From the IMG/VR virus record IMGVR_UViG_3300007960_000028, positions 1 to 56,204 of that record: DNA of 56,204 nucleotides; one strand, given 5' to 3'. Positions 1-56,204 of the stretch are shown one piece after another (positions within the stretch are counted from its first letter, which is position 1; the number at the start of each line of letters is the position of its first letter). A program made the translations under genes and the position numbers. The DNA is from a virus (taxonomy: Duplodnaviria > Caudoviricetes). The notes beneath the pieces are model-generated. The model saw nothing but the letters and a program-made list of their open reading frames with translations, searched no databases and was not told where the DNA came from.

Positions 1-1
1 A

Positions 2-499
2 ATCATCTATATCATCATAATTTATAACTACACGTGATATATCAGATATTAACTCAAACATATATGTTTTTGATGGATCTAATAATTGTATAACTTCTGA
101 ATATTTATTTTGAAATATACTTTTAGCTCTTTCCGTATATACAGAGTCAAATGTCTGTTGTGTAGCAAAATTCCATTTTCCATTGTAATTAAACAATGTT
201 AATAGAGTACCATCCATTTTCTCATATATTAATGTAGGAGTATCTTCCGAATTACTGTCTATATGTATAGATTGATCTTCTGTATAATTAAATATTTTCT
301 GAAATGGCATAGATACAACTAAACCATTTGAATCTAATACAGTTCCTCTTAAATTTAATGTATAATCATCCCAATATCTTTCAAAGACGGTTTTACGAGT
401 ATATTTGTATAATGATATATCATAAACGGGATGTTTAATCTGATTTATATATCCATTATCAATATATATCTTTAATTTATCTAATTCAAATTCATTCAT
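2..499 (-). CDS. T4 Rnl1-like RNA ligase, 5' part (runs off the left edge; not in the ORF track)
   Basis: Manual translation MNEFELDKLKIYIDNGYINQIKHPVYDISLYKYT...FRGTVLDSNGLVVSMPFQKIFNY...IYEKMDGTL...YMFELIS: nucleotidyltransferase motif I (KxDG), RG...PFxKxFN and FE motifs typical of Rnl1. Confidence 0.85.
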   Translation of the reverse strand, partial: MNEFELDKLKIYIDNGYINQIKHPVYDISLYKYTRKTVFERYWDDYTLNLRGTVLDSNGLVVSMPFQKIFNYTEDQSIHIDSNSEDTPTLIYEKMDGTLLTLFNYNGKWNFATQQTFDSVYTERAKSIFQNKYSEVIQLLDPSKTYMFELISDISRVVINYDDIDD

Positions 500-529
500 T
501 TATTTTTTTAATTAATTGAACTAACATTA

Positions 530-561
530 CAAACTTACGAAATTAATTTTACAATTCCAAA
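530..561 (-). promoter_or_regulatory. Bacteroidota-type sigma70 promoter (-33 TTTG / -7 TAAGTTTG)
   Basis: Minus strand TTTG-N20-TAAGTTTG upstream of the RNA ligase; one of 8 copies with identical spacing. Confidence 0.8.
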
Positions 562-564
562 TTA

Positions 565-723
565 TTATTTATTTTTTAACAAATATAATAATTGGTTTGT
601 GATTTCTTCTCTTACAGTTTCATAATTATTATGATGAACAATCATTTTATTGAAAAATATGTTAGAATTACAATAATGAATTCTAATGCTATATTTAGTA
701 ATATGTAATTTTTTATTTTCCAT
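565..723 (-). CDS. Small hypothetical protein (likely start MENKK at 723 rather than 777)
   Basis: ORF fills the gap between the promoter and the upstream gene; the start at 723 minimises overlap. Confidence 0.45.
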   Translation of the reverse strand: MENKKLHITKYSIRIHYCNSNIFFNKMIVHHNNYETVREEITNQLLYLLKNK

Positions 724-1516
724 ATTTTTTATATATAAAATTATGAAATCCAGTATCTCTAATATAGATATTATCAAATAAACATTGTGTTACATCATCA
801 TTTAAATCAACTCTAACATTTGGATAGTTTAATTTATAATAATTATGACATATACATTGATCGCTTGTAGTAAGCATAGTTAAGAAGTCTTCTAATACAA
901 AATCAACTAATTTATATAATTCATCTTTTCTAGTTATATAAAATCCAGAGTTTAGATATTTATATCTTTTTTCTTTACCATCTATACCACTATCTCTATT
1001 AACTTGCTCTTGAAATAATTGAGTTCGTTTGTCGTGAAACATATTTACTTCTGAATTGAATAAAGTATTACAATTTAAACTTTCAAAATATTCTATTAAT
1101 TCATTAAAATCTCCATCTATAAGAACATCACCTGCATCCATACATATAACATAATCATACTTTGATAAATCATATGTAAGTAAAAAGTCTTTTAATAAAA
1201 AATATTTATTTATATTAACCCATTCTTTTTCGTCTTTTGCACTTACTATTTTATTATATTGATACCAATCACCTAATCCAGCATCAATACCCAATCTAAT
1301 CAAATCACCATAACCACGGTTAGAATATGTTAATTCTGCATCAGTAACTTTATCTACATAATTTGACCAAGTAAGGCATAATAAATTATCTGGTAATTTA
1401 TATTTTGTATCTTTACTTAGAATATACTCCTTTAAATCTAAATAAGTATCTTTATTTGTATATCCTAAACCATTACCATGATATGCAATAACATTTGTCA
1501 TTTTAATAACTTCCAT
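713..1516 (-). CDS. Glycosyltransferase-like protein (GT-A, PLOD glycosyltransferase-domain-like)
   Basis: Motifs MDAGDV, FNSE, YKYLNSGFYI, SDQ and VDLNDDVTQCL parallel PLOD-type GT domains (DxxD, FSAE, FLNSG, DDQ, LD...FQ). Confidence 0.65.
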   Translation of the reverse strand: MEVIKMTNVIAYHGNGLGYTNKDTYLDLKEYILSKDTKYKLPDNLLCLTWSNYVDKVTDAELTYSNRGYGDLIRLGIDAGLGDWYQYNKIVSAKDEKEWVNINKYFLLKDFLLTYDLSKYDYVICMDAGDVLIDGDFNELIEYFESLNCNTLFNSEVNMFHDKRTQLFQEQVNRDSGIDGKEKRYKYLNSGFYITRKDELYKLVDFVLEDFLTMLTTSDQCICHNYYKLNYPNVRVDLNDDVTQCLFDNIYIRDTGFHNFIYKKYGK

Positions 1517-1746
1517 TTTTTATAATTTGAAAAAATATCTTTGTAATATATAATATCTAAATATGTGTCTTGTTCAATGTAAATATGATCTTCAAATAAT
1601 AGATAATCATCATAAGGTCTTCTATATATGAAATCAGATAATGCATGAACGAATGTTTCTAATTCGTAATCAGGCATATCGTCAATGAAAAAATATATTA
1701 GACACTCATTTATTTCCATATTCATAATCAATATAAAATAGTTCAC
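1498..1746 (-). CDS. Small hypothetical protein (C-terminal DIFSNYKKWKLLK motif family)
   Basis: ORF in operon context; C-terminal motif shared with 2710..2895 and 29755..29964. Confidence 0.6.
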   Translation of the reverse strand: MNYFILIMNMEINECLIYFFIDDMPDYELETFVHALSDFIYRRPYDDYLLFEDHIYIEQDTYLDIIYYKDIFSNYKKWKLLK

Positions 1747-1906
1747 CTTCCGGTTTAGATAATGGGCTTATAGATGTGAAATCAAATGAAATAATTGGAG
1801 TTGAAATGATATTAAATAGAGATAAATCTCTATATATTACCTTTCCATCCCATTTAACATATTTAAGTTTTATATGTTGTCTAATATCGTATTGTATTAG
1901 TTTCAT
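1706..1906 (-). CDS. Small hypothetical protein
   Basis: ATGA-type start/stop overlap with the upstream GT gene. Confidence 0.55.
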   Translation of the reverse strand: MKLIQYDIRQHIKLKYVKWDGKVIYRDLSLFNIISTPIISFDFTSISPLSKPEGELFYIDYEYGNK

Positions 1907-2640
1907 CTATCTATAACATCGGTTTTTGGTTGAGATTCCCACCATTGTCGTGTAACTTCAATATCATTTAATAGATGACCACATTCAATAGAAGTATCTA
2001 CAAATATTTTATATCCTAATTCCTTAACTCTTTCACAGAAAACTATATCTTCTGAATAAAACTTAATCTCTTTTTTAGAACCATACTCTGCAACTCTATA
2101 TTCAAACCAAGGTTTAGATAGTTTTTTAAATACATCCATCTTAATAAGCATACATCCAGTTGCAAGTGCATCACATTCCATTAATTCCCCATATGGTATA
2201 TGGTGTGGTAAAGCATAATCACCACTACCATCAGGATGTTTCCAAAATACAGCAGGTTTGTATGGATGGTATCTTTCAAAATACAATCCACCAACTATAT
2301 CTTTATCATGAGCTAATAGTTTTTCAATAGTATCTGGTGGAAAAGTCATATCAGTATCTAAAAACATAATATGAGTGCAACCTTGTTGCTCTGCTGCTTC
2401 ACATATATTATTTCTAGCTATTGATGTTATAGAACCTATAACAGATATACCTACGTGATTATCTGGTTTACGTAACATTTGATACGAATCAAAGAATTTC
2501 ATATGTATAAACGGAAATAACATAGGAAGACCAATACCTACTTTAGTACTTGTATTCTTTGGTATTTGATTTTTTTTATATAAATTATCATTTATATAGT
2601 TACTATAAAACTCTTGTGGATTATCATATGATTGTGACAT
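1903..2640 (-). CDS. GT2-like glycosyltransferase
   Basis: ARNNI...MFLDTDM (DxD), ATGCMLI, SEDIVFC (catalytic ED), IFVDTSIECGH. Confidence 0.8.
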   Translation of the reverse strand: MSQSYDNPQEFYSNYINDNLYKKNQIPKNTSTKVGIGLPMLFPFIHMKFFDSYQMLRKPDNHVGISVIGSITSIARNNICEAAEQQGCTHIMFLDTDMTFPPDTIEKLLAHDKDIVGGLYFERYHPYKPAVFWKHPDGSGDYALPHHIPYGELMECDALATGCMLIKMDVFKKLSKPWFEYRVAEYGSKKEIKFYSEDIVFCERVKELGYKIFVDTSIECGHLLNDIEVTRQWWESQPKTDVIDR

Positions 2641-2677
2641 ATTAACCTTAATATTAATTAATTAAAAATTATAATTA

Positions 2678-2709
2678 CAAATTTACAAAAAAGAATTCAT
2701 ATATACAAA
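2678..2709 (-). promoter_or_regulatory. Bacteroidota-type sigma70 promoter
   Basis: Minus strand TTTG-N20-TAAATTTG upstream of 1903..2640. Confidence 0.8.
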
Positions 2710-2895
2710 TTAAATATTTAATAATTTCCATCTAACATAATCATTATATATATTTTTATAGTAAAAAGTTCGGAATAGAGTAACTTCGTTATAGAAAATT
2801 ACTCTATCCCACATATATTCCGTTATAAATGGATCACTTTGTTGAAAGTAAATCTTAAATTGAAAATATATATAATCCGATTGCAATTGGATCAT
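2710..2895 (-). CDS. Small hypothetical protein (C-terminal NIYNDYVRWKLLNI motif family)
   Basis: 61-aa ORF with the shared C-terminal motif. Confidence 0.55.
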   Translation of the reverse strand: MIQLQSDYIYFQFKIYFQQSDPFITEYMWDRVIFYNEVTLFRTFYYKNIYNDYVRWKLLNI

Positions 2896-2912
2896 CTCAA
2901 ATATGAAACTTC

Positions 2913-2942
2913 ATAATAAATAGAGTTTTTTATATTTATTAT
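2913..2942. promoter_or_regulatory. Back-to-back TATTTATTAT boxes (10-bp inverted repeat, 10-nt spacer); putative divergent late promoters
   Basis: ATAATAAATA (2913-2922) and TATTTATTAT (2933-2942) lie between divergent genes; TATTTATTA also precedes the genes starting at 21819 and 44863. Confidence 0.45.
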
Positions 2943-2985
2943 AGAGATTTTTATATTATAAATATATTATTTTTTTGGGTAATAC

Positions 2986-5900
2986 ATGAGTTTAGCTATA
3001 TATAATTTATTACAACAAGGATATTTAAAATATTCATCTGATATAAATACAGATTTTTTTAATACAACGCATGACTTGGAATTAGTTTATGGTGAAAATG
3101 AAAATATGGAAGTTGGATTTTCTATTGAAAAAAATAACTATGTATCTAAAGTAGGGATTTTAACTTTTAATGTTCAAGAGATAGTACCAAAATTAAAAAG
3201 TATAAACTCAACAGAAGTTACAATAAATATACCGTTAAACTCATTAGTATATAAAAATAAAAATTTACCAAATGGCGTAAGTAATGTTTTATATATAGCA
3301 AAATACACAAAAAATATATCAAAAGAAACTCTATATACTGATTTAAATGGTATAATATCATCTATAGAAAATTCAAGTATAAATTTAGATACGTATGCGG
3401 TATATAATGATGAAATATTATGTGAATTAAATCATTTAGATGGTCAAATAAATAATAATTTATCAATAACAATTAATATAGAAGACTTAGATGTAACGAA
3501 AGATTTGCATTTAATAGTATTTAATGATTTTATAAAAAAATCAATAGATATTTCGGATAAAGAATTATTTGGTGATATGTCATCAATATATACAGAAATA
3601 TCGGTGGATGATAGTCAATATATATTTAATCTTACTTCTAGTTATTCTGCGTATAGCAATTGCAATAAATTATTTGCTTATGGTACTGATGAAAATCCGT
3701 ATCTTCATGTATATTCTTATGATAATGATACATATTTAACATCTAGTGTAACGATAGATTCAAAACCAACATCACCAATAAGTAAATTACAATTTACAAA
3801 GGATAGTTCAAAATTATTCGTATTAACAAAACAAGATCCTTATTATAAAATATACACTATATCTAACAACACATTAAATGATGGTCTTTCTATTGGAAAC
3901 GAACTACCTACACAAGAAGTAGCAGATATAGCAGTTACATCTAATGGTTCTTCTATATATTTAATGTCTGCTAATATAGGTACAGTTATACGAAGATATA
4001 CTTTAAGTGGAAACTCTTATACATTAACATCAACCAGAACTTTACTTGATAATGATGAAAATATATATAGATCTATGGAATTAAATGAAGATGATTCTGT
4101 TATTGCATTGGCATCTATTGATAATGGTTTAATATATAATATAGATAACGGTAATATATCCGACGTAAACACAACTTATATAGATACTAATATACAGATA
4201 TTTGAATGTTTTAAATTTAAATGGTCAACAACCAAAAAATATTTAGTTGTTAATGGTATTATGGCATATTATAATACAATATTAAATGGTAATGTTCATA
4301 TATTAAAAAAGGATGGTGATTCATATAAATACCTAACAACTATAACGGATGCATCGGATATGTATGATATAAAATCAATCGATTTTGATTTAGAAGATAC
4401 ATGTATGGTTTTAGGTGGAAATCAATTGCTAAATAGTGATTTTAGAACCGAGTATAGTACGGAAATTAGAAGTTTTAATATAGATAACGATGTATTTACA
4501 TTGCAAACCGATTACTTTAAAGATATAAATTCAGAATTTTTAGATATATTTAATGGTATAGGTGAAGTAACATCATGTGATGTATCTCCAAATCAAATAT
4601 ACATATCGGCAACATCAAAAACACAACCATATTTACATATATTTAGTTCTAGTGAAAAGTATATAGATTCTTATAATTTATTACAATCAAAAATAACTGC
4701 TAGTATTAGTGTGGATTTTGTTGAAGACTTTAAAACCACTATAAATACGATATATAGCTCTCATAGTTATGTGGATTATACATCAAGCAATATAAATGAT
4801 ATATTAGATACCAATCCTTCATTAGCTTATAGTAGATATAGAGTTACAAAGGATGATGATGTTTTACGTGTTGGTATGTATGCTGATATGAATTCTAATT
4901 TAGAACAAGATTATTCAAATAAAGTTGCACAATTACATTTTGATACTAGAAATTTAAATTTATTTGGGAATTTGGTATCTGCAAAACTATCATTTCATAT
5001 AGATAAAAACACAATACATAAAAGACCAAGAGGATTCTTAGATAATGTTTCAAATAAACTTATAGTAACTAAATTAATAAACAATACATCAAATTATCAA
5101 GCAGTTAGTAGTTCTATAACAAGCGAAATAGTATCTAGTGCTAGTTTAGATCCATATTTCTATTTTACAGGTAATAAAACAAATTATTATGACGCAATAG
5201 CTATAAGCACGGAATCCATTGAAAGTTCTTATATAGATATATCTAATATAAATCAGTTAGGGGTTACTAGTTTCTCCTTATTCATAGATAGTACATACAA
5301 ATCATCTAATTTTAGTAGTTCAGAATTAAATTCTAACGGAAATATAGTTTCATATAGTCTATATAAAGAATATGATACATTTAATACAGATTATAATACT
5401 ATAATATCATCTATTGTAGAAACAGATTTAAATAATGAAATAATAGTATCACAAGAAACATTCCCTACATTCTATACAGCAACATCTAAGGTATATTATC
5501 ATGATTCTGCTAGTCAAAATATAATAAATATAACGAATACATTAACATCTAGTATTATGCCGGGTTCTATGAGTAAAATGGCTGTATCACAAGATGGCCA
5601 ATGGTTAATATATGATAGTGGATTAATGAATCAAGAATTAACTAGAAGTATATATAATGAAAATAATACATATCATAAAAATATAAGCAGATCAAATTTA
5701 ACAGATAGAAAAGTATCTGACAGAACTAAACTATCGAATGATAATTTATATGTTTTATATGAAGGTTTTGCTAATCATGATAGTTATGTATGGAATTTAT
5801 CCAATTTAACACAATACAATCAAACTGATGGTAAAGTACCTGGATTTTCATTATACTCTATAAACGGAAATTCTCTTAGTTACTATACATTACCGACTTA

Positions 5901-8900
5901 TAGCGCATATTATTATAATGGCAATTTTAGTAATGATTCTTCTCAATTAGTTGTATTAAACAATCTTGATGTACCTATATTGTTTGATTTAGAAAATAAT
6001 ACATATGATAAATTATATATAAAGAGTAGAGAATATGGAATGTCACAAGAAAGTTCATATATAACAAATGGTTATTTCATAGATAATAGCAAAAACATAA
6101 TATTTGGTATGAGCAGTAAAGATAATCAAATGTTTAAAAAGAACTCAGCGTCAGCATCTAACTTTACAGTAGATGTACCTGTTAGTAGTTCTAATTTTAT
6201 ACATACATCTAATATATCAAATCATATATTAGTAGGTGATATATCTGGAAGTGAAAAACATGTTAAGTTATATAAACACAACTATAATAATGATACATTT
6301 GAGCTAATACCAAATCCAACTGAGATAATATCAGAATCTATATCTATATCATATAGAAATAATATACTTGCATTTGCACATAATAGTGTAGATAAAATTT
6401 ACATATATAGTCAATCAAATGATTCATTTACAAAATTAAATACACCTACATCATTACCATTAGGTAATATGAAAGATATACAATTATCCAACGATTCCAA
6501 ATATATGGTTGTTACTACTGATACTAGCCCATATATGTTTGTATATAAAAACACATCTAATATATATGAGTTAAAAGAACTAGACGTAACACCAACCACA
6601 GAAATAAGTTCATTTGGTATATCATCTGTTTTAAATATAGGTAATGGTGATTTTGATGTATTTCTACCATATATATACTCTGGTAGTGCAAATACATTAT
6701 ACACTTATAAACTTAACTCTATAACTGATAATGTTGAATTTGGATATACTGCTAGTACAGGTAATCGTATCACCAATCCACACAGTATAAATGATTCTTA
6801 TTATTGGAAAGATATAAAATGGTCTAATGATAATTCTTATTTTTATATGATAACTATGGAGAAAACCGTAGATGGAGATGAAACTAGAGGAGTTAGATAT
6901 TTTGAACCATCATATTATACTAATCCATATACCAAACAATCTGGCTATGCAATTAAAGAATTACGGGATAGAGTATCATATTATGCAACACCATCTAGTT
7001 ATAAAACATATGATAGTTATGATGTAGCTCTAAATCATTACCCAAACAAAATAAATTCGGCACATAAATTACCTGAGTATGTAGTTACTCGTAATTCCGG
7101 TTTAAACATGGATGTTACTATATATAATGATGAATTTAATTCATACGACGATACAACACAGTATCGTTATCTATCACGTACACATAGAATATATTATAAT
7201 TCTGCATCTGAAATTACGAATACTCAATCCGTAGAATATAAATTTTCATATGATGATAGGTATATATATGGAGTATCGGAGGTATCTCCTTATTTCACTA
7301 TTTATAATAGAAATTCTAAACCATATAATCCTGTTTATATATATTCAGAAAACCAATTAATAAGAGATTATAATTCCGATCCAAACCCTAAGTTGAATTT
7401 TTATAAATATTATCCAACCTCATCATTAGCGTCTATAGATGGTTATAAATTTACAAATACAAATAATGATTTTGTAGTTTATGGTATGGGTATATCGGAA
7501 ACATCAGATCCAATAGAAGCATTTAGTGTTAATACAAGTTCATATCATTATGAATTTACTAAAATAGATAATTATATAGATACTACACAATTACAAGGAA
7601 AAACTGTTATTAAATTATCATATACATCCGATGATAATAGATTACTGGCTCTATGTAATGATAAATCCAATATATTTTTATATTATTATACTTCATCTGA
7701 AACTGGTTATGTTTATAATCAAACTATAAATACTATACCGATTAAAAGCAGAGGAACCTATAACTTAGCTGATGCAAATATATCTTCTGATGGTTCATAC
7801 GCTGTATTATGTGCATATGGCAATACTAATACTATACATACATATCAAATAAACGATGAAAATGTTGTTACCGAATTAGATAATATATGTAATACCATAG
7901 ATAGAGTTACATCAGCTGACATCTCAATTACCGGTTCATTTATACCAAATACAAGATATAATGATTCATTTACGAATAAAACATCTGGTAAGGGAGTATT
8001 GGTTTTATCCGATATAAATGGTTGGTTAGAAAATAAATCTGTTTTATTACAAAGATACAGTAGTTCATTTACTACTGAAAGTTTCTCTTTAATAGCAACT
8101 TCAAGTTATAACCTATATCAATCAAACGTATTTGATTATAGATTTAATCCTATAAATAATTTACTAAATGAAAAGTTTTATTCTTTTTCATACGATAACA
8201 AATTATTATCTGTTGTCAGTTATAAAACTGATTGTGAAGGAAATCAATCTACAACTGATGTGGATATATTTGAATATATAGAAAATGAAAATAAATGGGA
8301 TATATATGAAAGTTATAAATCAGATACATCTAATATATTAAGTTTAGACTATAAACCAACATCAGTATCATATACAAAGTTCCATCCATCAATGCCTTTA
8401 TTGATATGTATAAGTTATGGTATAAATAAAGGTATATCTGTTTATAAATTTAAGTCGTATTTTGATCCACAAGATAACCCAACATCAGATGTACCTGGTA
8501 TTATGGAATTAGTATATAAAGGAATATTACCATCAGATTATAATGGAATATTAGTAAGTAATATAGTATTCTCAAATGATGGAAAATACATGATATTACA
8601 TTCATCTGTAGGTAAAATATATGGATACAAAATAACTTGGGAAAATAAAAGAACTCCTATTATAACAGAATTAGATAAAGGATATACTGAAGATGAGATA
8701 GATTTAGGATCAAAATACTCTGCATTTTATAATAGAGATATACTTAATGGAAATCAACAAGTTGCATCTTTTATAAATGATACAGAATTTGTTATGCCTA
8801 TATTACAAAGTGGATCATTCTATGATGGTGACTTTGATTATAACGGAACAAATATACCATTACAAGCATCATCAGTTAAAAACTATATATTTTATATAGA

Positions 8901-11900
8901 TGAAAATGATACAATACAATTAAAATATGAAACAGTTGAACCATATTTTATAAATGATACATTGCCTAGTTACTACAACAATCAATACTTATCTCAAAAT
9001 ATAAACAATGTGTCTTTAGTTGATATATTTAATACATCATTAAATAAAGATTATATATTTCATACTGCATTGTATCAACCAAATAGCGATTTACCTGATA
9101 TACAAGACGCATATCTAGTTTCTGGTTCAAGAATATTATATAGACATAAAGCATTTGAAAATTATCATATTATTGAATTTCCAAAAAGTAACTATATAAG
9201 TTTAGATTTAGAATATCAACCTGTAACAGAACCTACAATATCTATAAATGCAACTTCTTATGGTTATATAGAATATTCATCTTCAAATGTAAATGATATA
9301 TTTGATGCTACATCATCAATAGATTATTATATATATAGTCAATCAGAAACTATAAAATCAGGATTGTCATATGAAGGTGGTGTTTATACAGCTAATGTTG
9401 GTTATATATCATTCAATACATATACAGTAGCAAATAATGTATCTCCTACAAAAGTTAGACTTGTATTTGATATAAATGAAGATTCTTACTCATATAAACC
9501 AAAAACATTCCCTAACGGAGTTGATAACTACTTAAATCTAGTATTTTATAATTATCCATTTGCAATAGAAGATATTAAAGGTTTAATATCAACTATAAAT
9601 CAAGCACATAGATCAAGTTATATAACTTACATAGAAGAAAATAATTTATGGATTAGACCTATAGTAGTAAATACAAAGGATTTAGAATCAGATTCTTCTA
9701 GTAATATAGACACTCAATTTAGTTATCCAGATACAGAATTAAATTATACTGTTGGTGTAACAGATAATGGTAAATTCTACGTAGATATAGAAGATGATAC
9801 ATTAATAAATAAAAAAGGTCATACCAATATATTATTCTATATAGATCATCTATATAAACAACAAGATTTTGATAATCAAGTATTAACGGATAGGTCATTA
9901 TCTTATGGTTTAAAATATTATAATGGAAGTATAATAAATAAAACATATATAGAAAGACCAAAACATATTAAAACTGGATTGAATGAATCTGTTATAGTAA
10001 TACTATCAGAAGATCAATCTGTATATAGTTTTTATAGATCGTATGGTGGTGATATTCATACAAATGTATTTCAAAGTTTTATACCATCAATAAATGCTAA
10101 TTCAACTTATATACATTTAAGTGATTCATCTAGATACTTATCTGTATGCGATTACTTAGTATCAGCTAAAGTATTTTATAGAACTGATAATAGTTATAAA
10201 GAGATACCTATTATATATGCAAATATAGATAGACCCGTATATTGTCATATAAGTGATGATTCCAATTATTTACTAATAGTTCAAGAAACATATCCAAATA
10301 TAATATTAGGTATACAATCATATAGCGATAGAGTTGTTTTTAATTTTAAAGATGATAGAGTGGTTGAAAATTCTATAACTGGAGTAATAAATCCATATAA
10401 AGCCGTAGATATGAGGAATAATGTTATTGTTATAGGAACAAATAATGGAGTTTTAGTATATAAAAATTCATCTAAAGGATATTCAAAAGATATAATGACA
10501 TTCGTAACTACAAATTATAATAGTGCATCTAATATATCTATTACCAAATTATCAACTAATAACTATTTAGCTATTGTAGATGAAAATACAAATAGATTAT
10601 TTGTATTTTATATATCTGGATTTACAGTAACAGAAATATTTGATTATACGTTTAATGGTGCTGTAACCGATATACTATTTTTAGAAAACAATAAATATAT
10701 AGCAGTATCATCAGTTGAAGATCCATATATAACATTCTTCGAAATAAACGGATCCGATGTAAGTTTAAAGAATATAAAATTTGATATAGATATAAATGAA
10801 CCTATATACGCTATGTCTTTCTTAAAAAGTGCAAATAAATTATTATTGGGTGCAAAAGATAATAATTTTGAATTAGAAGTTTCTACTGGATATTCTATAA
10901 ATAGATTTAATGGTATAAATGATTTACCAACGGGATTAGGAACTGCAGTTGATTTTTCTCATAATGATAAATTTATGATTGTTTCTCATGAACAAAGTCC
11001 GTATATAACAGTATATTATGTTACTGATACAGAATATATTAAAATATCAAATGGTAACTTCGATATATTACCTAGTTCAACTGCTAGATGTGCAGCATTT
11101 TCAAGAGATAATAACTATCTTTTAGTTGGAACCGAAGCTGCTCCTTACTTACATATATATCAAGTAAACGATAATAATGAAAATACAACATTTACTTCAG
11201 TTTCATTACCATCAAATCCATTTACAAGTTTTATAATTAATATAGATTTTAGTTATAATGGAAATTATGTTATATTTGCAACATCTGAACAAGGTATATT
11301 AGGATATTCATATTCAAATGGTACATTAGGAACTGCTATGACAATCAATATACCGGTTACAGGTTATGTTTCCGAAACTCAATTTTCACCTAATGATAAT
11401 TTTGTTGGTGTAGCGATGGATAATAGTCCTTATGTTAGATTTTATAGTCATTCAAATGGAATACTAACAAAATTATCAGATCCACAAACAATTCCTACTG
11501 CAAAGGCAAGAGATATAGCATTTACAGAAGATGGAGTAAATGTATTTATAAACTTCCGGCAAAATCAAGGTATAATTGCTTACAAATATAATGGAACTAA
11601 ATTTGAATCTGATAATATACTATCCGAAACCATCGGTTCGGGTGTAGGTCAAGAAATGATATTATATAACGATAGAACTTTGATAACTGTTATAGAAGGA
11701 TCTTCTCCATATATCAAAACATATGTTCAAACTAATAATATATACGAACCATTATATCCAAATCCATTTACAGATATAACAGGAGATGCATTTGGTATAT
11801 CAAAATCAAATAATGGTAAGTTTATAGCAATAGCACATGATTCTGCTCCATATATAACAGTATATAAGGTAATATCCGATTCTTTACTTTTAAAATCATT

Positions 11901-13722
11901 TGATATAAAACCATATACATATACATTACCTGATGGAGATGTCAAATCAATAGCAATATCAAATGAAGATGATTATGTAGCTATAGCTAGTTCACAAGAA
12001 GATTATATAGCATTATATAATTCAATCGATGGCAATATAACTAGATTAAAATCACCTGATAGTCTGCCAACCGGACAAGCAACATCGATTGATTTTTCTA
12101 AGAACGATAAATATATAGCGATTGGTTATCAAACTAGCCCATATATAAACGTATATAAATTGAACAAATCAAATCACAATACAACTTTATTGAATATAAA
12201 TTATGCATATAACAATGAAATAAATACAGTTGCATTTGATGAAGGAAATAAATATTTAGCTATTGGTAATAATACAGCACCATATATTCATATATATGAG
12301 GTAAATAATATTATAGATCAATTCAATATTATACTAAACGAACCATCTACTTTACCAACGGGAATAGTAAATTCTATTGCATTTTCGGATAATAACAGTT
12401 ATATGGCAGTTGGTTATAATATACCTCCGTATTTATCAGTATATAGTGTAGATAGAAACACAAATTCATTTACAAAATTAGAAACTATAACTGAATTACC
12501 TATTGGTAATGCTATAGACGTGACATTTAGTTCTGGAAGTGAATATTTGTCTGTTACTCATGAAAACTCACCATTTGTAAGTCTTTATCAAGTTAATAGT
12601 ATAACAGATGAATTTACAAAAATAGAAGATCCAGATACTTTACCTATAAATCAAATAAAAAGTACTACATTTATATCTAATTATCTATATCTAAATAGTG
12701 ATGTTGCACCATATAATCATTTATATAAATTAAATGATTATGATAAACCAACTAATATAACAGATAGACTATCTATACCAAACGATCCATCTATAACAAG
12801 TGAAATATCTTCTGATGGTAATTATTTAGTAGTTGGAACAAATACTTCTCAAACATTAAAAGTATATAGTTTAGATTACTCGTATACCGACTTTAATAAT
12901 TTATTAATATATGAATTAAACGGTGATTTTATAAATCATCATAAAATATCATTTGATGTTGGGGATGATACATCTTTAGACTTCTTATTTGATACACCGG
13001 TATATAATAAAATACAAAATATAACACCATCATCTATTGGATATGTTTCATTTAATACAAGCGATTTAAATGATTTTATTAATAATAATATATCATATAC
13101 TTTAAATAAAGCATCCGATGGTAGTGTTAATTTTGAAAATTCAATAGGTAAAGTTGGTAATTCTTATGTTGGATCTATAGGTATGTTTTCAGTTGATATA
13201 ACTAAGTTTAAATCTGCTCAGTCCGTAAATTCTATGAATATCAAATTGGATATTACGCCTGAAAATACATCAACAACATCATCATACTATGCATCAACAG
13301 GAAATAATAAATATTATCTTTATGCTTACGTTGGTAACGTAGATTCTGATAATGTAAATACAGTTATATCTAATATACTATCTAATCCATCGTTATATAA
13401 AGTTGGTGAGATAGATTTAGACGATCAGTTTGTATATCAATCACAAGATTCAGTTGATTATAATGGAGTAAATTATTATGATAAATCTATATATATTGAT
13501 CTAGATAAATCAAAATTAACATATTCAAATAATGTAACTATATTTTCATTCCATCATTATATATTGGATAAAAATACATTTGCTGCTGAATTACCATTAG
13601 AATCTAATATAGATAGTTTATTTTCATTTACAATGACAGAATTTGATAGTATATCTATGGATTTATACTTGAATTTTGTTAGAGGAATATTACATCAATT
13701 GAATAAAAAAGATATAGTGTAG
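2986..13722 (+). CDS. Giant (3578 aa) multi-beta-propeller protein, putative virion fibre/receptor-binding protein
   Basis: Many ~44-aa WD40/YVTN-like blades (FSxDxxYlAv...sPYixiY...lPtg) and four copies of a scaffold domain shared with the two neighbouring paralogues; no signal peptide visible. Confidence 0.75.
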   Translation: MSLAIYNLLQQGYLKYSSDINTDFFNTTHDLELVYGENENMEVGFSIEKNNYVSKVGILTFNVQEIVPKLKSINSTEVTINIPLNSLVYKNKNLPNGVSNVLYIAKYTKNISKETLYTDLNGIISSIENSSINLDTYAVYNDEILCELNHLDGQINNNLSITINIEDLDVTKDLHLIVFNDFIKKSIDISDKELFGDMSSIYTEISVDDSQYIFNLTSSYSAYSNCNKLFAYGTDENPYLHVYSYDNDTYLTSSVTIDSKPTSPISKLQFTKDSSKLFVLTKQDPYYKIYTISNNTLNDGLSIGNELPTQEVADIAVTSNGSSIYLMSANIGTVIRRYTLSGNSYTLTSTRTLLDNDENIYRSMELNEDDSVIALASIDNGLIYNIDNGNISDVNTTYIDTNIQIFECFKFKWSTTKKYLVVNGIMAYYNTILNGNVHILKKDGDSYKYLTTITDASDMYDIKSIDFDLEDTCMVLGGNQLLNSDFRTEYSTEIRSFNIDNDVFTLQTDYFKDINSEFLDIFNGIGEVTSCDVSPNQIYISATSKTQPYLHIFSSSEKYIDSYNLLQSKITASISVDFVEDFKTTINTIYSSHSYVDYTSSNINDILDTNPSLAYSRYRVTKDDDVLRVGMYADMNSNLEQDYSNKVAQLHFDTRNLNLFGNLVSAKLSFHIDKNTIHKRPRGFLDNVSNKLIVTKLINNTSNYQAVSSSITSEIVSSASLDPYFYFTGNKTNYYDAIAISTESIESSYIDISNINQLGVTSFSLFIDSTYKSSNFSSSELNSNGNIVSYSLYKEYDTFNTDYNTIISSIVETDLNNEIIVSQETFPTFYTATSKVYYHDSASQNIINITNTLTSSIMPGSMSKMAVSQDGQWLIYDSGLMNQELTRSIYNENNTYHKNISRSNLTDRKVSDRTKLSNDNLYVLYEGFANHDSYVWNLSNLTQYNQTDGKVPGFSLYSINGNSLSYYTLPTYSAYYYNGNFSNDSSQLVVLNNLDVPILFDLENNTYDKLYIKSREYGMSQESSYITNGYFIDNSKNIIFGMSSKDNQMFKKNSASASNFTVDVPVSSSNFIHTSNISNHILVGDISGSEKHVKLYKHNYNNDTFELIPNPTEIISESISISYRNNILAFAHNSVDKIYIYSQSNDSFTKLNTPTSLPLGNMKDIQLSNDSKYMVVTTDTSPYMFVYKNTSNIYELKELDVTPTTEISSFGISSVLNIGNGDFDVFLPYIYSGSANTLYTYKLNSITDNVEFGYTASTGNRITNPHSINDSYYWKDIKWSNDNSYFYMITMEKTVDGDETRGVRYFEPSYYTNPYTKQSGYAIKELRDRVSYYATPSSYKTYDSYDVALNHYPNKINSAHKLPEYVVTRNSGLNMDVTIYNDEFNSYDDTTQYRYLSRTHRIYYNSASEITNTQSVEYKFSYDDRYIYGVSEVSPYFTIYNRNSKPYNPVYIYSENQLIRDYNSDPNPKLNFYKYYPTSSLASIDGYKFTNTNNDFVVYGMGISETSDPIEAFSVNTSSYHYEFTKIDNYIDTTQLQGKTVIKLSYTSDDNRLLALCNDKSNIFLYYYTSSETGYVYNQTINTIPIKSRGTYNLADANISSDGSYAVLCAYGNTNTIHTYQINDENVVTELDNICNTIDRVTSADISITGSFIPNTRYNDSFTNKTSGKGVLVLSDINGWLENKSVLLQRYSSSFTTESFSLIATSSYNLYQSNVFDYRFNPINNLLNEKFYSFSYDNKLLSVVSYKTDCEGNQSTTDVDIFEYIENENKWDIYESYKSDTSNILSLDYKPTSVSYTKFHPSMPLLICISYGINKGISVYKFKSYFDPQDNPTSDVPGIMELVYKGILPSDYNGILVSNIVFSNDGKYMILHSSVGKIYGYKITWENKRTPIITELDKGYTEDEIDLGSKYSAFYNRDILNGNQQVASFINDTEFVMPILQSGSFYDGDFDYNGTNIPLQASSVKNYIFYIDENDTIQLKYETVEPYFINDTLPSYYNNQYLSQNINNVSLVDIFNTSLNKDYIFHTALYQPNSDLPDIQDAYLVSGSRILYRHKAFENYHIIEFPKSNYISLDLEYQPVTEPTISINATSYGYIEYSSSNVNDIFDATSSIDYYIYSQSETIKSGLSYEGGVYTANVGYISFNTYTVANNVSPTKVRLVFDINEDSYSYKPKTFPNGVDNYLNLVFYNYPFAIEDIKGLISTINQAHRSSYITYIEENNLWIRPIVVNTKDLESDSSSNIDTQFSYPDTELNYTVGVTDNGKFYVDIEDDTLINKKGHTNILFYIDHLYKQQDFDNQVLTDRSLSYGLKYYNGSIINKTYIERPKHIKTGLNESVIVILSEDQSVYSFYRSYGGDIHTNVFQSFIPSINANSTYIHLSDSSRYLSVCDYLVSAKVFYRTDNSYKEIPIIYANIDRPVYCHISDDSNYLLIVQETYPNIILGIQSYSDRVVFNFKDDRVVENSITGVINPYKAVDMRNNVIVIGTNNGVLVYKNSSKGYSKDIMTFVTTNYNSASNISITKLSTNNYLAIVDENTNRLFVFYISGFTVTEIFDYTFNGAVTDILFLENNKYIAVSSVEDPYITFFEINGSDVSLKNIKFDIDINEPIYAMSFLKSANKLLLGAKDNNFELEVSTGYSINRFNGINDLPTGLGTAVDFSHNDKFMIVSHEQSPYITVYYVTDTEYIKISNGNFDILPSSTARCAAFSRDNNYLLVGTEAAPYLHIYQVNDNNENTTFTSVSLPSNPFTSFIINIDFSYNGNYVIFATSEQGILGYSYSNGTLGTAMTINIPVTGYVSETQFSPNDNFVGVAMDNSPYVRFYSHSNGILTKLSDPQTIPTAKARDIAFTEDGVNVFINFRQNQGIIAYKYNGTKFESDNILSETIGSGVGQEMILYNDRTLITVIEGSSPYIKTYVQTNNIYEPLYPNPFTDITGDAFGISKSNNGKFIAIAHDSAPYITVYKVISDSLLLKSFDIKPYTYTLPDGDVKSIAISNEDDYVAIASSQEDYIALYNSIDGNITRLKSPDSLPTGQATSIDFSKNDKYIAIGYQTSPYINVYKLNKSNHNTTLLNINYAYNNEINTVAFDEGNKYLAIGNNTAPYIHIYEVNNIIDQFNIILNEPSTLPTGIVNSIAFSDNNSYMAVGYNIPPYLSVYSVDRNTNSFTKLETITELPIGNAIDVTFSSGSEYLSVTHENSPFVSLYQVNSITDEFTKIEDPDTLPINQIKSTTFISNYLYLNSDVAPYNHLYKLNDYDKPTNITDRLSIPNDPSITSEISSDGNYLVVGTNTSQTLKVYSLDYSYTDFNNLLIYELNGDFINHHKISFDVGDDTSLDFLFDTPVYNKIQNITPSSIGYVSFNTSDLNDFINNNISYTLNKASDGSVNFENSIGKVGNSYVGSIGMFSVDITKFKSAQSVNSMNIKLDITPENTSTTSSYYASTGNNKYYLYAYVGNVDSDNVNTVISNILSNPSLYKVGEIDLDDQFVYQSQDSVDYNGVNYYDKSIYIDLDKSKLTYSNNVTIFSFHHYILDKNTFAAELPLESNIDSLFSFTMTEFDSISMDLYLNFVRGILHQLNKKDIV

Positions 13723-13746
13723 ATAATTACATCTACACTATATCTT
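13709..13746. terminator. Bidirectional intrinsic terminator between convergent giant genes
   Basis: Perfect 16-bp stem AAGATATAGTGTAGAT-aattac-ATCTACACTATATCTT with an A-run on the left and TTATT on the right. Confidence 0.8.
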
Positions 13747-13753
13747 ATTAAAT

Positions 13754-16700
13754 TCATCTAGATACACCCATTAATTCTACTAGATTTGCAACTGGATATT
13801 TAACATCTATTTCTAATTCTATATCTGGATTTAGTCTAAATGATGTTTTGTTTTGTGTTATCGATGGTGAACCGTAAATATGTACATATGGAAAGCTAAG
13901 ATTTCCAATTACTAAATAAGCATTATTATGTGAAATCGAAATAGATCTACTACCACTGGTTGGTAATGTATCTGGATTTGCTAATTTAGTAAAAGTATCA
14001 CCTGACTTTTTATATATTGTTAGATAAGGAGATATATTATGTCCTACAGTTAAATAAACGTCATCTGATGAAAATGATACTCCGTAACTGTCACCAATCG
14101 GTAAACTAGTTGGATTTGTTAATTTAGTAAAGGTATCTCCACTTCGCTTATATATAGTTATAAAAGGAGAACTAATATGTCCAACTGCTAAGTAATCTCC
14201 ATTAATTGAAAATGATACACTATAACCACTATTAGCAGGTAAACTAGTTGGATTTGTTAATTTAGTAAAGGTATCTCCCGATCTTTTATATATTGTAATA
14301 AACGGTGATGTATCATGTGCTATAGCCAAATAAGTATTATCCGATGAAAATGACACCCCACGCCCATTACCGGTTGGTAATGATGTTGGATCTGCTAATT
14401 TAGTAAAGGTATCTCCCGATCTTTTATATATTGTAATAAACGGTGATGTAAAATGAGCCGTTGCTAAATAAGTATTATCCGATGAAAATGTAACCGAATG
14501 AACCCTATTAACTGGTAATGATGTTGGATCTGCTAATTTAGTAAAGGTATCTCCGCTTCGCTTATATATAGTTATAAAAGGGGAACTAATATGTCCAAAT
14601 ACCAAATACACATCATCGGATGAAAATGTAACTGATTGAGCTTGATTTACAGGTAATGTATCTGGATTTGCTAATTTAGTAAAGGTATCTCCGGATCTTT
14701 TATATATAACTATATTTGGAGAATTACTATTAGCAATCGCTAAATAAGTATTATCTGATGAGAATGAAGATCCAAATACAAGTCCAGCTGGTAACGAGCT
14801 TGGATCTTCTAATTTAGTTAATCCTTGCTCAATATCATAACCTTCCACTTGATTAATAAAATCTTGTTTTTTAACAAATTGATCATTATAAACTAAAAAA
14901 TTATTAGTTTCTCCATAAGTTATATATTCATCAGGAACAATTATAGATGCAGTATAATAACCTATATTAGATGAACTAGCTACATTACTATCAGAAGATG
15001 TATTATAAGTATAGTATTTAGATAAATCAACTGTATTAACTAAATTTGATTGTGGTATTTGATAAGAAGAAGTAATTATATTATATGGATCATCCGATAA
15101 AACATCTCCGTTATATTTTACTATATATAATTTATTCTCAACTTCATCAGGTAAAACATTACTTCTTGATATTTGAGAATTTTGATTGAATTTGATGTTA
15201 ATAGATGCAGTATAAGTATAACTATTAGATTTATATACAGGAACATCAAAAGAAACAAATCCTACTTTACAAGTATATGTATTATCATCTAATTCAACAG
15301 ACGATATTAATTCACCGTAACTTCTACTATATTCTAATGAAGAAGATGCGTTATAAACCGACTCGGACAATGAAGATGAAAATGTTATAGTTCCTGTTGT
15401 TGATGGTTCTATTATTTTATTATATACGTGATTCGGTATAGATTGAGATATTACGGTATATTCTCCTATATCGGATGATGATAGGATTGTTTGGGTGTAG
15501 TTATCTTTTACTATATTAAATTTTTTAATTATATTCTTTGGATCACTAGATATATGTGCTGATGATAAGTAATTTTCATTAGATATATCCATACCATATA
15601 TAGTACCACCAAACACACCATCCATTTTACTATGATATTCAAAATTATCACCATTACGTTTATATATCAACACATCTTGTGTAGAGTTACTTCCATAAAA
15701 TAAATAATCACCGGTTGAATTAAAATGAATAGAATTATTATTTGATGATAATGGTTGTGTTGTTGGATTAGATATTAAACTAAAAGAGTCACCATTGCGT
15801 TTATATATAAGTAATAATGGTGATTGGCTTTGGGCTATAGCTAGATATGTATCGTCTGGTGAAAACTTTACCGATTTAACATATGATTGTGGTGCTGATG
15901 TTGGACTAGATAATAATGTAAGGGATGAGCCACTACGTTTATATATCATTAAATATGGGGAACCTAAACTACCCAAAGATAAGTATGTACCGTTATTAGA
16001 AAAGTTTAGGCATACACCTAAATTAGTAGGTAATTGACCTGGATTCGATGTTTTAGTGAACGTATCTCCACTCTTACTATACATACTTATATATGGTGTA
16101 TTTGCATGTGCCATAGCCACATAAGAATCATCATTTGTAAAATCAATTGATAAAACATTACCAGTAGGTAATTGGGTTGGATTTGATATTGATGAAAATA
16201 TATCACCGCTACGCTTGAATATTCTAATATATGGACTAATATTTACGGATCGTATTAAGTAATTAGTATTTGTTTTTGAAAAAGATATACCCCTTTCCGA
16301 ATCTTCTGATTGGAATTGAGTTGAAGGAGAAGATAATTTTGTAAATGTACCATCAAAGTTATTTTTATATATTTGTAATGCAAGATTAGAAGGATTACTG
16401 GAGTATTGGGTATTAAATGCTATATAAGCAGATCCAGATGATATAGACGTTCCAAGAGAATTAGGGGAACCCAAACTATCATTTACAATATCATCAACTA
16501 ATATTTGATTTTCCTTCTCATTAAAATCTTTCTTTTGATATAGGTGATCCACATAACCAATTAAATTAGTATATCCATATCTATTAACTACACTAGAACT
16601 AATATTGACAGTAAAACTACCACTATTAACTAATGTTCCAGATTGATAATTATCACTACCAGTAGTATAAGTATAATAATCAGTTAAATCTATCTCACCA

Positions 16701-17074
16701 ACAATCAATGATTGATGAGATGAACTTATAATACTATAAGCACTATCTGTATCTAAATTACCGCTGTAAGAAACTAATTTTATTTTATTTTCTACACCTT
16801 CTGGTAACGTTTTACTTCTAAAATTGATAGTTGAACCTGTTATAACATAGCTCAATATAGAATTAGTTAATACTTTTCTTTCACTTATACCTTTAGTATC
16901 TAATGATAGTAAACCTACATATGCTGTATAATTAGTTCCATCGTAAGTTAATGCTGTATTTACGATACTTTCTGTATTATAAGTTTTACTATAATTTATA
17001 GATTCTGTAACATCAAATATCGATTGTGATAATGATGATGAATATACTATATAACCTGATTTGTATAAATTCAT
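13754..17074 (-). CDS. Beta-propeller repeat protein (1106 aa), paralogue of 17092..21819
   Basis: Two scaffold domains, each with a propeller; the C-terminal propeller is 7 near-identical 44-aa repeats. Confidence 0.8.
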   Translation of the reverse strand: MNLYKSGYIVYSSSLSQSIFDVTESINYSKTYNTESIVNTALTYDGTNYTAYVGLLSLDTKGISERKVLTNSILSYVITGSTINFRSKTLPEGVENKIKLVSYSGNLDTDSAYSIISSSHQSLIVGEIDLTDYYTYTTGSDNYQSGTLVNSGSFTVNISSSVVNRYGYTNLIGYVDHLYQKKDFNEKENQILVDDIVNDSLGSPNSLGTSISSGSAYIAFNTQYSSNPSNLALQIYKNNFDGTFTKLSSPSTQFQSEDSERGISFSKTNTNYLIRSVNISPYIRIFKRSGDIFSSISNPTQLPTGNVLSIDFTNDDSYVAMAHANTPYISMYSKSGDTFTKTSNPGQLPTNLGVCLNFSNNGTYLSLGSLGSPYLMIYKRSGSSLTLLSSPTSAPQSYVKSVKFSPDDTYLAIAQSQSPLLLIYKRNGDSFSLISNPTTQPLSSNNNSIHFNSTGDYLFYGSNSTQDVLIYKRNGDNFEYHSKMDGVFGGTIYGMDISNENYLSSAHISSDPKNIIKKFNIVKDNYTQTILSSSDIGEYTVISQSIPNHVYNKIIEPSTTGTITFSSSLSESVYNASSSLEYSRSYGELISSVELDDNTYTCKVGFVSFDVPVYKSNSYTYTASINIKFNQNSQISRSNVLPDEVENKLYIVKYNGDVLSDDPYNIITSSYQIPQSNLVNTVDLSKYYTYNTSSDSNVASSSNIGYYTASIIVPDEYITYGETNNFLVYNDQFVKKQDFINQVEGYDIEQGLTKLEDPSSLPAGLVFGSSFSSDNTYLAIANSNSPNIVIYKRSGDTFTKLANPDTLPVNQAQSVTFSSDDVYLVFGHISSPFITIYKRSGDTFTKLADPTSLPVNRVHSVTFSSDNTYLATAHFTSPFITIYKRSGDTFTKLADPTSLPTGNGRGVSFSSDNTYLAIAHDTSPFITIYKRSGDTFTKLTNPTSLPANSGYSVSFSINGDYLAVGHISSPFITIYKRSGDTFTKLTNPTSLPIGDSYGVSFSSDDVYLTVGHNISPYLTIYKKSGDTFTKLANPDTLPTSGSRSISISHNNAYLVIGNLSFPYVHIYGSPSITQNKTSFRLNPDIELEIDVKYPVANLVELMGVSR
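13872..14820 (-). repeat. ~7 tandem 132-bp coding repeats (44-aa blades VxFSSDxxYLAxxHxxSPFITIYKRSGDTFTKLAxPxxLP)
   Basis: Directly visible, e.g. aatttagtaaaggtatctcc recurring every 132 nt. Confidence 0.9.
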
Positions 17075-17091
17075 TTTTATTTTTTTCCTTA

Positions 17092-20000
17092 TTATTCAGT
17101 TTCTTCTATAGTTGCTAATGGAACACCATTATATTCTTTAATATTTGCTATGTTTATACCTGATAAACCTCCTAATTTACCTATAGGGTAAGTAACATCT
17201 ATTTCTAATTCTATATCTGGATTTAGTCTGAATGATGTTTTGTTTGATGTTATCGATGCTGCTTGATACATTTTAAATACTTTTCTAGGATTTTTCCAAT
17301 TGTAATATGGAACTATATGATTATTTGAAAATCTATTAAAATAATGAGCATTTTCATTACTATCTATTGGGTAGTTATCTAATAAAACCAAAGAATCATT
17401 TTGTATTTTAAATAATAAGTAATCTCTAGAAGTAGATATACCAAATAAATAGTCACTGTAAAACATAGCATTTTGGGATGGACTGGAATTAAAAAATCCT
17501 CTATTAGAAAAAATATAATATTCTAATTGATTTATCTCTAATGGATTATATGATACGATTTTATTTAGATATATACCTGCGTTATCTTGGGTTATAAAAT
17601 ATTCACCTGATGGGTTTATTTTAAATATTCCAGAATTATACTGATATATAACGAAATCACCGGTATTGTTTATTTGAGTAAATGTTTTATTTTCATTTAT
17701 ACCACTACCGCTATAATATAGCATTTCATTTGTTCCATAATTAAATATAAATAAGTAATCTAAATTATTATATTGTGTTGTTGGTAATAATGCTGGATTA
17801 CCACTTAACGTTATATTTGATGTATCTACTGATTGGAACGTTTCGCTTTGAGTATTAAAGTATTGTATTTTTATATATGGAGAAATATTTGAAGTTTGTA
17901 TAACATAATTTCCAACTACAACATCGGATGAAGCTCCAATTACAATATTTTCAAATCTATCAGCTATAAATCCAGTTGGATCTGGCATAACACTCATTGA
18001 TGGAATATCATCATGATATTTAAATAATTTCATAGGAGGAGTTCCATCACTACTAACAAAAAAGTGATTATCTGATAATTTATACATACCAAATCCACCC
18101 ATTTGAATATCAAAACTAGTAAGATTACCACCTCCTTGTGTAGCCGAATAAGTGTCGCTTCCTGTATTTATATTATACATATACCAATATGATCCTTGTG
18201 TACATACAAAAGTATAATCTCGTATAAATCTAATTCTATTTAGTGGTGCTATAGGTAGTGTAGTTGGATCTGCTAATTTAGTAAAATTACCATCTGTATT
18301 TTTAAGAACTTGTATATGTGGATTGTTTTTTAAAAGAGTAACAAAATAATCCGATTTTGGTGACATAGCATATTCTTCTATATTCCACATATCTTGTAAC
18401 ATATTTTCACTACCACTATTTAATAATACAGGTGAATTTATATTATCTACATTATATATAGTAATCGATGTAGATGCACTAGGAGCCATAGTATTAGAAT
18501 TTGGTAATCCTTGAATACAATATAATTTATTATTTTTATATATAAATGAGTTTGTTGGTTTTATTATACCATCAAAATTGGTTGTTATTAAATTATAAAC
18601 TCTTGAAGTTGTATTTCCAGTTGATACATATGCATCATATCTAGGAGAAGATCCACCAGTTGATATGTATTTTGTTCCATCACCAATAATAGTAGAATGA
18701 TTATACAAATTATTAGGAGTTTGATTTGCGGCTATTGAATTTGGTGCTGCTAATTTATAATAAATATTATTAGTAGGTGTATAATATGAAACTAAATATT
18801 TATCTACTGTAGAATTTTGACTTTTACATATCATATATAAATTATCTGGAGTGTATTTTACGGCACGTGCGGTTTCAGTTGGTTGTGTGTTAGGTACATT
18901 CAATTTAGTATATATTCTATTAACACCTTCACCACTACCACTATAGATATATAAATATGGTGAGTTGGTTTGTGCCATAACAAAATGAGAACCATTTGGT
19001 TTAACATCTATATCATAAATAGTAGAATTAGGTAATGTAGTTGGATTATTTAATTTAGTAAAAGTATTTGTAGTATAATCCATATGATACATAGCAAAAT
19101 TATTAGAATTCCAACTATAAGGAGAACAAAATACATATTCATCATCATTATAACTACATATATGATATACTCCCATATTAGACGGATTATACGTCATTCC
19201 ACTAGATACATTTGTATATATTCTATTAACTCCTTCACCACTACCAGAGAATATATATGTTCCAAATGACGTAGATCCCATTATAAAATGACTACCGCTA
19301 TTTAGAAATTTTACATTTGTAGAAATATAATTTACAGATATGGATCCGGATCCAAGATAAAATTGAACATTTTCCGTTATATCCGTATATGTACCATCAT
19401 CATTTTTATATAATAATTGACCCCAAGCATAATCGTCGGGATCTTCGTTTCCAAATGTATATATATAGTATCTTTCATCAGGAGTTATGTCGAATGCATT
19501 CGGTGTAGAATTTGGTTGCATATTATTTTGAGTTTCATATGTAAATTCATAATCCTGAACACCAGCATCAAAACTAAATCCACTAACTTGATTAATAAAA
19601 TCTTGTTTTTTAACAAATTGATCGTTATAAACTAAGAAATTATTAGTTTCTCCATAAGTTAAATATTCATCCGGAATAATTATAGAAGTAGTATAATAAC
19701 CTATATTAGATGAACTAGCAACGTTTGCATCCGATGATGTTGTAAATGTATAGTATCTAGATAAATCAACTGTATTAACTAAATTTGATTGTGGTATTTG
19801 ATAAGAAGAAGTTATTATATTATATGGATTATCATTTATAATATCACCATTATATTTTAATATATATAATTTATCTTCTACGCTACTTGGTAACACATTA
19901 CTTCTTGATATTTGTGCATTTTGATTGAATTTAATATTAATAGATGCAGTAAATGTTGTATTTGCTGTTTTATATTGAGGAACGTCAAAAGAAACAAAAC

Positions 20001-21819
20001 CTACTTTACCATAGTAATTTTCTGATTCTAATTCTACAGATGATACTAGTTCTCCAAAACTTCTACTATAAGTTAATGATGATGAAACATTATAAACAGA
20101 TTCCGATAATGGAGATGCAAATGTTATAGTTCCTGTCGTTGATGGTTCTACTATTTTCTTAAATGTATCTTCTGGTATAGATTGAGATATTACGGTATAT
20201 TCTCCTATATCGGATGATGATAGGATTGTTTGGGTGTAGTTACCTGCTATTTCTTGGGATTTGTAGATAGTTATAAAACGAGATGTATCATGTACTATAA
20301 CTAAGTATTTACCATCTGATGAAAATGAAACTCCATATCCAGCACTAGGAGTTAATGTATTTGGATTTGCTAATTTAGTAAAAGTATCTACTGATCTTTT
20401 ATATATTATTGTAAAAGGAGATCCGCCACCAGTAGTTACCAAATAATTACCATCTGATGAAAATGAAACTCCATTTCCAGCACTAGTAGGTAACGTATTT
20501 GGATTTGCTAATTTAGTAAAAGTATCTCCTGATCTTTTATATATAGTTATAAAAGGTGATGAATCATGTGCTATAGCTAAATAATTATCATCTGATGAAA
20601 ATGAAACTCCATTTCCATTACCAGTTGGTAACGTATTTGGATTTTCTAATTTAGTAAAAGTATCTCCTGATCTTTTATATATAGTTATAAAAGGAGATGT
20701 ATCATTTCCTACAGCTAAATAATCATCATTTGATGAAAATGAAACTCCACTCCCAAATCCAGAACTAGTAGGTAACGTATTTGGATTTTCTAATTTAGTA
20801 AAAGTATCTCCTGATCTTTTATATATTGTTATAAAAGGAGATTTATCATGTGTTATAGCTAAATAATTATTATCTGATGAAAATGAAACTTTATATCCTT
20901 CACCAGTTGGTAACGTATTTGGATTTTCTAATTTAGTAAAAGTATCTCCTGATCTTTTATATATAGTTATAAAAGGTGAATTACGATGAGCTACAGCTAA
21001 ATAATTATCATCTGAAGAAAATGAAACTCCATATCCCAAATTATTAGGTAATATATCAGGATCTGCTAATTTAGTAAAAGTATCTCCTGATCTTTTATAT
21101 ATTGTTAGATAAGGAGATAAATTATGTGATATAGCTAAATAAGTATCATCTGATGAAAATGAAACTCCATGTCCAGTACTAGGTGGTAACGTATTTGGAT
21201 TTTCTAATTTAGTTAATAAATTATTTTGTCCATCGGAACTTATTTGATATGATGTTTCCTTCTCATTAAAATCTTTCTTTTGATATAGATGATCTACATA
21301 AGCAACTAAATTAGTATATCCATATCTATTTAAAATACTAGAACTTATACTTAATGTAAAACTACCACTATTAATTAATGTCCCTTGTTGATAGTTATTA
21401 CTACCAGTAGTATAACCATAATAATCATCTAAATTTATTTCTGCAACTACATTTGATTGATGAGATGAACTTATAATACTATAAGCACTATCCGTATCTA
21501 AATTACCATTATAAGATACAAATTTTATTTTATTTTCTACACCTTCTGGTAAAGTTTTACTTCTAAAATTGATAGTTTCTTGTAAAACATTATAAGATAA
21601 ATCTATATTTAAAACAGCGGCTCTTTCACTTATACCTTTAGTATCTAATGATAATAAACCTACATAAGCAGTATAATCCGTACCAGCATACTCAAATGAA
21701 GTTATCATATTACCATATGGTAGTAATGTTTTATTATATTCTATAGATTCGGTAACATCAAACACAGATTGGGATAGTGATGATGAATAGTATATAAAAC
21801 CTGATTTGTATAGTTGCAT
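17092..21819 (-). CDS. Beta-propeller repeat protein (1575 aa)
   Basis: N-terminus MQLYKSGFIYYSSSLSQSVFDVTESI nearly identical to that of 13754..17074; first propeller is 7 near-identical repeats, second insert is long and diverged. Confidence 0.8.
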   Translation of the reverse strand: MQLYKSGFIYYSSSLSQSVFDVTESIEYNKTLLPYGNMITSFEYAGTDYTAYVGLLSLDTKGISERAAVLNIDLSYNVLQETINFRSKTLPEGVENKIKFVSYNGNLDTDSAYSIISSSHQSNVVAEINLDDYYGYTTGSNNYQQGTLINSGSFTLSISSSILNRYGYTNLVAYVDHLYQKKDFNEKETSYQISSDGQNNLLTKLENPNTLPPSTGHGVSFSSDDTYLAISHNLSPYLTIYKRSGDTFTKLADPDILPNNLGYGVSFSSDDNYLAVAHRNSPFITIYKRSGDTFTKLENPNTLPTGEGYKVSFSSDNNYLAITHDKSPFITIYKRSGDTFTKLENPNTLPTSSGFGSGVSFSSNDDYLAVGNDTSPFITIYKRSGDTFTKLENPNTLPTGNGNGVSFSSDDNYLAIAHDSSPFITIYKRSGDTFTKLANPNTLPTSAGNGVSFSSDGNYLVTTGGGSPFTIIYKRSVDTFTKLANPNTLTPSAGYGVSFSSDGKYLVIVHDTSRFITIYKSQEIAGNYTQTILSSSDIGEYTVISQSIPEDTFKKIVEPSTTGTITFASPLSESVYNVSSSLTYSRSFGELVSSVELESENYYGKVGFVSFDVPQYKTANTTFTASINIKFNQNAQISRSNVLPSSVEDKLYILKYNGDIINDNPYNIITSSYQIPQSNLVNTVDLSRYYTFTTSSDANVASSSNIGYYTTSIIIPDEYLTYGETNNFLVYNDQFVKKQDFINQVSGFSFDAGVQDYEFTYETQNNMQPNSTPNAFDITPDERYYIYTFGNEDPDDYAWGQLLYKNDDGTYTDITENVQFYLGSGSISVNYISTNVKFLNSGSHFIMGSTSFGTYIFSGSGEGVNRIYTNVSSGMTYNPSNMGVYHICSYNDDEYVFCSPYSWNSNNFAMYHMDYTTNTFTKLNNPTTLPNSTIYDIDVKPNGSHFVMAQTNSPYLYIYSGSGEGVNRIYTKLNVPNTQPTETARAVKYTPDNLYMICKSQNSTVDKYLVSYYTPTNNIYYKLAAPNSIAANQTPNNLYNHSTIIGDGTKYISTGGSSPRYDAYVSTGNTTSRVYNLITTNFDGIIKPTNSFIYKNNKLYCIQGLPNSNTMAPSASTSITIYNVDNINSPVLLNSGSENMLQDMWNIEEYAMSPKSDYFVTLLKNNPHIQVLKNTDGNFTKLADPTTLPIAPLNRIRFIRDYTFVCTQGSYWYMYNINTGSDTYSATQGGGNLTSFDIQMGGFGMYKLSDNHFFVSSDGTPPMKLFKYHDDIPSMSVMPDPTGFIADRFENIVIGASSDVVVGNYVIQTSNISPYIKIQYFNTQSETFQSVDTSNITLSGNPALLPTTQYNNLDYLFIFNYGTNEMLYYSGSGINENKTFTQINNTGDFVIYQYNSGIFKINPSGEYFITQDNAGIYLNKIVSYNPLEINQLEYYIFSNRGFFNSSPSQNAMFYSDYLFGISTSRDYLLFKIQNDSLVLLDNYPIDSNENAHYFNRFSNNHIVPYYNWKNPRKVFKMYQAASITSNKTSFRLNPDIELEIDVTYPIGKLGGLSGINIANIKEYNGVPLATIEETE
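20261..21213 (-). repeat. ~7 tandem ~132-bp coding repeats (44-aa blades)
   Basis: ctaatttagtaaaagtatctcctgatcttttatatat recurs at ~132-nt intervals; one unit has a 6-nt insertion. Confidence 0.9.
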
Positions 21820-21850
21820 TGTTTTTCTCTAAAAAATTAAAACTTCTCTT

Positions 21851-21859
21851 TAATAAATA
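21851..21859 (-). promoter_or_regulatory. TATTTATTA box, putative late promoter
   Basis: About 30 nt upstream of 21819; the surrounding TAATAAATAGAGTT is identical to 2914-2927. Confidence 0.4.
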
Positions 21860-21935
21860 GAGTTCAACTTCCATCTTTTATAATTTAAAAATATATCAGT
21901 ATAAAATGTAACTATATAGCCATGACTAATAGAAT

Positions 21936-22247
21936 TTACATAACTAAATATTTTGTATTATTAAAATTTCTAAAACTTAAAAATATATTAGCATTATCCG
22001 TTAGAAGACCGTCTTTTGTATAATTATTAAATATTCCATTATATATATCACTATCACATATAATAATATATAAATTATATTTTCTTTTATTTCTACTTAA
22101 ATCTTTTATTTTATCATATATATATCGTCTAACGGATTTGCTATTATCATAGGATTGATTACTATTATATTCGTATTCTTGATAGTATTTGGTTTTTCTT
22201 AAAAATAAAAATTTATTTTGTTGTTTATCTATAACTACTAAATCCAT
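21936..22247 (-). CDS. Hypothetical protein
   Basis: ORF in tightly packed operon. Confidence 0.6.
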   Translation of the reverse strand: MDLVVIDKQQNKFLFLRKTKYYQEYEYNSNQSYDNSKSVRRYIYDKIKDLSRNKRKYNLYIIICDSDIYNGIFNNYTKDGLLTDNANIFLSFRNFNNTKYLVM

Positions 22248-22249
22248 TT

Positions 22250-22450
22250 CTATCCAAATATTAGAGATTTCCCACTACCATTTATACTTTCGTTTTTATT
22301 TACTACTATAATCTCATTCATCCATCTCTGATCTACAAACGTATCTATACCATCTATTAAAACATGATAATTTCCTTGTTCATCTCGTTCTAATATATTT
22401 AATGTATGTTTAGTGGAATCTCCTGTTTTATACTGAAATACAGTTGACAT
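22250..22450 (-). CDS. Hypothetical protein
   Basis: Stop/start overlap with neighbour. Confidence 0.65.
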   Translation of the reverse strand: MSTVFQYKTGDSTKHTLNILERDEQGNYHVLIDGIDTFVDQRWMNEIIVVNKNESINGSGKSLIFG

Positions 22451-22632
22451 TAATCTAACCTCATATAATGATTATCACATTCAAATAATAATTCTTGATT
22501 ATCTTTTCCAGTATGGAATGATCCATAATAATAACCATAATTATCATAAACTAATTTACTAAAACTTTTACTAACAATTTCATAAGTTTTATTTTTATCT
22601 ACTTTTGATTTGATATTAACAATTTTACTCAT
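22450..22632 (-). CDS. Hypothetical protein
   Basis: Packed ORF with AAGG upstream. Confidence 0.6.
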   Translation of the reverse strand: MSKIVNIKSKVDKNKTYEIVSKSFSKLVYDNYGYYYGSFHTGKDNQELLFECDNHYMRLD

Positions 22633-22641
22633 AATAAACCT

Positions 22642-22842
22642 TTAGATTTTTATTTTAACATTATAACTTAATTCTACGCTATTTCCAATTTCTTGTTTTA
22701 AAGTATTTATATCAATATAAACATTTAAATTATGCTCTTTATTGATAACATACTGATATTTTTCTATTAATTCTACTAAATCATTTTCAAATGAAGCAGT
22801 ATATTCTTTAAGATGGTCATTTATTGTTTTATTTGTTCTCAA
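22642..22842 (-). CDS. Hypothetical protein
   Basis: Packed ORF, 4-nt overlap. Confidence 0.6.
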   Translation of the reverse strand: MRTNKTINDHLKEYTASFENDLVELIEKYQYVINKEHNLNVYIDINTLKQEIGNSVELSYNVKIKI

Positions 22843-23162
22843 TGTATATGATACCTCCTATCTATTGAACTAATTATTTCACTTCTAAGTCGCCTATACA
22901 AAGACATATCTCCATTACAATCGTTATATATCTGTGTCTTTAATTTATTTGCAGATTCTACAATAGATGGATCTAATTCTAAATTTGACATGTGAGATAC
23001 GCTACTTACAAATTCACATAGTATAATTTTATCTCTTAAATTAAAATTTACATCTTCATTTTTCATAAAACCAACATCATATATCATATTCATTGTATTA
23101 GAATCTTTCAATATATCTGGTTTAGTTTCTAAAATATCACTATCTTTATTTTTCTTTTTCAA
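22839..23162 (-). CDS. Hypothetical protein
   Basis: Packed ORF, 4-nt overlaps. Confidence 0.6.
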   Translation of the reverse strand: MKKKNKDSDILETKPDILKDSNTMNMIYDVGFMKNEDVNFNLRDKIILCEFVSSVSHMSNLELDPSIVESANKLKTQIYNDCNGDMSLYRRLRSEIISSIDRRYHIH

Positions 23163-23650
23163 ATTTCACCTTCCTTAACTATATCCCCAATATATAAATA
23201 GTAGCAATTTGCACATAAAAATTGTATATTATCTATCTCTTTATTAGTTTTATCGCTATCTAAATAGGTTAATAGCAACGGAACCCTATTATCTGTAATT
23301 CTAGGAGTATCGAATCCACAAGAATCACATCTATCAACTTTATAATTATTATCTATAAGCATATCTCTTAATTTAAAATCACTTATAGGCAATTTATTTT
23401 GATGTTTTACCAATATATTATCTAATGATAGTTTTTTATAAGATGTATAAACCACACCATCAGTATTTTTATCTTTTTTTACATTATTAGGATTATAATG
23501 TAATTCAAATAGAGTTTTGCCTGTTTCATCATCTATATATTCTTTTGCATATTTCTTATATGTATTAAATGATACATTTAAAAATCTAGCGGCTTCTTTA
23601 TTAGATTTTGTATTTGAAATAGCAAATAATATATCTTCTTTATAAATCAT
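23159..23650 (-). CDS. HTH plus degenerate HNH-like zinc-binding protein
   Basis: N-terminal SNKEAARFLNVSFNTYKKYA (HTH); CDSC...LLTYLDSDKTN...NIQFLCANCY matches the HNH scaffold but lacks both His. Confidence 0.65.
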   Translation of the reverse strand: MIYKEDILFAISNTKSNKEAARFLNVSFNTYKKYAKEYIDDETGKTLFELHYNPNNVKKDKNTDGVVYTSYKKLSLDNILVKHQNKLPISDFKLRDMLIDNNYKVDRCDSCGFDTPRITDNRVPLLLTYLDSDKTNKEIDNIQFLCANCYYLYIGDIVKEGEI

Positions 23651-23883
23651 AATTTAATTTGACCATTAAACTTAATTAAATTAAATAAAAACTCTCTTAA
23701 TTCTTTATTGGTAAAGTATCTATCACATAATCTAATTGGAGTATCATCTACATTCTTTTGTATATAAAGTTCATATGCATTAAGATTGGTTTCAAAATCA
23801 TATATTTTTAGTTCTACTCTATATAAAGAATATACCTCTTTAAACTCTTTAATTAAAGTTTTGAGTATTTTTTTATGTTTCAT
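23647..23883 (-). CDS. Hypothetical protein
   Basis: Packed ORF. Confidence 0.6.
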   Translation of the reverse strand: MKHKKILKTLIKEFKEVYSLYRVELKIYDFETNLNAYELYIQKNVDDTPIRLCDRYFTNKELREFLFNLIKFNGQIKL

Positions 23884-23884
23884 T

Positions 23885-24316
23885 CTAAATCCTGCTTTTA
23901 ATATAATCTCTAATAAAATACTGCTTCAACCCATTAAAATAAACATTTATATTCATATTATCCAAATCTACCTCAACAACACCGGATATACTTCTATTGT
24001 ATTTACCGGAATATATAGTGTATTTACTATTGTATTTTAATAGATTATCTATTAAACAAAAATATCCAACTGGATCGGTATACATTCTAGTTTTAGATAC
24101 ACTATCAAATAAACTAAATTGAATAAATCTATTTGCTATTTCATATAGATCCATATTAATTTTATTATTCTTTATATGAACTAAAAATCGTTTTAAATCA
24201 TCTATAATATAGTTTTCATCTATAATATTTTTTCGTAACAAAGATATAGATTTATTATTTAATTTAAAAATAACATATTTATCTTTATTAGTAAGAATAT
24301 CTCCAACCTTTACCAT
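23885..24316 (-). CDS. Hypothetical protein
   Basis: Packed ORF. Confidence 0.65.
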   Translation of the reverse strand: MVKVGDILTNKDKYVIFKLNNKSISLLRKNIIDENYIIDDLKRFLVHIKNNKINMDLYEIANRFIQFSLFDSVSKTRMYTDPVGYFCLIDNLLKYNSKYTIYSGKYNRSISGVVEVDLDNMNINVYFNGLKQYFIRDYIKSRI

Positions 24317-24653
24317 TTAGATAATTAACTATATTTTTGTTTTTCTTATTGTCTTTGTCATATTGAAATAATACATCTATATCATCACAATCATCTGTAT
24401 TGTTACAATATACATTATATATAATATCCACTATTTTTTTATGACCATTATCATCTGATTTAAAATAAACCATCTTATAATCATTTTTCCACATCTTATT
24501 ATATAACGTAGAAGATAATATTATATACTTTTGAATATCATCTCCATAATCAGAGCATATATTACGTATTTCTTTCTCTATCTCGGTATATGATAAAACA
24601 TATCCTTCCGTTCTTAAATTTAGAATATCTAATTCTATTTTATCTAAATCCAA
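24288..24653 (-). CDS. Hypothetical protein (TTG start)
   Basis: Packed ORF with GAGG upstream. Confidence 0.6.
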   Translation of the reverse strand: MDLDKIELDILNLRTEGYVLSYTEIEKEIRNICSDYGDDIQKYIILSSTLYNKMWKNDYKMVYFKSDDNGHKKIVDIIYNVYCNNTDDCDDIDVLFQYDKDNKKNKNIVNYLNGKGWRYSY

Positions 24654-24663
24654 ACCAATTCCT

Positions 24664-24855
24664 CTATTTATAATCTGTTTGATAAAAACCTTTACCTTTA
24701 AATTGTGGATTAGAAACTTTAGATATTATAGGTTTCATAGTTCCTTTTTTACAGTTACATTTATAACCATCTTCTATCTTTTTCCTTTCTAATTTAGTTT
24801 CTAAAATACCACATACATCACATTTATATTCAAATAAAGGCATATATATCTCCAA
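24664..24855 (-). CDS. FmdB-family zinc-ribbon protein
   Basis: MPLFEYKCDVCG...CNC...FKGKGFYQTDY, classic FmdB-like pattern; true start probably the internal MPLFEY. Confidence 0.85.
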   Translation of the reverse strand: MEIYMPLFEYKCDVCGILETKLERKKIEDGYKCNCKKGTMKPIISKVSNPQFKGKGFYQTDYK

Positions 24856-24857
24856 TA

Positions 24858-25100
24858 TTATTTTTTATATTGTTCCATATCTAATTTACTCATCCATCTA
24901 TCATGAACAGTTTTAAAAAACTTTTGTTTATCTTCATCTGTCCAATTTGGATTTGTTACAACTTCATTATCAGAATTTATATATGATCCATCTAATGGAT
25001 TTACTATATTCAATTCATTTAATAAACTTTCAAATTCTTGAAAAAATTTATCTATTTCTACTTCTTGATATTTTTTTAAATCATAATCTTCGATGTTCAT
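24858..25100 (-). CDS. Hypothetical protein
   Basis: AGGAG upstream; follows a promoter. Confidence 0.7.
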   Translation of the reverse strand: MNIEDYDLKKYQEVEIDKFFQEFESLLNELNIVNPLDGSYINSDNEVVTNPNWTDEDKQKFFKTVHDRWMSKLDMEQYKK

Positions 25101-25137
25101 CTGAACTCCTATATAAATATTGTTAAAATTTGTAATT

Positions 25138-25169
25138 CAAACTTACAAAACTTTTTTGACATTTCCAAA
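25138..25169 (-). promoter_or_regulatory. Bacteroidota-type sigma70 promoter
   Basis: TTTG-N20-TAAGTTTG. Confidence 0.8.
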
Positions 25170-25176
25170 TATTTTT

Positions 25177-26055
25177 TTAATTATCTTCATCTTCTATATC
25201 AAATATACCTTCTAATATAGAATGTGCAACTAATTTTTGGTATTCATCCGTAGATAACAATACAGCTTCTTCATAATTAGTCATAAAACCACATTCGCAT
25301 AAAACAGCAGGCATTAATGTACTTCTTAATACATAGAAATTTGCTTGCTTTATACCTCTATCTCTTCTTTTAGTAAATTCGATAAGTCTATCTTGTATAG
25401 TTTTAGCCATATTCCTAGAACCACTAGAATTTTTATCATAGAATGTATCTATACCATTAGCCATATTCCATTCATTACCATTTCCTGCAGCGTTACAATG
25501 GATAGATACATATCTACATCTATGTGTTTCTTTATGAATTTTATTTGCACGTCTAACTCTTTCTCCTAAAGAAACATCTTCATTTTCAGGAACTAATAAT
25601 ACACAATCAATATCATTGTCAATTAATAATTCATATAAGTATTTAGATATTTGTCTATTAACAACTCCTTCATATACACCAGGAGGAACTTTTGGTGATC
25701 TTTTTCCAGGAGTAACATATTTACCATCTATCATACCACCATGACCAGCATCAATTATCCAAATATACTTACTATTATTATTAATAAACTCATTAGGATT
25801 ATCTTCTATATCATAATCACCTTGTTTCTCATATAACTCATGTTTATCGGTTTGAGATACCAATAATTCAGAGTAAGTCTTTTGACCGACTATACCATCA
25901 ACTTTAAGTTTATTTATTTTTTGAAAATCTTTAACTGCTTGTTGTGTTTTTTTTCCAAAATGACCATCAACAGTTAAACCTGCATTAATAGATTTATTTA
26001 ATAACGTTTGTATCTGTGATACTTCATTACCAGTATCTTCTATTCTTAAATACAT
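25177..26055 (-). CDS. Endolysin: peptidoglycan-binding domain plus N-acetylmuramoyl-L-alanine amidase (Amidase_3)
   Basis: VDGHFGKKTQQAVKDFQ...VDGIVGQKT (PG_binding_1); IDAGHGG, E, SIHCNA, PAVLCECGFMTN (zinc amidase). Confidence 0.92.
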   Translation of the reverse strand: MYLRIEDTGNEVSQIQTLLNKSINAGLTVDGHFGKKTQQAVKDFQKINKLKVDGIVGQKTYSELLVSQTDKHELYEKQGDYDIEDNPNEFINNNSKYIWIIDAGHGGMIDGKYVTPGKRSPKVPPGVYEGVVNRQISKYLYELLIDNDIDCVLLVPENEDVSLGERVRRANKIHKETHRCRYVSIHCNAAGNGNEWNMANGIDTFYDKNSSGSRNMAKTIQDRLIEFTKRRDRGIKQANFYVLRSTLMPAVLCECGFMTNYEEAVLLSTDEYQKLVAHSILEGIFDIEDEDN

Positions 26056-26059
26056 AAAT

Positions 26060-26284
26060 TTATCTCGTTAAATTATACAACATTTTACTTTGAAATAATG
26101 ATTCATAAGTAATAAATAAATATTCATCATCATTTTGTTCTGCTAAAAAAATATCTAAGCCGTATTTATCATCTTCGGTTGAATTGATAAGATTTGTATA
26201 TAAATCATATATACCTTCCAAATAACCTTTCTCTGATGATTTTAAACAAAAACAATCTTTGTCTAAATATATGAATTTTTCCAT
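26060..26284 (-). CDS. Hypothetical protein
   Basis: AAGGAG upstream; follows a promoter. Confidence 0.7.
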   Translation of the reverse strand: MEKFIYLDKDCFCLKSSEKGYLEGIYDLYTNLINSTEDDKYGLDIFLAEQNDDEYLFITYESLFQSKMLYNLTR

Positions 26285-26323
26285 AAAAAACTCCTTTTTA
26301 AATTAAGTTGAATTTCAATAATT

Positions 26324-26355
26324 CAAATTTACAAAACTTTTTTGACATTTTCAAA
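26324..26355 (-). promoter_or_regulatory. Bacteroidota-type sigma70 promoter
   Basis: TTTG-N20-TAAATTTG; spacer nearly identical to the 25138 copy. Confidence 0.8.
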
Positions 26356-26383
26356 TTATATTTTTATTTTTTTATCGTTGAAA

Positions 26384-26423
26384 TCAAGAAAACTACAATT
26401 ATCTTGATGTTGTAGATGAATTG
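26384..26423. other. Imperfect palindrome resembling an IS200/IS605/IS607-type end (or a minus-strand terminator)
   Basis: TCAAGAAAACTACAA-ttatcttgatg-TTGTAGATGAATTG. Confidence 0.35.
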
Positions 26424-26424
26424 T

Positions 26425-26784
26425 TTAATTGATTTGTGAGTTAATTGATGTATTGGTAATGTTTTGTTTTAAAAACCAATTAGAATATAATTCATTGGAA
26501 AATCTAGAATTTAATTCTAATAAAACTTCAAGAAATAATTCAAAATCAACTATATCAATTAATTCCTCAATAGTAAGGAAATATTCATCTTGATTATTTA
26601 ATATAATTTTAACGTCACTATCGGATGTATTAATAATTCCTATGATGTTAGCATTTATATTTCCAAAATCAATATTATTCTTAAATTGTACATATACATC
26701 ATTAGTTTTATTGATAATTTGATTAAACTGTATTATATTAATACAAAAAGATCGTAATGTGTGTATTTTCAAATAGTTATTCAT
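26425..26784 (-). CDS. Hypothetical protein
   Basis: Stop/start overlap with thyX. Confidence 0.6.
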   Translation of the reverse strand: MNNYLKIHTLRSFCINIIQFNQIINKTNDVYVQFKNNIDFGNINANIIGIINTSDSDVKIILNNQDEYFLTIEELIDIVDFELFLEVLLELNSRFSNELYSNWFLKQNITNTSINSQIN

Positions 26785-27617
26785 TATTCATTATAACCTA
26801 ATTTTCTATAAAACTCTGAAATCTCTCGTTTACTTAATTTCTGCCCCATTTTCTGTATATCGGCTGCAATGTCATCTTTACTGATATTTCTATTAAATAA
26901 TATATGTCTTAATGTATCTAATTCCATAGATGACATATTAGATGAATTTAATCTATAATCTTCAAATGCTTCGCATGCAATAGGAACAATTGGTTTGATT
27001 AACTCATAAATAGCTTCAGCTAATACTCTAATTTCATATTGAGCATGACTATCCATTCTAAGTCTTAAATAATGAAATAAATTATGTAAATCTATTTTCC
27101 AATAAAACTCAGTATAATTAGATAAAGGTAAATTTATTCTTGCTATTTCTCTTGCTAAATCATCATCAAGATAATCATGATAAGCATTCATATCATTCTG
27201 AATTTGTGATTTCATTCTATCTTGTATTTCTTGTGCATTAGATAAAATTTCATCACTTGAACCTTGATTATTATTTGTTGATTGTTTAGTAATTCTATCT
27301 AAATCAGGTACATAACAATCATCAGTCATAATAGAATATCTTCCCGAGTACTCGTTAACATTTGCCGATCTATGTCTAATTTGCTGACGCATAACAAAGA
27401 TAGGACATTTAATATGAAACTTAAATTCTACCATTTCTAACGGTGTATTGTGATACATTCTCATTAAATACCTAATAAGACCCCTATCCTCATTAACAGT
27501 CTTAGTTCCCTTTCCGTATGATGTTCGTGCAGCGTCTACTATGGATGAATCATCTCCCATACTATCAACTAACCTAACAAATCCATGGTCTAAAACTTTT
27601 ATTTCATTATTATCCAT
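26784..27617 (-). CDS. thyX: Flavin-dependent thymidylate synthase
   Basis: AARTSY, HNTPLEMV, QQIRHRSANVNEYSGRY (RHRx7S), REIARINLP, LR...HAQYEIR. Confidence 0.97.
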   Translation of the reverse strand: MDNNEIKVLDHGFVRLVDSMGDDSSIVDAARTSYGKGTKTVNEDRGLIRYLMRMYHNTPLEMVEFKFHIKCPIFVMRQQIRHRSANVNEYSGRYSIMTDDCYVPDLDRITKQSTNNNQGSSDEILSNAQEIQDRMKSQIQNDMNAYHDYLDDDLAREIARINLPLSNYTEFYWKIDLHNLFHYLRLRMDSHAQYEIRVLAEAIYELIKPIVPIACEAFEDYRLNSSNMSSMELDTLRHILFNRNISKDDIAADIQKMGQKLSKREISEFYRKLGYNE

Positions 27618-27844
27618 TAAGATACCTTTTCATAAAAAATTAAAAATAATTGTTTAAAATATTGTAAATCTTGCGCATTTCTAGCGTATATTTTTGTTAT
27701 TGTATTGTATTCATCAATAGTTATAGTTACATTTAATATAACTATCTCAGAGATAAAATACCAACACATCCTATTTTCTATAGGAAGTTCTTTTCTTATC
27801 TCTGATAAAGTATAATCTTTTTTTAATCTGTAAGTAGATACCAT
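27617..27844 (-). CDS. Hypothetical protein
   Basis: Stop/start overlaps. Confidence 0.6.
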   Translation of the reverse strand: MVSTYRLKKDYTLSEIRKELPIENRMCWYFISEIVILNVTITIDEYNTITKIYARNAQDLQYFKQLFLIFYEKVS

Positions 27845-28119
27845 TATAATAATTCTATATTAATATAGTTTATTTTTTCATTTTCATCATCACTATCTAA
27901 TAAATCATAAGTAACGTATATCTTACCATATAATTTCACTAATTCGTCTTTAACAATAGAAACGATATTAACTCTATTTTTAGAAATATCCAATATATCT
28001 TCATATATTGTTTCTTTATTATATGGTATTTTAAAATCGTTAAAAAATTGAATTAAAAAATACGGATTAGACGTATTGTATTCATATTTATTATCCGATA
28101 TTATTCTTAAAATCGTCAT
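27844..28119 (-). CDS. Hypothetical protein
   Basis: Packed ORF with AGGA upstream. Confidence 0.65.
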   Translation of the reverse strand: MTILRIISDNKYEYNTSNPYFLIQFFNDFKIPYNKETIYEDILDISKNRVNIVSIVKDELVKLYGKIYVTYDLLDSDDENEKINYINIELL

Positions 28120-28138
28120 TATTACATCCTATTTAAAT

Positions 28139-28606
28139 TTAAGAATCCCAACTATCCAAAACAAATGATAATTGTAGAAAATTATCCTTAGTTATATATT
28201 CAGCCGTAAACCCACCTACTGCATAATATCCACCATTATCATATGCTTCTTTAAGTAAATTATATGCTTTATGTTTTAAATCTCTAATATTAGGTATTCC
28301 ATCCACAGTATACCATTTCCAATCTAAAAAATTCATTACTTTTTCAACACGTTCCCAATCAAAGTTTTTTTCTATTTCTTCCCATTTTTCTTGAAAATGA
28401 TCGACTATATCAAACAAAGACATAATTTTTTCAAGTATTACGCCATTATATATTCTTTCTGCTACTTGCATAAGAGCAGTATAATCCTTTGTTGCTAAAC
28501 AATCTCTCTCTTGTGTTGTCAAAGGCATATCTGATAAATATTGAATTTCAATATAGTCTTGAACCGATTTTCCATCTTTAAATTTGTATTTCATTTTTTT
28601 CTCCAA
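28139..28606 (-). CDS. Hypothetical phage protein
   Basis: 155-aa ORF with NFDWERVEKVMNFLDWKW...VGGF segment. Confidence 0.7.
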   Translation of the reverse strand: MEKKMKYKFKDGKSVQDYIEIQYLSDMPLTTQERDCLATKDYTALMQVAERIYNGVILEKIMSLFDIVDHFQEKWEEIEKNFDWERVEKVMNFLDWKWYTVDGIPNIRDLKHKAYNLLKEAYDNGGYYAVGGFTAEYITKDNFLQLSFVLDSWDS

Positions 28607-28911
28607 AATAAATAGTCATCTAATATATGTGTTAAATCTTCTATTTCATCCATAGAAAAATTATTTTCTAATTTTTCAATTAAACCATTTCCTTTAATTA
28701 GCTTAGAGTTAGTTATAACTTTAAGAGTGTGATAATCCAATCTAGTCAATATAGTTTCCGATCCATAACCAAAAATTAAATAATTCCAAAACGATATATT
28801 ATCAAATATAGACATATCAATCTTATCATCATTAAAGTCACGAGTTATATTTCTTATTTCGGAAGATAGTTCTTTAATTGTTAAATCTCTATTGATTTTA
28901 AACAAAGCCAT
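28591..28911 (-). CDS. Hypothetical protein
   Basis: AAGGAG upstream; follows a promoter. Confidence 0.7.
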   Translation of the reverse strand: MALFKINRDLTIKELSSEIRNITRDFNDDKIDMSIFDNISFWNYLIFGYGSETILTRLDYHTLKVITNSKLIKGNGLIEKLENNFSMDEIEDLTHILDDYLFWRKK

Positions 28912-28944
28912 TTAATTCTCCTTAATTTGTAACTTTCATTTAAA

Positions 28945-28976
28945 CAAAGTTACAAAAAAGTTTTTAATTTTACAAA
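28945..28976 (-). promoter_or_regulatory. Bacteroidota-type sigma70 promoter
   Basis: TTTG-N20-TAACTTTG. Confidence 0.8.
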
Positions 28977-29074
28977 TTTTATTTTTAATTATTTTTAAAA
29001 AAGATTTATCGGAATTTTTGTTGTGTTTGATTTTAATATCTAATCCTTATTTTTTTAACATCATAATACAATCT

Positions 29075-29758
29075 TTAGTTGCCATTTAACCAGTTATATA
29101 ATTCATACGTAGCATAAACATCTCTCTGACAATATTCATATATTTCAGTTATATCTCCGCCACCTTTAATAAAAGGAACTAAACTATTTCCATTGATAAT
29201 ATTACTTTTTGGTGTATCTATATTTGCTTCATAACAAGCCTGCTCCAATGATGGAGTAATAACACTACCAAAGTTAGATGTAAATGTTAATTTTTGTTTT
29301 AAATCATATATAAAATCTAAATCCCAAGGTTTCTTACCTAATACTTGTAAATAAGAAGACATTTTTTTATATTTAATACCATTAACTAACATTCTTCTTA
29401 TAATAAACGGAATATCAAATTGTAATATATTATGACCTACTATAATATCTATATCACCCAATAATAAATTATTAAAATCATTTAATATAGTTTTTTCATC
29501 TTCTCCACATAAAGTACCACCTTCTAATTCACCATCACTATCTAATATATAAGATATACATAGTATTTTGGAAAATGATGGATATAATGAAGAAGAACTA
29601 TCCCATAATAAGTCATATCTATTTAATTCATCATTATATTCTTTTTTATTATCTAATTTATAATCACAAAAACGTTCCCATATATCTATTAGATTTTTGT
29701 CTTCTTTATATGAATTATATATAGGATATGTTTCTATATCAAAAAATAGTTTATTCAT
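29075..29758 (-). CDS. Stand-alone DnaQ/PolB-type 3'-5' exonuclease
   Basis: ExoI FFDIET, ExoII GHNILQFDIPF, ExoIII YCQRDV. Confidence 0.9.
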   Translation of the reverse strand: MNKLFFDIETYPIYNSYKEDKNLIDIWERFCDYKLDNKKEYNDELNRYDLLWDSSSSLYPSFSKILCISYILDSDGELEGGTLCGEDEKTILNDFNNLLLGDIDIIVGHNILQFDIPFIIRRMLVNGIKYKKMSSYLQVLGKKPWDLDFIYDLKQKLTFTSNFGSVITPSLEQACYEANIDTPKSNIINGNSLVPFIKGGGDITEIYEYCQRDVYATYELYNWLNGN

Positions 29759-29964
29759 TTGTTACTCTTATTTAATTTGTATTTTTTAAAATCAGAGAAT
29801 ATATCTTCAAATGAATTTAAACAATATTCAAAAGTATATTCTCCACTACCACGTTCCATCCAAGTTGATAACGAACAAAACACGTAATCATCATCAGAAT
29901 ATATATCTGAAATTATGTATCTGTCGTCAATTAATAATTCTAAATATTCTTTAATATGTTTCAT
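29755..29964 (-). CDS. Small hypothetical protein (C-terminal DIFSDFKKYKLNK motif family), probably leaderless
   Basis: ATG lies 6 nt after the -7 box. Confidence 0.65.
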   Translation of the reverse strand: MKHIKEYLELLIDDRYIISDIYSDDDYVFCSLSTWMERGSGEYTFEYCLNSFEDIFSDFKKYKLNKSNK

Positions 29965-29969
29965 AATTA

Positions 29970-30001
29970 CAAACTTACAAAAAAGAATTTACATTTCCAA
30001 A
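29970..30001 (-). promoter_or_regulatory. Bacteroidota-type sigma70 promoter
   Basis: TTTG-N20-TAAGTTTG. Confidence 0.8.
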
Positions 30002-30011
30002 TAAAAAAATA

Positions 30012-30034
30012 AAAAGTAGCTATATGCTACTTTT
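30012..30034 (-). terminator. Intrinsic terminator after the glycan cluster
   Basis: AAAAGTAGC-tatat-GCTACTTTT hairpin, followed by a T-run on the minus strand. Confidence 0.65.
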
Positions 30035-30063
30035 AAGATAATTATGAAATATAGATGCAAATT

Positions 30064-31935
30064 TTATTTTTTTACTATTATCAAATCTTTATTATAATCT
30101 GTCATAGATTTAATATCTATTTTCATATTATTTAATTGAAAACTTCCTATTTCACCGGAATCTTGTATTATTCTAGGTAACATAGTTATATAATCAAATT
30201 CCTGTTGTCCAAATGTAGTTACATCGATAGTTACGTTAATATCAGAACTATTAATTGTATTAAATTTAATAGATAGATCAAAATCAGTATTTTTATTTTC
30301 TTCTTTTATATAATCATCTACTATATCAGAATTTACATTTATATTATCAAACCAAGGTTCTAATAAATTTATCAATTCCTTTTGTTTATTCTTGTCAATT
30401 AAACTAATATTATTTATATTTAGTAATTTTTTATATCTAGGATATACTATTGGTTTCATATATTTATCGTGAGAAACAAACCTACCCCATTTTCTTATGA
30501 AATTTCTAGTAGATTTAACGTTCTGTTTTAACCATTCATCACTTTCTTTACCTACTGTTGTTAAATTTGGATTATATCTACTACCTCTACAAGTCATATG
30601 ATATACATATCCTTCCCAAGTTTGTATAAATTTTATACCATTTATATGGAATCTATCGAAAATATCCGAATTATGTAGTCCTATTAAACCGGTTCCACCT
30701 ATAAATGTATGTGATTTATTAACTTCCAAATCATATACATAAACTTCATCATCCCCTTCAAATCGTTCTATTTCTATAAAATCATCTCTAATTTTATCTT
30801 TACTTATAATCAATTTATATTTTTTAGTTATATTATCATAACTGACATCATAAAATAAATTATCAAATTTACATATATAATCAATCATGATTTTTTGTAT
30901 AGAATAATAATGATCGGTCTCTATTATAAGATCATCTTGAAATATCTCAAAAAATAACAAACTATTTTTTAATTCACCAAAAACATAATTTGGTTGCCAT
31001 ATATTATATGTAGTCAAATCATTCACTTTAATAGCATCACAATTAACATCTATCAGAGAATGATCCTCAGTAACAACTACTTCACCATGATTTGTTTTTA
31101 ACTTTACTAATCTATTTCTATTAGTTTTTTTTCTAAGAATATAATTTATATCATCCATACCAATACCACCACCTTTATGTGCAGACATTGTTTTTATATC
31201 GGTATTAGTATCTTTAAAATTTATTACCTCAACACCATCATCTCTCATATAAGAATGTGACGAATATTTATCCCATAAATCCTTTACTTTATATTGTATT
31301 CTATAACCTTCTTCACACACGTAAAGCAACGTATCTTCACCTATACTATCTTCTTTAGATTGAGGTCTATATAATGGGTCATGTCCTTTTATCTCTTGAA
31401 AATCAGATTTAACAAACGCCCAAGGAGCAAAAATACCTTCCGTAACCTTATCTTTATTATTTTTAACTAAATCCGAATGAAACTTTAAAAAAGACTTTTC
31501 ATCAAACTCTTCTGTTTCTATACCAAACCCTTGTAATACTTTTTCTGGTCCTGGTGGATGTAATGGTGGTTCTACTCTTGTTAATGATACTATAACACCT
31601 TTTTTTAGATGTTTTTCTATTGCATCTAATGCTCCTGGTGCTAAATACATGTCCGAGTGAAATATAATAGCATTTTCCTTAGTCGATACATCATTTAACA
31701 ATTCATCATAAAGCAGTGTATGACCCTTCCTCTCACCAGAATCATTTCTTATAGCCTTAAAATTACTATCTGTTTTCATTTTATCCAAACACCATTCCCA
31801 AGTTCCATCATTCGAATTATCATCAGCTACACATATCTCTACATCATGATTTCCTTGATTTTTTCTTATAGAATCATATGACCATTTTAAGTATTTTAAA
31901 TTATCTCTACTTGGTTGTATAAAAGAAATTTCCAC
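30064..31935 (-). CDS. GT2-family glycosyltransferase containing an intein (GTG start)
   Basis: ISFIQPSR, VADDNSNDGT, HSDM, and after removing the insert QSKED|SDIFDRF...VYH. Confidence 0.9.
   Translation of the reverse strand: MEISFIQPSRDNLKYLKWSYDSIRKNQGNHDVEICVADDNSNDGTWEWCLDKMKTDSNFKAIRNDSGERKGHTLLYDELLNDVSTKENAIIFHSDMYLAPGALDAIEKHLKKGVIVSLTRVEPPLHPPGPEKVLQGFGIETEEFDEKSFLKFHSDLVKNNKDKVTEGIFAPWAFVKSDFQEIKGHDPLYRPQSKEDSIGEDTLLYVCEEGYRIQYKVKDLWDKYSSHSYMRDDGVEVINFKDTNTDIKTMSAHKGGGIGMDDINYILRKKTNRNRLVKLKTNHGEVVVTEDHSLIDVNCDAIKVNDLTTYNIWQPNYVFGELKNSLLFFEIFQDDLIIETDHYYSIQKIMIDYICKFDNLFYDVSYDNITKKYKLIISKDKIRDDFIEIERFEGDDEVYVYDLEVNKSHTFIGGTGLIGLHNSDIFDRFHINGIKFIQTWEGYVYHMTCRGSRYNPNLTTVGKESDEWLKQNVKSTRNFIRKWGRFVSHDKYMKPIVYPRYKKLLNINNISLIDKNKQKELINLLEPWFDNINVNSDIVDDYIKEENKNTDFDLSIKFNTINSSDINVTIDVTTFGQQEFDYITMLPRIIQDSGEIGSFQLNNMKIDIKSMTDYNKDLIIVKK
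30670..31347 (-). mobile_element. Intein (226 aa, Ser1...His-Asn, +1 Ser), no intact homing endonuclease evident
   Basis: Block A SIGEDTLLYV, block B VVVTEDHSL, block F YVYDLEVNKSHTF, block G GLHN|S. Confidence 0.92.
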
Positions 31936-32876
31936 TAAACTATTTCCTGTATTATTTTATTAAATTTATCTAAAAATATTTTTTCTGTATAATTTTCATT
32001 GTATAATCGTTTCGTTTCATTAGAACAATGATTATAAAACTCTTTATCTTCTTTCAATTTCTTAGCTAAACTAACTGCCTTTTGCATATCACCCAAATCA
32101 ACGGATAAATCTGGATGTAATGTGCATTGTGTATCTACATAATTATATCCTATCGTAGGTATACCCAAATAACTAGCATTAAGAGAAAAAGTTCCAGCTG
32201 CAAAAGTTCTCATTAAGTGTATAGCATACTTACGTTTATTCAGTTCATTTATCCATTGTGTCCAATCCATATATGGTAAATAATTTATATAATCCCATCT
32301 ATCTTCTTCTTCTCGTTTTCTACCCATAGACGGGGCATACACTTTCTCTTGTATATTATGCGCAACTAGCAAAGAATCCATACCACTATACCATTGACAC
32401 ATAGTTCCGCCTATCATAACACCACTACGTTCTATATCCGTATCTACATCTTTTATAGTATCTTCTATCATTAATGATTGTAATGTAAATGTGGGTTTAT
32501 TAAATAGTCCTTTATAATATAATACATCGGACTCATTATGGCATAATATAGCATCAAATTTATTTATAGTATTTATATATTCTAATTGTAAATCTAATTT
32601 ATAATCTTGCCAAAAATTGTTCGGTCCTTCTTGCATAAATACTATTTTTTTACCCAATCTTCTAAGGTATGTTATTAAATTATTTTTAAATATAACATCT
32701 AAATTTTTTTTTGGCAATATACATATAACTATATCATGAGAAACAATATCTTTGTAAAACAATGGATAATGTATTGCATTTAAACTACATATCCATGATA
32801 AATCGGTTCTCATATTTTTATAATCTCTATTAACCGTGGAATAAAAGTTATTTTCTGATGTAAAAGCTATTTTCAT
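31935..32876 (-). CDS. Putative GT-B fold glycosyltransferase
   Basis: C-terminal AGTFSLNASYLGIPTIG resembles the GT4 donor-binding region; glycan cluster context. Confidence 0.55.
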   Translation of the reverse strand: MKIAFTSENNFYSTVNRDYKNMRTDLSWICSLNAIHYPLFYKDIVSHDIVICILPKKNLDVIFKNNLITYLRRLGKKIVFMQEGPNNFWQDYKLDLQLEYINTINKFDAILCHNESDVLYYKGLFNKPTFTLQSLMIEDTIKDVDTDIERSGVMIGGTMCQWYSGMDSLLVAHNIQEKVYAPSMGRKREEEDRWDYINYLPYMDWTQWINELNKRKYAIHLMRTFAAGTFSLNASYLGIPTIGYNYVDTQCTLHPDLSVDLGDMQKAVSLAKKLKEDKEFYNHCSNETKRLYNENYTEKIFLDKFNKIIQEIV

Positions 32877-33850
32877 ATTAATTTCTCCTTACCATCAAAA
32901 AATATATATCTACAACCACGTATACAATTCTCTCTTATAGTTTTATATGGAGATAATGAAATCATTTCCGATGTTCCTCCTGATGAGGTTTCATTTACTC
33001 CACTCTGATATCCTATATTAAACTTTGCATGTTGTTTTATATATATTTGTTCTCTAATAGTTGGTTTTTCTTCTATATCAGCAAAATTTATTCTTTTACT
33101 ATAAAATTTTCCCCAAAACGTGTTTTCTAAATCAAAATCAGAATAATAAAATATTGGATATTCACCTATTCTTTCGGAATGCTTATATAATAACTTATCT
33201 TCTTCCCATCTACCTTTATATTTATCTAATCGAGCAGAAAATAATAAACACCCATAATCTACATCACCAATATATTTATTTATTATCGCATCACATTTAT
33301 AAATTTCTTCTTCAGTAAAGTATATTTTTGGTCTAGAATCTATATTTAAAATATCATCATCCGTAAATCCAAATCTCCTAAGAATTTGTTCAGCTAAAGG
33401 TTCATCTATAGATCTAATCATATCACCATCATGTATAGTACCTGTATATGAACGTTCATGATCCGTATATATTATATCAAACTCCCCAAAATTAAAAAAA
33501 TAATCTATATATGGATTATTATATATTATAGTGTTATAATTGTCTATTGCTGTTACGCTATCATTGTAATTCCATCTATTAATATAATCTCCAAAGAATT
33601 TTATTATATATTCTTTGCTTGGTAAAGCTATTTTTATATTTGGATATTTCGTTTTTAATGCTTCAAATATACCGCTGGTTATACCTAAATCACCTATACT
33701 ATAACACATTCTCATAAATGGAAACCAACCATCATAATTAGTTGGTAATGTATCTACTTTTCTAGATAATATATCATCATATTTATATCCTAAATAATCA
33801 ACTTCTCCAATATCAACTACCCTATCATTTATAACTTTCCATTGCCTCAT
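32873..33850 (-). CDS. GT9 (heptosyltransferase)-like glycosyltransferase
   Basis: SIGDLGITSG...LKTKYPN...NNPYID...IGYQSG pattern. Confidence 0.65.
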   Translation of the reverse strand: MRQWKVINDRVVDIGEVDYLGYKYDDILSRKVDTLPTNYDGWFPFMRMCYSIGDLGITSGIFEALKTKYPNIKIALPSKEYIIKFFGDYINRWNYNDSVTAIDNYNTIIYNNPYIDYFFNFGEFDIIYTDHERSYTGTIHDGDMIRSIDEPLAEQILRRFGFTDDDILNIDSRPKIYFTEEEIYKCDAIINKYIGDVDYGCLLFSARLDKYKGRWEEDKLLYKHSERIGEYPIFYYSDFDLENTFWGKFYSKRINFADIEEKPTIREQIYIKQHAKFNIGYQSGVNETSSGGTSEMISLSPYKTIRENCIRGCRYIFFDGKEKLI

Positions 33851-34614
33851 TATATACCTATATGTTTAGTTGCATAATCAATACCAATAGCATAAAAATA
33901 TTGTTTGGATCTATCCACATTATATTTGTTATGCAAAGAATGTTGTTTATAATTTACAGGAGATGGATTAAATTTATCCAAATAACAGATATCACCGGAA
34001 TATCTTATTATAGAATTTGTAAATTCTACTTCTTGATTTTTAATCTTTACATTTGGATTCATAATACTCAAATGCCCATTCCCATCATTATACCCATTTA
34101 TAGATACATCACTTAGAGTTTTAGAACTAGTTATACCAAATGCACCACCGGAGTGTTTCGCTATATTAAAACTTATAGGTGCAAATGCTATAAACTTATA
34201 ATCTGTACTTTCTAACTTTTTTATAGAATCCATATAATAACCACTAGATATCATTATATGATCGTCTTCCTGAAACATATAGTAATCATATTCAGTATTA
34301 AATTCTTTCCATATTTCACTGTATGCCGTAAATGGACTACCTGTATTTTTAAATTGTCTAGTTATTATCTTACCATTACCAATATTATTATTATCTATAG
34401 ATTTAATATATTCTTCTGATTTTTCAAATCGAAAATCCGGTATATGATTAACAATTATCAAATCCATATCCAAATCCATCGGATAAAATTTATATTCGTT
34501 TGGTATAACATATTCGGAAAATAATTTTAATGATATATCTCTATTTAAAGGAGATAATAAATTACTACGCCTTTTATTTGAAAAATAAGTTACTATTATC
34601 TTACAGCATTTCAT
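33850..34614 (-). CDS. Putative GT-A glycosyltransferase-like protein
   Basis: YDYYMFQEDD motif and cluster context. Confidence 0.5.
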   Translation of the reverse strand: MKCCKIIVTYFSNKRRSNLLSPLNRDISLKLFSEYVIPNEYKFYPMDLDMDLIIVNHIPDFRFEKSEEYIKSIDNNNIGNGKIITRQFKNTGSPFTAYSEIWKEFNTEYDYYMFQEDDHIMISSGYYMDSIKKLESTDYKFIAFAPISFNIAKHSGGAFGITSSKTLSDVSINGYNDGNGHLSIMNPNVKIKNQEVEFTNSIIRYSGDICYLDKFNPSPVNYKQHSLHNKYNVDRSKQYFYAIGIDYATKHIGI

Positions 34615-35264
34615 TATAGACCACCCGATACTCTTATTGATTGTCCGGTTATATATTTATTTTCATTTAAAAAATTTATAGTTTGATATAATTCAGATGA
34701 ATTACCATATCTATATAATGGTATAGTTCTTTTTAATTTTTCCAACATTTCTTCACCAATCGTATATGTCATACCACCATCAAAATATCCCAATTGAATC
34801 GAATTACATCTAATACCATACTTACTATTTTCTAATGCACATGTTTTTACAATACTATCTATAAAAGATTTACAAGCAGAATAAACTCCAGTACCATAAA
34901 CTGGATTAGTAGATAATATAGATGACGTTAATATTATATTACCTTGTATATTTTTAGATTTAAAATAATTTATAGATTCCGAAACTAAATTTAGTGTTCC
35001 TTTAATATTAATATCTATCATAGATTCAACATCATCATTCGATAATTTTGATAATATAGAATTAATATTAATACCAGATAAATTTACAATTGATTCTATA
35101 TTATAAGATTTATTATTTAAAAAATGGTTAATTTCATTTTTATTTTTTAAATTAACATCTTTACTAGATAAATAAATATATTCACTATTTTCATACTGCA
35201 ACATCCTTCCTAAACCACCGGATCCACCAAATACAATTACTTTATTCATTATTTTATCTCCCAA
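34614..35264 (-). CDS. Short-chain dehydrogenase/reductase (FabG-like)
   Basis: GGSGGLG, NLSG, YSACK (YxxxK), GYFDGGMT, YITGQSIRVSGG. Confidence 0.92.
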   Translation of the reverse strand: MGDKIMNKVIVFGGSGGLGRMLQYENSEYIYLSSKDVNLKNKNEINHFLNNKSYNIESIVNLSGININSILSKLSNDDVESMIDINIKGTLNLVSESINYFKSKNIQGNIILTSSILSTNPVYGTGVYSACKSFIDSIVKTCALENSKYGIRCNSIQLGYFDGGMTYTIGEEMLEKLKRTIPLYRYGNSSELYQTINFLNENKYITGQSIRVSGGL

Positions 35265-36160
35265 TTTAATATATCCTTTTCATTTAAATTCTTTTCAGAG
35301 TATTTTCCATTGTAATAATCACTGAACATAGGAGAAACATAATGTTCACATCCTTCAAAATAATAATGAGTTGCTTGTGATTTCCTTGTTCTATTTAAAT
35401 CATTTATTTTATCACCACCATGAATTAAATGAGCAGCCCACAATAAAACTTTGCCTTTGGTGGTTATAAACCTTTCAACTTTATAATGCATAACATCCAC
35501 CAAATCCCTAATAAATTGCTCATATATAGCATAATTTTCAAATTGTTTTCCATATTCAGGAACATTCAGTCCTAAGTCTTTAAAATGGTACATTGGCATT
35601 TTATGGCTACTTGGAACATATAGTAACGTTCCATTATTTTCATCCATATCCTCTAATGCAGTCCAAGATCCTACCAACCATTTTTCTGGTATAGAACTGA
35701 AATGTATCGCATCCGAATGCAATGGTTGGTTGCTTCCTTTTGTAAAGTTTATAGTTTGAAATGGTATAGGGTTTCTTCCATATAGTAATTTTAAAGTATC
35801 TAATATTTTTGGATGCTTTGCCAATGACAGAACATTTTTACATGTTTTCCAAGCCTCAAATACTCTGGGAGATTCTTCGTTATAATGATAACCATCCTCC
35901 TGAGTCTTCAATTGTTCTGATTTTATTAATCCATCTATTTGATTATGTAATTCATTAATAAAAGATTCTTCTAATTCTAAATCTAATACTATATATCCAT
36001 TCTTATTATACTCACTACAAGTATAATATTCATCAGATGTTATTTCATCATTATTAATTTTATATTTCAATATATTTTCAAAAAACGGAGATTCAATCCA
36101 AGGTATAGATAACGCATTTGAATCAATTTTAAATTCTTTCATTATAATTTTCCTTATCAT
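35249..36160 (-). CDS. PhyH-family 2-oxoglutarate/Fe(II) dioxygenase
   Basis: QPLHSD (HxD), WTALEDMDENNGTLLYVPSSH, LIHGG, RKS. Confidence 0.9.
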   Translation of the reverse strand: MIRKIIMKEFKIDSNALSIPWIESPFFENILKYKINNDEITSDEYYTCSEYNKNGYIVLDLELEESFINELHNQIDGLIKSEQLKTQEDGYHYNEESPRVFEAWKTCKNVLSLAKHPKILDTLKLLYGRNPIPFQTINFTKGSNQPLHSDAIHFSSIPEKWLVGSWTALEDMDENNGTLLYVPSSHKMPMYHFKDLGLNVPEYGKQFENYAIYEQFIRDLVDVMHYKVERFITTKGKVLLWAAHLIHGGDKINDLNRTRKSQATHYYFEGCEHYVSPMFSDYYNGKYSEKNLNEKDILNWEIK

Positions 36161-36695
36161 GTATTAATTCTATTATTTTATCTTTATTTCTATATTTTAT
36201 CAATTTAGCTGGATTACCAACATAGATTGACCATGGTTCAAAATTAATTTGTTTATATACTGCACTATTAGCTCCTATTTTACATCCATCTGGAAATATA
36301 ATATTTGGAAATACCATAACATTTGATGCTAAACCGGAATGCATTTTAAATATTATATCACCGGAATATCTTTTATTTTTAAACCAGTATTCATTTACAG
36401 GACCATAATTGCCGGAATAGTCTTCTGTAGATGTAAATAATTGACAATGATACCCAATAGTAGTCCAATCTTCCATATATATTGTATTATATGAACCTCC
36501 TAAAATACTATGTGAGCATATTTGTATATAATTTCCTGTTTTTAATCCTGATGTAATTAATGTAAATGGATCTATTCTTACGTTATCTCCCAAAAAAACT
36601 TTTTTTGGATTAGTAAAAATAACATTATAACCTATTTTTACATTCTCACCACAAGCACCAAGCTCTTTTTTTATATCTTCATTCCAACCTATCAT
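36129..36695 (-). CDS. Hexapeptide-repeat (left-handed beta-helix) acyltransferase
   Basis: GENVKIG...LGDNVRID...IGANS...SIYVGNPAKLIK. Confidence 0.88.
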   Translation of the reverse strand: MIGWNEDIKKELGACGENVKIGYNVIFTNPKKVFLGDNVRIDPFTLITSGLKTGNYIQICSHSILGGSYNTIYMEDWTTIGYHCQLFTSTEDYSGNYGPVNEYWFKNKRYSGDIIFKMHSGLASNVMVFPNIIFPDGCKIGANSAVYKQINFEPWSIYVGNPAKLIKYRNKDKIIELIHDKENYNERI

Positions 36696-37897
36696 TACCA
36701 GCCTTTTTTAATTAAATCGACTATATATTGTCTGTCTTCGTCTGTTACCCACCAACCAACGGGTATATTTGTAATTTTATGTATAGTGTTTTCTAAGTTA
36801 TTTAAATCGGTTCTTCTATATTTTTCCAATGTAGAATGTTTATCATTTCTTTCATGAACTTGCGAACATGCAACACCATTTTCTTTCATATATCTATGAA
36901 AATCATCTCTACGTTCTACCAATATACTATAAATCCAATATGAAGAATCAAAACCGGTTTGCCTTTCTAATAAAGTTACACCATTTACATCTTTTAATTC
37001 ATTATCATAATACTTGCCATTTTCAATATGCTTATTTATCACATAATCTACTTCTTTTAGATTTTCATTTCCTATTGCCGCATTCACATCATTCATATGA
37101 AATTTAAATCCCCACTCTTGTATATCATTTTCACATCTAAAATCCTTTCTTTCTTTATCATCCCTATCAATACCATACCATCTCATTAATTTAGATCGTT
37201 TATATAAATCGGTATGTGGTAATATTAACATACCACCATCAACAGATGTTAAATGTTTGATAGCTTGAAAACTAAATGCAGAAATGTTACCATGTGTTCC
37301 TATTAATTTACCTTTATATCGTGAACCAAATGAATGGGCACAATCTTCTATTATAGCAGGACTAAATCCATATTTTAGTCTAAATCTATTCTGTATGTCC
37401 TTTAATCTATCTAGATCATTTGGATAACCTCCCCAATGAACTAACATGATGGCTTTTGTTTTGGAAGTTAATTTTTTTTCTAAATCATCCAAATTCATAT
37501 TTAATGTTTTTGGATCTATATCTACCCATTTTATATCAAGTCCATTAGCTAATATTGGAAAGTTTGTAGCAGTACACGTTAATGGAGATGATAAAATTTC
37601 ATCTCCAGGTTGTAACCCAGACCAAAATGACGAAGTATATGCACATCCATCATAAATGTCTTGATTATATTGTGGTTTCTTTAATAAATGAAGTGCTAAG
37701 TGTAATGCACTTGTTCCCGAATTTAATGTTATTAAATTGGTTTTAGTAGAATAACCTATATTAAAGTAATTTCTTAAATTATTCTCAAATTTATCTACAA
37801 CATCCCCTTGTCCTATAAATCCACTATTTAAAACCTTTTCGGATTCTATAGATGCATTTTTAGACATATAAACCTTAAATAATGGTATATTTCTCAT
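36695..37897 (-). CDS. DegT/DnrJ/EryC1/StrS PLP-dependent sugar aminotransferase
   Basis: NSGTSALHLAL, IIEDCAHSFG, FSFQAIKHLTSVDGG (PLP lysine). Confidence 0.95.
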   Translation of the reverse strand: MRNIPLFKVYMSKNASIESEKVLNSGFIGQGDVVDKFENNLRNYFNIGYSTKTNLITLNSGTSALHLALHLLKKPQYNQDIYDGCAYTSSFWSGLQPGDEILSSPLTCTATNFPILANGLDIKWVDIDPKTLNMNLDDLEKKLTSKTKAIMLVHWGGYPNDLDRLKDIQNRFRLKYGFSPAIIEDCAHSFGSRYKGKLIGTHGNISAFSFQAIKHLTSVDGGMLILPHTDLYKRSKLMRWYGIDRDDKERKDFRCENDIQEWGFKFHMNDVNAAIGNENLKEVDYVINKHIENGKYYDNELKDVNGVTLLERQTGFDSSYWIYSILVERRDDFHRYMKENGVACSQVHERNDKHSTLEKYRRTDLNNLENTIHKITNIPVGWWVTDEDRQYIVDLIKKGW

Positions 37898-37935
37898 AAT
37901 AATATCTTAAAAAAATTTTTAAAAAAAATAAAAAA

Positions 37936-38286
37936 TTAAACTCCGTAATAAATATAGTAATTAATACCCTTACCTAACTCACCGGCTCTTTTATATTCCA
38001 TTTGAACTCCTCTACTTTCTTGTATTAATCTAGTTCCGTCGTATTCAAATAAATCTATTATAACAATCTCATCACAATGCTCTATCCAATACAAATCTTG
38101 CGTCATCCACCAATCACTATCAGTCTGTAATTCTTTAGGTAAATATTCCGCAATTGGATGTGAATGTGATATAGGAGAAAATACTATATTTCCTTCTTGC
38201 ATAAGTTTAGCGGATATTTCATTAGCAACTTTATATGAAACATCTGGATTCCAAGAATATGGAATTGATAAATATATCTTTTTCAT
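37936..38286 (-). CDS. DUF1937 / nucleoside 2-deoxyribosyltransferase-like protein
   Basis: IYLSIPYS, VFSPISHSH, ESRGVQME. Confidence 0.75.
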   Translation of the reverse strand: MKKIYLSIPYSWNPDVSYKVANEISAKLMQEGNIVFSPISHSHPIAEYLPKELQTDSDWWMTQDLYWIEHCDEIVIIDLFEYDGTRLIQESRGVQMEYKRAGELGKGINYYIYYGV

Positions 38287-38600
38287 TATTGCTCCTTATT
38301 TTCTGTATTAGACGGATTAGTTGTAGCTTCATTTAACATATTAAGAATATAATCTATTTCTTCCATAAATAAATCTTTAATTTCATTATCAGGCAATTCA
38401 GAATTAAATTTTAATTTCCCAATATAATCCAATAATGGAATTTTTAATAAGATATATGAATCACCAGCAGTAACCATATCTTTTTGTTTAAACTCTTCTA
38501 CATTATTAATAATATTTAATTCTTCATCAACAATACATGCGATACACAATCCATTTGGCATATCATTCGAAAGAGATTCTACATACTCTTGTATTTTCAT
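38286..38600 (-). CDS. Hypothetical protein
   Basis: Stop/start overlaps. Confidence 0.65.
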   Translation of the reverse strand: MKIQEYVESLSNDMPNGLCIACIVDEELNIINNVEEFKQKDMVTAGDSYILLKIPLLDYIGKLKFNSELPDNEIKDLFMEEIDYILNMLNEATTNPSNTENKEQ

Positions 38601-38830
38601 TATTTTTTATCCTTTAAAATTTTATAATCTGTTTGGTAAACAATATTACCATTTAAAATATTTTGTACTCTAAAATAATTATCGCTATTATTGCTTAATT
38701 CTTTACACTTAATAATAGCTTCATCCACATTTACATAATCATCATAACCTGCAAATTTCCATAAATTAAATATAGTTTTTATATTAAAATTTTTACTACG
38801 TGGATGTTTCATTTCTTGTATTCGAAACAT
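38600..38830 (-). CDS. Hypothetical protein
   Basis: Follows a promoter; AAGGT upstream. Confidence 0.65.
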   Translation of the reverse strand: MFRIQEMKHPRSKNFNIKTIFNLWKFAGYDDYVNVDEAIIKCKELSNNSDNYFRVQNILNGNIVYQTDYKILKDKK

Positions 38831-38852
38831 AAATTACCTTAATTAATAATTA

Positions 38853-38884
38853 CAAATCTAAGAAAAAGAATTTATATTTCCAAA
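38853..38884 (-). promoter_or_regulatory. Bacteroidota-type sigma70 promoter
   Basis: TTTG-N20-TAGATTTG; the -33 box overlaps the end of the upstream gene. Confidence 0.78.
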
Positions 38885-39699
38885 TTAATTTTAAAAATAT
38901 TATTATTTAAAATATCCGATTTTACAGGACTATACATAAAATCTACACCTTCAAAGGTATATATATTATATTGTGAAAATCTACTACTATCCTTATTAAC
39001 TATACGTCTTTCACCATGATATAATGATGGTGACATAATCAATGCAGATACATTCTTTGTCTTAAATGGTTTAACTAAAAACGAATTAAATCTAACTATA
39101 TCAGTTATATACTTATTATACAATCTAAGTCGTTCTATAGAATCTTCCATATAAGGTATGTTAAAGTCTTCAAATGTATATCTATTTAATAAATGAGATT
39201 TTGGTGAGAATTTAACAGTAGAATTAGATAAATCAGTTGTTTCTAACGCTACAAATACTTTACATATATATCTACTAGGAAATGTATCTATATGTAGTAG
39301 TTGATTATGCATAGAACTCATTTCCCCTACGAACGAGTTCATCGTATGAAATGGTATAGGTTTTTTATTAAATAATACCTTTAATTTATCCAATATAGTT
39401 GCATTATACAATAACTCACTAGACAATTCATTTTCTTTATGAAAATCATATATTACGTTCTTATAATTATAAGAATAATATTTGGATTTAAAAGATACAT
39501 CTCCTTTTAATATAGATATTTGCATTTGATTTTCTAATTCAGATATAAATTCATCTGATATATCTAAATCTATTTTTAAAAATCCAAACTTATTAAAAAA
39601 CAATATATCTTTTAAGTTTAATGGATCTATACTATCTTTATATTCATATAAATACATAGATAAATTTGGCATTTCAGATAAAGGCAATGGAAAATTCAT
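38872..39699 (-). CDS. Divergent PhyH-like dioxygenase paralogue
   Basis: Collinear with 35249..36160 (PIPFHTMN, VALE, PKSH, LYHG, RFSQ) but HxD is replaced by HNQ. Confidence 0.75.
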   Translation of the reverse strand: MNFPLPLSEMPNLSMYLYEYKDSIDPLNLKDILFFNKFGFLKIDLDISDEFISELENQMQISILKGDVSFKSKYYSYNYKNVIYDFHKENELSSELLYNATILDKLKVLFNKKPIPFHTMNSFVGEMSSMHNQLLHIDTFPSRYICKVFVALETTDLSNSTVKFSPKSHLLNRYTFEDFNIPYMEDSIERLRLYNKYITDIVRFNSFLVKPFKTKNVSALIMSPSLYHGERRIVNKDSSRFSQYNIYTFEGVDFMYSPVKSDILNNNIFKINLEI

Positions 39700-39704
39700 T
39701 TTAA

Positions 39705-40334
39705 TTAAATATTATTATATAAATTATTTTGTTTTATTTGTTTTTCAAAGTCTTTTATATGGATTAAATCATAACCGGCTTCGGTTGGTAATTTAGAATA
39801 TTTTTTATATCCAACTATAGTTTCATGAACTTTTCCTTGCCATTTTATCTCTGATTTATTCTTGTATAATCTAGCTTGATAGTCTGGATAATTAATATAT
39901 CCATTTATATCAATAACCCATCTCATTCTTTGTATGTATTCTTCGGTTATACCATTTACTAGATTTATTCTAGGTAAATAAAATAAATCTATATCAGAAT
40001 AATTAGCTAAAAACTCTTTTATTATACTAGGAAAATATTCACTTATATATTCATCCGAATCTATATTAAATATATAATCACCGGTACATTTAGAATTTAA
40101 AAAGTTTTTTTGATATGCAAAATTTCTATTTAGTGGATTAGAATATACTTTAAACCTATTTGGATTATTAGCTAAACAATCATTACATAGATTTATAATA
40201 TCAATAGATGTGTTTCCTTGATCTTGAACTACAACTATCTCATCATTAGCTTCTATTGTATTTAATAATAAATTAACTAATCTACTAAATTCTTTATATT
40301 CATTGCATACTAAAATAGCATATGAAATCTTCAT
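39705..40334 (-). CDS. GT2-family glycosyltransferase (likely start MKISYAI at 40334)
   Basis: ISYAILVCNE, YIFNIDSDE (DxD), YPDYQARL, WQGKVHE; the longer start at 40373 falls inside a terminator hairpin. Confidence 0.88.
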   Translation of the reverse strand: MKISYAILVCNEYKEFSRLVNLLLNTIEANDEIVVVQDQGNTSIDIINLCNDCLANNPNRFKVYSNPLNRNFAYQKNFLNSKCTGDYIFNIDSDEYISEYFPSIIKEFLANYSDIDLFYLPRINLVNGITEEYIQRMRWVIDINGYINYPDYQARLYKNKSEIKWQGKVHETIVGYKKYSKLPTEAGYDLIHIKDFEKQIKQNNLYNNI

Positions 40335-40363
40335 TATTAACCTATAATATCTTTTACAAAAAG

Positions 40364-40384
40364 ACAATAGCATATAGCTATTGT
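40364..40384 (-). terminator. Intrinsic terminator
   Basis: ACAATAGC-tatat-GCTATTGT followed by CTTTTT on the minus strand. Confidence 0.6.
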
Positions 40385-40389
40385 AAGTA

Positions 40390-40524
40390 TTAACCTAAAG
40401 AAATAGCATGAAAACATATCATATGAATATGAATAACTGCATTTGCACCACCTGCGGTAATTAGTATTGATATTGTTTCGCCTGGTGCGAGTTCTATTTC
40501 TAAATCTTTTAATGATATAAAGTA
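40390..40524 (-). pseudogene. Start-less coding relic (44 codons)
   Basis: Open frame YFISLKDLEIELAPGETISILITAGGANAVIHIHMICFHAISLG* preceded by an in-frame TAA; locally higher GC. Confidence 0.4.
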
Positions 40525-40531
40525 TTATTTT

Positions 40532-41395
40532 TTATTTTTTCTTTTTGATATTTTTCATAAAGTTTTTATTTGATAATAGATTTTTTTGTTTATCTATATG
40601 TTTTTGTCTATCGTAGATTTCATTTTGAAGTTGTCTTTCTTCATTTGTAATTCCACTATATACGGTCTTTCTATTACCAAACTCATAATCTTCATAATAA
40701 TCTTCTAATAGGGCTTGTGTTTCCCCTTCTAATTGAGATATTATCTTTTCGTTATACTCTATATCAAACTCTACATATTCTTTTTTATTAGATGGTATAC
40801 CTTCGTATTTTAATCCTTTGTATTTATGCTCATCTAAAAATCTACGTTGTTCATCAGATAATTCCATATATTCAAATTTATCTATTGTCATAGGATTATT
40901 TTCTTCAATACCTAGACCATATAAAAATCGTCTTTGTTGATCTTCTGGAAAATTATAATCTACAACTTGATAATAAGCAAATTGAGTTATAGTCATTTGT
41001 CTGTATGCCTTTGGATGCTCTTGAACTAACTTTTTTAAAACTCGATCATAAAATCTTTTAGATGATAATTCCATCTTTAATGTTGGTATATCTACACCTA
41101 TGGTTTTTTGACCATAATACAGATATTTTAATCCATATTGTTCAACTAAATCATCTAATGTACCAATATCAAATATATCTAAATTTAAGGCATGAACATA
41201 TCCTTCGTAATTTTTATTTAAAATTAAAAGTATATATTCTTTTGGAACATCCCAACCTTTAATTTTATATTCTTTACTATCAGGGGTATAGTTACCTATA
41301 ATAACCATACCCTTCTGTAGTCTATCGTGAGTAATAGGAACTCTTCTTAGAATCCTATTACGATGTTGCATATTTTTAGAATATCTTTCATCCAT
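40532..41395 (-). CDS. Hypothetical protein (287 aa)
   Basis: Long ORF overlapping the GT4 stop; no confident family. Confidence 0.75.
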   Translation of the reverse strand: MDERYSKNMQHRNRILRRVPITHDRLQKGMVIIGNYTPDSKEYKIKGWDVPKEYILLILNKNYEGYVHALNLDIFDIGTLDDLVEQYGLKYLYYGQKTIGVDIPTLKMELSSKRFYDRVLKKLVQEHPKAYRQMTITQFAYYQVVDYNFPEDQQRRFLYGLGIEENNPMTIDKFEYMELSDEQRRFLDEHKYKGLKYEGIPSNKKEYVEFDIEYNEKIISQLEGETQALLEDYYEDYEFGNRKTVYSGITNEERQLQNEIYDRQKHIDKQKNLLSNKNFMKNIKKKK

Positions 41396-42701
41396 TGGAT
41401 TGTAACTTCGGTAAATCTATTTTTTTAAGTTTAGGTAATTCTAATTTAACTTCTGATGGAAATTCTGGTATATATCTATCTAAAATATTTTCAAATTTAG
41501 ATGTCATTTTTTCTAAACTAAAATTATTTCTAAGTCTTCCCATTGCATTTTTAGCATTCTTAGTTAAATTCAATTGTTTTGGTTGATCATAGTGCAAATA
41601 TAATACCTTTGCAACATGTTCATAATCACATTCAAACCAAGAAGATTCTGGTATAAGAACATCTTCCCATACAGCAGAAGAATGTATCTTTTCTAATTTA
41701 CCAGGTACTAAATGATGATCCGTTTTATTTAAAAACTCTAACTGACCAGACCAACCAGATGCAATTACAGGTTTTCCTATAGTTGCAAATTCTAACATAG
41801 GTCTACCATAACCTTCGCCTTTTGTTAAATTAACCATAGCACCTATTTTAGAATGATTATATAACGAGTTCATTTCTTCTTTTGATAAATCACCGTGTAA
41901 TAAATATATATTTGGTAATTTACTAATATCAGGATACATTCTTTGTATTTTGTTTATCTTATCAATAACCATATCTCTATCAGTAATAGATAATGTACCA
42001 ACCGATGTTTTTAAAATTAATGCAGGTTTTTTCTTTTCATAATTATAAAATGCATCAAAGAAAGTTTTAATTAACATTCCTGTATTTTTTCTATCTTGAC
42101 CCAAATCTCCATTTAACCAATGACCAACATATAAATAAGCAAAATCTTCTTCAATAGAATCTAAATATTTCTTTATAGATTTACTTATTTTTGTCGTTTT
42201 TTTAAAAACTTCTGTATCTACACCTTCAATTAAAACTTCACAAGGAACATTTAATTTTAACATTCCAGTTACATTACCATTATTATCATTTATATTATAT
42301 TGAGAATACTCAAATACATTCTTACTATGAGTAGATGGAACTAAAACCAAATTCATTCTATTACATCCCTCTATCCATTTGGCAGATGCAATTGTAGTTT
42401 CGATACCTGCAGTTATACCTATATTATATTTACCAATAGGATTAAATGCAGTTGGAACCGTAACTTGCATAAATATATCTGGTTTTTCTTCTATCTTATT
42501 AATTATTCTATCAATAACCATTTTATCTTTTGGATCATTAGGATCCAATCCACCTAATGGAGTTGATCCCCATTTTGTAGATATTACTTTAATATCATAT
42601 TTATCCATCTCTATAAGAGAACGAACCAAATCCCTAGCATGATGACCATATCCTGATAGAGTATCTACCGGTCCTTCAAAATATAATTTTAATTTATTCA
42701 T
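41388..42701 (-). CDS. GT4-family glycosyltransferase
   Basis: SGYGHHAR, RKN, GEGYGRPMLEF (Ex7E), PVIASGWSGQLEF. Confidence 0.92.
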   Translation of the reverse strand: MNKLKLYFEGPVDTLSGYGHHARDLVRSLIEMDKYDIKVISTKWGSTPLGGLDPNDPKDKMVIDRIINKIEEKPDIFMQVTVPTAFNPIGKYNIGITAGIETTIASAKWIEGCNRMNLVLVPSTHSKNVFEYSQYNINDNNGNVTGMLKLNVPCEVLIEGVDTEVFKKTTKISKSIKKYLDSIEEDFAYLYVGHWLNGDLGQDRKNTGMLIKTFFDAFYNYEKKKPALILKTSVGTLSITDRDMVIDKINKIQRMYPDISKLPNIYLLHGDLSKEEMNSLYNHSKIGAMVNLTKGEGYGRPMLEFATIGKPVIASGWSGQLEFLNKTDHHLVPGKLEKIHSSAVWEDVLIPESSWFECDYEHVAKVLYLHYDQPKQLNLTKNAKNAMGRLRNNFSLEKMTSKFENILDRYIPEFPSEVKLELPKLKKIDLPKLQSNG

Positions 42702-43078
42702 TTAAACTCCTTTAAAATACCATTAGGTATATCTTTTCTTTCACTATAAGTTCTTATTTTATCTATTTCCGATATTTCATTATTATCAGAATCCATTATT
42801 AACCAATATATTTTATTTTTTCCAAACTCTAACTCAAACTTTCTATTTTCAGTTGAAAACTTATATAGAATAGTTCCGGTTTCAGTTGGAGATATACTAT
42901 GTGTTAATATTAAATCATATAAACAATCATCTAATTTATTTATGAATCCATCTATACAACTAATAGATTTCCTACAAGGAGGAGGAGAACCCATAGAATC
43001 AAAATTATATCCTAATTCTTTTAATCTATTTATTTTTTTTAGTAATATATTTTTTTCTATGTTATTTTGATGTATCAT
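42698..43078 (-). CDS. Hypothetical protein
   Basis: Packed ORF between GT4 genes. Confidence 0.65.
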   Translation of the reverse strand: MIHQNNIEKNILLKKINRLKELGYNFDSMGSPPPCRKSISCIDGFINKLDDCLYDLILTHSISPTETGTILYKFSTENRKFELEFGKNKIYWLIMDSDNNEISEIDKIRTYSERKDIPNGILKEFK

Positions 43079-44009
43079 AATTTATTTCTGATGATTTTTT
43101 ATCTAATCTGTTATACTCTACCTTTTCAAAAGAAAATTTATCTGCTGATTTTATAAATTTAGTATAATCTTTATACAATGTATCTATACATTTTATCATT
43201 CTATTACACATATTTTTAGAAGACATACCTGTTCTTTCATCCAAACAATATTCTCTTCCTAATAAACCAAGTCTATTTCTTTCTTCAACTGGCATATCGT
43301 ATATAGATTTAATTGCGTCCGCAACTTCATTTACAGAACAATAATCTTCGTATATATATGGTGTTGGTGGAGATCCAACTAACGTTCTTATCTTAGGAAA
43401 TAACGCAATACACCATTCTCCATGTTTAGTGTATTTTCCGTCTGCATTAGTTTGCCACTCAGAAGTATAGTCGCTAGGATCTACTAACTCACCATCTTCT
43501 TTTACAAATCCCATTTGGTCTTGAATACCACCAGTAACATTTCCTATAATCATAGTTCCTGCCATAAGAGATTCGTGAGAAGATAATCCCCAACCCTCTG
43601 CATATGATATATTTATAGTTGCAGATGCTAAATTATACATATAATTCATAGTTTTAGTATCTACTTTCTTTGGAGAAAATGCTACTTTATATTCTGGACA
43701 TATAGCATCAATAACTGCAGGTAAATCTGTACCATTATTATCTACGGGATCCGTATGTAACATAAGAACACATTTCAATGCTTCTTCTTTTGGTAACATA
43801 TCACAAAACAATTTAAATGCTAATATAACATCTGATGGTCTTTTTCTTCTGATGTTTCTGTTAGTCCAAAAAATAAAAAATTCACCACCAGTTTTAGATT
43901 TATAATCCGATACAAACTTATCGTATTCTGGATCATCAGTAATTGGATAGAATAATTCTTCATTTATTCCGTGAGGAACATATGATAAAAATCTATTATA
44001 ACTTAACAT
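43062..44009 (-). CDS. GT4 glycosyltransferase, C-terminal (donor-binding) half of a split gene
   Basis: YVPHGIN, NRNIRRK, AEGWGLSSHESLMAG. Confidence 0.88.
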   Translation of the reverse strand: MLSYNRFLSYVPHGINEELFYPITDDPEYDKFVSDYKSKTGGEFFIFWTNRNIRRKRPSDVILAFKLFCDMLPKEEALKCVLMLHTDPVDNNGTDLPAVIDAICPEYKVAFSPKKVDTKTMNYMYNLASATINISYAEGWGLSSHESLMAGTMIIGNVTGGIQDQMGFVKEDGELVDPSDYTSEWQTNADGKYTKHGEWCIALFPKIRTLVGSPPTPYIYEDYCSVNEVADAIKSIYDMPVEERNRLGLLGREYCLDERTGMSSKNMCNRMIKCIDTLYKDYTKFIKSADKFSFEKVEYNRLDKKSSEINYDTSK

Positions 44010-44018
44010 ATTTACCTA

Positions 44019-44636
44019 TTATTTATGTTCAATAACTCTAAATTGCTCATCTCTAAGCACATCTTTATTTAATCCAAACGTTTGTTTAGATATACCCATT
44101 AATAAATCACAAGTTTTATATGCACTCTTATTCCACATAGGAGAAGGAGCATCGTCCCATATATTATAATATATAATAGGAATACCTTTTGATCTTAATT
44201 CATATTCCATCATATATAACCAACCCCATTGTCTTGGATCGGTAAAGTGGAATATCATATCTGGATTTTCATAATTTATTACTTCTAATATAATATCTCT
44301 ATTACCATATCCATTAGTACAATATATATTTAAATATGCATCTTCAACACCAGTTTCTTTTTGAGCAGAATCATTTAATATTATCTTCTTATTTTGCTCT
44401 GGGTGTTTTAATGCTGCTCCTATTTGAGTCCAATTGTATCTGTGAAGAGTACCCATAACAATCTCTTTACTTTGGGTAGCAACTCCACTAAAAAATCTAA
44501 TGTCATCTGATAATAATAATATTTTTTTTCGTTCATTAGCAGGTAACACTTTATTACCATTTCTATCGTCACCTGCTCTGAACTTTATAAAATCTTCAGT
44601 CGATTGGACTGGTTTTAATTTTGGTAATTCAATCAT
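44019..44636 (-). CDS. GT4 glycosyltransferase, N-terminal (acceptor-binding) half of a split gene
   Basis: KILLLSDD...SGVA, FTDPR, YYNIWDD, GISKQT; in frame with 43062..44009. Confidence 0.82.
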   Translation of the reverse strand: MIELPKLKPVQSTEDFIKFRAGDDRNGNKVLPANERKKILLLSDDIRFFSGVATQSKEIVMGTLHRYNWTQIGAALKHPEQNKKIILNDSAQKETGVEDAYLNIYCTNGYGNRDIILEVINYENPDMIFHFTDPRQWGWLYMMEYELRSKGIPIIYYNIWDDAPSPMWNKSAYKTCDLLMGISKQTFGLNKDVLRDEQFRVIEHK

Positions 44637-44863
44637 TAGTTACCTTTTGATTTTTTTCTAATAATTTTAGTAGTTTTTTCAGTATTAGTAGTTTCTGTTT
44701 CTTTTTCAATTTGAGTTGATTTAGGTTCTTCTACTTGTTTAACACTAGTACTAACTTTTGGTTCTTCTACTGGAACCGTTTGTGTTTTAGGTTGCTCTAC
44801 TGGAACTACACCTGTTTTAGATTGTTCTTTTGGTTGTTCTACTTGAACTACTCCTGTTGCCAT
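44636..44863 (-). CDS. Small low-complexity protein with four VE[Q/E]PK repeats
   Basis: Repeats visible in protein and DNA; basic C-terminus; preceded by a TATTTATTA box. Confidence 0.65.
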   Translation of the reverse strand: MATGVVQVEQPKEQSKTGVVPVEQPKTQTVPVEEPKVSTSVKQVEEPKSTQIEKETETTNTEKTTKIIRKKSKGN

Positions 44864-44920
44864 AATATGCCCTTTAAAAGTGAAAAATTTATAATAAATA
44901 TAATTAAATTAAACGTAAAT

Positions 44921-45886
44921 TCATTTTCTAAGTTTTTCGTCACAATATAAGTTATCATTATAAGCACAATACGTACAATTAAAATTATTTCTTCCTTTTA
45001 ATTTATCATATTCTTTTTCTATAATATATTTCCCATCTGTTGAAAAACATTCTAATAAAAAATTATTTAATAACTTATTAGCTTTGTTTATACTAACTTT
45101 ACCATCCGGAACTTCTACTCGTTGCAAATAACTAACTTTTATTTCAAAATCATAATCATCTGGATTTGGAACTTCTTTTTTTAATATATAAAAAACGACA
45201 TCTACATCATCTATATCTATATTATTTTTTTTAGAAAAATATATTTTATAAAATAATAATTGTGCACGTATAACATCATCTTTTTTCTTAAAATCATTCC
45301 AAGATTTTTTAGATGTTTTTAAATCTATAATTAAATATTTTTTTGTTACTTTATCTTGTAAAACTATATCTAATTTTTGTAAGAATCCAACATTATATTC
45401 ATCTAATACCGTATATATTGGATATTCTATACCTATTAATTTATATTTTTTAGTAGAAAAATATTTAGTTCTATTAGTTCGTAACCATTCCAAACATTTT
45501 ACACCTGCATCATAATATTCCACCATATCATCATATGTTATGTCCATATTATTATTTTCATTCTTTTGATTTTCTTCATATATTTCTATCATATATTCTT
45601 TTAAAATAGAACTTAAATCTAATGCATTAGCTTCTGAAACTGATACATTAAATATATAATGCAAATACATCTGAACTGTTTGGTGTAATGCCGTTCCATA
45701 TAATAAATGAATATTATATTTATCTAATTTAATTTTATCTATATATTTTAATTTCCAAGAATGAGGACATGAATTATGCATCTTGATTTGACTAAATGAT
45801 ATAAGAGGTATATCCCAATTTATCTCAAAATCTTCTTTTGTAACTATATCATTAAAGTTTGGAATTAATTTTTTTATAAAACTCAT
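44921..45886 (-). CDS. PD-(D/E)xK exonuclease, Cas4/AddB/RecB-like with putative Fe-S cluster
   Basis: SFSQ...CP, GTALH, E, LDIV, IIDLKT, QLLFY, C-terminal CxxCx6C. Confidence 0.88.
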   Translation of the reverse strand: MSFIKKLIPNFNDIVTKEDFEINWDIPLISFSQIKMHNSCPHSWKLKYIDKIKLDKYNIHLLYGTALHQTVQMYLHYIFNVSVSEANALDLSSILKEYMIEIYEENQKNENNNMDITYDDMVEYYDAGVKCLEWLRTNRTKYFSTKKYKLIGIEYPIYTVLDEYNVGFLQKLDIVLQDKVTKKYLIIDLKTSKKSWNDFKKKDDVIRAQLLFYKIYFSKKNNIDIDDVDVVFYILKKEVPNPDDYDFEIKVSYLQRVEVPDGKVSINKANKLLNNFLLECFSTDGKYIIEKEYDKLKGRNNFNCTYCAYNDNLYCDEKLRK

Positions 45887-45997
45887 AAGCTGAATTGAAA
45901 TCTTTAAATTTTTTAAAATTGACTACTATATCATCATCATATACATCCATTATCCACATTTTATCTATTTTACTAAATTTTGGAAATGAATATCTTA

Positions 45998-46552
45998 TTA
46001 ACTTTGCCATTCAGAAATAATCTCCTTAACTTTTAACCTTAACGTATCCATATCAGAATCATTATTTATTACATAATCAAAATCATCATATGAATTATCT
46101 AAATCAATCTCTGATTGGTGTTCGTCATTTGGTTTTTCATAACCAATATAAGAAGCATCGACTCTTATTATAACACCACCACGTTCTTTTATAGATTGCA
46201 ATTCATCTTTAAATCTAACATCGGATATTATCCAATTATTATATCTTTGAAATTGAGAAAATAAAGATTTTACCCATACATCTTTTGTAAAATTATCTCT
46301 AAATACCTCTGTTCCAACTTTTTGTAACATATACCTAACACTCATATCCCAATCGGTTAAAAAATTATTTTTATTTTCGTCTTTTAAAAAATACTCTACC
46401 GGTAATCCTGTTAGTATAGAGCATATATGTTTTAAATTATATGCAAACGATTTTATTTCAAAATTTTCATTTAATTCTTGTTGTAATATAATAGAAACAG
46501 TATCTTTACCAGATCTCTTTTTTCCTGACAATCCTATTAAATTATATTTCAT
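45998..46552 (-). CDS. Deoxynucleoside monophosphate kinase (T4 gp1-like)
   Basis: GLSGKKRSGKDT, SFAYNLK, RYMLQKVGTE, ISDVRF, HQSE. Confidence 0.88.
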   Translation of the reverse strand: MKYNLIGLSGKKRSGKDTVSIILQQELNENFEIKSFAYNLKHICSILTGLPVEYFLKDENKNNFLTDWDMSVRYMLQKVGTEVFRDNFTKDVWVKSLFSQFQRYNNWIISDVRFKDELQSIKERGGVIIRVDASYIGYEKPNDEHQSEIDLDNSYDDFDYVINNDSDMDTLRLKVKEIISEWQS

Positions 46553-47001
46553 TTCTTAAATTCCTTGATTACTTTATTTATTTCTTTATGGTCTACATTA
46601 GAATATGCCATTATATTATATAACTCATATTCAATATCTTTAGAATTTACTATTATATTGTAATAGTCAATTGCGACCAAATCAGAACATTTATAATATT
46701 TTTTTATCCAATTAACAACTTTACCTTTTACAGAATCATTCTTTGTTTTAGATTTAATATATTTTATATATCCAACTTTTTTTGGAAGTAAGTTTTGTAA
46801 TACTCTATATTTAGATTCATTATCCATATATAAATCTGTACCTAAACAGATGTTATTTATTATAGGTAAATAAGATATATCCATAGATAATATCCTATTT
46901 ACCATATAAAAAGGAAAGGATGACATCTCTAATGAATCTATATCACTATAAGGAGTTTTATTACTCGTTAGATGTTGTATCGCTTTGCTTGGTTCCACCA
47001 T
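46549..47001 (-). CDS. Clamp-loader small subunit (T4 gp62-like)
   Basis: PFYMVNRILSM...LPKK...YIK...IKKYYKCS pattern; near the gp44-like gene. Confidence 0.75.
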   Translation of the reverse strand: MVEPSKAIQHLTSNKTPYSDIDSLEMSSFPFYMVNRILSMDISYLPIINNICLGTDLYMDNESKYRVLQNLLPKKVGYIKYIKSKTKNDSVKGKVVNWIKKYYKCSDLVAIDYYNIIVNSKDIEYELYNIMAYSNVDHKEINKVIKEFKK

Positions 47002-47242
47002 ATAATCCAGGTATATTAGGTAAAAAATCTTCAGCTACTTGACCGCAATCTGCACACGTATATACTTGAATTGGAACAACCATATCAGTATCCATTCCGG
47101 TTTGTATTTTAGATGCTTTTCTAAGCATAAATCTAACATCAAACACTTTACTACCACACGATTTACAATTATATGGTGTAGTTTGATCTATTGTTACTGT
47201 TGGTGGTTGTTTTCCTAAACTACCATTTTGATTAGTTAACAT
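46961..47242 (-). CDS. Zinc-ribbon protein
   Basis: CKSCG...CADCG. Confidence 0.75.
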   Translation of the reverse strand: MLTNQNGSLGKQPPTVTIDQTTPYNCKSCGSKVFDVRFMLRKASKIQTGMDTDMVVPIQVYTCADCGQVAEDFLPNIPGLYGGTKQSDTTSNE

Positions 47243-47243
47243 A

Positions 47244-48197
47244 TTATTCCTGCGTTAAAAATGAACAAAACATACTCATTACGTTAATTTCTTTATCAAT
47301 AACATAGTAATCTTGATATTGATATTGATTTAAAATTATAATATTAGTAGATAAATCACCTTGTATATTATCTATATTGGTATATAAATATTTATATAAA
47401 ACCTCAAAATTAGTAATTCTAAGATCGGTTATTATCTGCCTAATCTCTTTTATTTTATCATTAGGTTTCTTTTTAGAGTTCATAATGGATATAATATCAT
47501 CAAATTCACTTTTTCTTTTAATTTCTGATTTTGATGGTAAATATTTTCCATTGATACATTTAGACCATATAGAAGTTATTGTAGAACGTATATCTGGATA
47601 TTTTTCATTTATTATACCTACAATACTATGTAATGTAGATTCATCGTTTATATCATACTCTATATTTTCAGAGTCTAATATATAGATGATTCTATTCATT
47701 ATATCTTCTTTTGGTGTATCATCTATATCGTAGCTAACAAATCTAGATTTAATAGATTGTAATATTTTTTCAGAGTGGTTGCAAGTTAATATAAATCTAA
47801 CATTATCACTATATAATTCTATAATATAATTTAAAGTTTCTTGATTTTTAATAGGTATACTATGAAATTCTTCTAATAATATTATTTTATATTTTCCTTG
47901 TGGTGCAGAATTACAGAATGGTAATATTCTATCTCTAATTCTATCTAATCCACCTTTCTGCATCTCATCTGCAGCATTGATTTGCATATAATCTTTGCAT
48001 TTCAATTCATTTATAACCATTTTAGCTAATGTGGTTTTCCCTATACCAGGAGAACCACACAATAGCATATTAGGTATATCTTCTCTTTCTATTATATTAG
48101 ATATAACTTCTCTAAATTCTTCACTACAAATATAATCTTTTAATTCTCTTGGTCTGTATTTTTCAGCCCATATAGTTGTATTTTCTCTATATTGCAT
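47244..48197 (-). CDS. Clamp-loader AAA+ subunit (T4 gp44/RFC-small-like)
   Basis: WAEKYRP, GSPGIGKTT, INAAD, RFILTCN, IKSR, PDIR, DKEIN. Confidence 0.95.
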   Translation of the reverse strand: MQYRENTTIWAEKYRPRELKDYICSEEFREVISNIIEREDIPNMLLCGSPGIGKTTLAKMVINELKCKDYMQINAADEMQKGGLDRIRDRILPFCNSAPQGKYKIILLEEFHSIPIKNQETLNYIIELYSDNVRFILTCNHSEKILQSIKSRFVSYDIDDTPKEDIMNRIIYILDSENIEYDINDESTLHSIVGIINEKYPDIRSTITSIWSKCINGKYLPSKSEIKRKSEFDDIISIMNSKKKPNDKIKEIRQIITDLRITNFEVLYKYLYTNIDNIQGDLSTNIIILNQYQYQDYYVIDKEINVMSMFCSFLTQE

Positions 48198-49588
48198 TAT
48201 TCTAAAATAATTGGGTTATACATAGTTCTTCCACGTAAGCTATCTATTACAAATAGATTTTGTGATGGTTTTTCAAATTCAGCCTTTATACTTATAGCAT
48301 AAGGATTCCATCCAATAAGAGAACCATTAATAATAAATGATTTTCCTAATAGAGATTGATGAAAATGACCAAATACATCCAATGAAACATTTCTAATTGA
48401 TTTATTCCAATTATTTATAGCTTTATTGATAGGTATAGTTGGACCACCTACACCACCACCATATCTAATAAAGTGACCATGATGGAATCTAGTAATTGTT
48501 CCATAAATATCTAATATAGTGTGAATACCATATTGTTGATGAAATTTTATAAACTTATTATTAGAAAATTTATCTCCTAATACATGATACATATATTGCT
48601 CCAATGAATTTCCTAATTCGGTAGATATTCTCTGTTGTTTTGTCATTCTACCATGATTTCCACTAGAAGTAACTATTTCAATAGGTAACTGTGTTTTATC
48701 AGATATAAATTCTATTGCACCTGCAAGTTTATTTTGAACATGTATAATTGCATCCGTTGGAAGTAAAGAGTTTGATTCTGCTAATTCATCATGTATATTA
48801 CCAGTAATAAAATCTCCACCTAAATGAATTATAATTTTCTTAGATTTATATGGTTCTTTTATAGTATCTATAATTCTAGCGGAATCATTTAATAATTGAT
48901 TTATTCTTCTTTCAGCAATTTCTAAATTAAATTCATTCAAATCATTTACAGCATGACGTTTTACAACTTCCTCTATATGCCAATCAGACCATTGAAGAAC
49001 TATTGCTGATTCTCTACCTTTTATTATAGATGGTGTAGTCTTAATTACTTTCGGAGAATACGAACTTTCTAATTGTCTTTTAATTTTAGACTCTTCTCTG
49101 AAATTGTCTATTTCATCTAATAACTTTTTATTTTTTGTTTTTAAAATATTATTTTCTTTCTCTATCTTTTTAAGTTTTAACTCATCATCTACACTATATT
49201 CTTTAGTTTTATCTTGAAATACTTCATCTATTACTAAATCTAAATCTGGTTCTGAGTCATATACATTTACATCCGAAATTTCTTGTTTTTTTGTAATATA
49301 TTTATCATACCACACACTAACAGTAATATGTTGTATTCCATATTTAGATGCTACCTTATAGATCATATCTGGATTTTTAATTTCAGATAATACTTTCTTT
49401 TTAAATTCCTTAGTATATCTTACATGTTCTCTATTGGAATTTAATAATCCATTTTTAAATTGAGTATGCCAATTTTTAATGGTGTGATCCCCACCAATAC
49501 CATACTTTCTATTTAAATCACTTATAGAACTTCCATTCATAAGCTCAGCAACAACTTTTCTTTTAAATTTGTTACTATATTTTTTCAT
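48197..49588 (-). CDS. Tandem-HTH plus calcineurin-like metallophosphoesterase/nuclease
   Basis: Two HTH_Tnp_1-like units (KYSNKFKRKVV; RYTKEFKKKVL), coiled coil, then SDWH, GDF, GNHG, HHGH, GHFH. Confidence 0.85.
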   Translation of the reverse strand: MKKYSNKFKRKVVAELMNGSSISDLNRKYGIGGDHTIKNWHTQFKNGLLNSNREHVRYTKEFKKKVLSEIKNPDMIYKVASKYGIQHITVSVWYDKYITKKQEISDVNVYDSEPDLDLVIDEVFQDKTKEYSVDDELKLKKIEKENNILKTKNKKLLDEIDNFREESKIKRQLESSYSPKVIKTTPSIIKGRESAIVLQWSDWHIEEVVKRHAVNDLNEFNLEIAERRINQLLNDSARIIDTIKEPYKSKKIIIHLGGDFITGNIHDELAESNSLLPTDAIIHVQNKLAGAIEFISDKTQLPIEIVTSSGNHGRMTKQQRISTELGNSLEQYMYHVLGDKFSNNKFIKFHQQYGIHTILDIYGTITRFHHGHFIRYGGGVGGPTIPINKAINNWNKSIRNVSLDVFGHFHQSLLGKSFIINGSLIGWNPYAISIKAEFEKPSQNLFVIDSLRGRTMYNPIILE

Positions 49589-49599
49589 ATAAAACCTTT

Positions 49600-50406
49600 T
49601 TATTTTTTAATATATGGTAATAAGATATATTTTGAATGTATATCTTCACTTTTAAAATCAAAGAATATAGCTGATGCTGGAACATTATCGTTTTTATATG
49701 CAACTATATGACTTACATTCATATCATTAGCTATAGATTTATTAGTTTCTATAATTTTTAAGAAATATAATGCATTAAATTCATTATCATCATTATTTTT
49801 TCTTCTCTTATCAAATAAATCAACATATTCATTATTTAATACCAATTCAACTTCACCGATATAATTATCAGAGTTGAATTTGATTATATTCTTATCTTCT
49901 GTTTCATTATTTAATATACTAATAGTGTCTGGTTTAAAAATACCATATAATTTTGATATTTGAATTATAAACTCATTATCCATAGGTATAGTTAATGTAG
50001 GCTCAGGTATAGAATTCAATGGTCTCTCTTTTAAATTATCATTTATCTTATCGGATTTTACACCTAAAGTAAATTTAATTTTTCTTTTCGAATCCTTTAC
50101 TATAAGCATATATGGATTGTTAGTTATATTATTATATTCTAATTCAAAACTAAACTCATCATCCATTATAGCTATAGTTTTTCTTATATCTTGTAGATTT
50201 TGTAATATCAATTTACCACTAAACCCATCAATAATACCGTGATTATATGTGGTATCTATTTTAAAACTGGTATCTACAATACCTCTCACTAATATATTTG
50301 CTGAGTTTTCATTTACGGTCAACTCACAAACATTATGCTCATCATTTATCTTCCCCAATAGGAATGTATCTAAATACTTAATAAATGAATCTCTATTTAC
50401 GGACAT
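49600..50406 (-). CDS. Putative sliding clamp (T4 gp45/PCNA-like)
   Basis: 268 aa, beta-rich, ends SKYILLP; lies between polymerase and clamp loader. The call is mostly positional. Confidence 0.55.
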   Translation of the reverse strand: MSVNRDSFIKYLDTFLLGKINDEHNVCELTVNENSANILVRGIVDTSFKIDTTYNHGIIDGFSGKLILQNLQDIRKTIAIMDDEFSFELEYNNITNNPYMLIVKDSKRKIKFTLGVKSDKINDNLKERPLNSIPEPTLTIPMDNEFIIQISKLYGIFKPDTISILNNETEDKNIIKFNSDNYIGEVELVLNNEYVDLFDKRRKNNDDNEFNALYFLKIIETNKSIANDMNVSHIVAYKNDNVPASAIFFDFKSEDIHSKYILLPYIKK

Positions 50407-50442
50407 ACATCCTCCAATATTGATAATAATTTATTTATTTTA

Positions 50443-50474
50443 CAAATTTAAAAAAAAGAATTTAATTTTCCAAA
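50443..50474 (-). promoter_or_regulatory. Bacteroidota-type sigma70 promoter
   Basis: TTTG-N20-TAAATTTG upstream of the putative clamp. Confidence 0.8.
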
Positions 50475-50477
50475 TAA

Positions 50478-50501
50478 AAATTAATAAAAATCAGAATAAT
50501 C
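50478..50501. repeat. 24-bp direct repeat, copy 1 (end of methyltransferase gene)
   Basis: AAATTAATAAAAATCAGAATAATC, identical to 51857..51880. Confidence 0.9.
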
Positions 50502-51842
50502 TACTATTGGTTTTATTTTTTTATTATTTTTATTAGTAGATTTTTTATTTATATAAAGTTTATAGGATGATATTCTATCATTTGATATTTTGTAATACTC
50601 TTTATCTTGTTCCATACCTATAAATCGAAATCCTTCTATCATAGAAGCTATTCCCGTACTACCACTACCCATAAATGGATCTAAAATAATACCATTTGGT
50701 GGAGTAACTAATCTAACCAAATACTTCATCAATTCAATTGGTTTGACAGTTACGTGATTGTTATTATCGGTTCCAGTGTTCCTTTCTTTCTTAGATACCT
50801 TTGCACAATAAAAAAATCTAGATGCAGATCCTTCATCGCCAATTGTTTCTGATAGTGGGTAATTTACATCAAATTTACCATATATTCCATTAGGACTACC
50901 ATTTGTATGCCGTGTATGATTATCATTCATAATTCCTGATTTAGTGTATGGAAATAATTCTTCTACCTCATCAGATCCATCATGTATAATATTTGATGGA
51001 AATCTTCCTTTATTATAATCAACTTTATCGGTAGAACCATACTTTCCAAATATATCACTATCAACTTTTCTACCATTATTACGGGCACCACTTATACCAA
51101 CTCTACATTTACCAATATTTATACCACCAACTCCCCATTTAATTACATTTTCTGCTATTGTATTTTCTGAAATTGGTTTTTGTGCTAATATTATGGGTTC
51201 CATTGCAGGTTTTAATTGAGTATTCCAATCATAATATAATTTAGCAAGTTCGGTTGCTAGTTCAGTTTCCATTAAACTATGTGGTTTTTTCGAATATCCC
51301 CATTTATGACTATCTATCGCAGTTTCATTTATAGTTTTGTGTTTATTTGGGTCTCTATTACAACCATCATAGGTTGATATTTTTTTACCAATCACCTTTC
51401 TTTCGGCATTATAGTATTTATCTATGGATTTATCTATAGACAATCCCTTTGGCATACCCGAACCATAAATCCAAGCTATAGTATCTTTTATATAAAATCC
51501 TGAGAATCTTATAGCCATAGACATCCAATCTTGTGTTCGTGTACCAGAAAATACTAGTATATGGCCACCTGGTTTTAATACTCTATATATTTCTTTCCAA
51601 AATATAGGTTGTGGTACAAACGAATCCCATTCTTTACCCATAAATCCACCACCACTAACATTATAATACCCATCTTTTAACCAAGAAACCATAACATCTT
51701 GTATGTTAGGTGGAGTTCCTAGTCCATACGGAGGATCGGTTACTATAGAATCAATGGAGTTATCTTCTATATCACGTAATAAATCTATATTATTACCAAT
51801 AAATAACTCATATTTATTTTCACTAAATAAATTACTATCCAT
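50481..51842 (-). CDS. N6-adenine/N4-cytosine DNA methyltransferase (beta class)
   Basis: IVTDPPY (motif IV) precedes HVTVKP and ILDPFMGSGSTG (motif I). Confidence 0.95.
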   Translation of the reverse strand: MDSNLFSENKYELFIGNNIDLLRDIEDNSIDSIVTDPPYGLGTPPNIQDVMVSWLKDGYYNVSGGGFMGKEWDSFVPQPIFWKEIYRVLKPGGHILVFSGTRTQDWMSMAIRFSGFYIKDTIAWIYGSGMPKGLSIDKSIDKYYNAERKVIGKKISTYDGCNRDPNKHKTINETAIDSHKWGYSKKPHSLMETELATELAKLYYDWNTQLKPAMEPIILAQKPISENTIAENVIKWGVGGINIGKCRVGISGARNNGRKVDSDIFGKYGSTDKVDYNKGRFPSNIIHDGSDEVEELFPYTKSGIMNDNHTRHTNGSPNGIYGKFDVNYPLSETIGDEGSASRFFYCAKVSKKERNTGTDNNNHVTVKPIELMKYLVRLVTPPNGIILDPFMGSGSTGIASMIEGFRFIGMEQDKEYYKISNDRISSYKLYINKKSTNKNNKKIKPIVDYSDFY

Positions 51843-51856
51843 TTTACCTTAAATTT

Positions 51857-51880
51857 AAATTAATAAAAATCAGAATAATC
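51857..51880. repeat. 24-bp direct repeat, copy 2 (end of DNA polymerase gene)
   Basis: AAATTAATAAAAATCAGAATAATC, encodes DYSDFY-stop on the minus strand. Confidence 0.9.
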
Positions 51881-54634
51881 AATTGTTTTTGATGGCATAG
51901 TCCATCCTATTGCATCATATATAGATTTTAATTTATTAGATAATTCACTATCATATATTTTATTAATATCTATATATTGTTTCATAAAATCTATAATTTC
52001 TTCGTATGGTTCTTCAACGGGATAACCCAATACATCTATATTAAATGGATTATGTTTCAAATAAACATATTTAATTTTATCACCTTGTTTTATTTTTCTA
52101 TATTTAAAACTAGCATTATAAAAACTCAATAATCTATTATAATATATAGCAGATTTTACCGCTACCGGTGTTCCTTTTTTAACTTGATGTATATATCTAT
52201 AGTTATCATCATCATATTCATTCATCTTTTTAATAGATGATATTTTAGATATATACTCATAATCATCTGGTCCGATTGTTTTTAATAAACCAGATACCAA
52301 TTCATTTGATTTTTCTTTATCATAATCAATCAATATAAGTTCCATTAATGTCTTTAAGTGAGTTCTAAATTTAACAGGAAATGATGATCTAACAACATCT
52401 ATACCTTTAAAATCCAATGGATCTTTTAAATTTCGTTTACCTTCACTATCAATTACATATTGAGCATATCTTTTTTTACCTAACCATAACCCACGTCTAG
52501 TTATCTTTTCTCTGTTAAATTTTAATCTGTTATTGTCAGAATTCAAATATATTTTAGAAAATGCTTCTAGTGATTCATTAATATTATCACAATACTCGGC
52601 TGCTATATTTGATAATATATCTATTTCTTCATTTGTTGGATTATTTAAATCTTTTATATGAGAATAATCATTTGGATGGAATGGTACATAACTAGAATCG
52701 GTATCGTTGTATATTACAACGTCCTCAAATCTTTCATTATTATTTATAGAATATAATTTATTAAATATGAATGATGCATATTTAATTACATCTCTACCGG
52801 TAGCAGTAACGGCTCCTGCATTTTCTAAATCATAAAATCTAAAACTCTCTAAACCTAAAACACCATATATAGAGTTAAGTAAGATTTTTTGTACTAATTG
52901 TAGTTTATCATAATATACAGATGCGTCTGGATCGTTATCTTTTATAGCTTGTTTTAATTTAGATTTATATTCTAATCTTTTATTAAACCAATCAGATAAT
53001 ATTGTTGGTATCAATCCTTTAATATCGGTTCTATACATTAAACCATTAGATGCAATTGTATATTTATTTTCTTCTATAAATTCTATAAATTCTTGTTTTG
53101 TTAGATTAAATCGTTCTTTCTGTAAGTTTTCAACAATCAATATAGCATCATCATCTATATAATTAAAATTACCAGAAAATAAAGAAAAATCTATTTCTCC
53201 ATCATGAAGAGAATTTATATAATTCATCATACCAACATCTTCCCAATTCAATATTCTACCTATTTTAGTTTCAGGTGAAATATTTAATGTTATAATGATA
53301 GACGGATATAATGATTGTAAATCGATAGAAAAGAAATATTCATATATACTTGGTTCAGGTAATCTAACATACGCACCCTCAAATGCAAGTTTTACTTCAC
53401 AACCCTCACCAAATGATTTATCTAATTCATTTTTTAAATAAAATACACCATTATTATAGTCTATATATTCATATATATCCTTAGTTGATTTTGTTCGGAA
53501 TACTCTTACTAAACCCTTTGTTGGGATACGTTCTCTATCACAATCAACATCAACCGATAAAGTATTTATACCAGAATAATGTACCATATTAGATGTCATA
53601 TTTATCTTTTTAGACTTATTTGGTGCTAATGTATTATTCTTATCCATATAACTCATTATAGCACCTTCTATAACCGCAGATGAGTGTATAAACTGTTGAT
53701 ATGGTATATGTGATACGTGACAAATTCTTCTAGTTAAATTTATAAAATCTACTTTTTTATCTAACTCGGTTATTAGCTTAACATCGACTAAGTTGTATTC
53801 TATAAATTTATTTATATCTGTTTTAAATAAAGTATCTAAACTACCTTCATATTTTATTTTACCATGACCCAATTCTTCATTAGCAACATAATCCAAAGCA
53901 TAACTAGATAATTCAGAATAAGTATAATTTTTATATAATTTCATATAGTCTAAAGATGCTACTCCAGCTATATCAACCATTTTATTTTTTTCGCTATACT
54001 TTACTATTTCAATTGGACTTAATTTTTTTACCCATTTATTACCTAATACACGGTTTATCCTAAAATATAAATATCTATTATCAAAGCTATCACTATTCCA
54101 ACCAACAACAATATGTGGTGATATAGATTTAAAATCATTTATATATTGTTTTAATAGATCAACCTCTGATTTAAAAGATATAACCGTAACATTACTATCA
54201 GCATTGTAATTTGGAACTTCGTCTGATAAAACATATACATAATATTTATCTTCTGTATGGTCATACATAGCTATAGAAGTTATAGTATTTTTTGCTTCTT
54301 CTTCTTTTAGTTCATTAGATTCCATCTCAACCTCAATATCGATAATAACTATCTTGATATTTTCGGATATAGAATCTGAATCGTTGTAATACTTTATTAG
54401 TTGCTCTATTTCAGGAGATAAGTCTATCTGTAAATAATCATTTGGATTTCCATTATACCCATCTACATTTACTACAGGATAATTATCAAACAGATATTTA
54501 TGACTACCTTTTATAGTATCATTTTTTGCTAATTTATAATAATCTTGTTGTCTTGTAAAATTAGTATATCCAAAATTATCATCCCACAAATGAACTGTAT
54601 TTTTGGATCTATCAAAATATATAGATTGATACAT
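51860..54634 (-). CDS. Family B DNA polymerase (T4 gp43-like)
   Basis: Exo DIE, GWNSDSFD, YNLVDV; palm DLQSLYPS, KILLNSIYG, YNDTDS, KKRY. Confidence 0.97.
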   Translation of the reverse strand: MYQSIYFDRSKNTVHLWDDNFGYTNFTRQQDYYKLAKNDTIKGSHKYLFDNYPVVNVDGYNGNPNDYLQIDLSPEIEQLIKYYNDSDSISENIKIVIIDIEVEMESNELKEEEAKNTITSIAMYDHTEDKYYVYVLSDEVPNYNADSNVTVISFKSEVDLLKQYINDFKSISPHIVVGWNSDSFDNRYLYFRINRVLGNKWVKKLSPIEIVKYSEKNKMVDIAGVASLDYMKLYKNYTYSELSSYALDYVANEELGHGKIKYEGSLDTLFKTDINKFIEYNLVDVKLITELDKKVDFINLTRRICHVSHIPYQQFIHSSAVIEGAIMSYMDKNNTLAPNKSKKINMTSNMVHYSGINTLSVDVDCDRERIPTKGLVRVFRTKSTKDIYEYIDYNNGVFYLKNELDKSFGEGCEVKLAFEGAYVRLPEPSIYEYFFSIDLQSLYPSIIITLNISPETKIGRILNWEDVGMMNYINSLHDGEIDFSLFSGNFNYIDDDAILIVENLQKERFNLTKQEFIEFIEENKYTIASNGLMYRTDIKGLIPTILSDWFNKRLEYKSKLKQAIKDNDPDASVYYDKLQLVQKILLNSIYGVLGLESFRFYDLENAGAVTATGRDVIKYASFIFNKLYSINNNERFEDVVIYNDTDSSYVPFHPNDYSHIKDLNNPTNEEIDILSNIAAEYCDNINESLEAFSKIYLNSDNNRLKFNREKITRRGLWLGKKRYAQYVIDSEGKRNLKDPLDFKGIDVVRSSFPVKFRTHLKTLMELILIDYDKEKSNELVSGLLKTIGPDDYEYISKISSIKKMNEYDDDNYRYIHQVKKGTPVAVKSAIYYNRLLSFYNASFKYRKIKQGDKIKYVYLKHNPFNIDVLGYPVEEPYEEIIDFMKQYIDINKIYDSELSNKLKSIYDAIGWTMPSKTIDYSDFY

Positions 54635-54668
54635 TTAATTTAAAAATAATATTAAAAAATAAAAAATT

Positions 54669-54688
54669 AAGTGGGGATAACCCCACTT
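54669..54688 (-). terminator. Intrinsic terminator after dUTPase
   Basis: AAGTGGGG-ataa-CCCCACTT, followed on the minus strand by T-runs. Confidence 0.8.
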
Positions 54689-54693
54689 TAAAA

Positions 54694-55164
54694 TTATTTA
54701 CCAGTAGATCCAAATCCATCAGTACCACGATCAGTTGGAGTTAATTCTGATTCATGTTCTACTTCATCCATAGTAATTTTATGAGTTGGCTCTATAATAA
54801 TTTGACCTATTCTATCACCAATATCATACACTTTATATTTATATGTCAGTAGCCCAAAAAGATTTTTTAATGTTTTTTTAGGAGCAACTTTTTTAAATAT
54901 AAGTTTTAATTCTCCACGATAATTACTATCCAATATACCAACTGAGTTTGCTAATGTAAGGTTGGTTTTATACACCGAACTTCTAGGGTAAATTTTCATT
55001 ACCGAATTATTTGGTATTTGAAAATATAATCCAGTTCCATATACTATATAATCGCCCTTATCTTCTTTTGATATAGCAACTACATCCATTCCTGCATCAT
55101 GTTCGTGTGCTTTTATTGGTAATGTAGCATTTGGTTCTCTATATATTTTTACATTAAACTTCAT
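54694..55164 (-). CDS. dut: Trimeric dUTPase
   Basis: AGMDV, PRSS, GILDSNYRGE, GDRIGQ, RGTDGFGSTG (motifs I-V). Confidence 0.96.
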   Translation of the reverse strand: MKFNVKIYREPNATLPIKAHEHDAGMDVVAISKEDKGDYIVYGTGLYFQIPNNSVMKIYPRSSVYKTNLTLANSVGILDSNYRGELKLIFKKVAPKKTLKNLFGLLTYKYKVYDIGDRIGQIIIEPTHKITMDEVEHESELTPTDRGTDGFGSTGK

Positions 55165-55176
55165 AATAAATCCATA

Positions 55177-55377
55177 TTATTTAATTAAAAAACTAACATC
55201 ATCTTTAGATAAGTTATTTATTTCTTTTGGATCCATATATTGTATTATAGATCCTATAACTTTATTTGTTTCTTTATCTATTATAAAATTCATAGTTTTT
55301 GTATCAGTAATGTCTTTTGTAGAATTACTAACCTGAATGCCTTCTATAACACCTAAAATTTCATATACAATTTCCAT
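55177..55377 (-). CDS. Hypothetical protein
   Basis: ORF with AAGG upstream. Confidence 0.65.
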   Translation of the reverse strand: MEIVYEILGVIEGIQVSNSTKDITDTKTMNFIIDKETNKVIGSIIQYMDPKEINNLSKDDVSFLIK

Positions 55378-55395
55378 AACAACCTTGTAAAATAT

Positions 55396-55422
55396 GAGTG
55401 TGGTCTAAGGCAGACCACACTC
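55396..55422 (-). terminator. Hairpin, probable terminator
   Basis: 11-bp stem GAGTGTGGTCT-aaggc-AGACCACACTC just after the T9SS-CTD gene. Confidence 0.75.
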
Positions 55423-55432
55423 TAATACTAAC

Positions 55433-56203
55433 TTAAATTTTAGTAAATTTAAAAACTTTAACAAAACCATTGAAATCAATAGTAATTAAAAAATAAACTC
55501 CACTAGACATATTAGATATATCTATATTATCAGTTATACCTGTTCCACTTTCATTATATACGACATTACCAGTATAATTAGATATATATACATGTGAATA
55601 TATTTTACTGTTATCTAAATATAAATTATCATCTGTAATATTTATAATTTCTATTCCATCTACATAGTAATCAGATTCATCTTCTACATCTAACGGAATA
55701 TCTTTGATTAATACAGTTAATATCTCTATAATAGTAGGCTCTACATTAGATAAACTATCTATTTTCAAATTTAATTCTTTAACTAATAACTCTAAACTAT
55801 CTTGTTTACAGTCTTCGATAATATACACTAAATCAGTTTCTTCTATTAATGTGGTATATTCATCAGTAGTTACAAATTTAAATTGTAATGTAGAATCTTT
55901 ATCTTTAACCACATAAGAATATGGTGACGTTATTGTCCATTTATTATTTAATTTTGTATATTCTGTTTCAGAATTTATTTTGATATAGGTATCAACATAT
56001 TTAAAGTGTTTAGAATAAGACCAAGTAATATCAATTTTATCCATTACTTTATATTCAGATCCTACTGGTCCTACTTCAAACCATTTATCTTCACTTATAA
56101 TTACAACATCACCCAAAAAACCCATTTCAGTATAAAACTCGATAGAAACAATTTCATCTGTATTTAACTGTGAAGTATAAGTATATGATTTTGAATCAAA
56201 TGG
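55433..56203 (-). CDS. Protein with C-terminal T9SS type A (Por) sorting domain, 5'-truncated by the window edge
   Basis: Ends VYISNYTGNVVY...IDISNMSSGVYFL...VFKFTKI; frame stays open from 56125 to the edge (PFDSKSYTY...TEM). Confidence 0.85.
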   Translation of the reverse strand, partial: PFDSKSYTYTSQLNTDEIVSIEFYTEMGFLGDVVIISEDKWFEVGPVGSEYKVMDKIDITWSYSKHFKYVDTYIKINSETEYTKLNNKWTITSPYSYVVKDKDSTLQFKFVTTDEYTTLIEETDLVYIIEDCKQDSLELLVKELNLKIDSLSNVEPTIIEILTVLIKDIPLDVEDESDYYVDGIEIINITDDNLYLDNSKIYSHVYISNYTGNVVYNESGTGITDNIDISNMSSGVYFLITIDFNGFVKVFKFTKI

Positions 56204-56204
56204 T

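What the first reader, a model, noticed from the sequence alone, without database searches (positions are those of the whole stretch)
50478..51880. Methyltransferase bounded by a 24-bp duplication of the polymerase 3' end, giving it the polymerase's putative clamp-binding tail
Seen: the MTase ends KPIVDYSDFY* and the adjacent PolB ends KTIDYSDFY*. The DNA is identical for 24 bp including synonymous positions and 3 nt past the stop, and the copies are 1379 bp apart. Deleting between them would leave an intact polymerase directly above the clamp promoter. Known: T4/RB69 gp43, gp33 and gp55 bind the gp45 clamp through a C-terminal hydrophobic/aromatic peptide (SLDFLF-like). Inference: the MTase inserted at the pol terminus and captured the clamp-docking peptide via a K/N-rich linker. 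That would make a replisome-tethered methylase marking nascent DNA at the fork (anti-restriction), possibly as an excisable cassette.
Basis: partly seen in the sequence, partly recalled or inferred. Interest (0 to 1): 0.88.

Follow-up and report, generated by a model that had tools for sequence, protein, structure and literature searches.

The report
Clamp-tethered phage DNA methyltransferase tail
A phage DNA methyltransferase ends in the same short peptide as the phage's own DNA polymerase, and related phages show matching pairs with different peptides, which suggests the enzyme rides the replication sliding clamp to methylate new DNA as it is made.

Summary
An exact 24-bp repeat (50478-50501 and 51857-51880) ends both a T4-like family-B polymerase and the adjacent N6/N4 DNA methyltransferase, so both proteins end in DYSDFY. 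Contigs from three other studies bridge both junctions, so it is not an assembly artefact.

The main result is wider than the finding. In 10 of 10 phage records that hold this methyltransferase family and a full-length (about 825-924 aa) T4-type PolB, the methyltransferase ends in an aromatic tail. In most it resembles that phage's polymerase tail (for example KFFN/KFFN and QPATYW/QPAVYW). The genes are usually not adjacent and the codons differ. A permutation test gave p about 7e-5.

Relatives in phages without a PolB often end in the bacterial beta-clamp motif (QLxLF type): 28 of 155, against 2 of 442 background ORFs.

The 268-aa neighbour has a predicted PCNA-like clamp fold.

Best reading: a clamp-binding peptide tethers the methyltransferase to the clamp that replicates the phage. 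Binding itself is not shown.

Capture of the polymerase end at this locus is plausible. A relative carries a non-orthologous methyltransferase core with the same tail at the same site. Excision has no support. I found no description of this in print.

The parts
51860..54634 (-). T4 gp43-like family-B DNA polymerase (924 aa)
   Evidence: Pfam DNA_pol_B 1.6e-38 and DNA_pol_B_exo1 1.9e-16. phrog_262 4e-172. Best PDB matches are RB69 and T4 gp43; residues 409-913 align to 379-887 of the 898-aa T4 chain 9ea3.
51863..51895 (-). PolB C-terminal tail (last 11 aa, ...SKTIDYSDFY), positionally equivalent to the gp43 clamp-binding tail
   Evidence: The alignment to T4 gp43 stops 11 residues before both C-termini. 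The gp43 tail binds gp45 (PMC3012046 passages).
51857..51880 (.). Repeat copy 2 (24 bp exact)
50481..51842 (-). beta-class N6/N4 DNA methyltransferase (453 aa), probably adenine-specific
   Evidence: Pfam N6_N4_Mtase 1.4e-34, residues 30-421. phrog_67 2e-68. DPPY and DPFMGSG motifs in the translation. Best PDB matches are DpnA, CcrM and MboIIA. AF2 model has pLDDT 74.9.
50484..50543 (-). MTase K/N-rich linker plus tail (about residues 434-453; the tail ...KPIVDYSDFY is the proposed clamp-binding peptide)
   Evidence: The Pfam domain ends at residue 421. The last helix is 414-439, and residues 440-453 have pLDDT below 50 with no secondary structure. Close homologues P0012, P0028 and P0072 end just after the core.
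50478..50501 (.). Repeat copy 1 (24 bp exact)
50407..50480 (-). Spacer between the MTase and the clamp gene
   Evidence: One weak promoter-like site, not above chance.
49600..50406 (-). Divergent PCNA/gp45-like sliding clamp (268 aa)
   Evidence: No Pfam, PHROG or NCBIfam hit. The ESM Atlas's own model (pTM 0.76) matches PCNA and sliding-clamp clusters at TM 0.69-0.80 over residues 1-268. Homologue P0127 hits phrog_223 'processivity factor' weakly, E 0.012. It lies between PolB and the clamp loader.
48197..49588 (-). HTH_Tnp_1 domain fused to a phrog_284 exonuclease (463 aa)
   Evidence: 69% identical in L102.
47244..48197 (-). gp44-like clamp-loader ATPase
   Evidence: phrog_168 7e-63. AAA 2.5e-14.
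46549..47001 (-). gp62-like clamp-loader small subunit
   Evidence: phrog_225 2.4e-9.

Best explanation
The 453-aa enzyme is a beta-class DNA (probably N6-adenine) methyltransferase. Its folded core is followed by a roughly 20-residue K/N-rich flexible linker and a C-terminal short linear motif (...PIVDYSDFY) that is the same as the tail of the phage's gp43-like polymerase. In T4-type replisomes that polymerase tail docks in the hydrophobic pocket of the trimeric gp45-type clamp. The proposal is that the methyltransferase uses the same pocket of the phage's own clamp (49600..50406). It would then ride on clamps at or just behind the fork and methylate nascent phage DNA promptly, before host restriction enzymes can act. 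This would be one case of a general rule in this methyltransferase family. The core is exchangeable, and the C-terminal peptide matches the clamp that replicates the phage: a polymerase-like aromatic tail where the phage brings a PolB and gp45-type clamp, and a QLxLF-type beta-clamp motif where it relies on the host replisome. Shown: the sequence identity, the domain and fold assignments, the predicted disorder of the tail, the co-variation across phages, and the enrichment of beta-clamp motifs. Inferred: physical binding, the pocket used, adenine specificity and the anti-restriction benefit. At this locus the tail was probably copied from the adjacent polymerase 3' end by duplication or gene conversion, and an incoming tail-less core was joined to it through AT-rich, formerly non-coding sequence.
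For: (1) The tails are identical in the window, and only these 2 of 136 ORFs carry the tail. (2) The PolB tail is positionally the gp43 clamp-binding tail (PMC3012046 passages). (3) Co-variation. Mel-JY01: PolB ...NLSKFFNFK and MTase ...NIAKFFNMDKKEN, about 110 kb apart. G015...QPAVYW and ...QPATYW. G001 and G002...TLEDFFS and ...PLMEFFS. G005...TLEDFF and ...PLMEFM. G003...EKFFSF and ...KKFW. G006, G009 and G007 are looser FF-type pairs. All 10 of 10 records holding this MTase family and a full-length T4-type PolB have a tailed MTase. Permutation of 9 distinct pairs gave an observed score of 198 against 120.9 +/- 16.8, p about 7e-5. For 6 tail classes, 1 of 720 permutations reaches the observed score. 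(4) The matching tails in the other phages use different codons and stop codons, so the similarity is kept at the protein level. (5) Whole-record scans. In G015 (46 ORFs) only PolB and the MTase end in QPA[VT]YW. In G003 (69 ORFs) the tail ends PolB, two tandem MTases and one 155-aa protein. (6) The strict beta-clamp motif Q[LIVMA]x[LM][FL] falls in the last 10 residues of 28 of 155 non-redundant family members, against 2 of 442 other ORFs from the same loci (consensus from PMC11139829 passages). Records with such tails had no PolB and no DnaN. (7) Residues 440-453 are predicted disordered beyond the last helix. (8) The clamp fold and its synteny with the clamp loader. (9) In L102 a 37%-identical core carries the tail ...KAKVDFSNFY at the same site.
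Against: No binding measurement or confident model exists. The tail is not a canonical PIP box (Qxxhxxaa), because it has no Q. The clamp assignment rests on a predicted structure held by the Atlas and on synteny, with no family-model hit for the window protein. The permutation signal is carried mainly by three pairs (window, Mel-JY01, G015). For G006, G009 and G007 the phage's own PolB is only the 6th, 4th and 2nd best-scoring partner of 9. The phages are related, so the pairs are not fully independent. A loose tail pattern also hit a baseplate hub protein in G001. Many family members have no tail: Salmonella 9NA, Mycobacterium SirDuracell, Bacillus BSP18, Klebsiella e270.1, G016 and G017. 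The tail is therefore not needed for catalysis. Phage Melnitz has a C5 methyltransferase right after PolB without such a tail. In G020 a short 569-aa PolB-like ORF and the MTase have unlike ends. The exact DNA identity in the window could be partly due to codon bias.
Confidence: 0.7

Rival explanations
1. Neutral scar. The shared end is only a by-product of how the MTase gene was inserted next to the polymerase (target duplication or gene conversion), and it has no function in the MTase.
For: The two genes are adjacent. The DNA is identical over 24 bp and 86% identical over 37 nt. Identity beyond the stop codon is unlikely under codon bias alone (about 0.006).
Against: The same tail type is kept on a non-orthologous MTase core in L102. 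In nine other records the MTase and PolB are not adjacent, yet both end in aromatic tails, clearly alike in several (Mel-JY01, G015, G001/G002) and written with different codons. Beta-clamp motifs are about 40-fold enriched in the family.
Confidence: 0.1
2. The shared tail binds a common partner other than the clamp, for example the ssDNA-binding protein, a helicase loader, a protease or chaperone, or a compartment-targeting factor.
For: Binding was not measured. The tail is not a canonical PIP box. The clamp is highly divergent.
Against: The PolB tail is at the position of the gp43 clamp-binding tail. Family members in PolB-less phages carry the well-defined beta-clamp motif instead, which points to the clamp as the common target.
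Confidence: 0.1
3. Excisable or swappable cassette. The 24-bp direct repeats serve mainly as recombination sites that let the MTase be deleted or exchanged, leaving an intact polymerase.
For: By geometry, deletion between the repeats restores the order PolB, spacer, clamp. Mel-JY01 has PolB directly followed by the clamp homologue. The cores differ between the window and L102 at the same site.
Against: No contig of four laid runs joins across the 1379 bp, though contigs drop rare forms. 24 bp is short. This rival does not exclude the clamp-tether reading.
Confidence: 0.08
4. Assembly artefact. The repeat or the gene order is a chimera of the assembler.
For: Short exact repeats can misjoin metagenome contigs.
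Against: Contigs from runs of three other studies bridge both junctions with 0-1 differences, and a roughly 95% variant from a fourth joins the MTase to the PolB end. L102 independently shows the order MTase, clamp, exonuclease.
Confidence: 0.01

Closest known systems
Eukaryotic DNMT1-PCNA (PIP-box-tethered maintenance methyltransferase)
   Same: A DNA methyltransferase is recruited to newly replicated DNA through a short clamp-binding motif (PMC9690074 passage).
   Different: DNMT1 is a C5-cytosine enzyme of eukaryotes with a canonical PIP motif. Here the enzyme is a phage beta-class N6/N4 enzyme with a C-terminal tail copied from, or matched to, the viral polymerase. There is no homology between the two systems.
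T4/RB69 gp43 C-terminal tail bound to the gp45 clamp (PDB 1b8h)
   Same: An extreme C-terminal hydrophobic and acidic peptide follows the thumb domain of a gp43-type polymerase. The window PolB tail is at the same position.
   Different: The sequence differs (DYSDFY type, no Q). The clamp is 268 aa and hits no gp45 or PCNA family model. In T4 the known PIP-box clients named in that review are gp43 and RNase H, not a methyltransferase.
Bacterial beta-clamp binding motifs (QL[S/D]LF; Pol II, Pol IV, Hda; phage Mu MuC)
   Same: Many relatives of this MTase end in QLSLF, QLTLF, QLNLF or QLKLF tails that fit the consensus. A phage protein using the host clamp through such a motif has a precedent in MuC (bioRxiv 10.1101/2025.01.04.631326, abstract and passages).
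   Different: The window's own tail is not of this type. The 2024 beta-clamp review has no occurrence of words beginning 'methyl' in its main text.
Plasmid replication-associated single-strand-specific methyltransferases M.EcoGIX and M.BceJIII (PMC7736820)
   Same: These are mobile-element DNA methyltransferases whose action is coupled to replication. The authors speculate that a host protein such as the sliding clamp mediates this (passages).
   Different: No clamp-binding motif was described in the passages seen. Activity was rescued there by artificial fusion to Pol I. They are plasmid enzymes, not phage enzymes. I did not compare their sequences with the window MTase.

Membership tests
N6_N4_Mtase (PF01555), beta-class DNA methyltransferase | Family model matched above the curated cut-off | tested here: met
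   120.4 bits against a cut-off of 26.7, residues 30-421. phrog_67 2e-68.
N6_N4_Mtase (PF01555), beta-class DNA methyltransferase | Catalytic DPPY motif N-terminal to the SAM-binding FxGxG motif (order recalled from knowledge of beta-class enzymes) | tested here: met
   The translation shows ...IVTDPPYGLG... near residue 36 and ...LDPFMGSGSTG... near residue 388. D36, P38, Y39 and G392 are invariant in 41 sequences.
N6_N4_Mtase (PF01555), beta-class DNA methyltransferase | Base and site specificity (N6-A against N4-C; target sequence) | not testable with these tools
   The best PDB matches are adenine enzymes (DpnA, CcrM, MboIIA), but N4-C enzymes also match.
Clamp-binding short linear motif (gp43-tail / PIP-like) | Lies in a disordered terminus outside the folded domain | tested here: met
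   Residues 440-453 have pLDDT below 50 and no secondary structure, after helix 414-439.
Clamp-binding short linear motif (gp43-tail / PIP-like) | Canonical PIP box Qxxhxxaa | tested here: not met
   The tail KPIVDYSDFY has no Q, and the spacing does not fit (consensus from PMC3012046). It is therefore not filed as a PIP box.
Clamp-binding short linear motif (gp43-tail / PIP-like) | Same peptide as a bona fide clamp client of the same genome, and co-variation with it | tested here: met
   (p about 7e-5).
Clamp-binding short linear motif (gp43-tail / PIP-like) | Physical binding to the clamp pocket | not testable with these tools
   This needs a binding assay or a structure.
PCNA/gp45-type sliding clamp (49600..50406) | Two-domain PCNA-like fold | tested here: met
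   The Atlas model (pTM 0.76) matches PCNA and sliding-clamp clusters at TM 0.69-0.80 over residues 1-268. My own 5-sequence AF2 model was too poor to use (pLDDT 38.7).
PCNA/gp45-type sliding clamp (49600..50406) | Match to a curated clamp family model | tested here: not met
   No Pfam, PHROG or NCBIfam hit. Only homologue P0127 hits phrog_223, at E 0.012.
PCNA/gp45-type sliding clamp (49600..50406) | Genomic association with PolB and the clamp loader; ring trimer | tested here: inconclusive
   Synteny is met. The oligomeric state was not tested.
T4 gp43-type family-B replicative polymerase | Exo and pol domains, best matches to gp43, C-terminal tail after the thumb | tested here: met

The most novel reading that the evidence does not exclude
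A large family of phage (and prophage) orphan DNA methyltransferases is tethered to sliding clamps by exchangeable C-terminal peptides. The peptide is a beta-clamp motif when the phage uses the host replisome, and a copy or mimic of the phage polymerase's own tail when it brings a gp45/PCNA-type clamp. This would be a prokaryotic-virus counterpart of DNMT1-PCNA that arose independently. It would couple protective methylation to the replication fork, and the tail sequence could serve as a read-out of which clamp a phage uses.
Probability: 0.55. Interest if true: 0.85.

Novelty: new variant of a known kind. Interest (0 to 1): 0.8.

Why it matters
Phage methyltransferases are a main counter to restriction-modification, but how they keep pace with very fast phage replication is rarely asked. 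A clamp tether would place the enzyme on nascent DNA. That would explain how unmethylated daughter strands escape host nucleases, and it would parallel eukaryotic maintenance methylation.

The co-variation gives a simple rule: the methyltransferase tail resembles the polymerase tail, or carries the host beta-clamp motif. This rule can be tested with peptides and purified clamps. It could also annotate clamp-binding motifs for very divergent phage clamps, and it could predict whether an uncultured phage uses its own clamp or the host's.

The finding would also add methyltransferases to the short list of known beta-clamp clients. The 2024 beta-clamp review contains no word beginning 'methyl'.

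Tried and rejected
Complex prediction: a clamp trimer (6-row alignment) with MTase residues 414-453 scored 0.02 and 0.01 against a mark of 0.32. The verdict was 'no answer', and the controls were not run. This counts neither for nor against binding.

AF2 on the clamp with a 5-sequence alignment gave pLDDT 38.7. It was unusable, so no fold search was run on it. A profile of the clamp against PDB sequences gave only a chance hit at E 0.035.

The clamp has very few relatives. There were 3 and 5. In one search, 7 proteins scored E up to 0.001, and I take 3 of them as real. The search for related loci with the clamp alignment found none in viral contigs and one in metagenome contigs (L102). The search for related loci with PolB found no relative in viral contigs.

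Their polymerase tails are therefore unknown.

A degenerate DNA pattern for D[YF]S[DN]FY* found one IMG/VR hit. It is a Gly-rich 404-aa protein of a 222-kb phage (L103), and I judged it unrelated.

The promoter and terminator scan gave nothing above chance.

A PolB C-terminal fragment alone found no PDB match.

Nine literature searches returned no paper whose title or abstract start, or the passages I read in seven of them, describes a clamp-binding motif on a bacterial or phage DNA methyltransferase. Seven papers were read only as 'find' passages. Subscription journals and supplements were not searchable, so an earlier description cannot be excluded.

Rows left out of the permutation test: G002 (same tails as G001), and G020 (found later; a 569-aa weak PolB-like hit whose end does not resemble the MTase end).

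Considered and rejected: the 292-aa ORF ending ...GIFDIEDEDN is an amidase and not a clamp client.
Full report
WHAT IS THERE. The window is a whole 56,204-bp viral contig with 25.7% GC. Around the finding all genes lie on the - strand. In order they are:
- a gp43-like family-B polymerase, 51860..54634, 924 aa (Pfam DNA_pol_B and exo1; phrog_262 4e-172; best PDB matches RB69 and T4 gp43);
- an N6_N4 DNA methyltransferase, 50481..51842, 453 aa (PF01555 1.4e-34; phrog_67);
- a 268-aa ORF, 49600..50406, with no family hit;
- a 463-aa fusion of a transposase-type HTH with a phrog_284 exonuclease;
- a gp44-like clamp-loader ATPase, a 93-aa zinc-ribbon ORF and a gp62-like small subunit.
The closest cultured relative of the polymerase is Microcystis phage Mel-JY01, at 36% identity.

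THE OBSERVATION. Both proteins end in DYSDFY. The 24-mer at 50478-50501 recurs exactly at 51857-51880, 1379 bp away. The chance expectation is 0.01, and 0 of 100 shuffles gave two copies. The similarity extends to 37 nt at 86%. Only these 2 of 136 ORFs carry the tail.

The gene order is not an assembly artefact. Contigs of runs from three other studies bridge both junctions with 0-1 differences. A roughly 95% identical variant from a fourth study also joins the methyltransferase to the polymerase end. No contig joins across the 1379 bp.

In this genome GAT, TAT and TTT each make up about 90% of their codon families. An identical DYSDFY* would therefore be written identically with probability about 0.065, or about 0.006 with the 3 nt after the stop. 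The DNA identity suggests copying at the DNA level but does not prove it.

IS THE NEIGHBOUR A CLAMP? Sequence searches find only a handful of relatives, and my own AF2 model was unusable. The ESM Atlas holds the protein with a model of pTM 0.76. By structure, that model matches PCNA and sliding-clamp clusters at TM 0.69-0.80 over residues 1-268. Homologue P0127 weakly hits the PHROG 'DNA polymerase processivity factor' (E 0.012). In Mel-JY01 the ORF directly after PolB and before the clamp loader is a remote homologue (hhalign probability 75%). I take it to be a divergent PCNA/gp45-type clamp. This rests on fold prediction and synteny.

IS THE TAIL FUNCTIONAL? This is where the evidence went beyond the finding.

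(a) Position of the polymerase tail. The window polymerase aligns to T4 gp43 up to 11 residues before both C-termini. Its tail therefore sits where gp43 carries the peptide that binds gp45 (PDB 1b8h; PMC3012046 passages).

(b) Tails of the homologues. The C-termini of the 120 best methyltransferase homologues and of 78 IMG/VR homologues fall into three groups. Some end right after the core. Many end in QLSLF, QLTLF, QLNLF or QLKLF. Others end in aromatic tails such as ...KFFE...MEFFS...DFIF and ...KFW. The strict beta-clamp pattern Q[LIVMA]x[LM][FL] occurs in the last 10 residues of 28 of 155 non-redundant members. It occurs in 2 of 442 other ORFs from the same loci. The consensus is taken from the 2024 beta-clamp review.

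(c) Pairs within one record. I searched 20 IMG/VR records that carry such a methyltransferase for family-B polymerases.
- Eight records have a full-length T4-type PolB (two of them split into two ORFs).
- One record has a short, weak PolB-like ORF.
- Eleven records have none.
Together with the window and Mel-JY01 this gives 10 records with a T4-type PolB. In all 10 the methyltransferase is tailed, and in most the tail resembles that record's polymerase tail:

| Record | MTase tail | PolB tail |
|---|---|---|
| window | DYSDFY | DYSDFY |
| Mel-JY01 (genes about 110 kb apart) | AKFFNM... | SKFFNFK |
| G015 | QPATYW | QPAVYW |
| G001 and G002 | PLMEFFS | TLEDFFS |
| G005 | PLMEFM | TLEDFF |
| G003 | KKFW | EKFFSF |
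| G006 | LSEFFA | LEGFFN |
| G009 | TKFFG | LESFFS |
| G007 | LGKFL | IESFFS |

. Shuffling the pairings of 9 distinct pairs gave p about 7e-5. With 6 tail classes, 1 of 720 permutations reaches the observed score. The signal comes mainly from the window, Mel-JY01 and G015. The FF-type phages resemble one another, so their own PolB is not always the best-scoring partner.

(d) Codons. In those other phages the matching residues use different codons and stop codons. The likeness is therefore maintained at the protein level.

(e) Whole-record scans. In G015 only PolB and the methyltransferase (2 of 46 ORFs) end in QPA[VT]YW. In G003 the tail ends PolB, two tandem methyltransferases and a 155-aa YunG-like protein. 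In G001 a loose pattern also picked up a baseplate hub, which is a likely false positive.

(f) Records with beta-type tails. Those examined have neither a PolB nor a DnaN of their own, so the host clamp is the plausible target.

(g) Predicted disorder. The AF2 model of the window enzyme (pLDDT 74.9) ends its fold with helix 414-439. Residues 440-453 are of low confidence and unstructured.

HOW THE TAIL GOT THERE. Several facts bear on this.
- Close homologues of the window core have no tail. P0012, P0028 and P0072 are 64% identical over the C-terminal half.
- A metagenome contig of a related phage (L102) has the same order of methyltransferase, clamp and exonuclease. Its clamp is 49% and its exonuclease 69% identical to the window's.
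- The L102 methyltransferase is only 37% identical to the window's. It ranks the window enzyme 77th of 120.
- The L102 enzyme still ends in a K-rich linker and ...VDFSNFY.
So different cores occupy the same site and carry the lineage's tail. The K/N/I-rich linker looks like translated AT-rich spacer; that point is inference. Mel-JY01 supplies an 'empty site', with PolB followed directly by the clamp homologue. Excision in the present phage has no support.

COUNTER-EVIDENCE.
- Many cultured-phage members of the family are tail-less: 9NA, SirDuracell, BSP18 and e270.1.
- Large PolB-less records G016 and G017 have tail-less enzymes.
- Phage Melnitz carries a C5 methyltransferase right after PolB without a tail. 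Neither Melnitz nor HTVC008M has a PF01555 enzyme.
- The G020 pair does not match.
- The tail is not a canonical PIP box.

COMPARISON WITH WHAT IS KNOWN. The closest concept is DNMT1-PCNA (PMC9690074 passage). Close by mechanism are the gp43 tail with gp45 and beta-clamp motifs, including phage Mu MuC. Plasmid 'replication-associated' methyltransferases were reported with only a speculative link to the clamp (PMC7736820 passages). Nine full-text searches found no paper describing a clamp-binding motif on a bacterial or phage DNA methyltransferase. The library lacks most subscription journals and all supplements.

VERDICT. The clamp-tether idea gains strong comparative support and appears to be a family-wide feature. 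The capture route is plausible. The excisable cassette is unsupported. Binding is untested. I rate it a new variant of a known kind, a clamp-binding motif on a new class of client, with interest 0.8.

Noticed in passing
window 48197-49588 (-): A 463-aa protein fuses an N-terminal transposase-type HTH (HTH_Tnp_1, 9.6e-10) to a phrog_284 exonuclease with metallophosphatase-like motifs. It sits between the clamp and the clamp loader. It is 69% identical in L102 and absent from the same position in Mel-JY01.
   Followed up: partly
window 2986-13722 (+): A single 3578-aa ORF on the opposite strand to nearly all other genes, followed by 1106-aa and 1575-aa ORFs on the - strand. None was annotated here.
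   Followed up: no
L117:13648-16570 (G003): Two tandem PF01555 methyltransferases (509 and 463 aa) both end in ...K[SN]S[KN]KFW. A 155-aa YunG-like protein (L117:3631-4098) ends in ...NTKFW and may be a further clamp client.
   Followed up: partly
L089-L092 and L094 (G009, G007): The T4-type PolB is split into two ORFs (611 + 368 aa and 508 + 367 aa). The clamp-type tail is on the second piece.
   Followed up: no
L104:3367-4584 (Methylophilales phage Melnitz, MZ577097.1): A C5-cytosine methyltransferase (annotated hhaIM) lies directly after PolB, as the N6/N4 enzyme does in the window, but it has no polymerase-like tail.
   Followed up: yes
L103:7893-9107 (-), 222.5-kb IMG/VR contig: A 404-aa protein with Gly-rich GNNEGGSGDTG-type repeats ends in ...ESDYSDFY. 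A neighbouring paralogue ends in ...DDDDYSFYY. These acidic-aromatic ends sit in what look like non-replication proteins, and the similarity to the window tail is probably chance.
   Followed up: partly
P0014: A 49%-identical methyltransferase ending ...VVDFIF is listed with a longest contig of 56,204 bases, the same length as the window. It is not encoded in the window. This is unexplained.
   Followed up: partly
P0004-P0006, P0013, P0087 and others; L003-L006, L008, L024: A large tail class ...[QM]NIFDF[ML]EE or ...YDIFD[FY]L occurs in records without a PolB, including a provirus (G004) and a 1.97-Mb bacterial contig (P0087). It may be a non-canonical beta-clamp motif of some host group.
   Followed up: no
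window 27844-28119 (-): A 91-aa acidic protein ends in ...DDENEKINYINIELL, with no family hit. It might be a small acidic factor with a hydrophobic C-terminus.
   Followed up: partly
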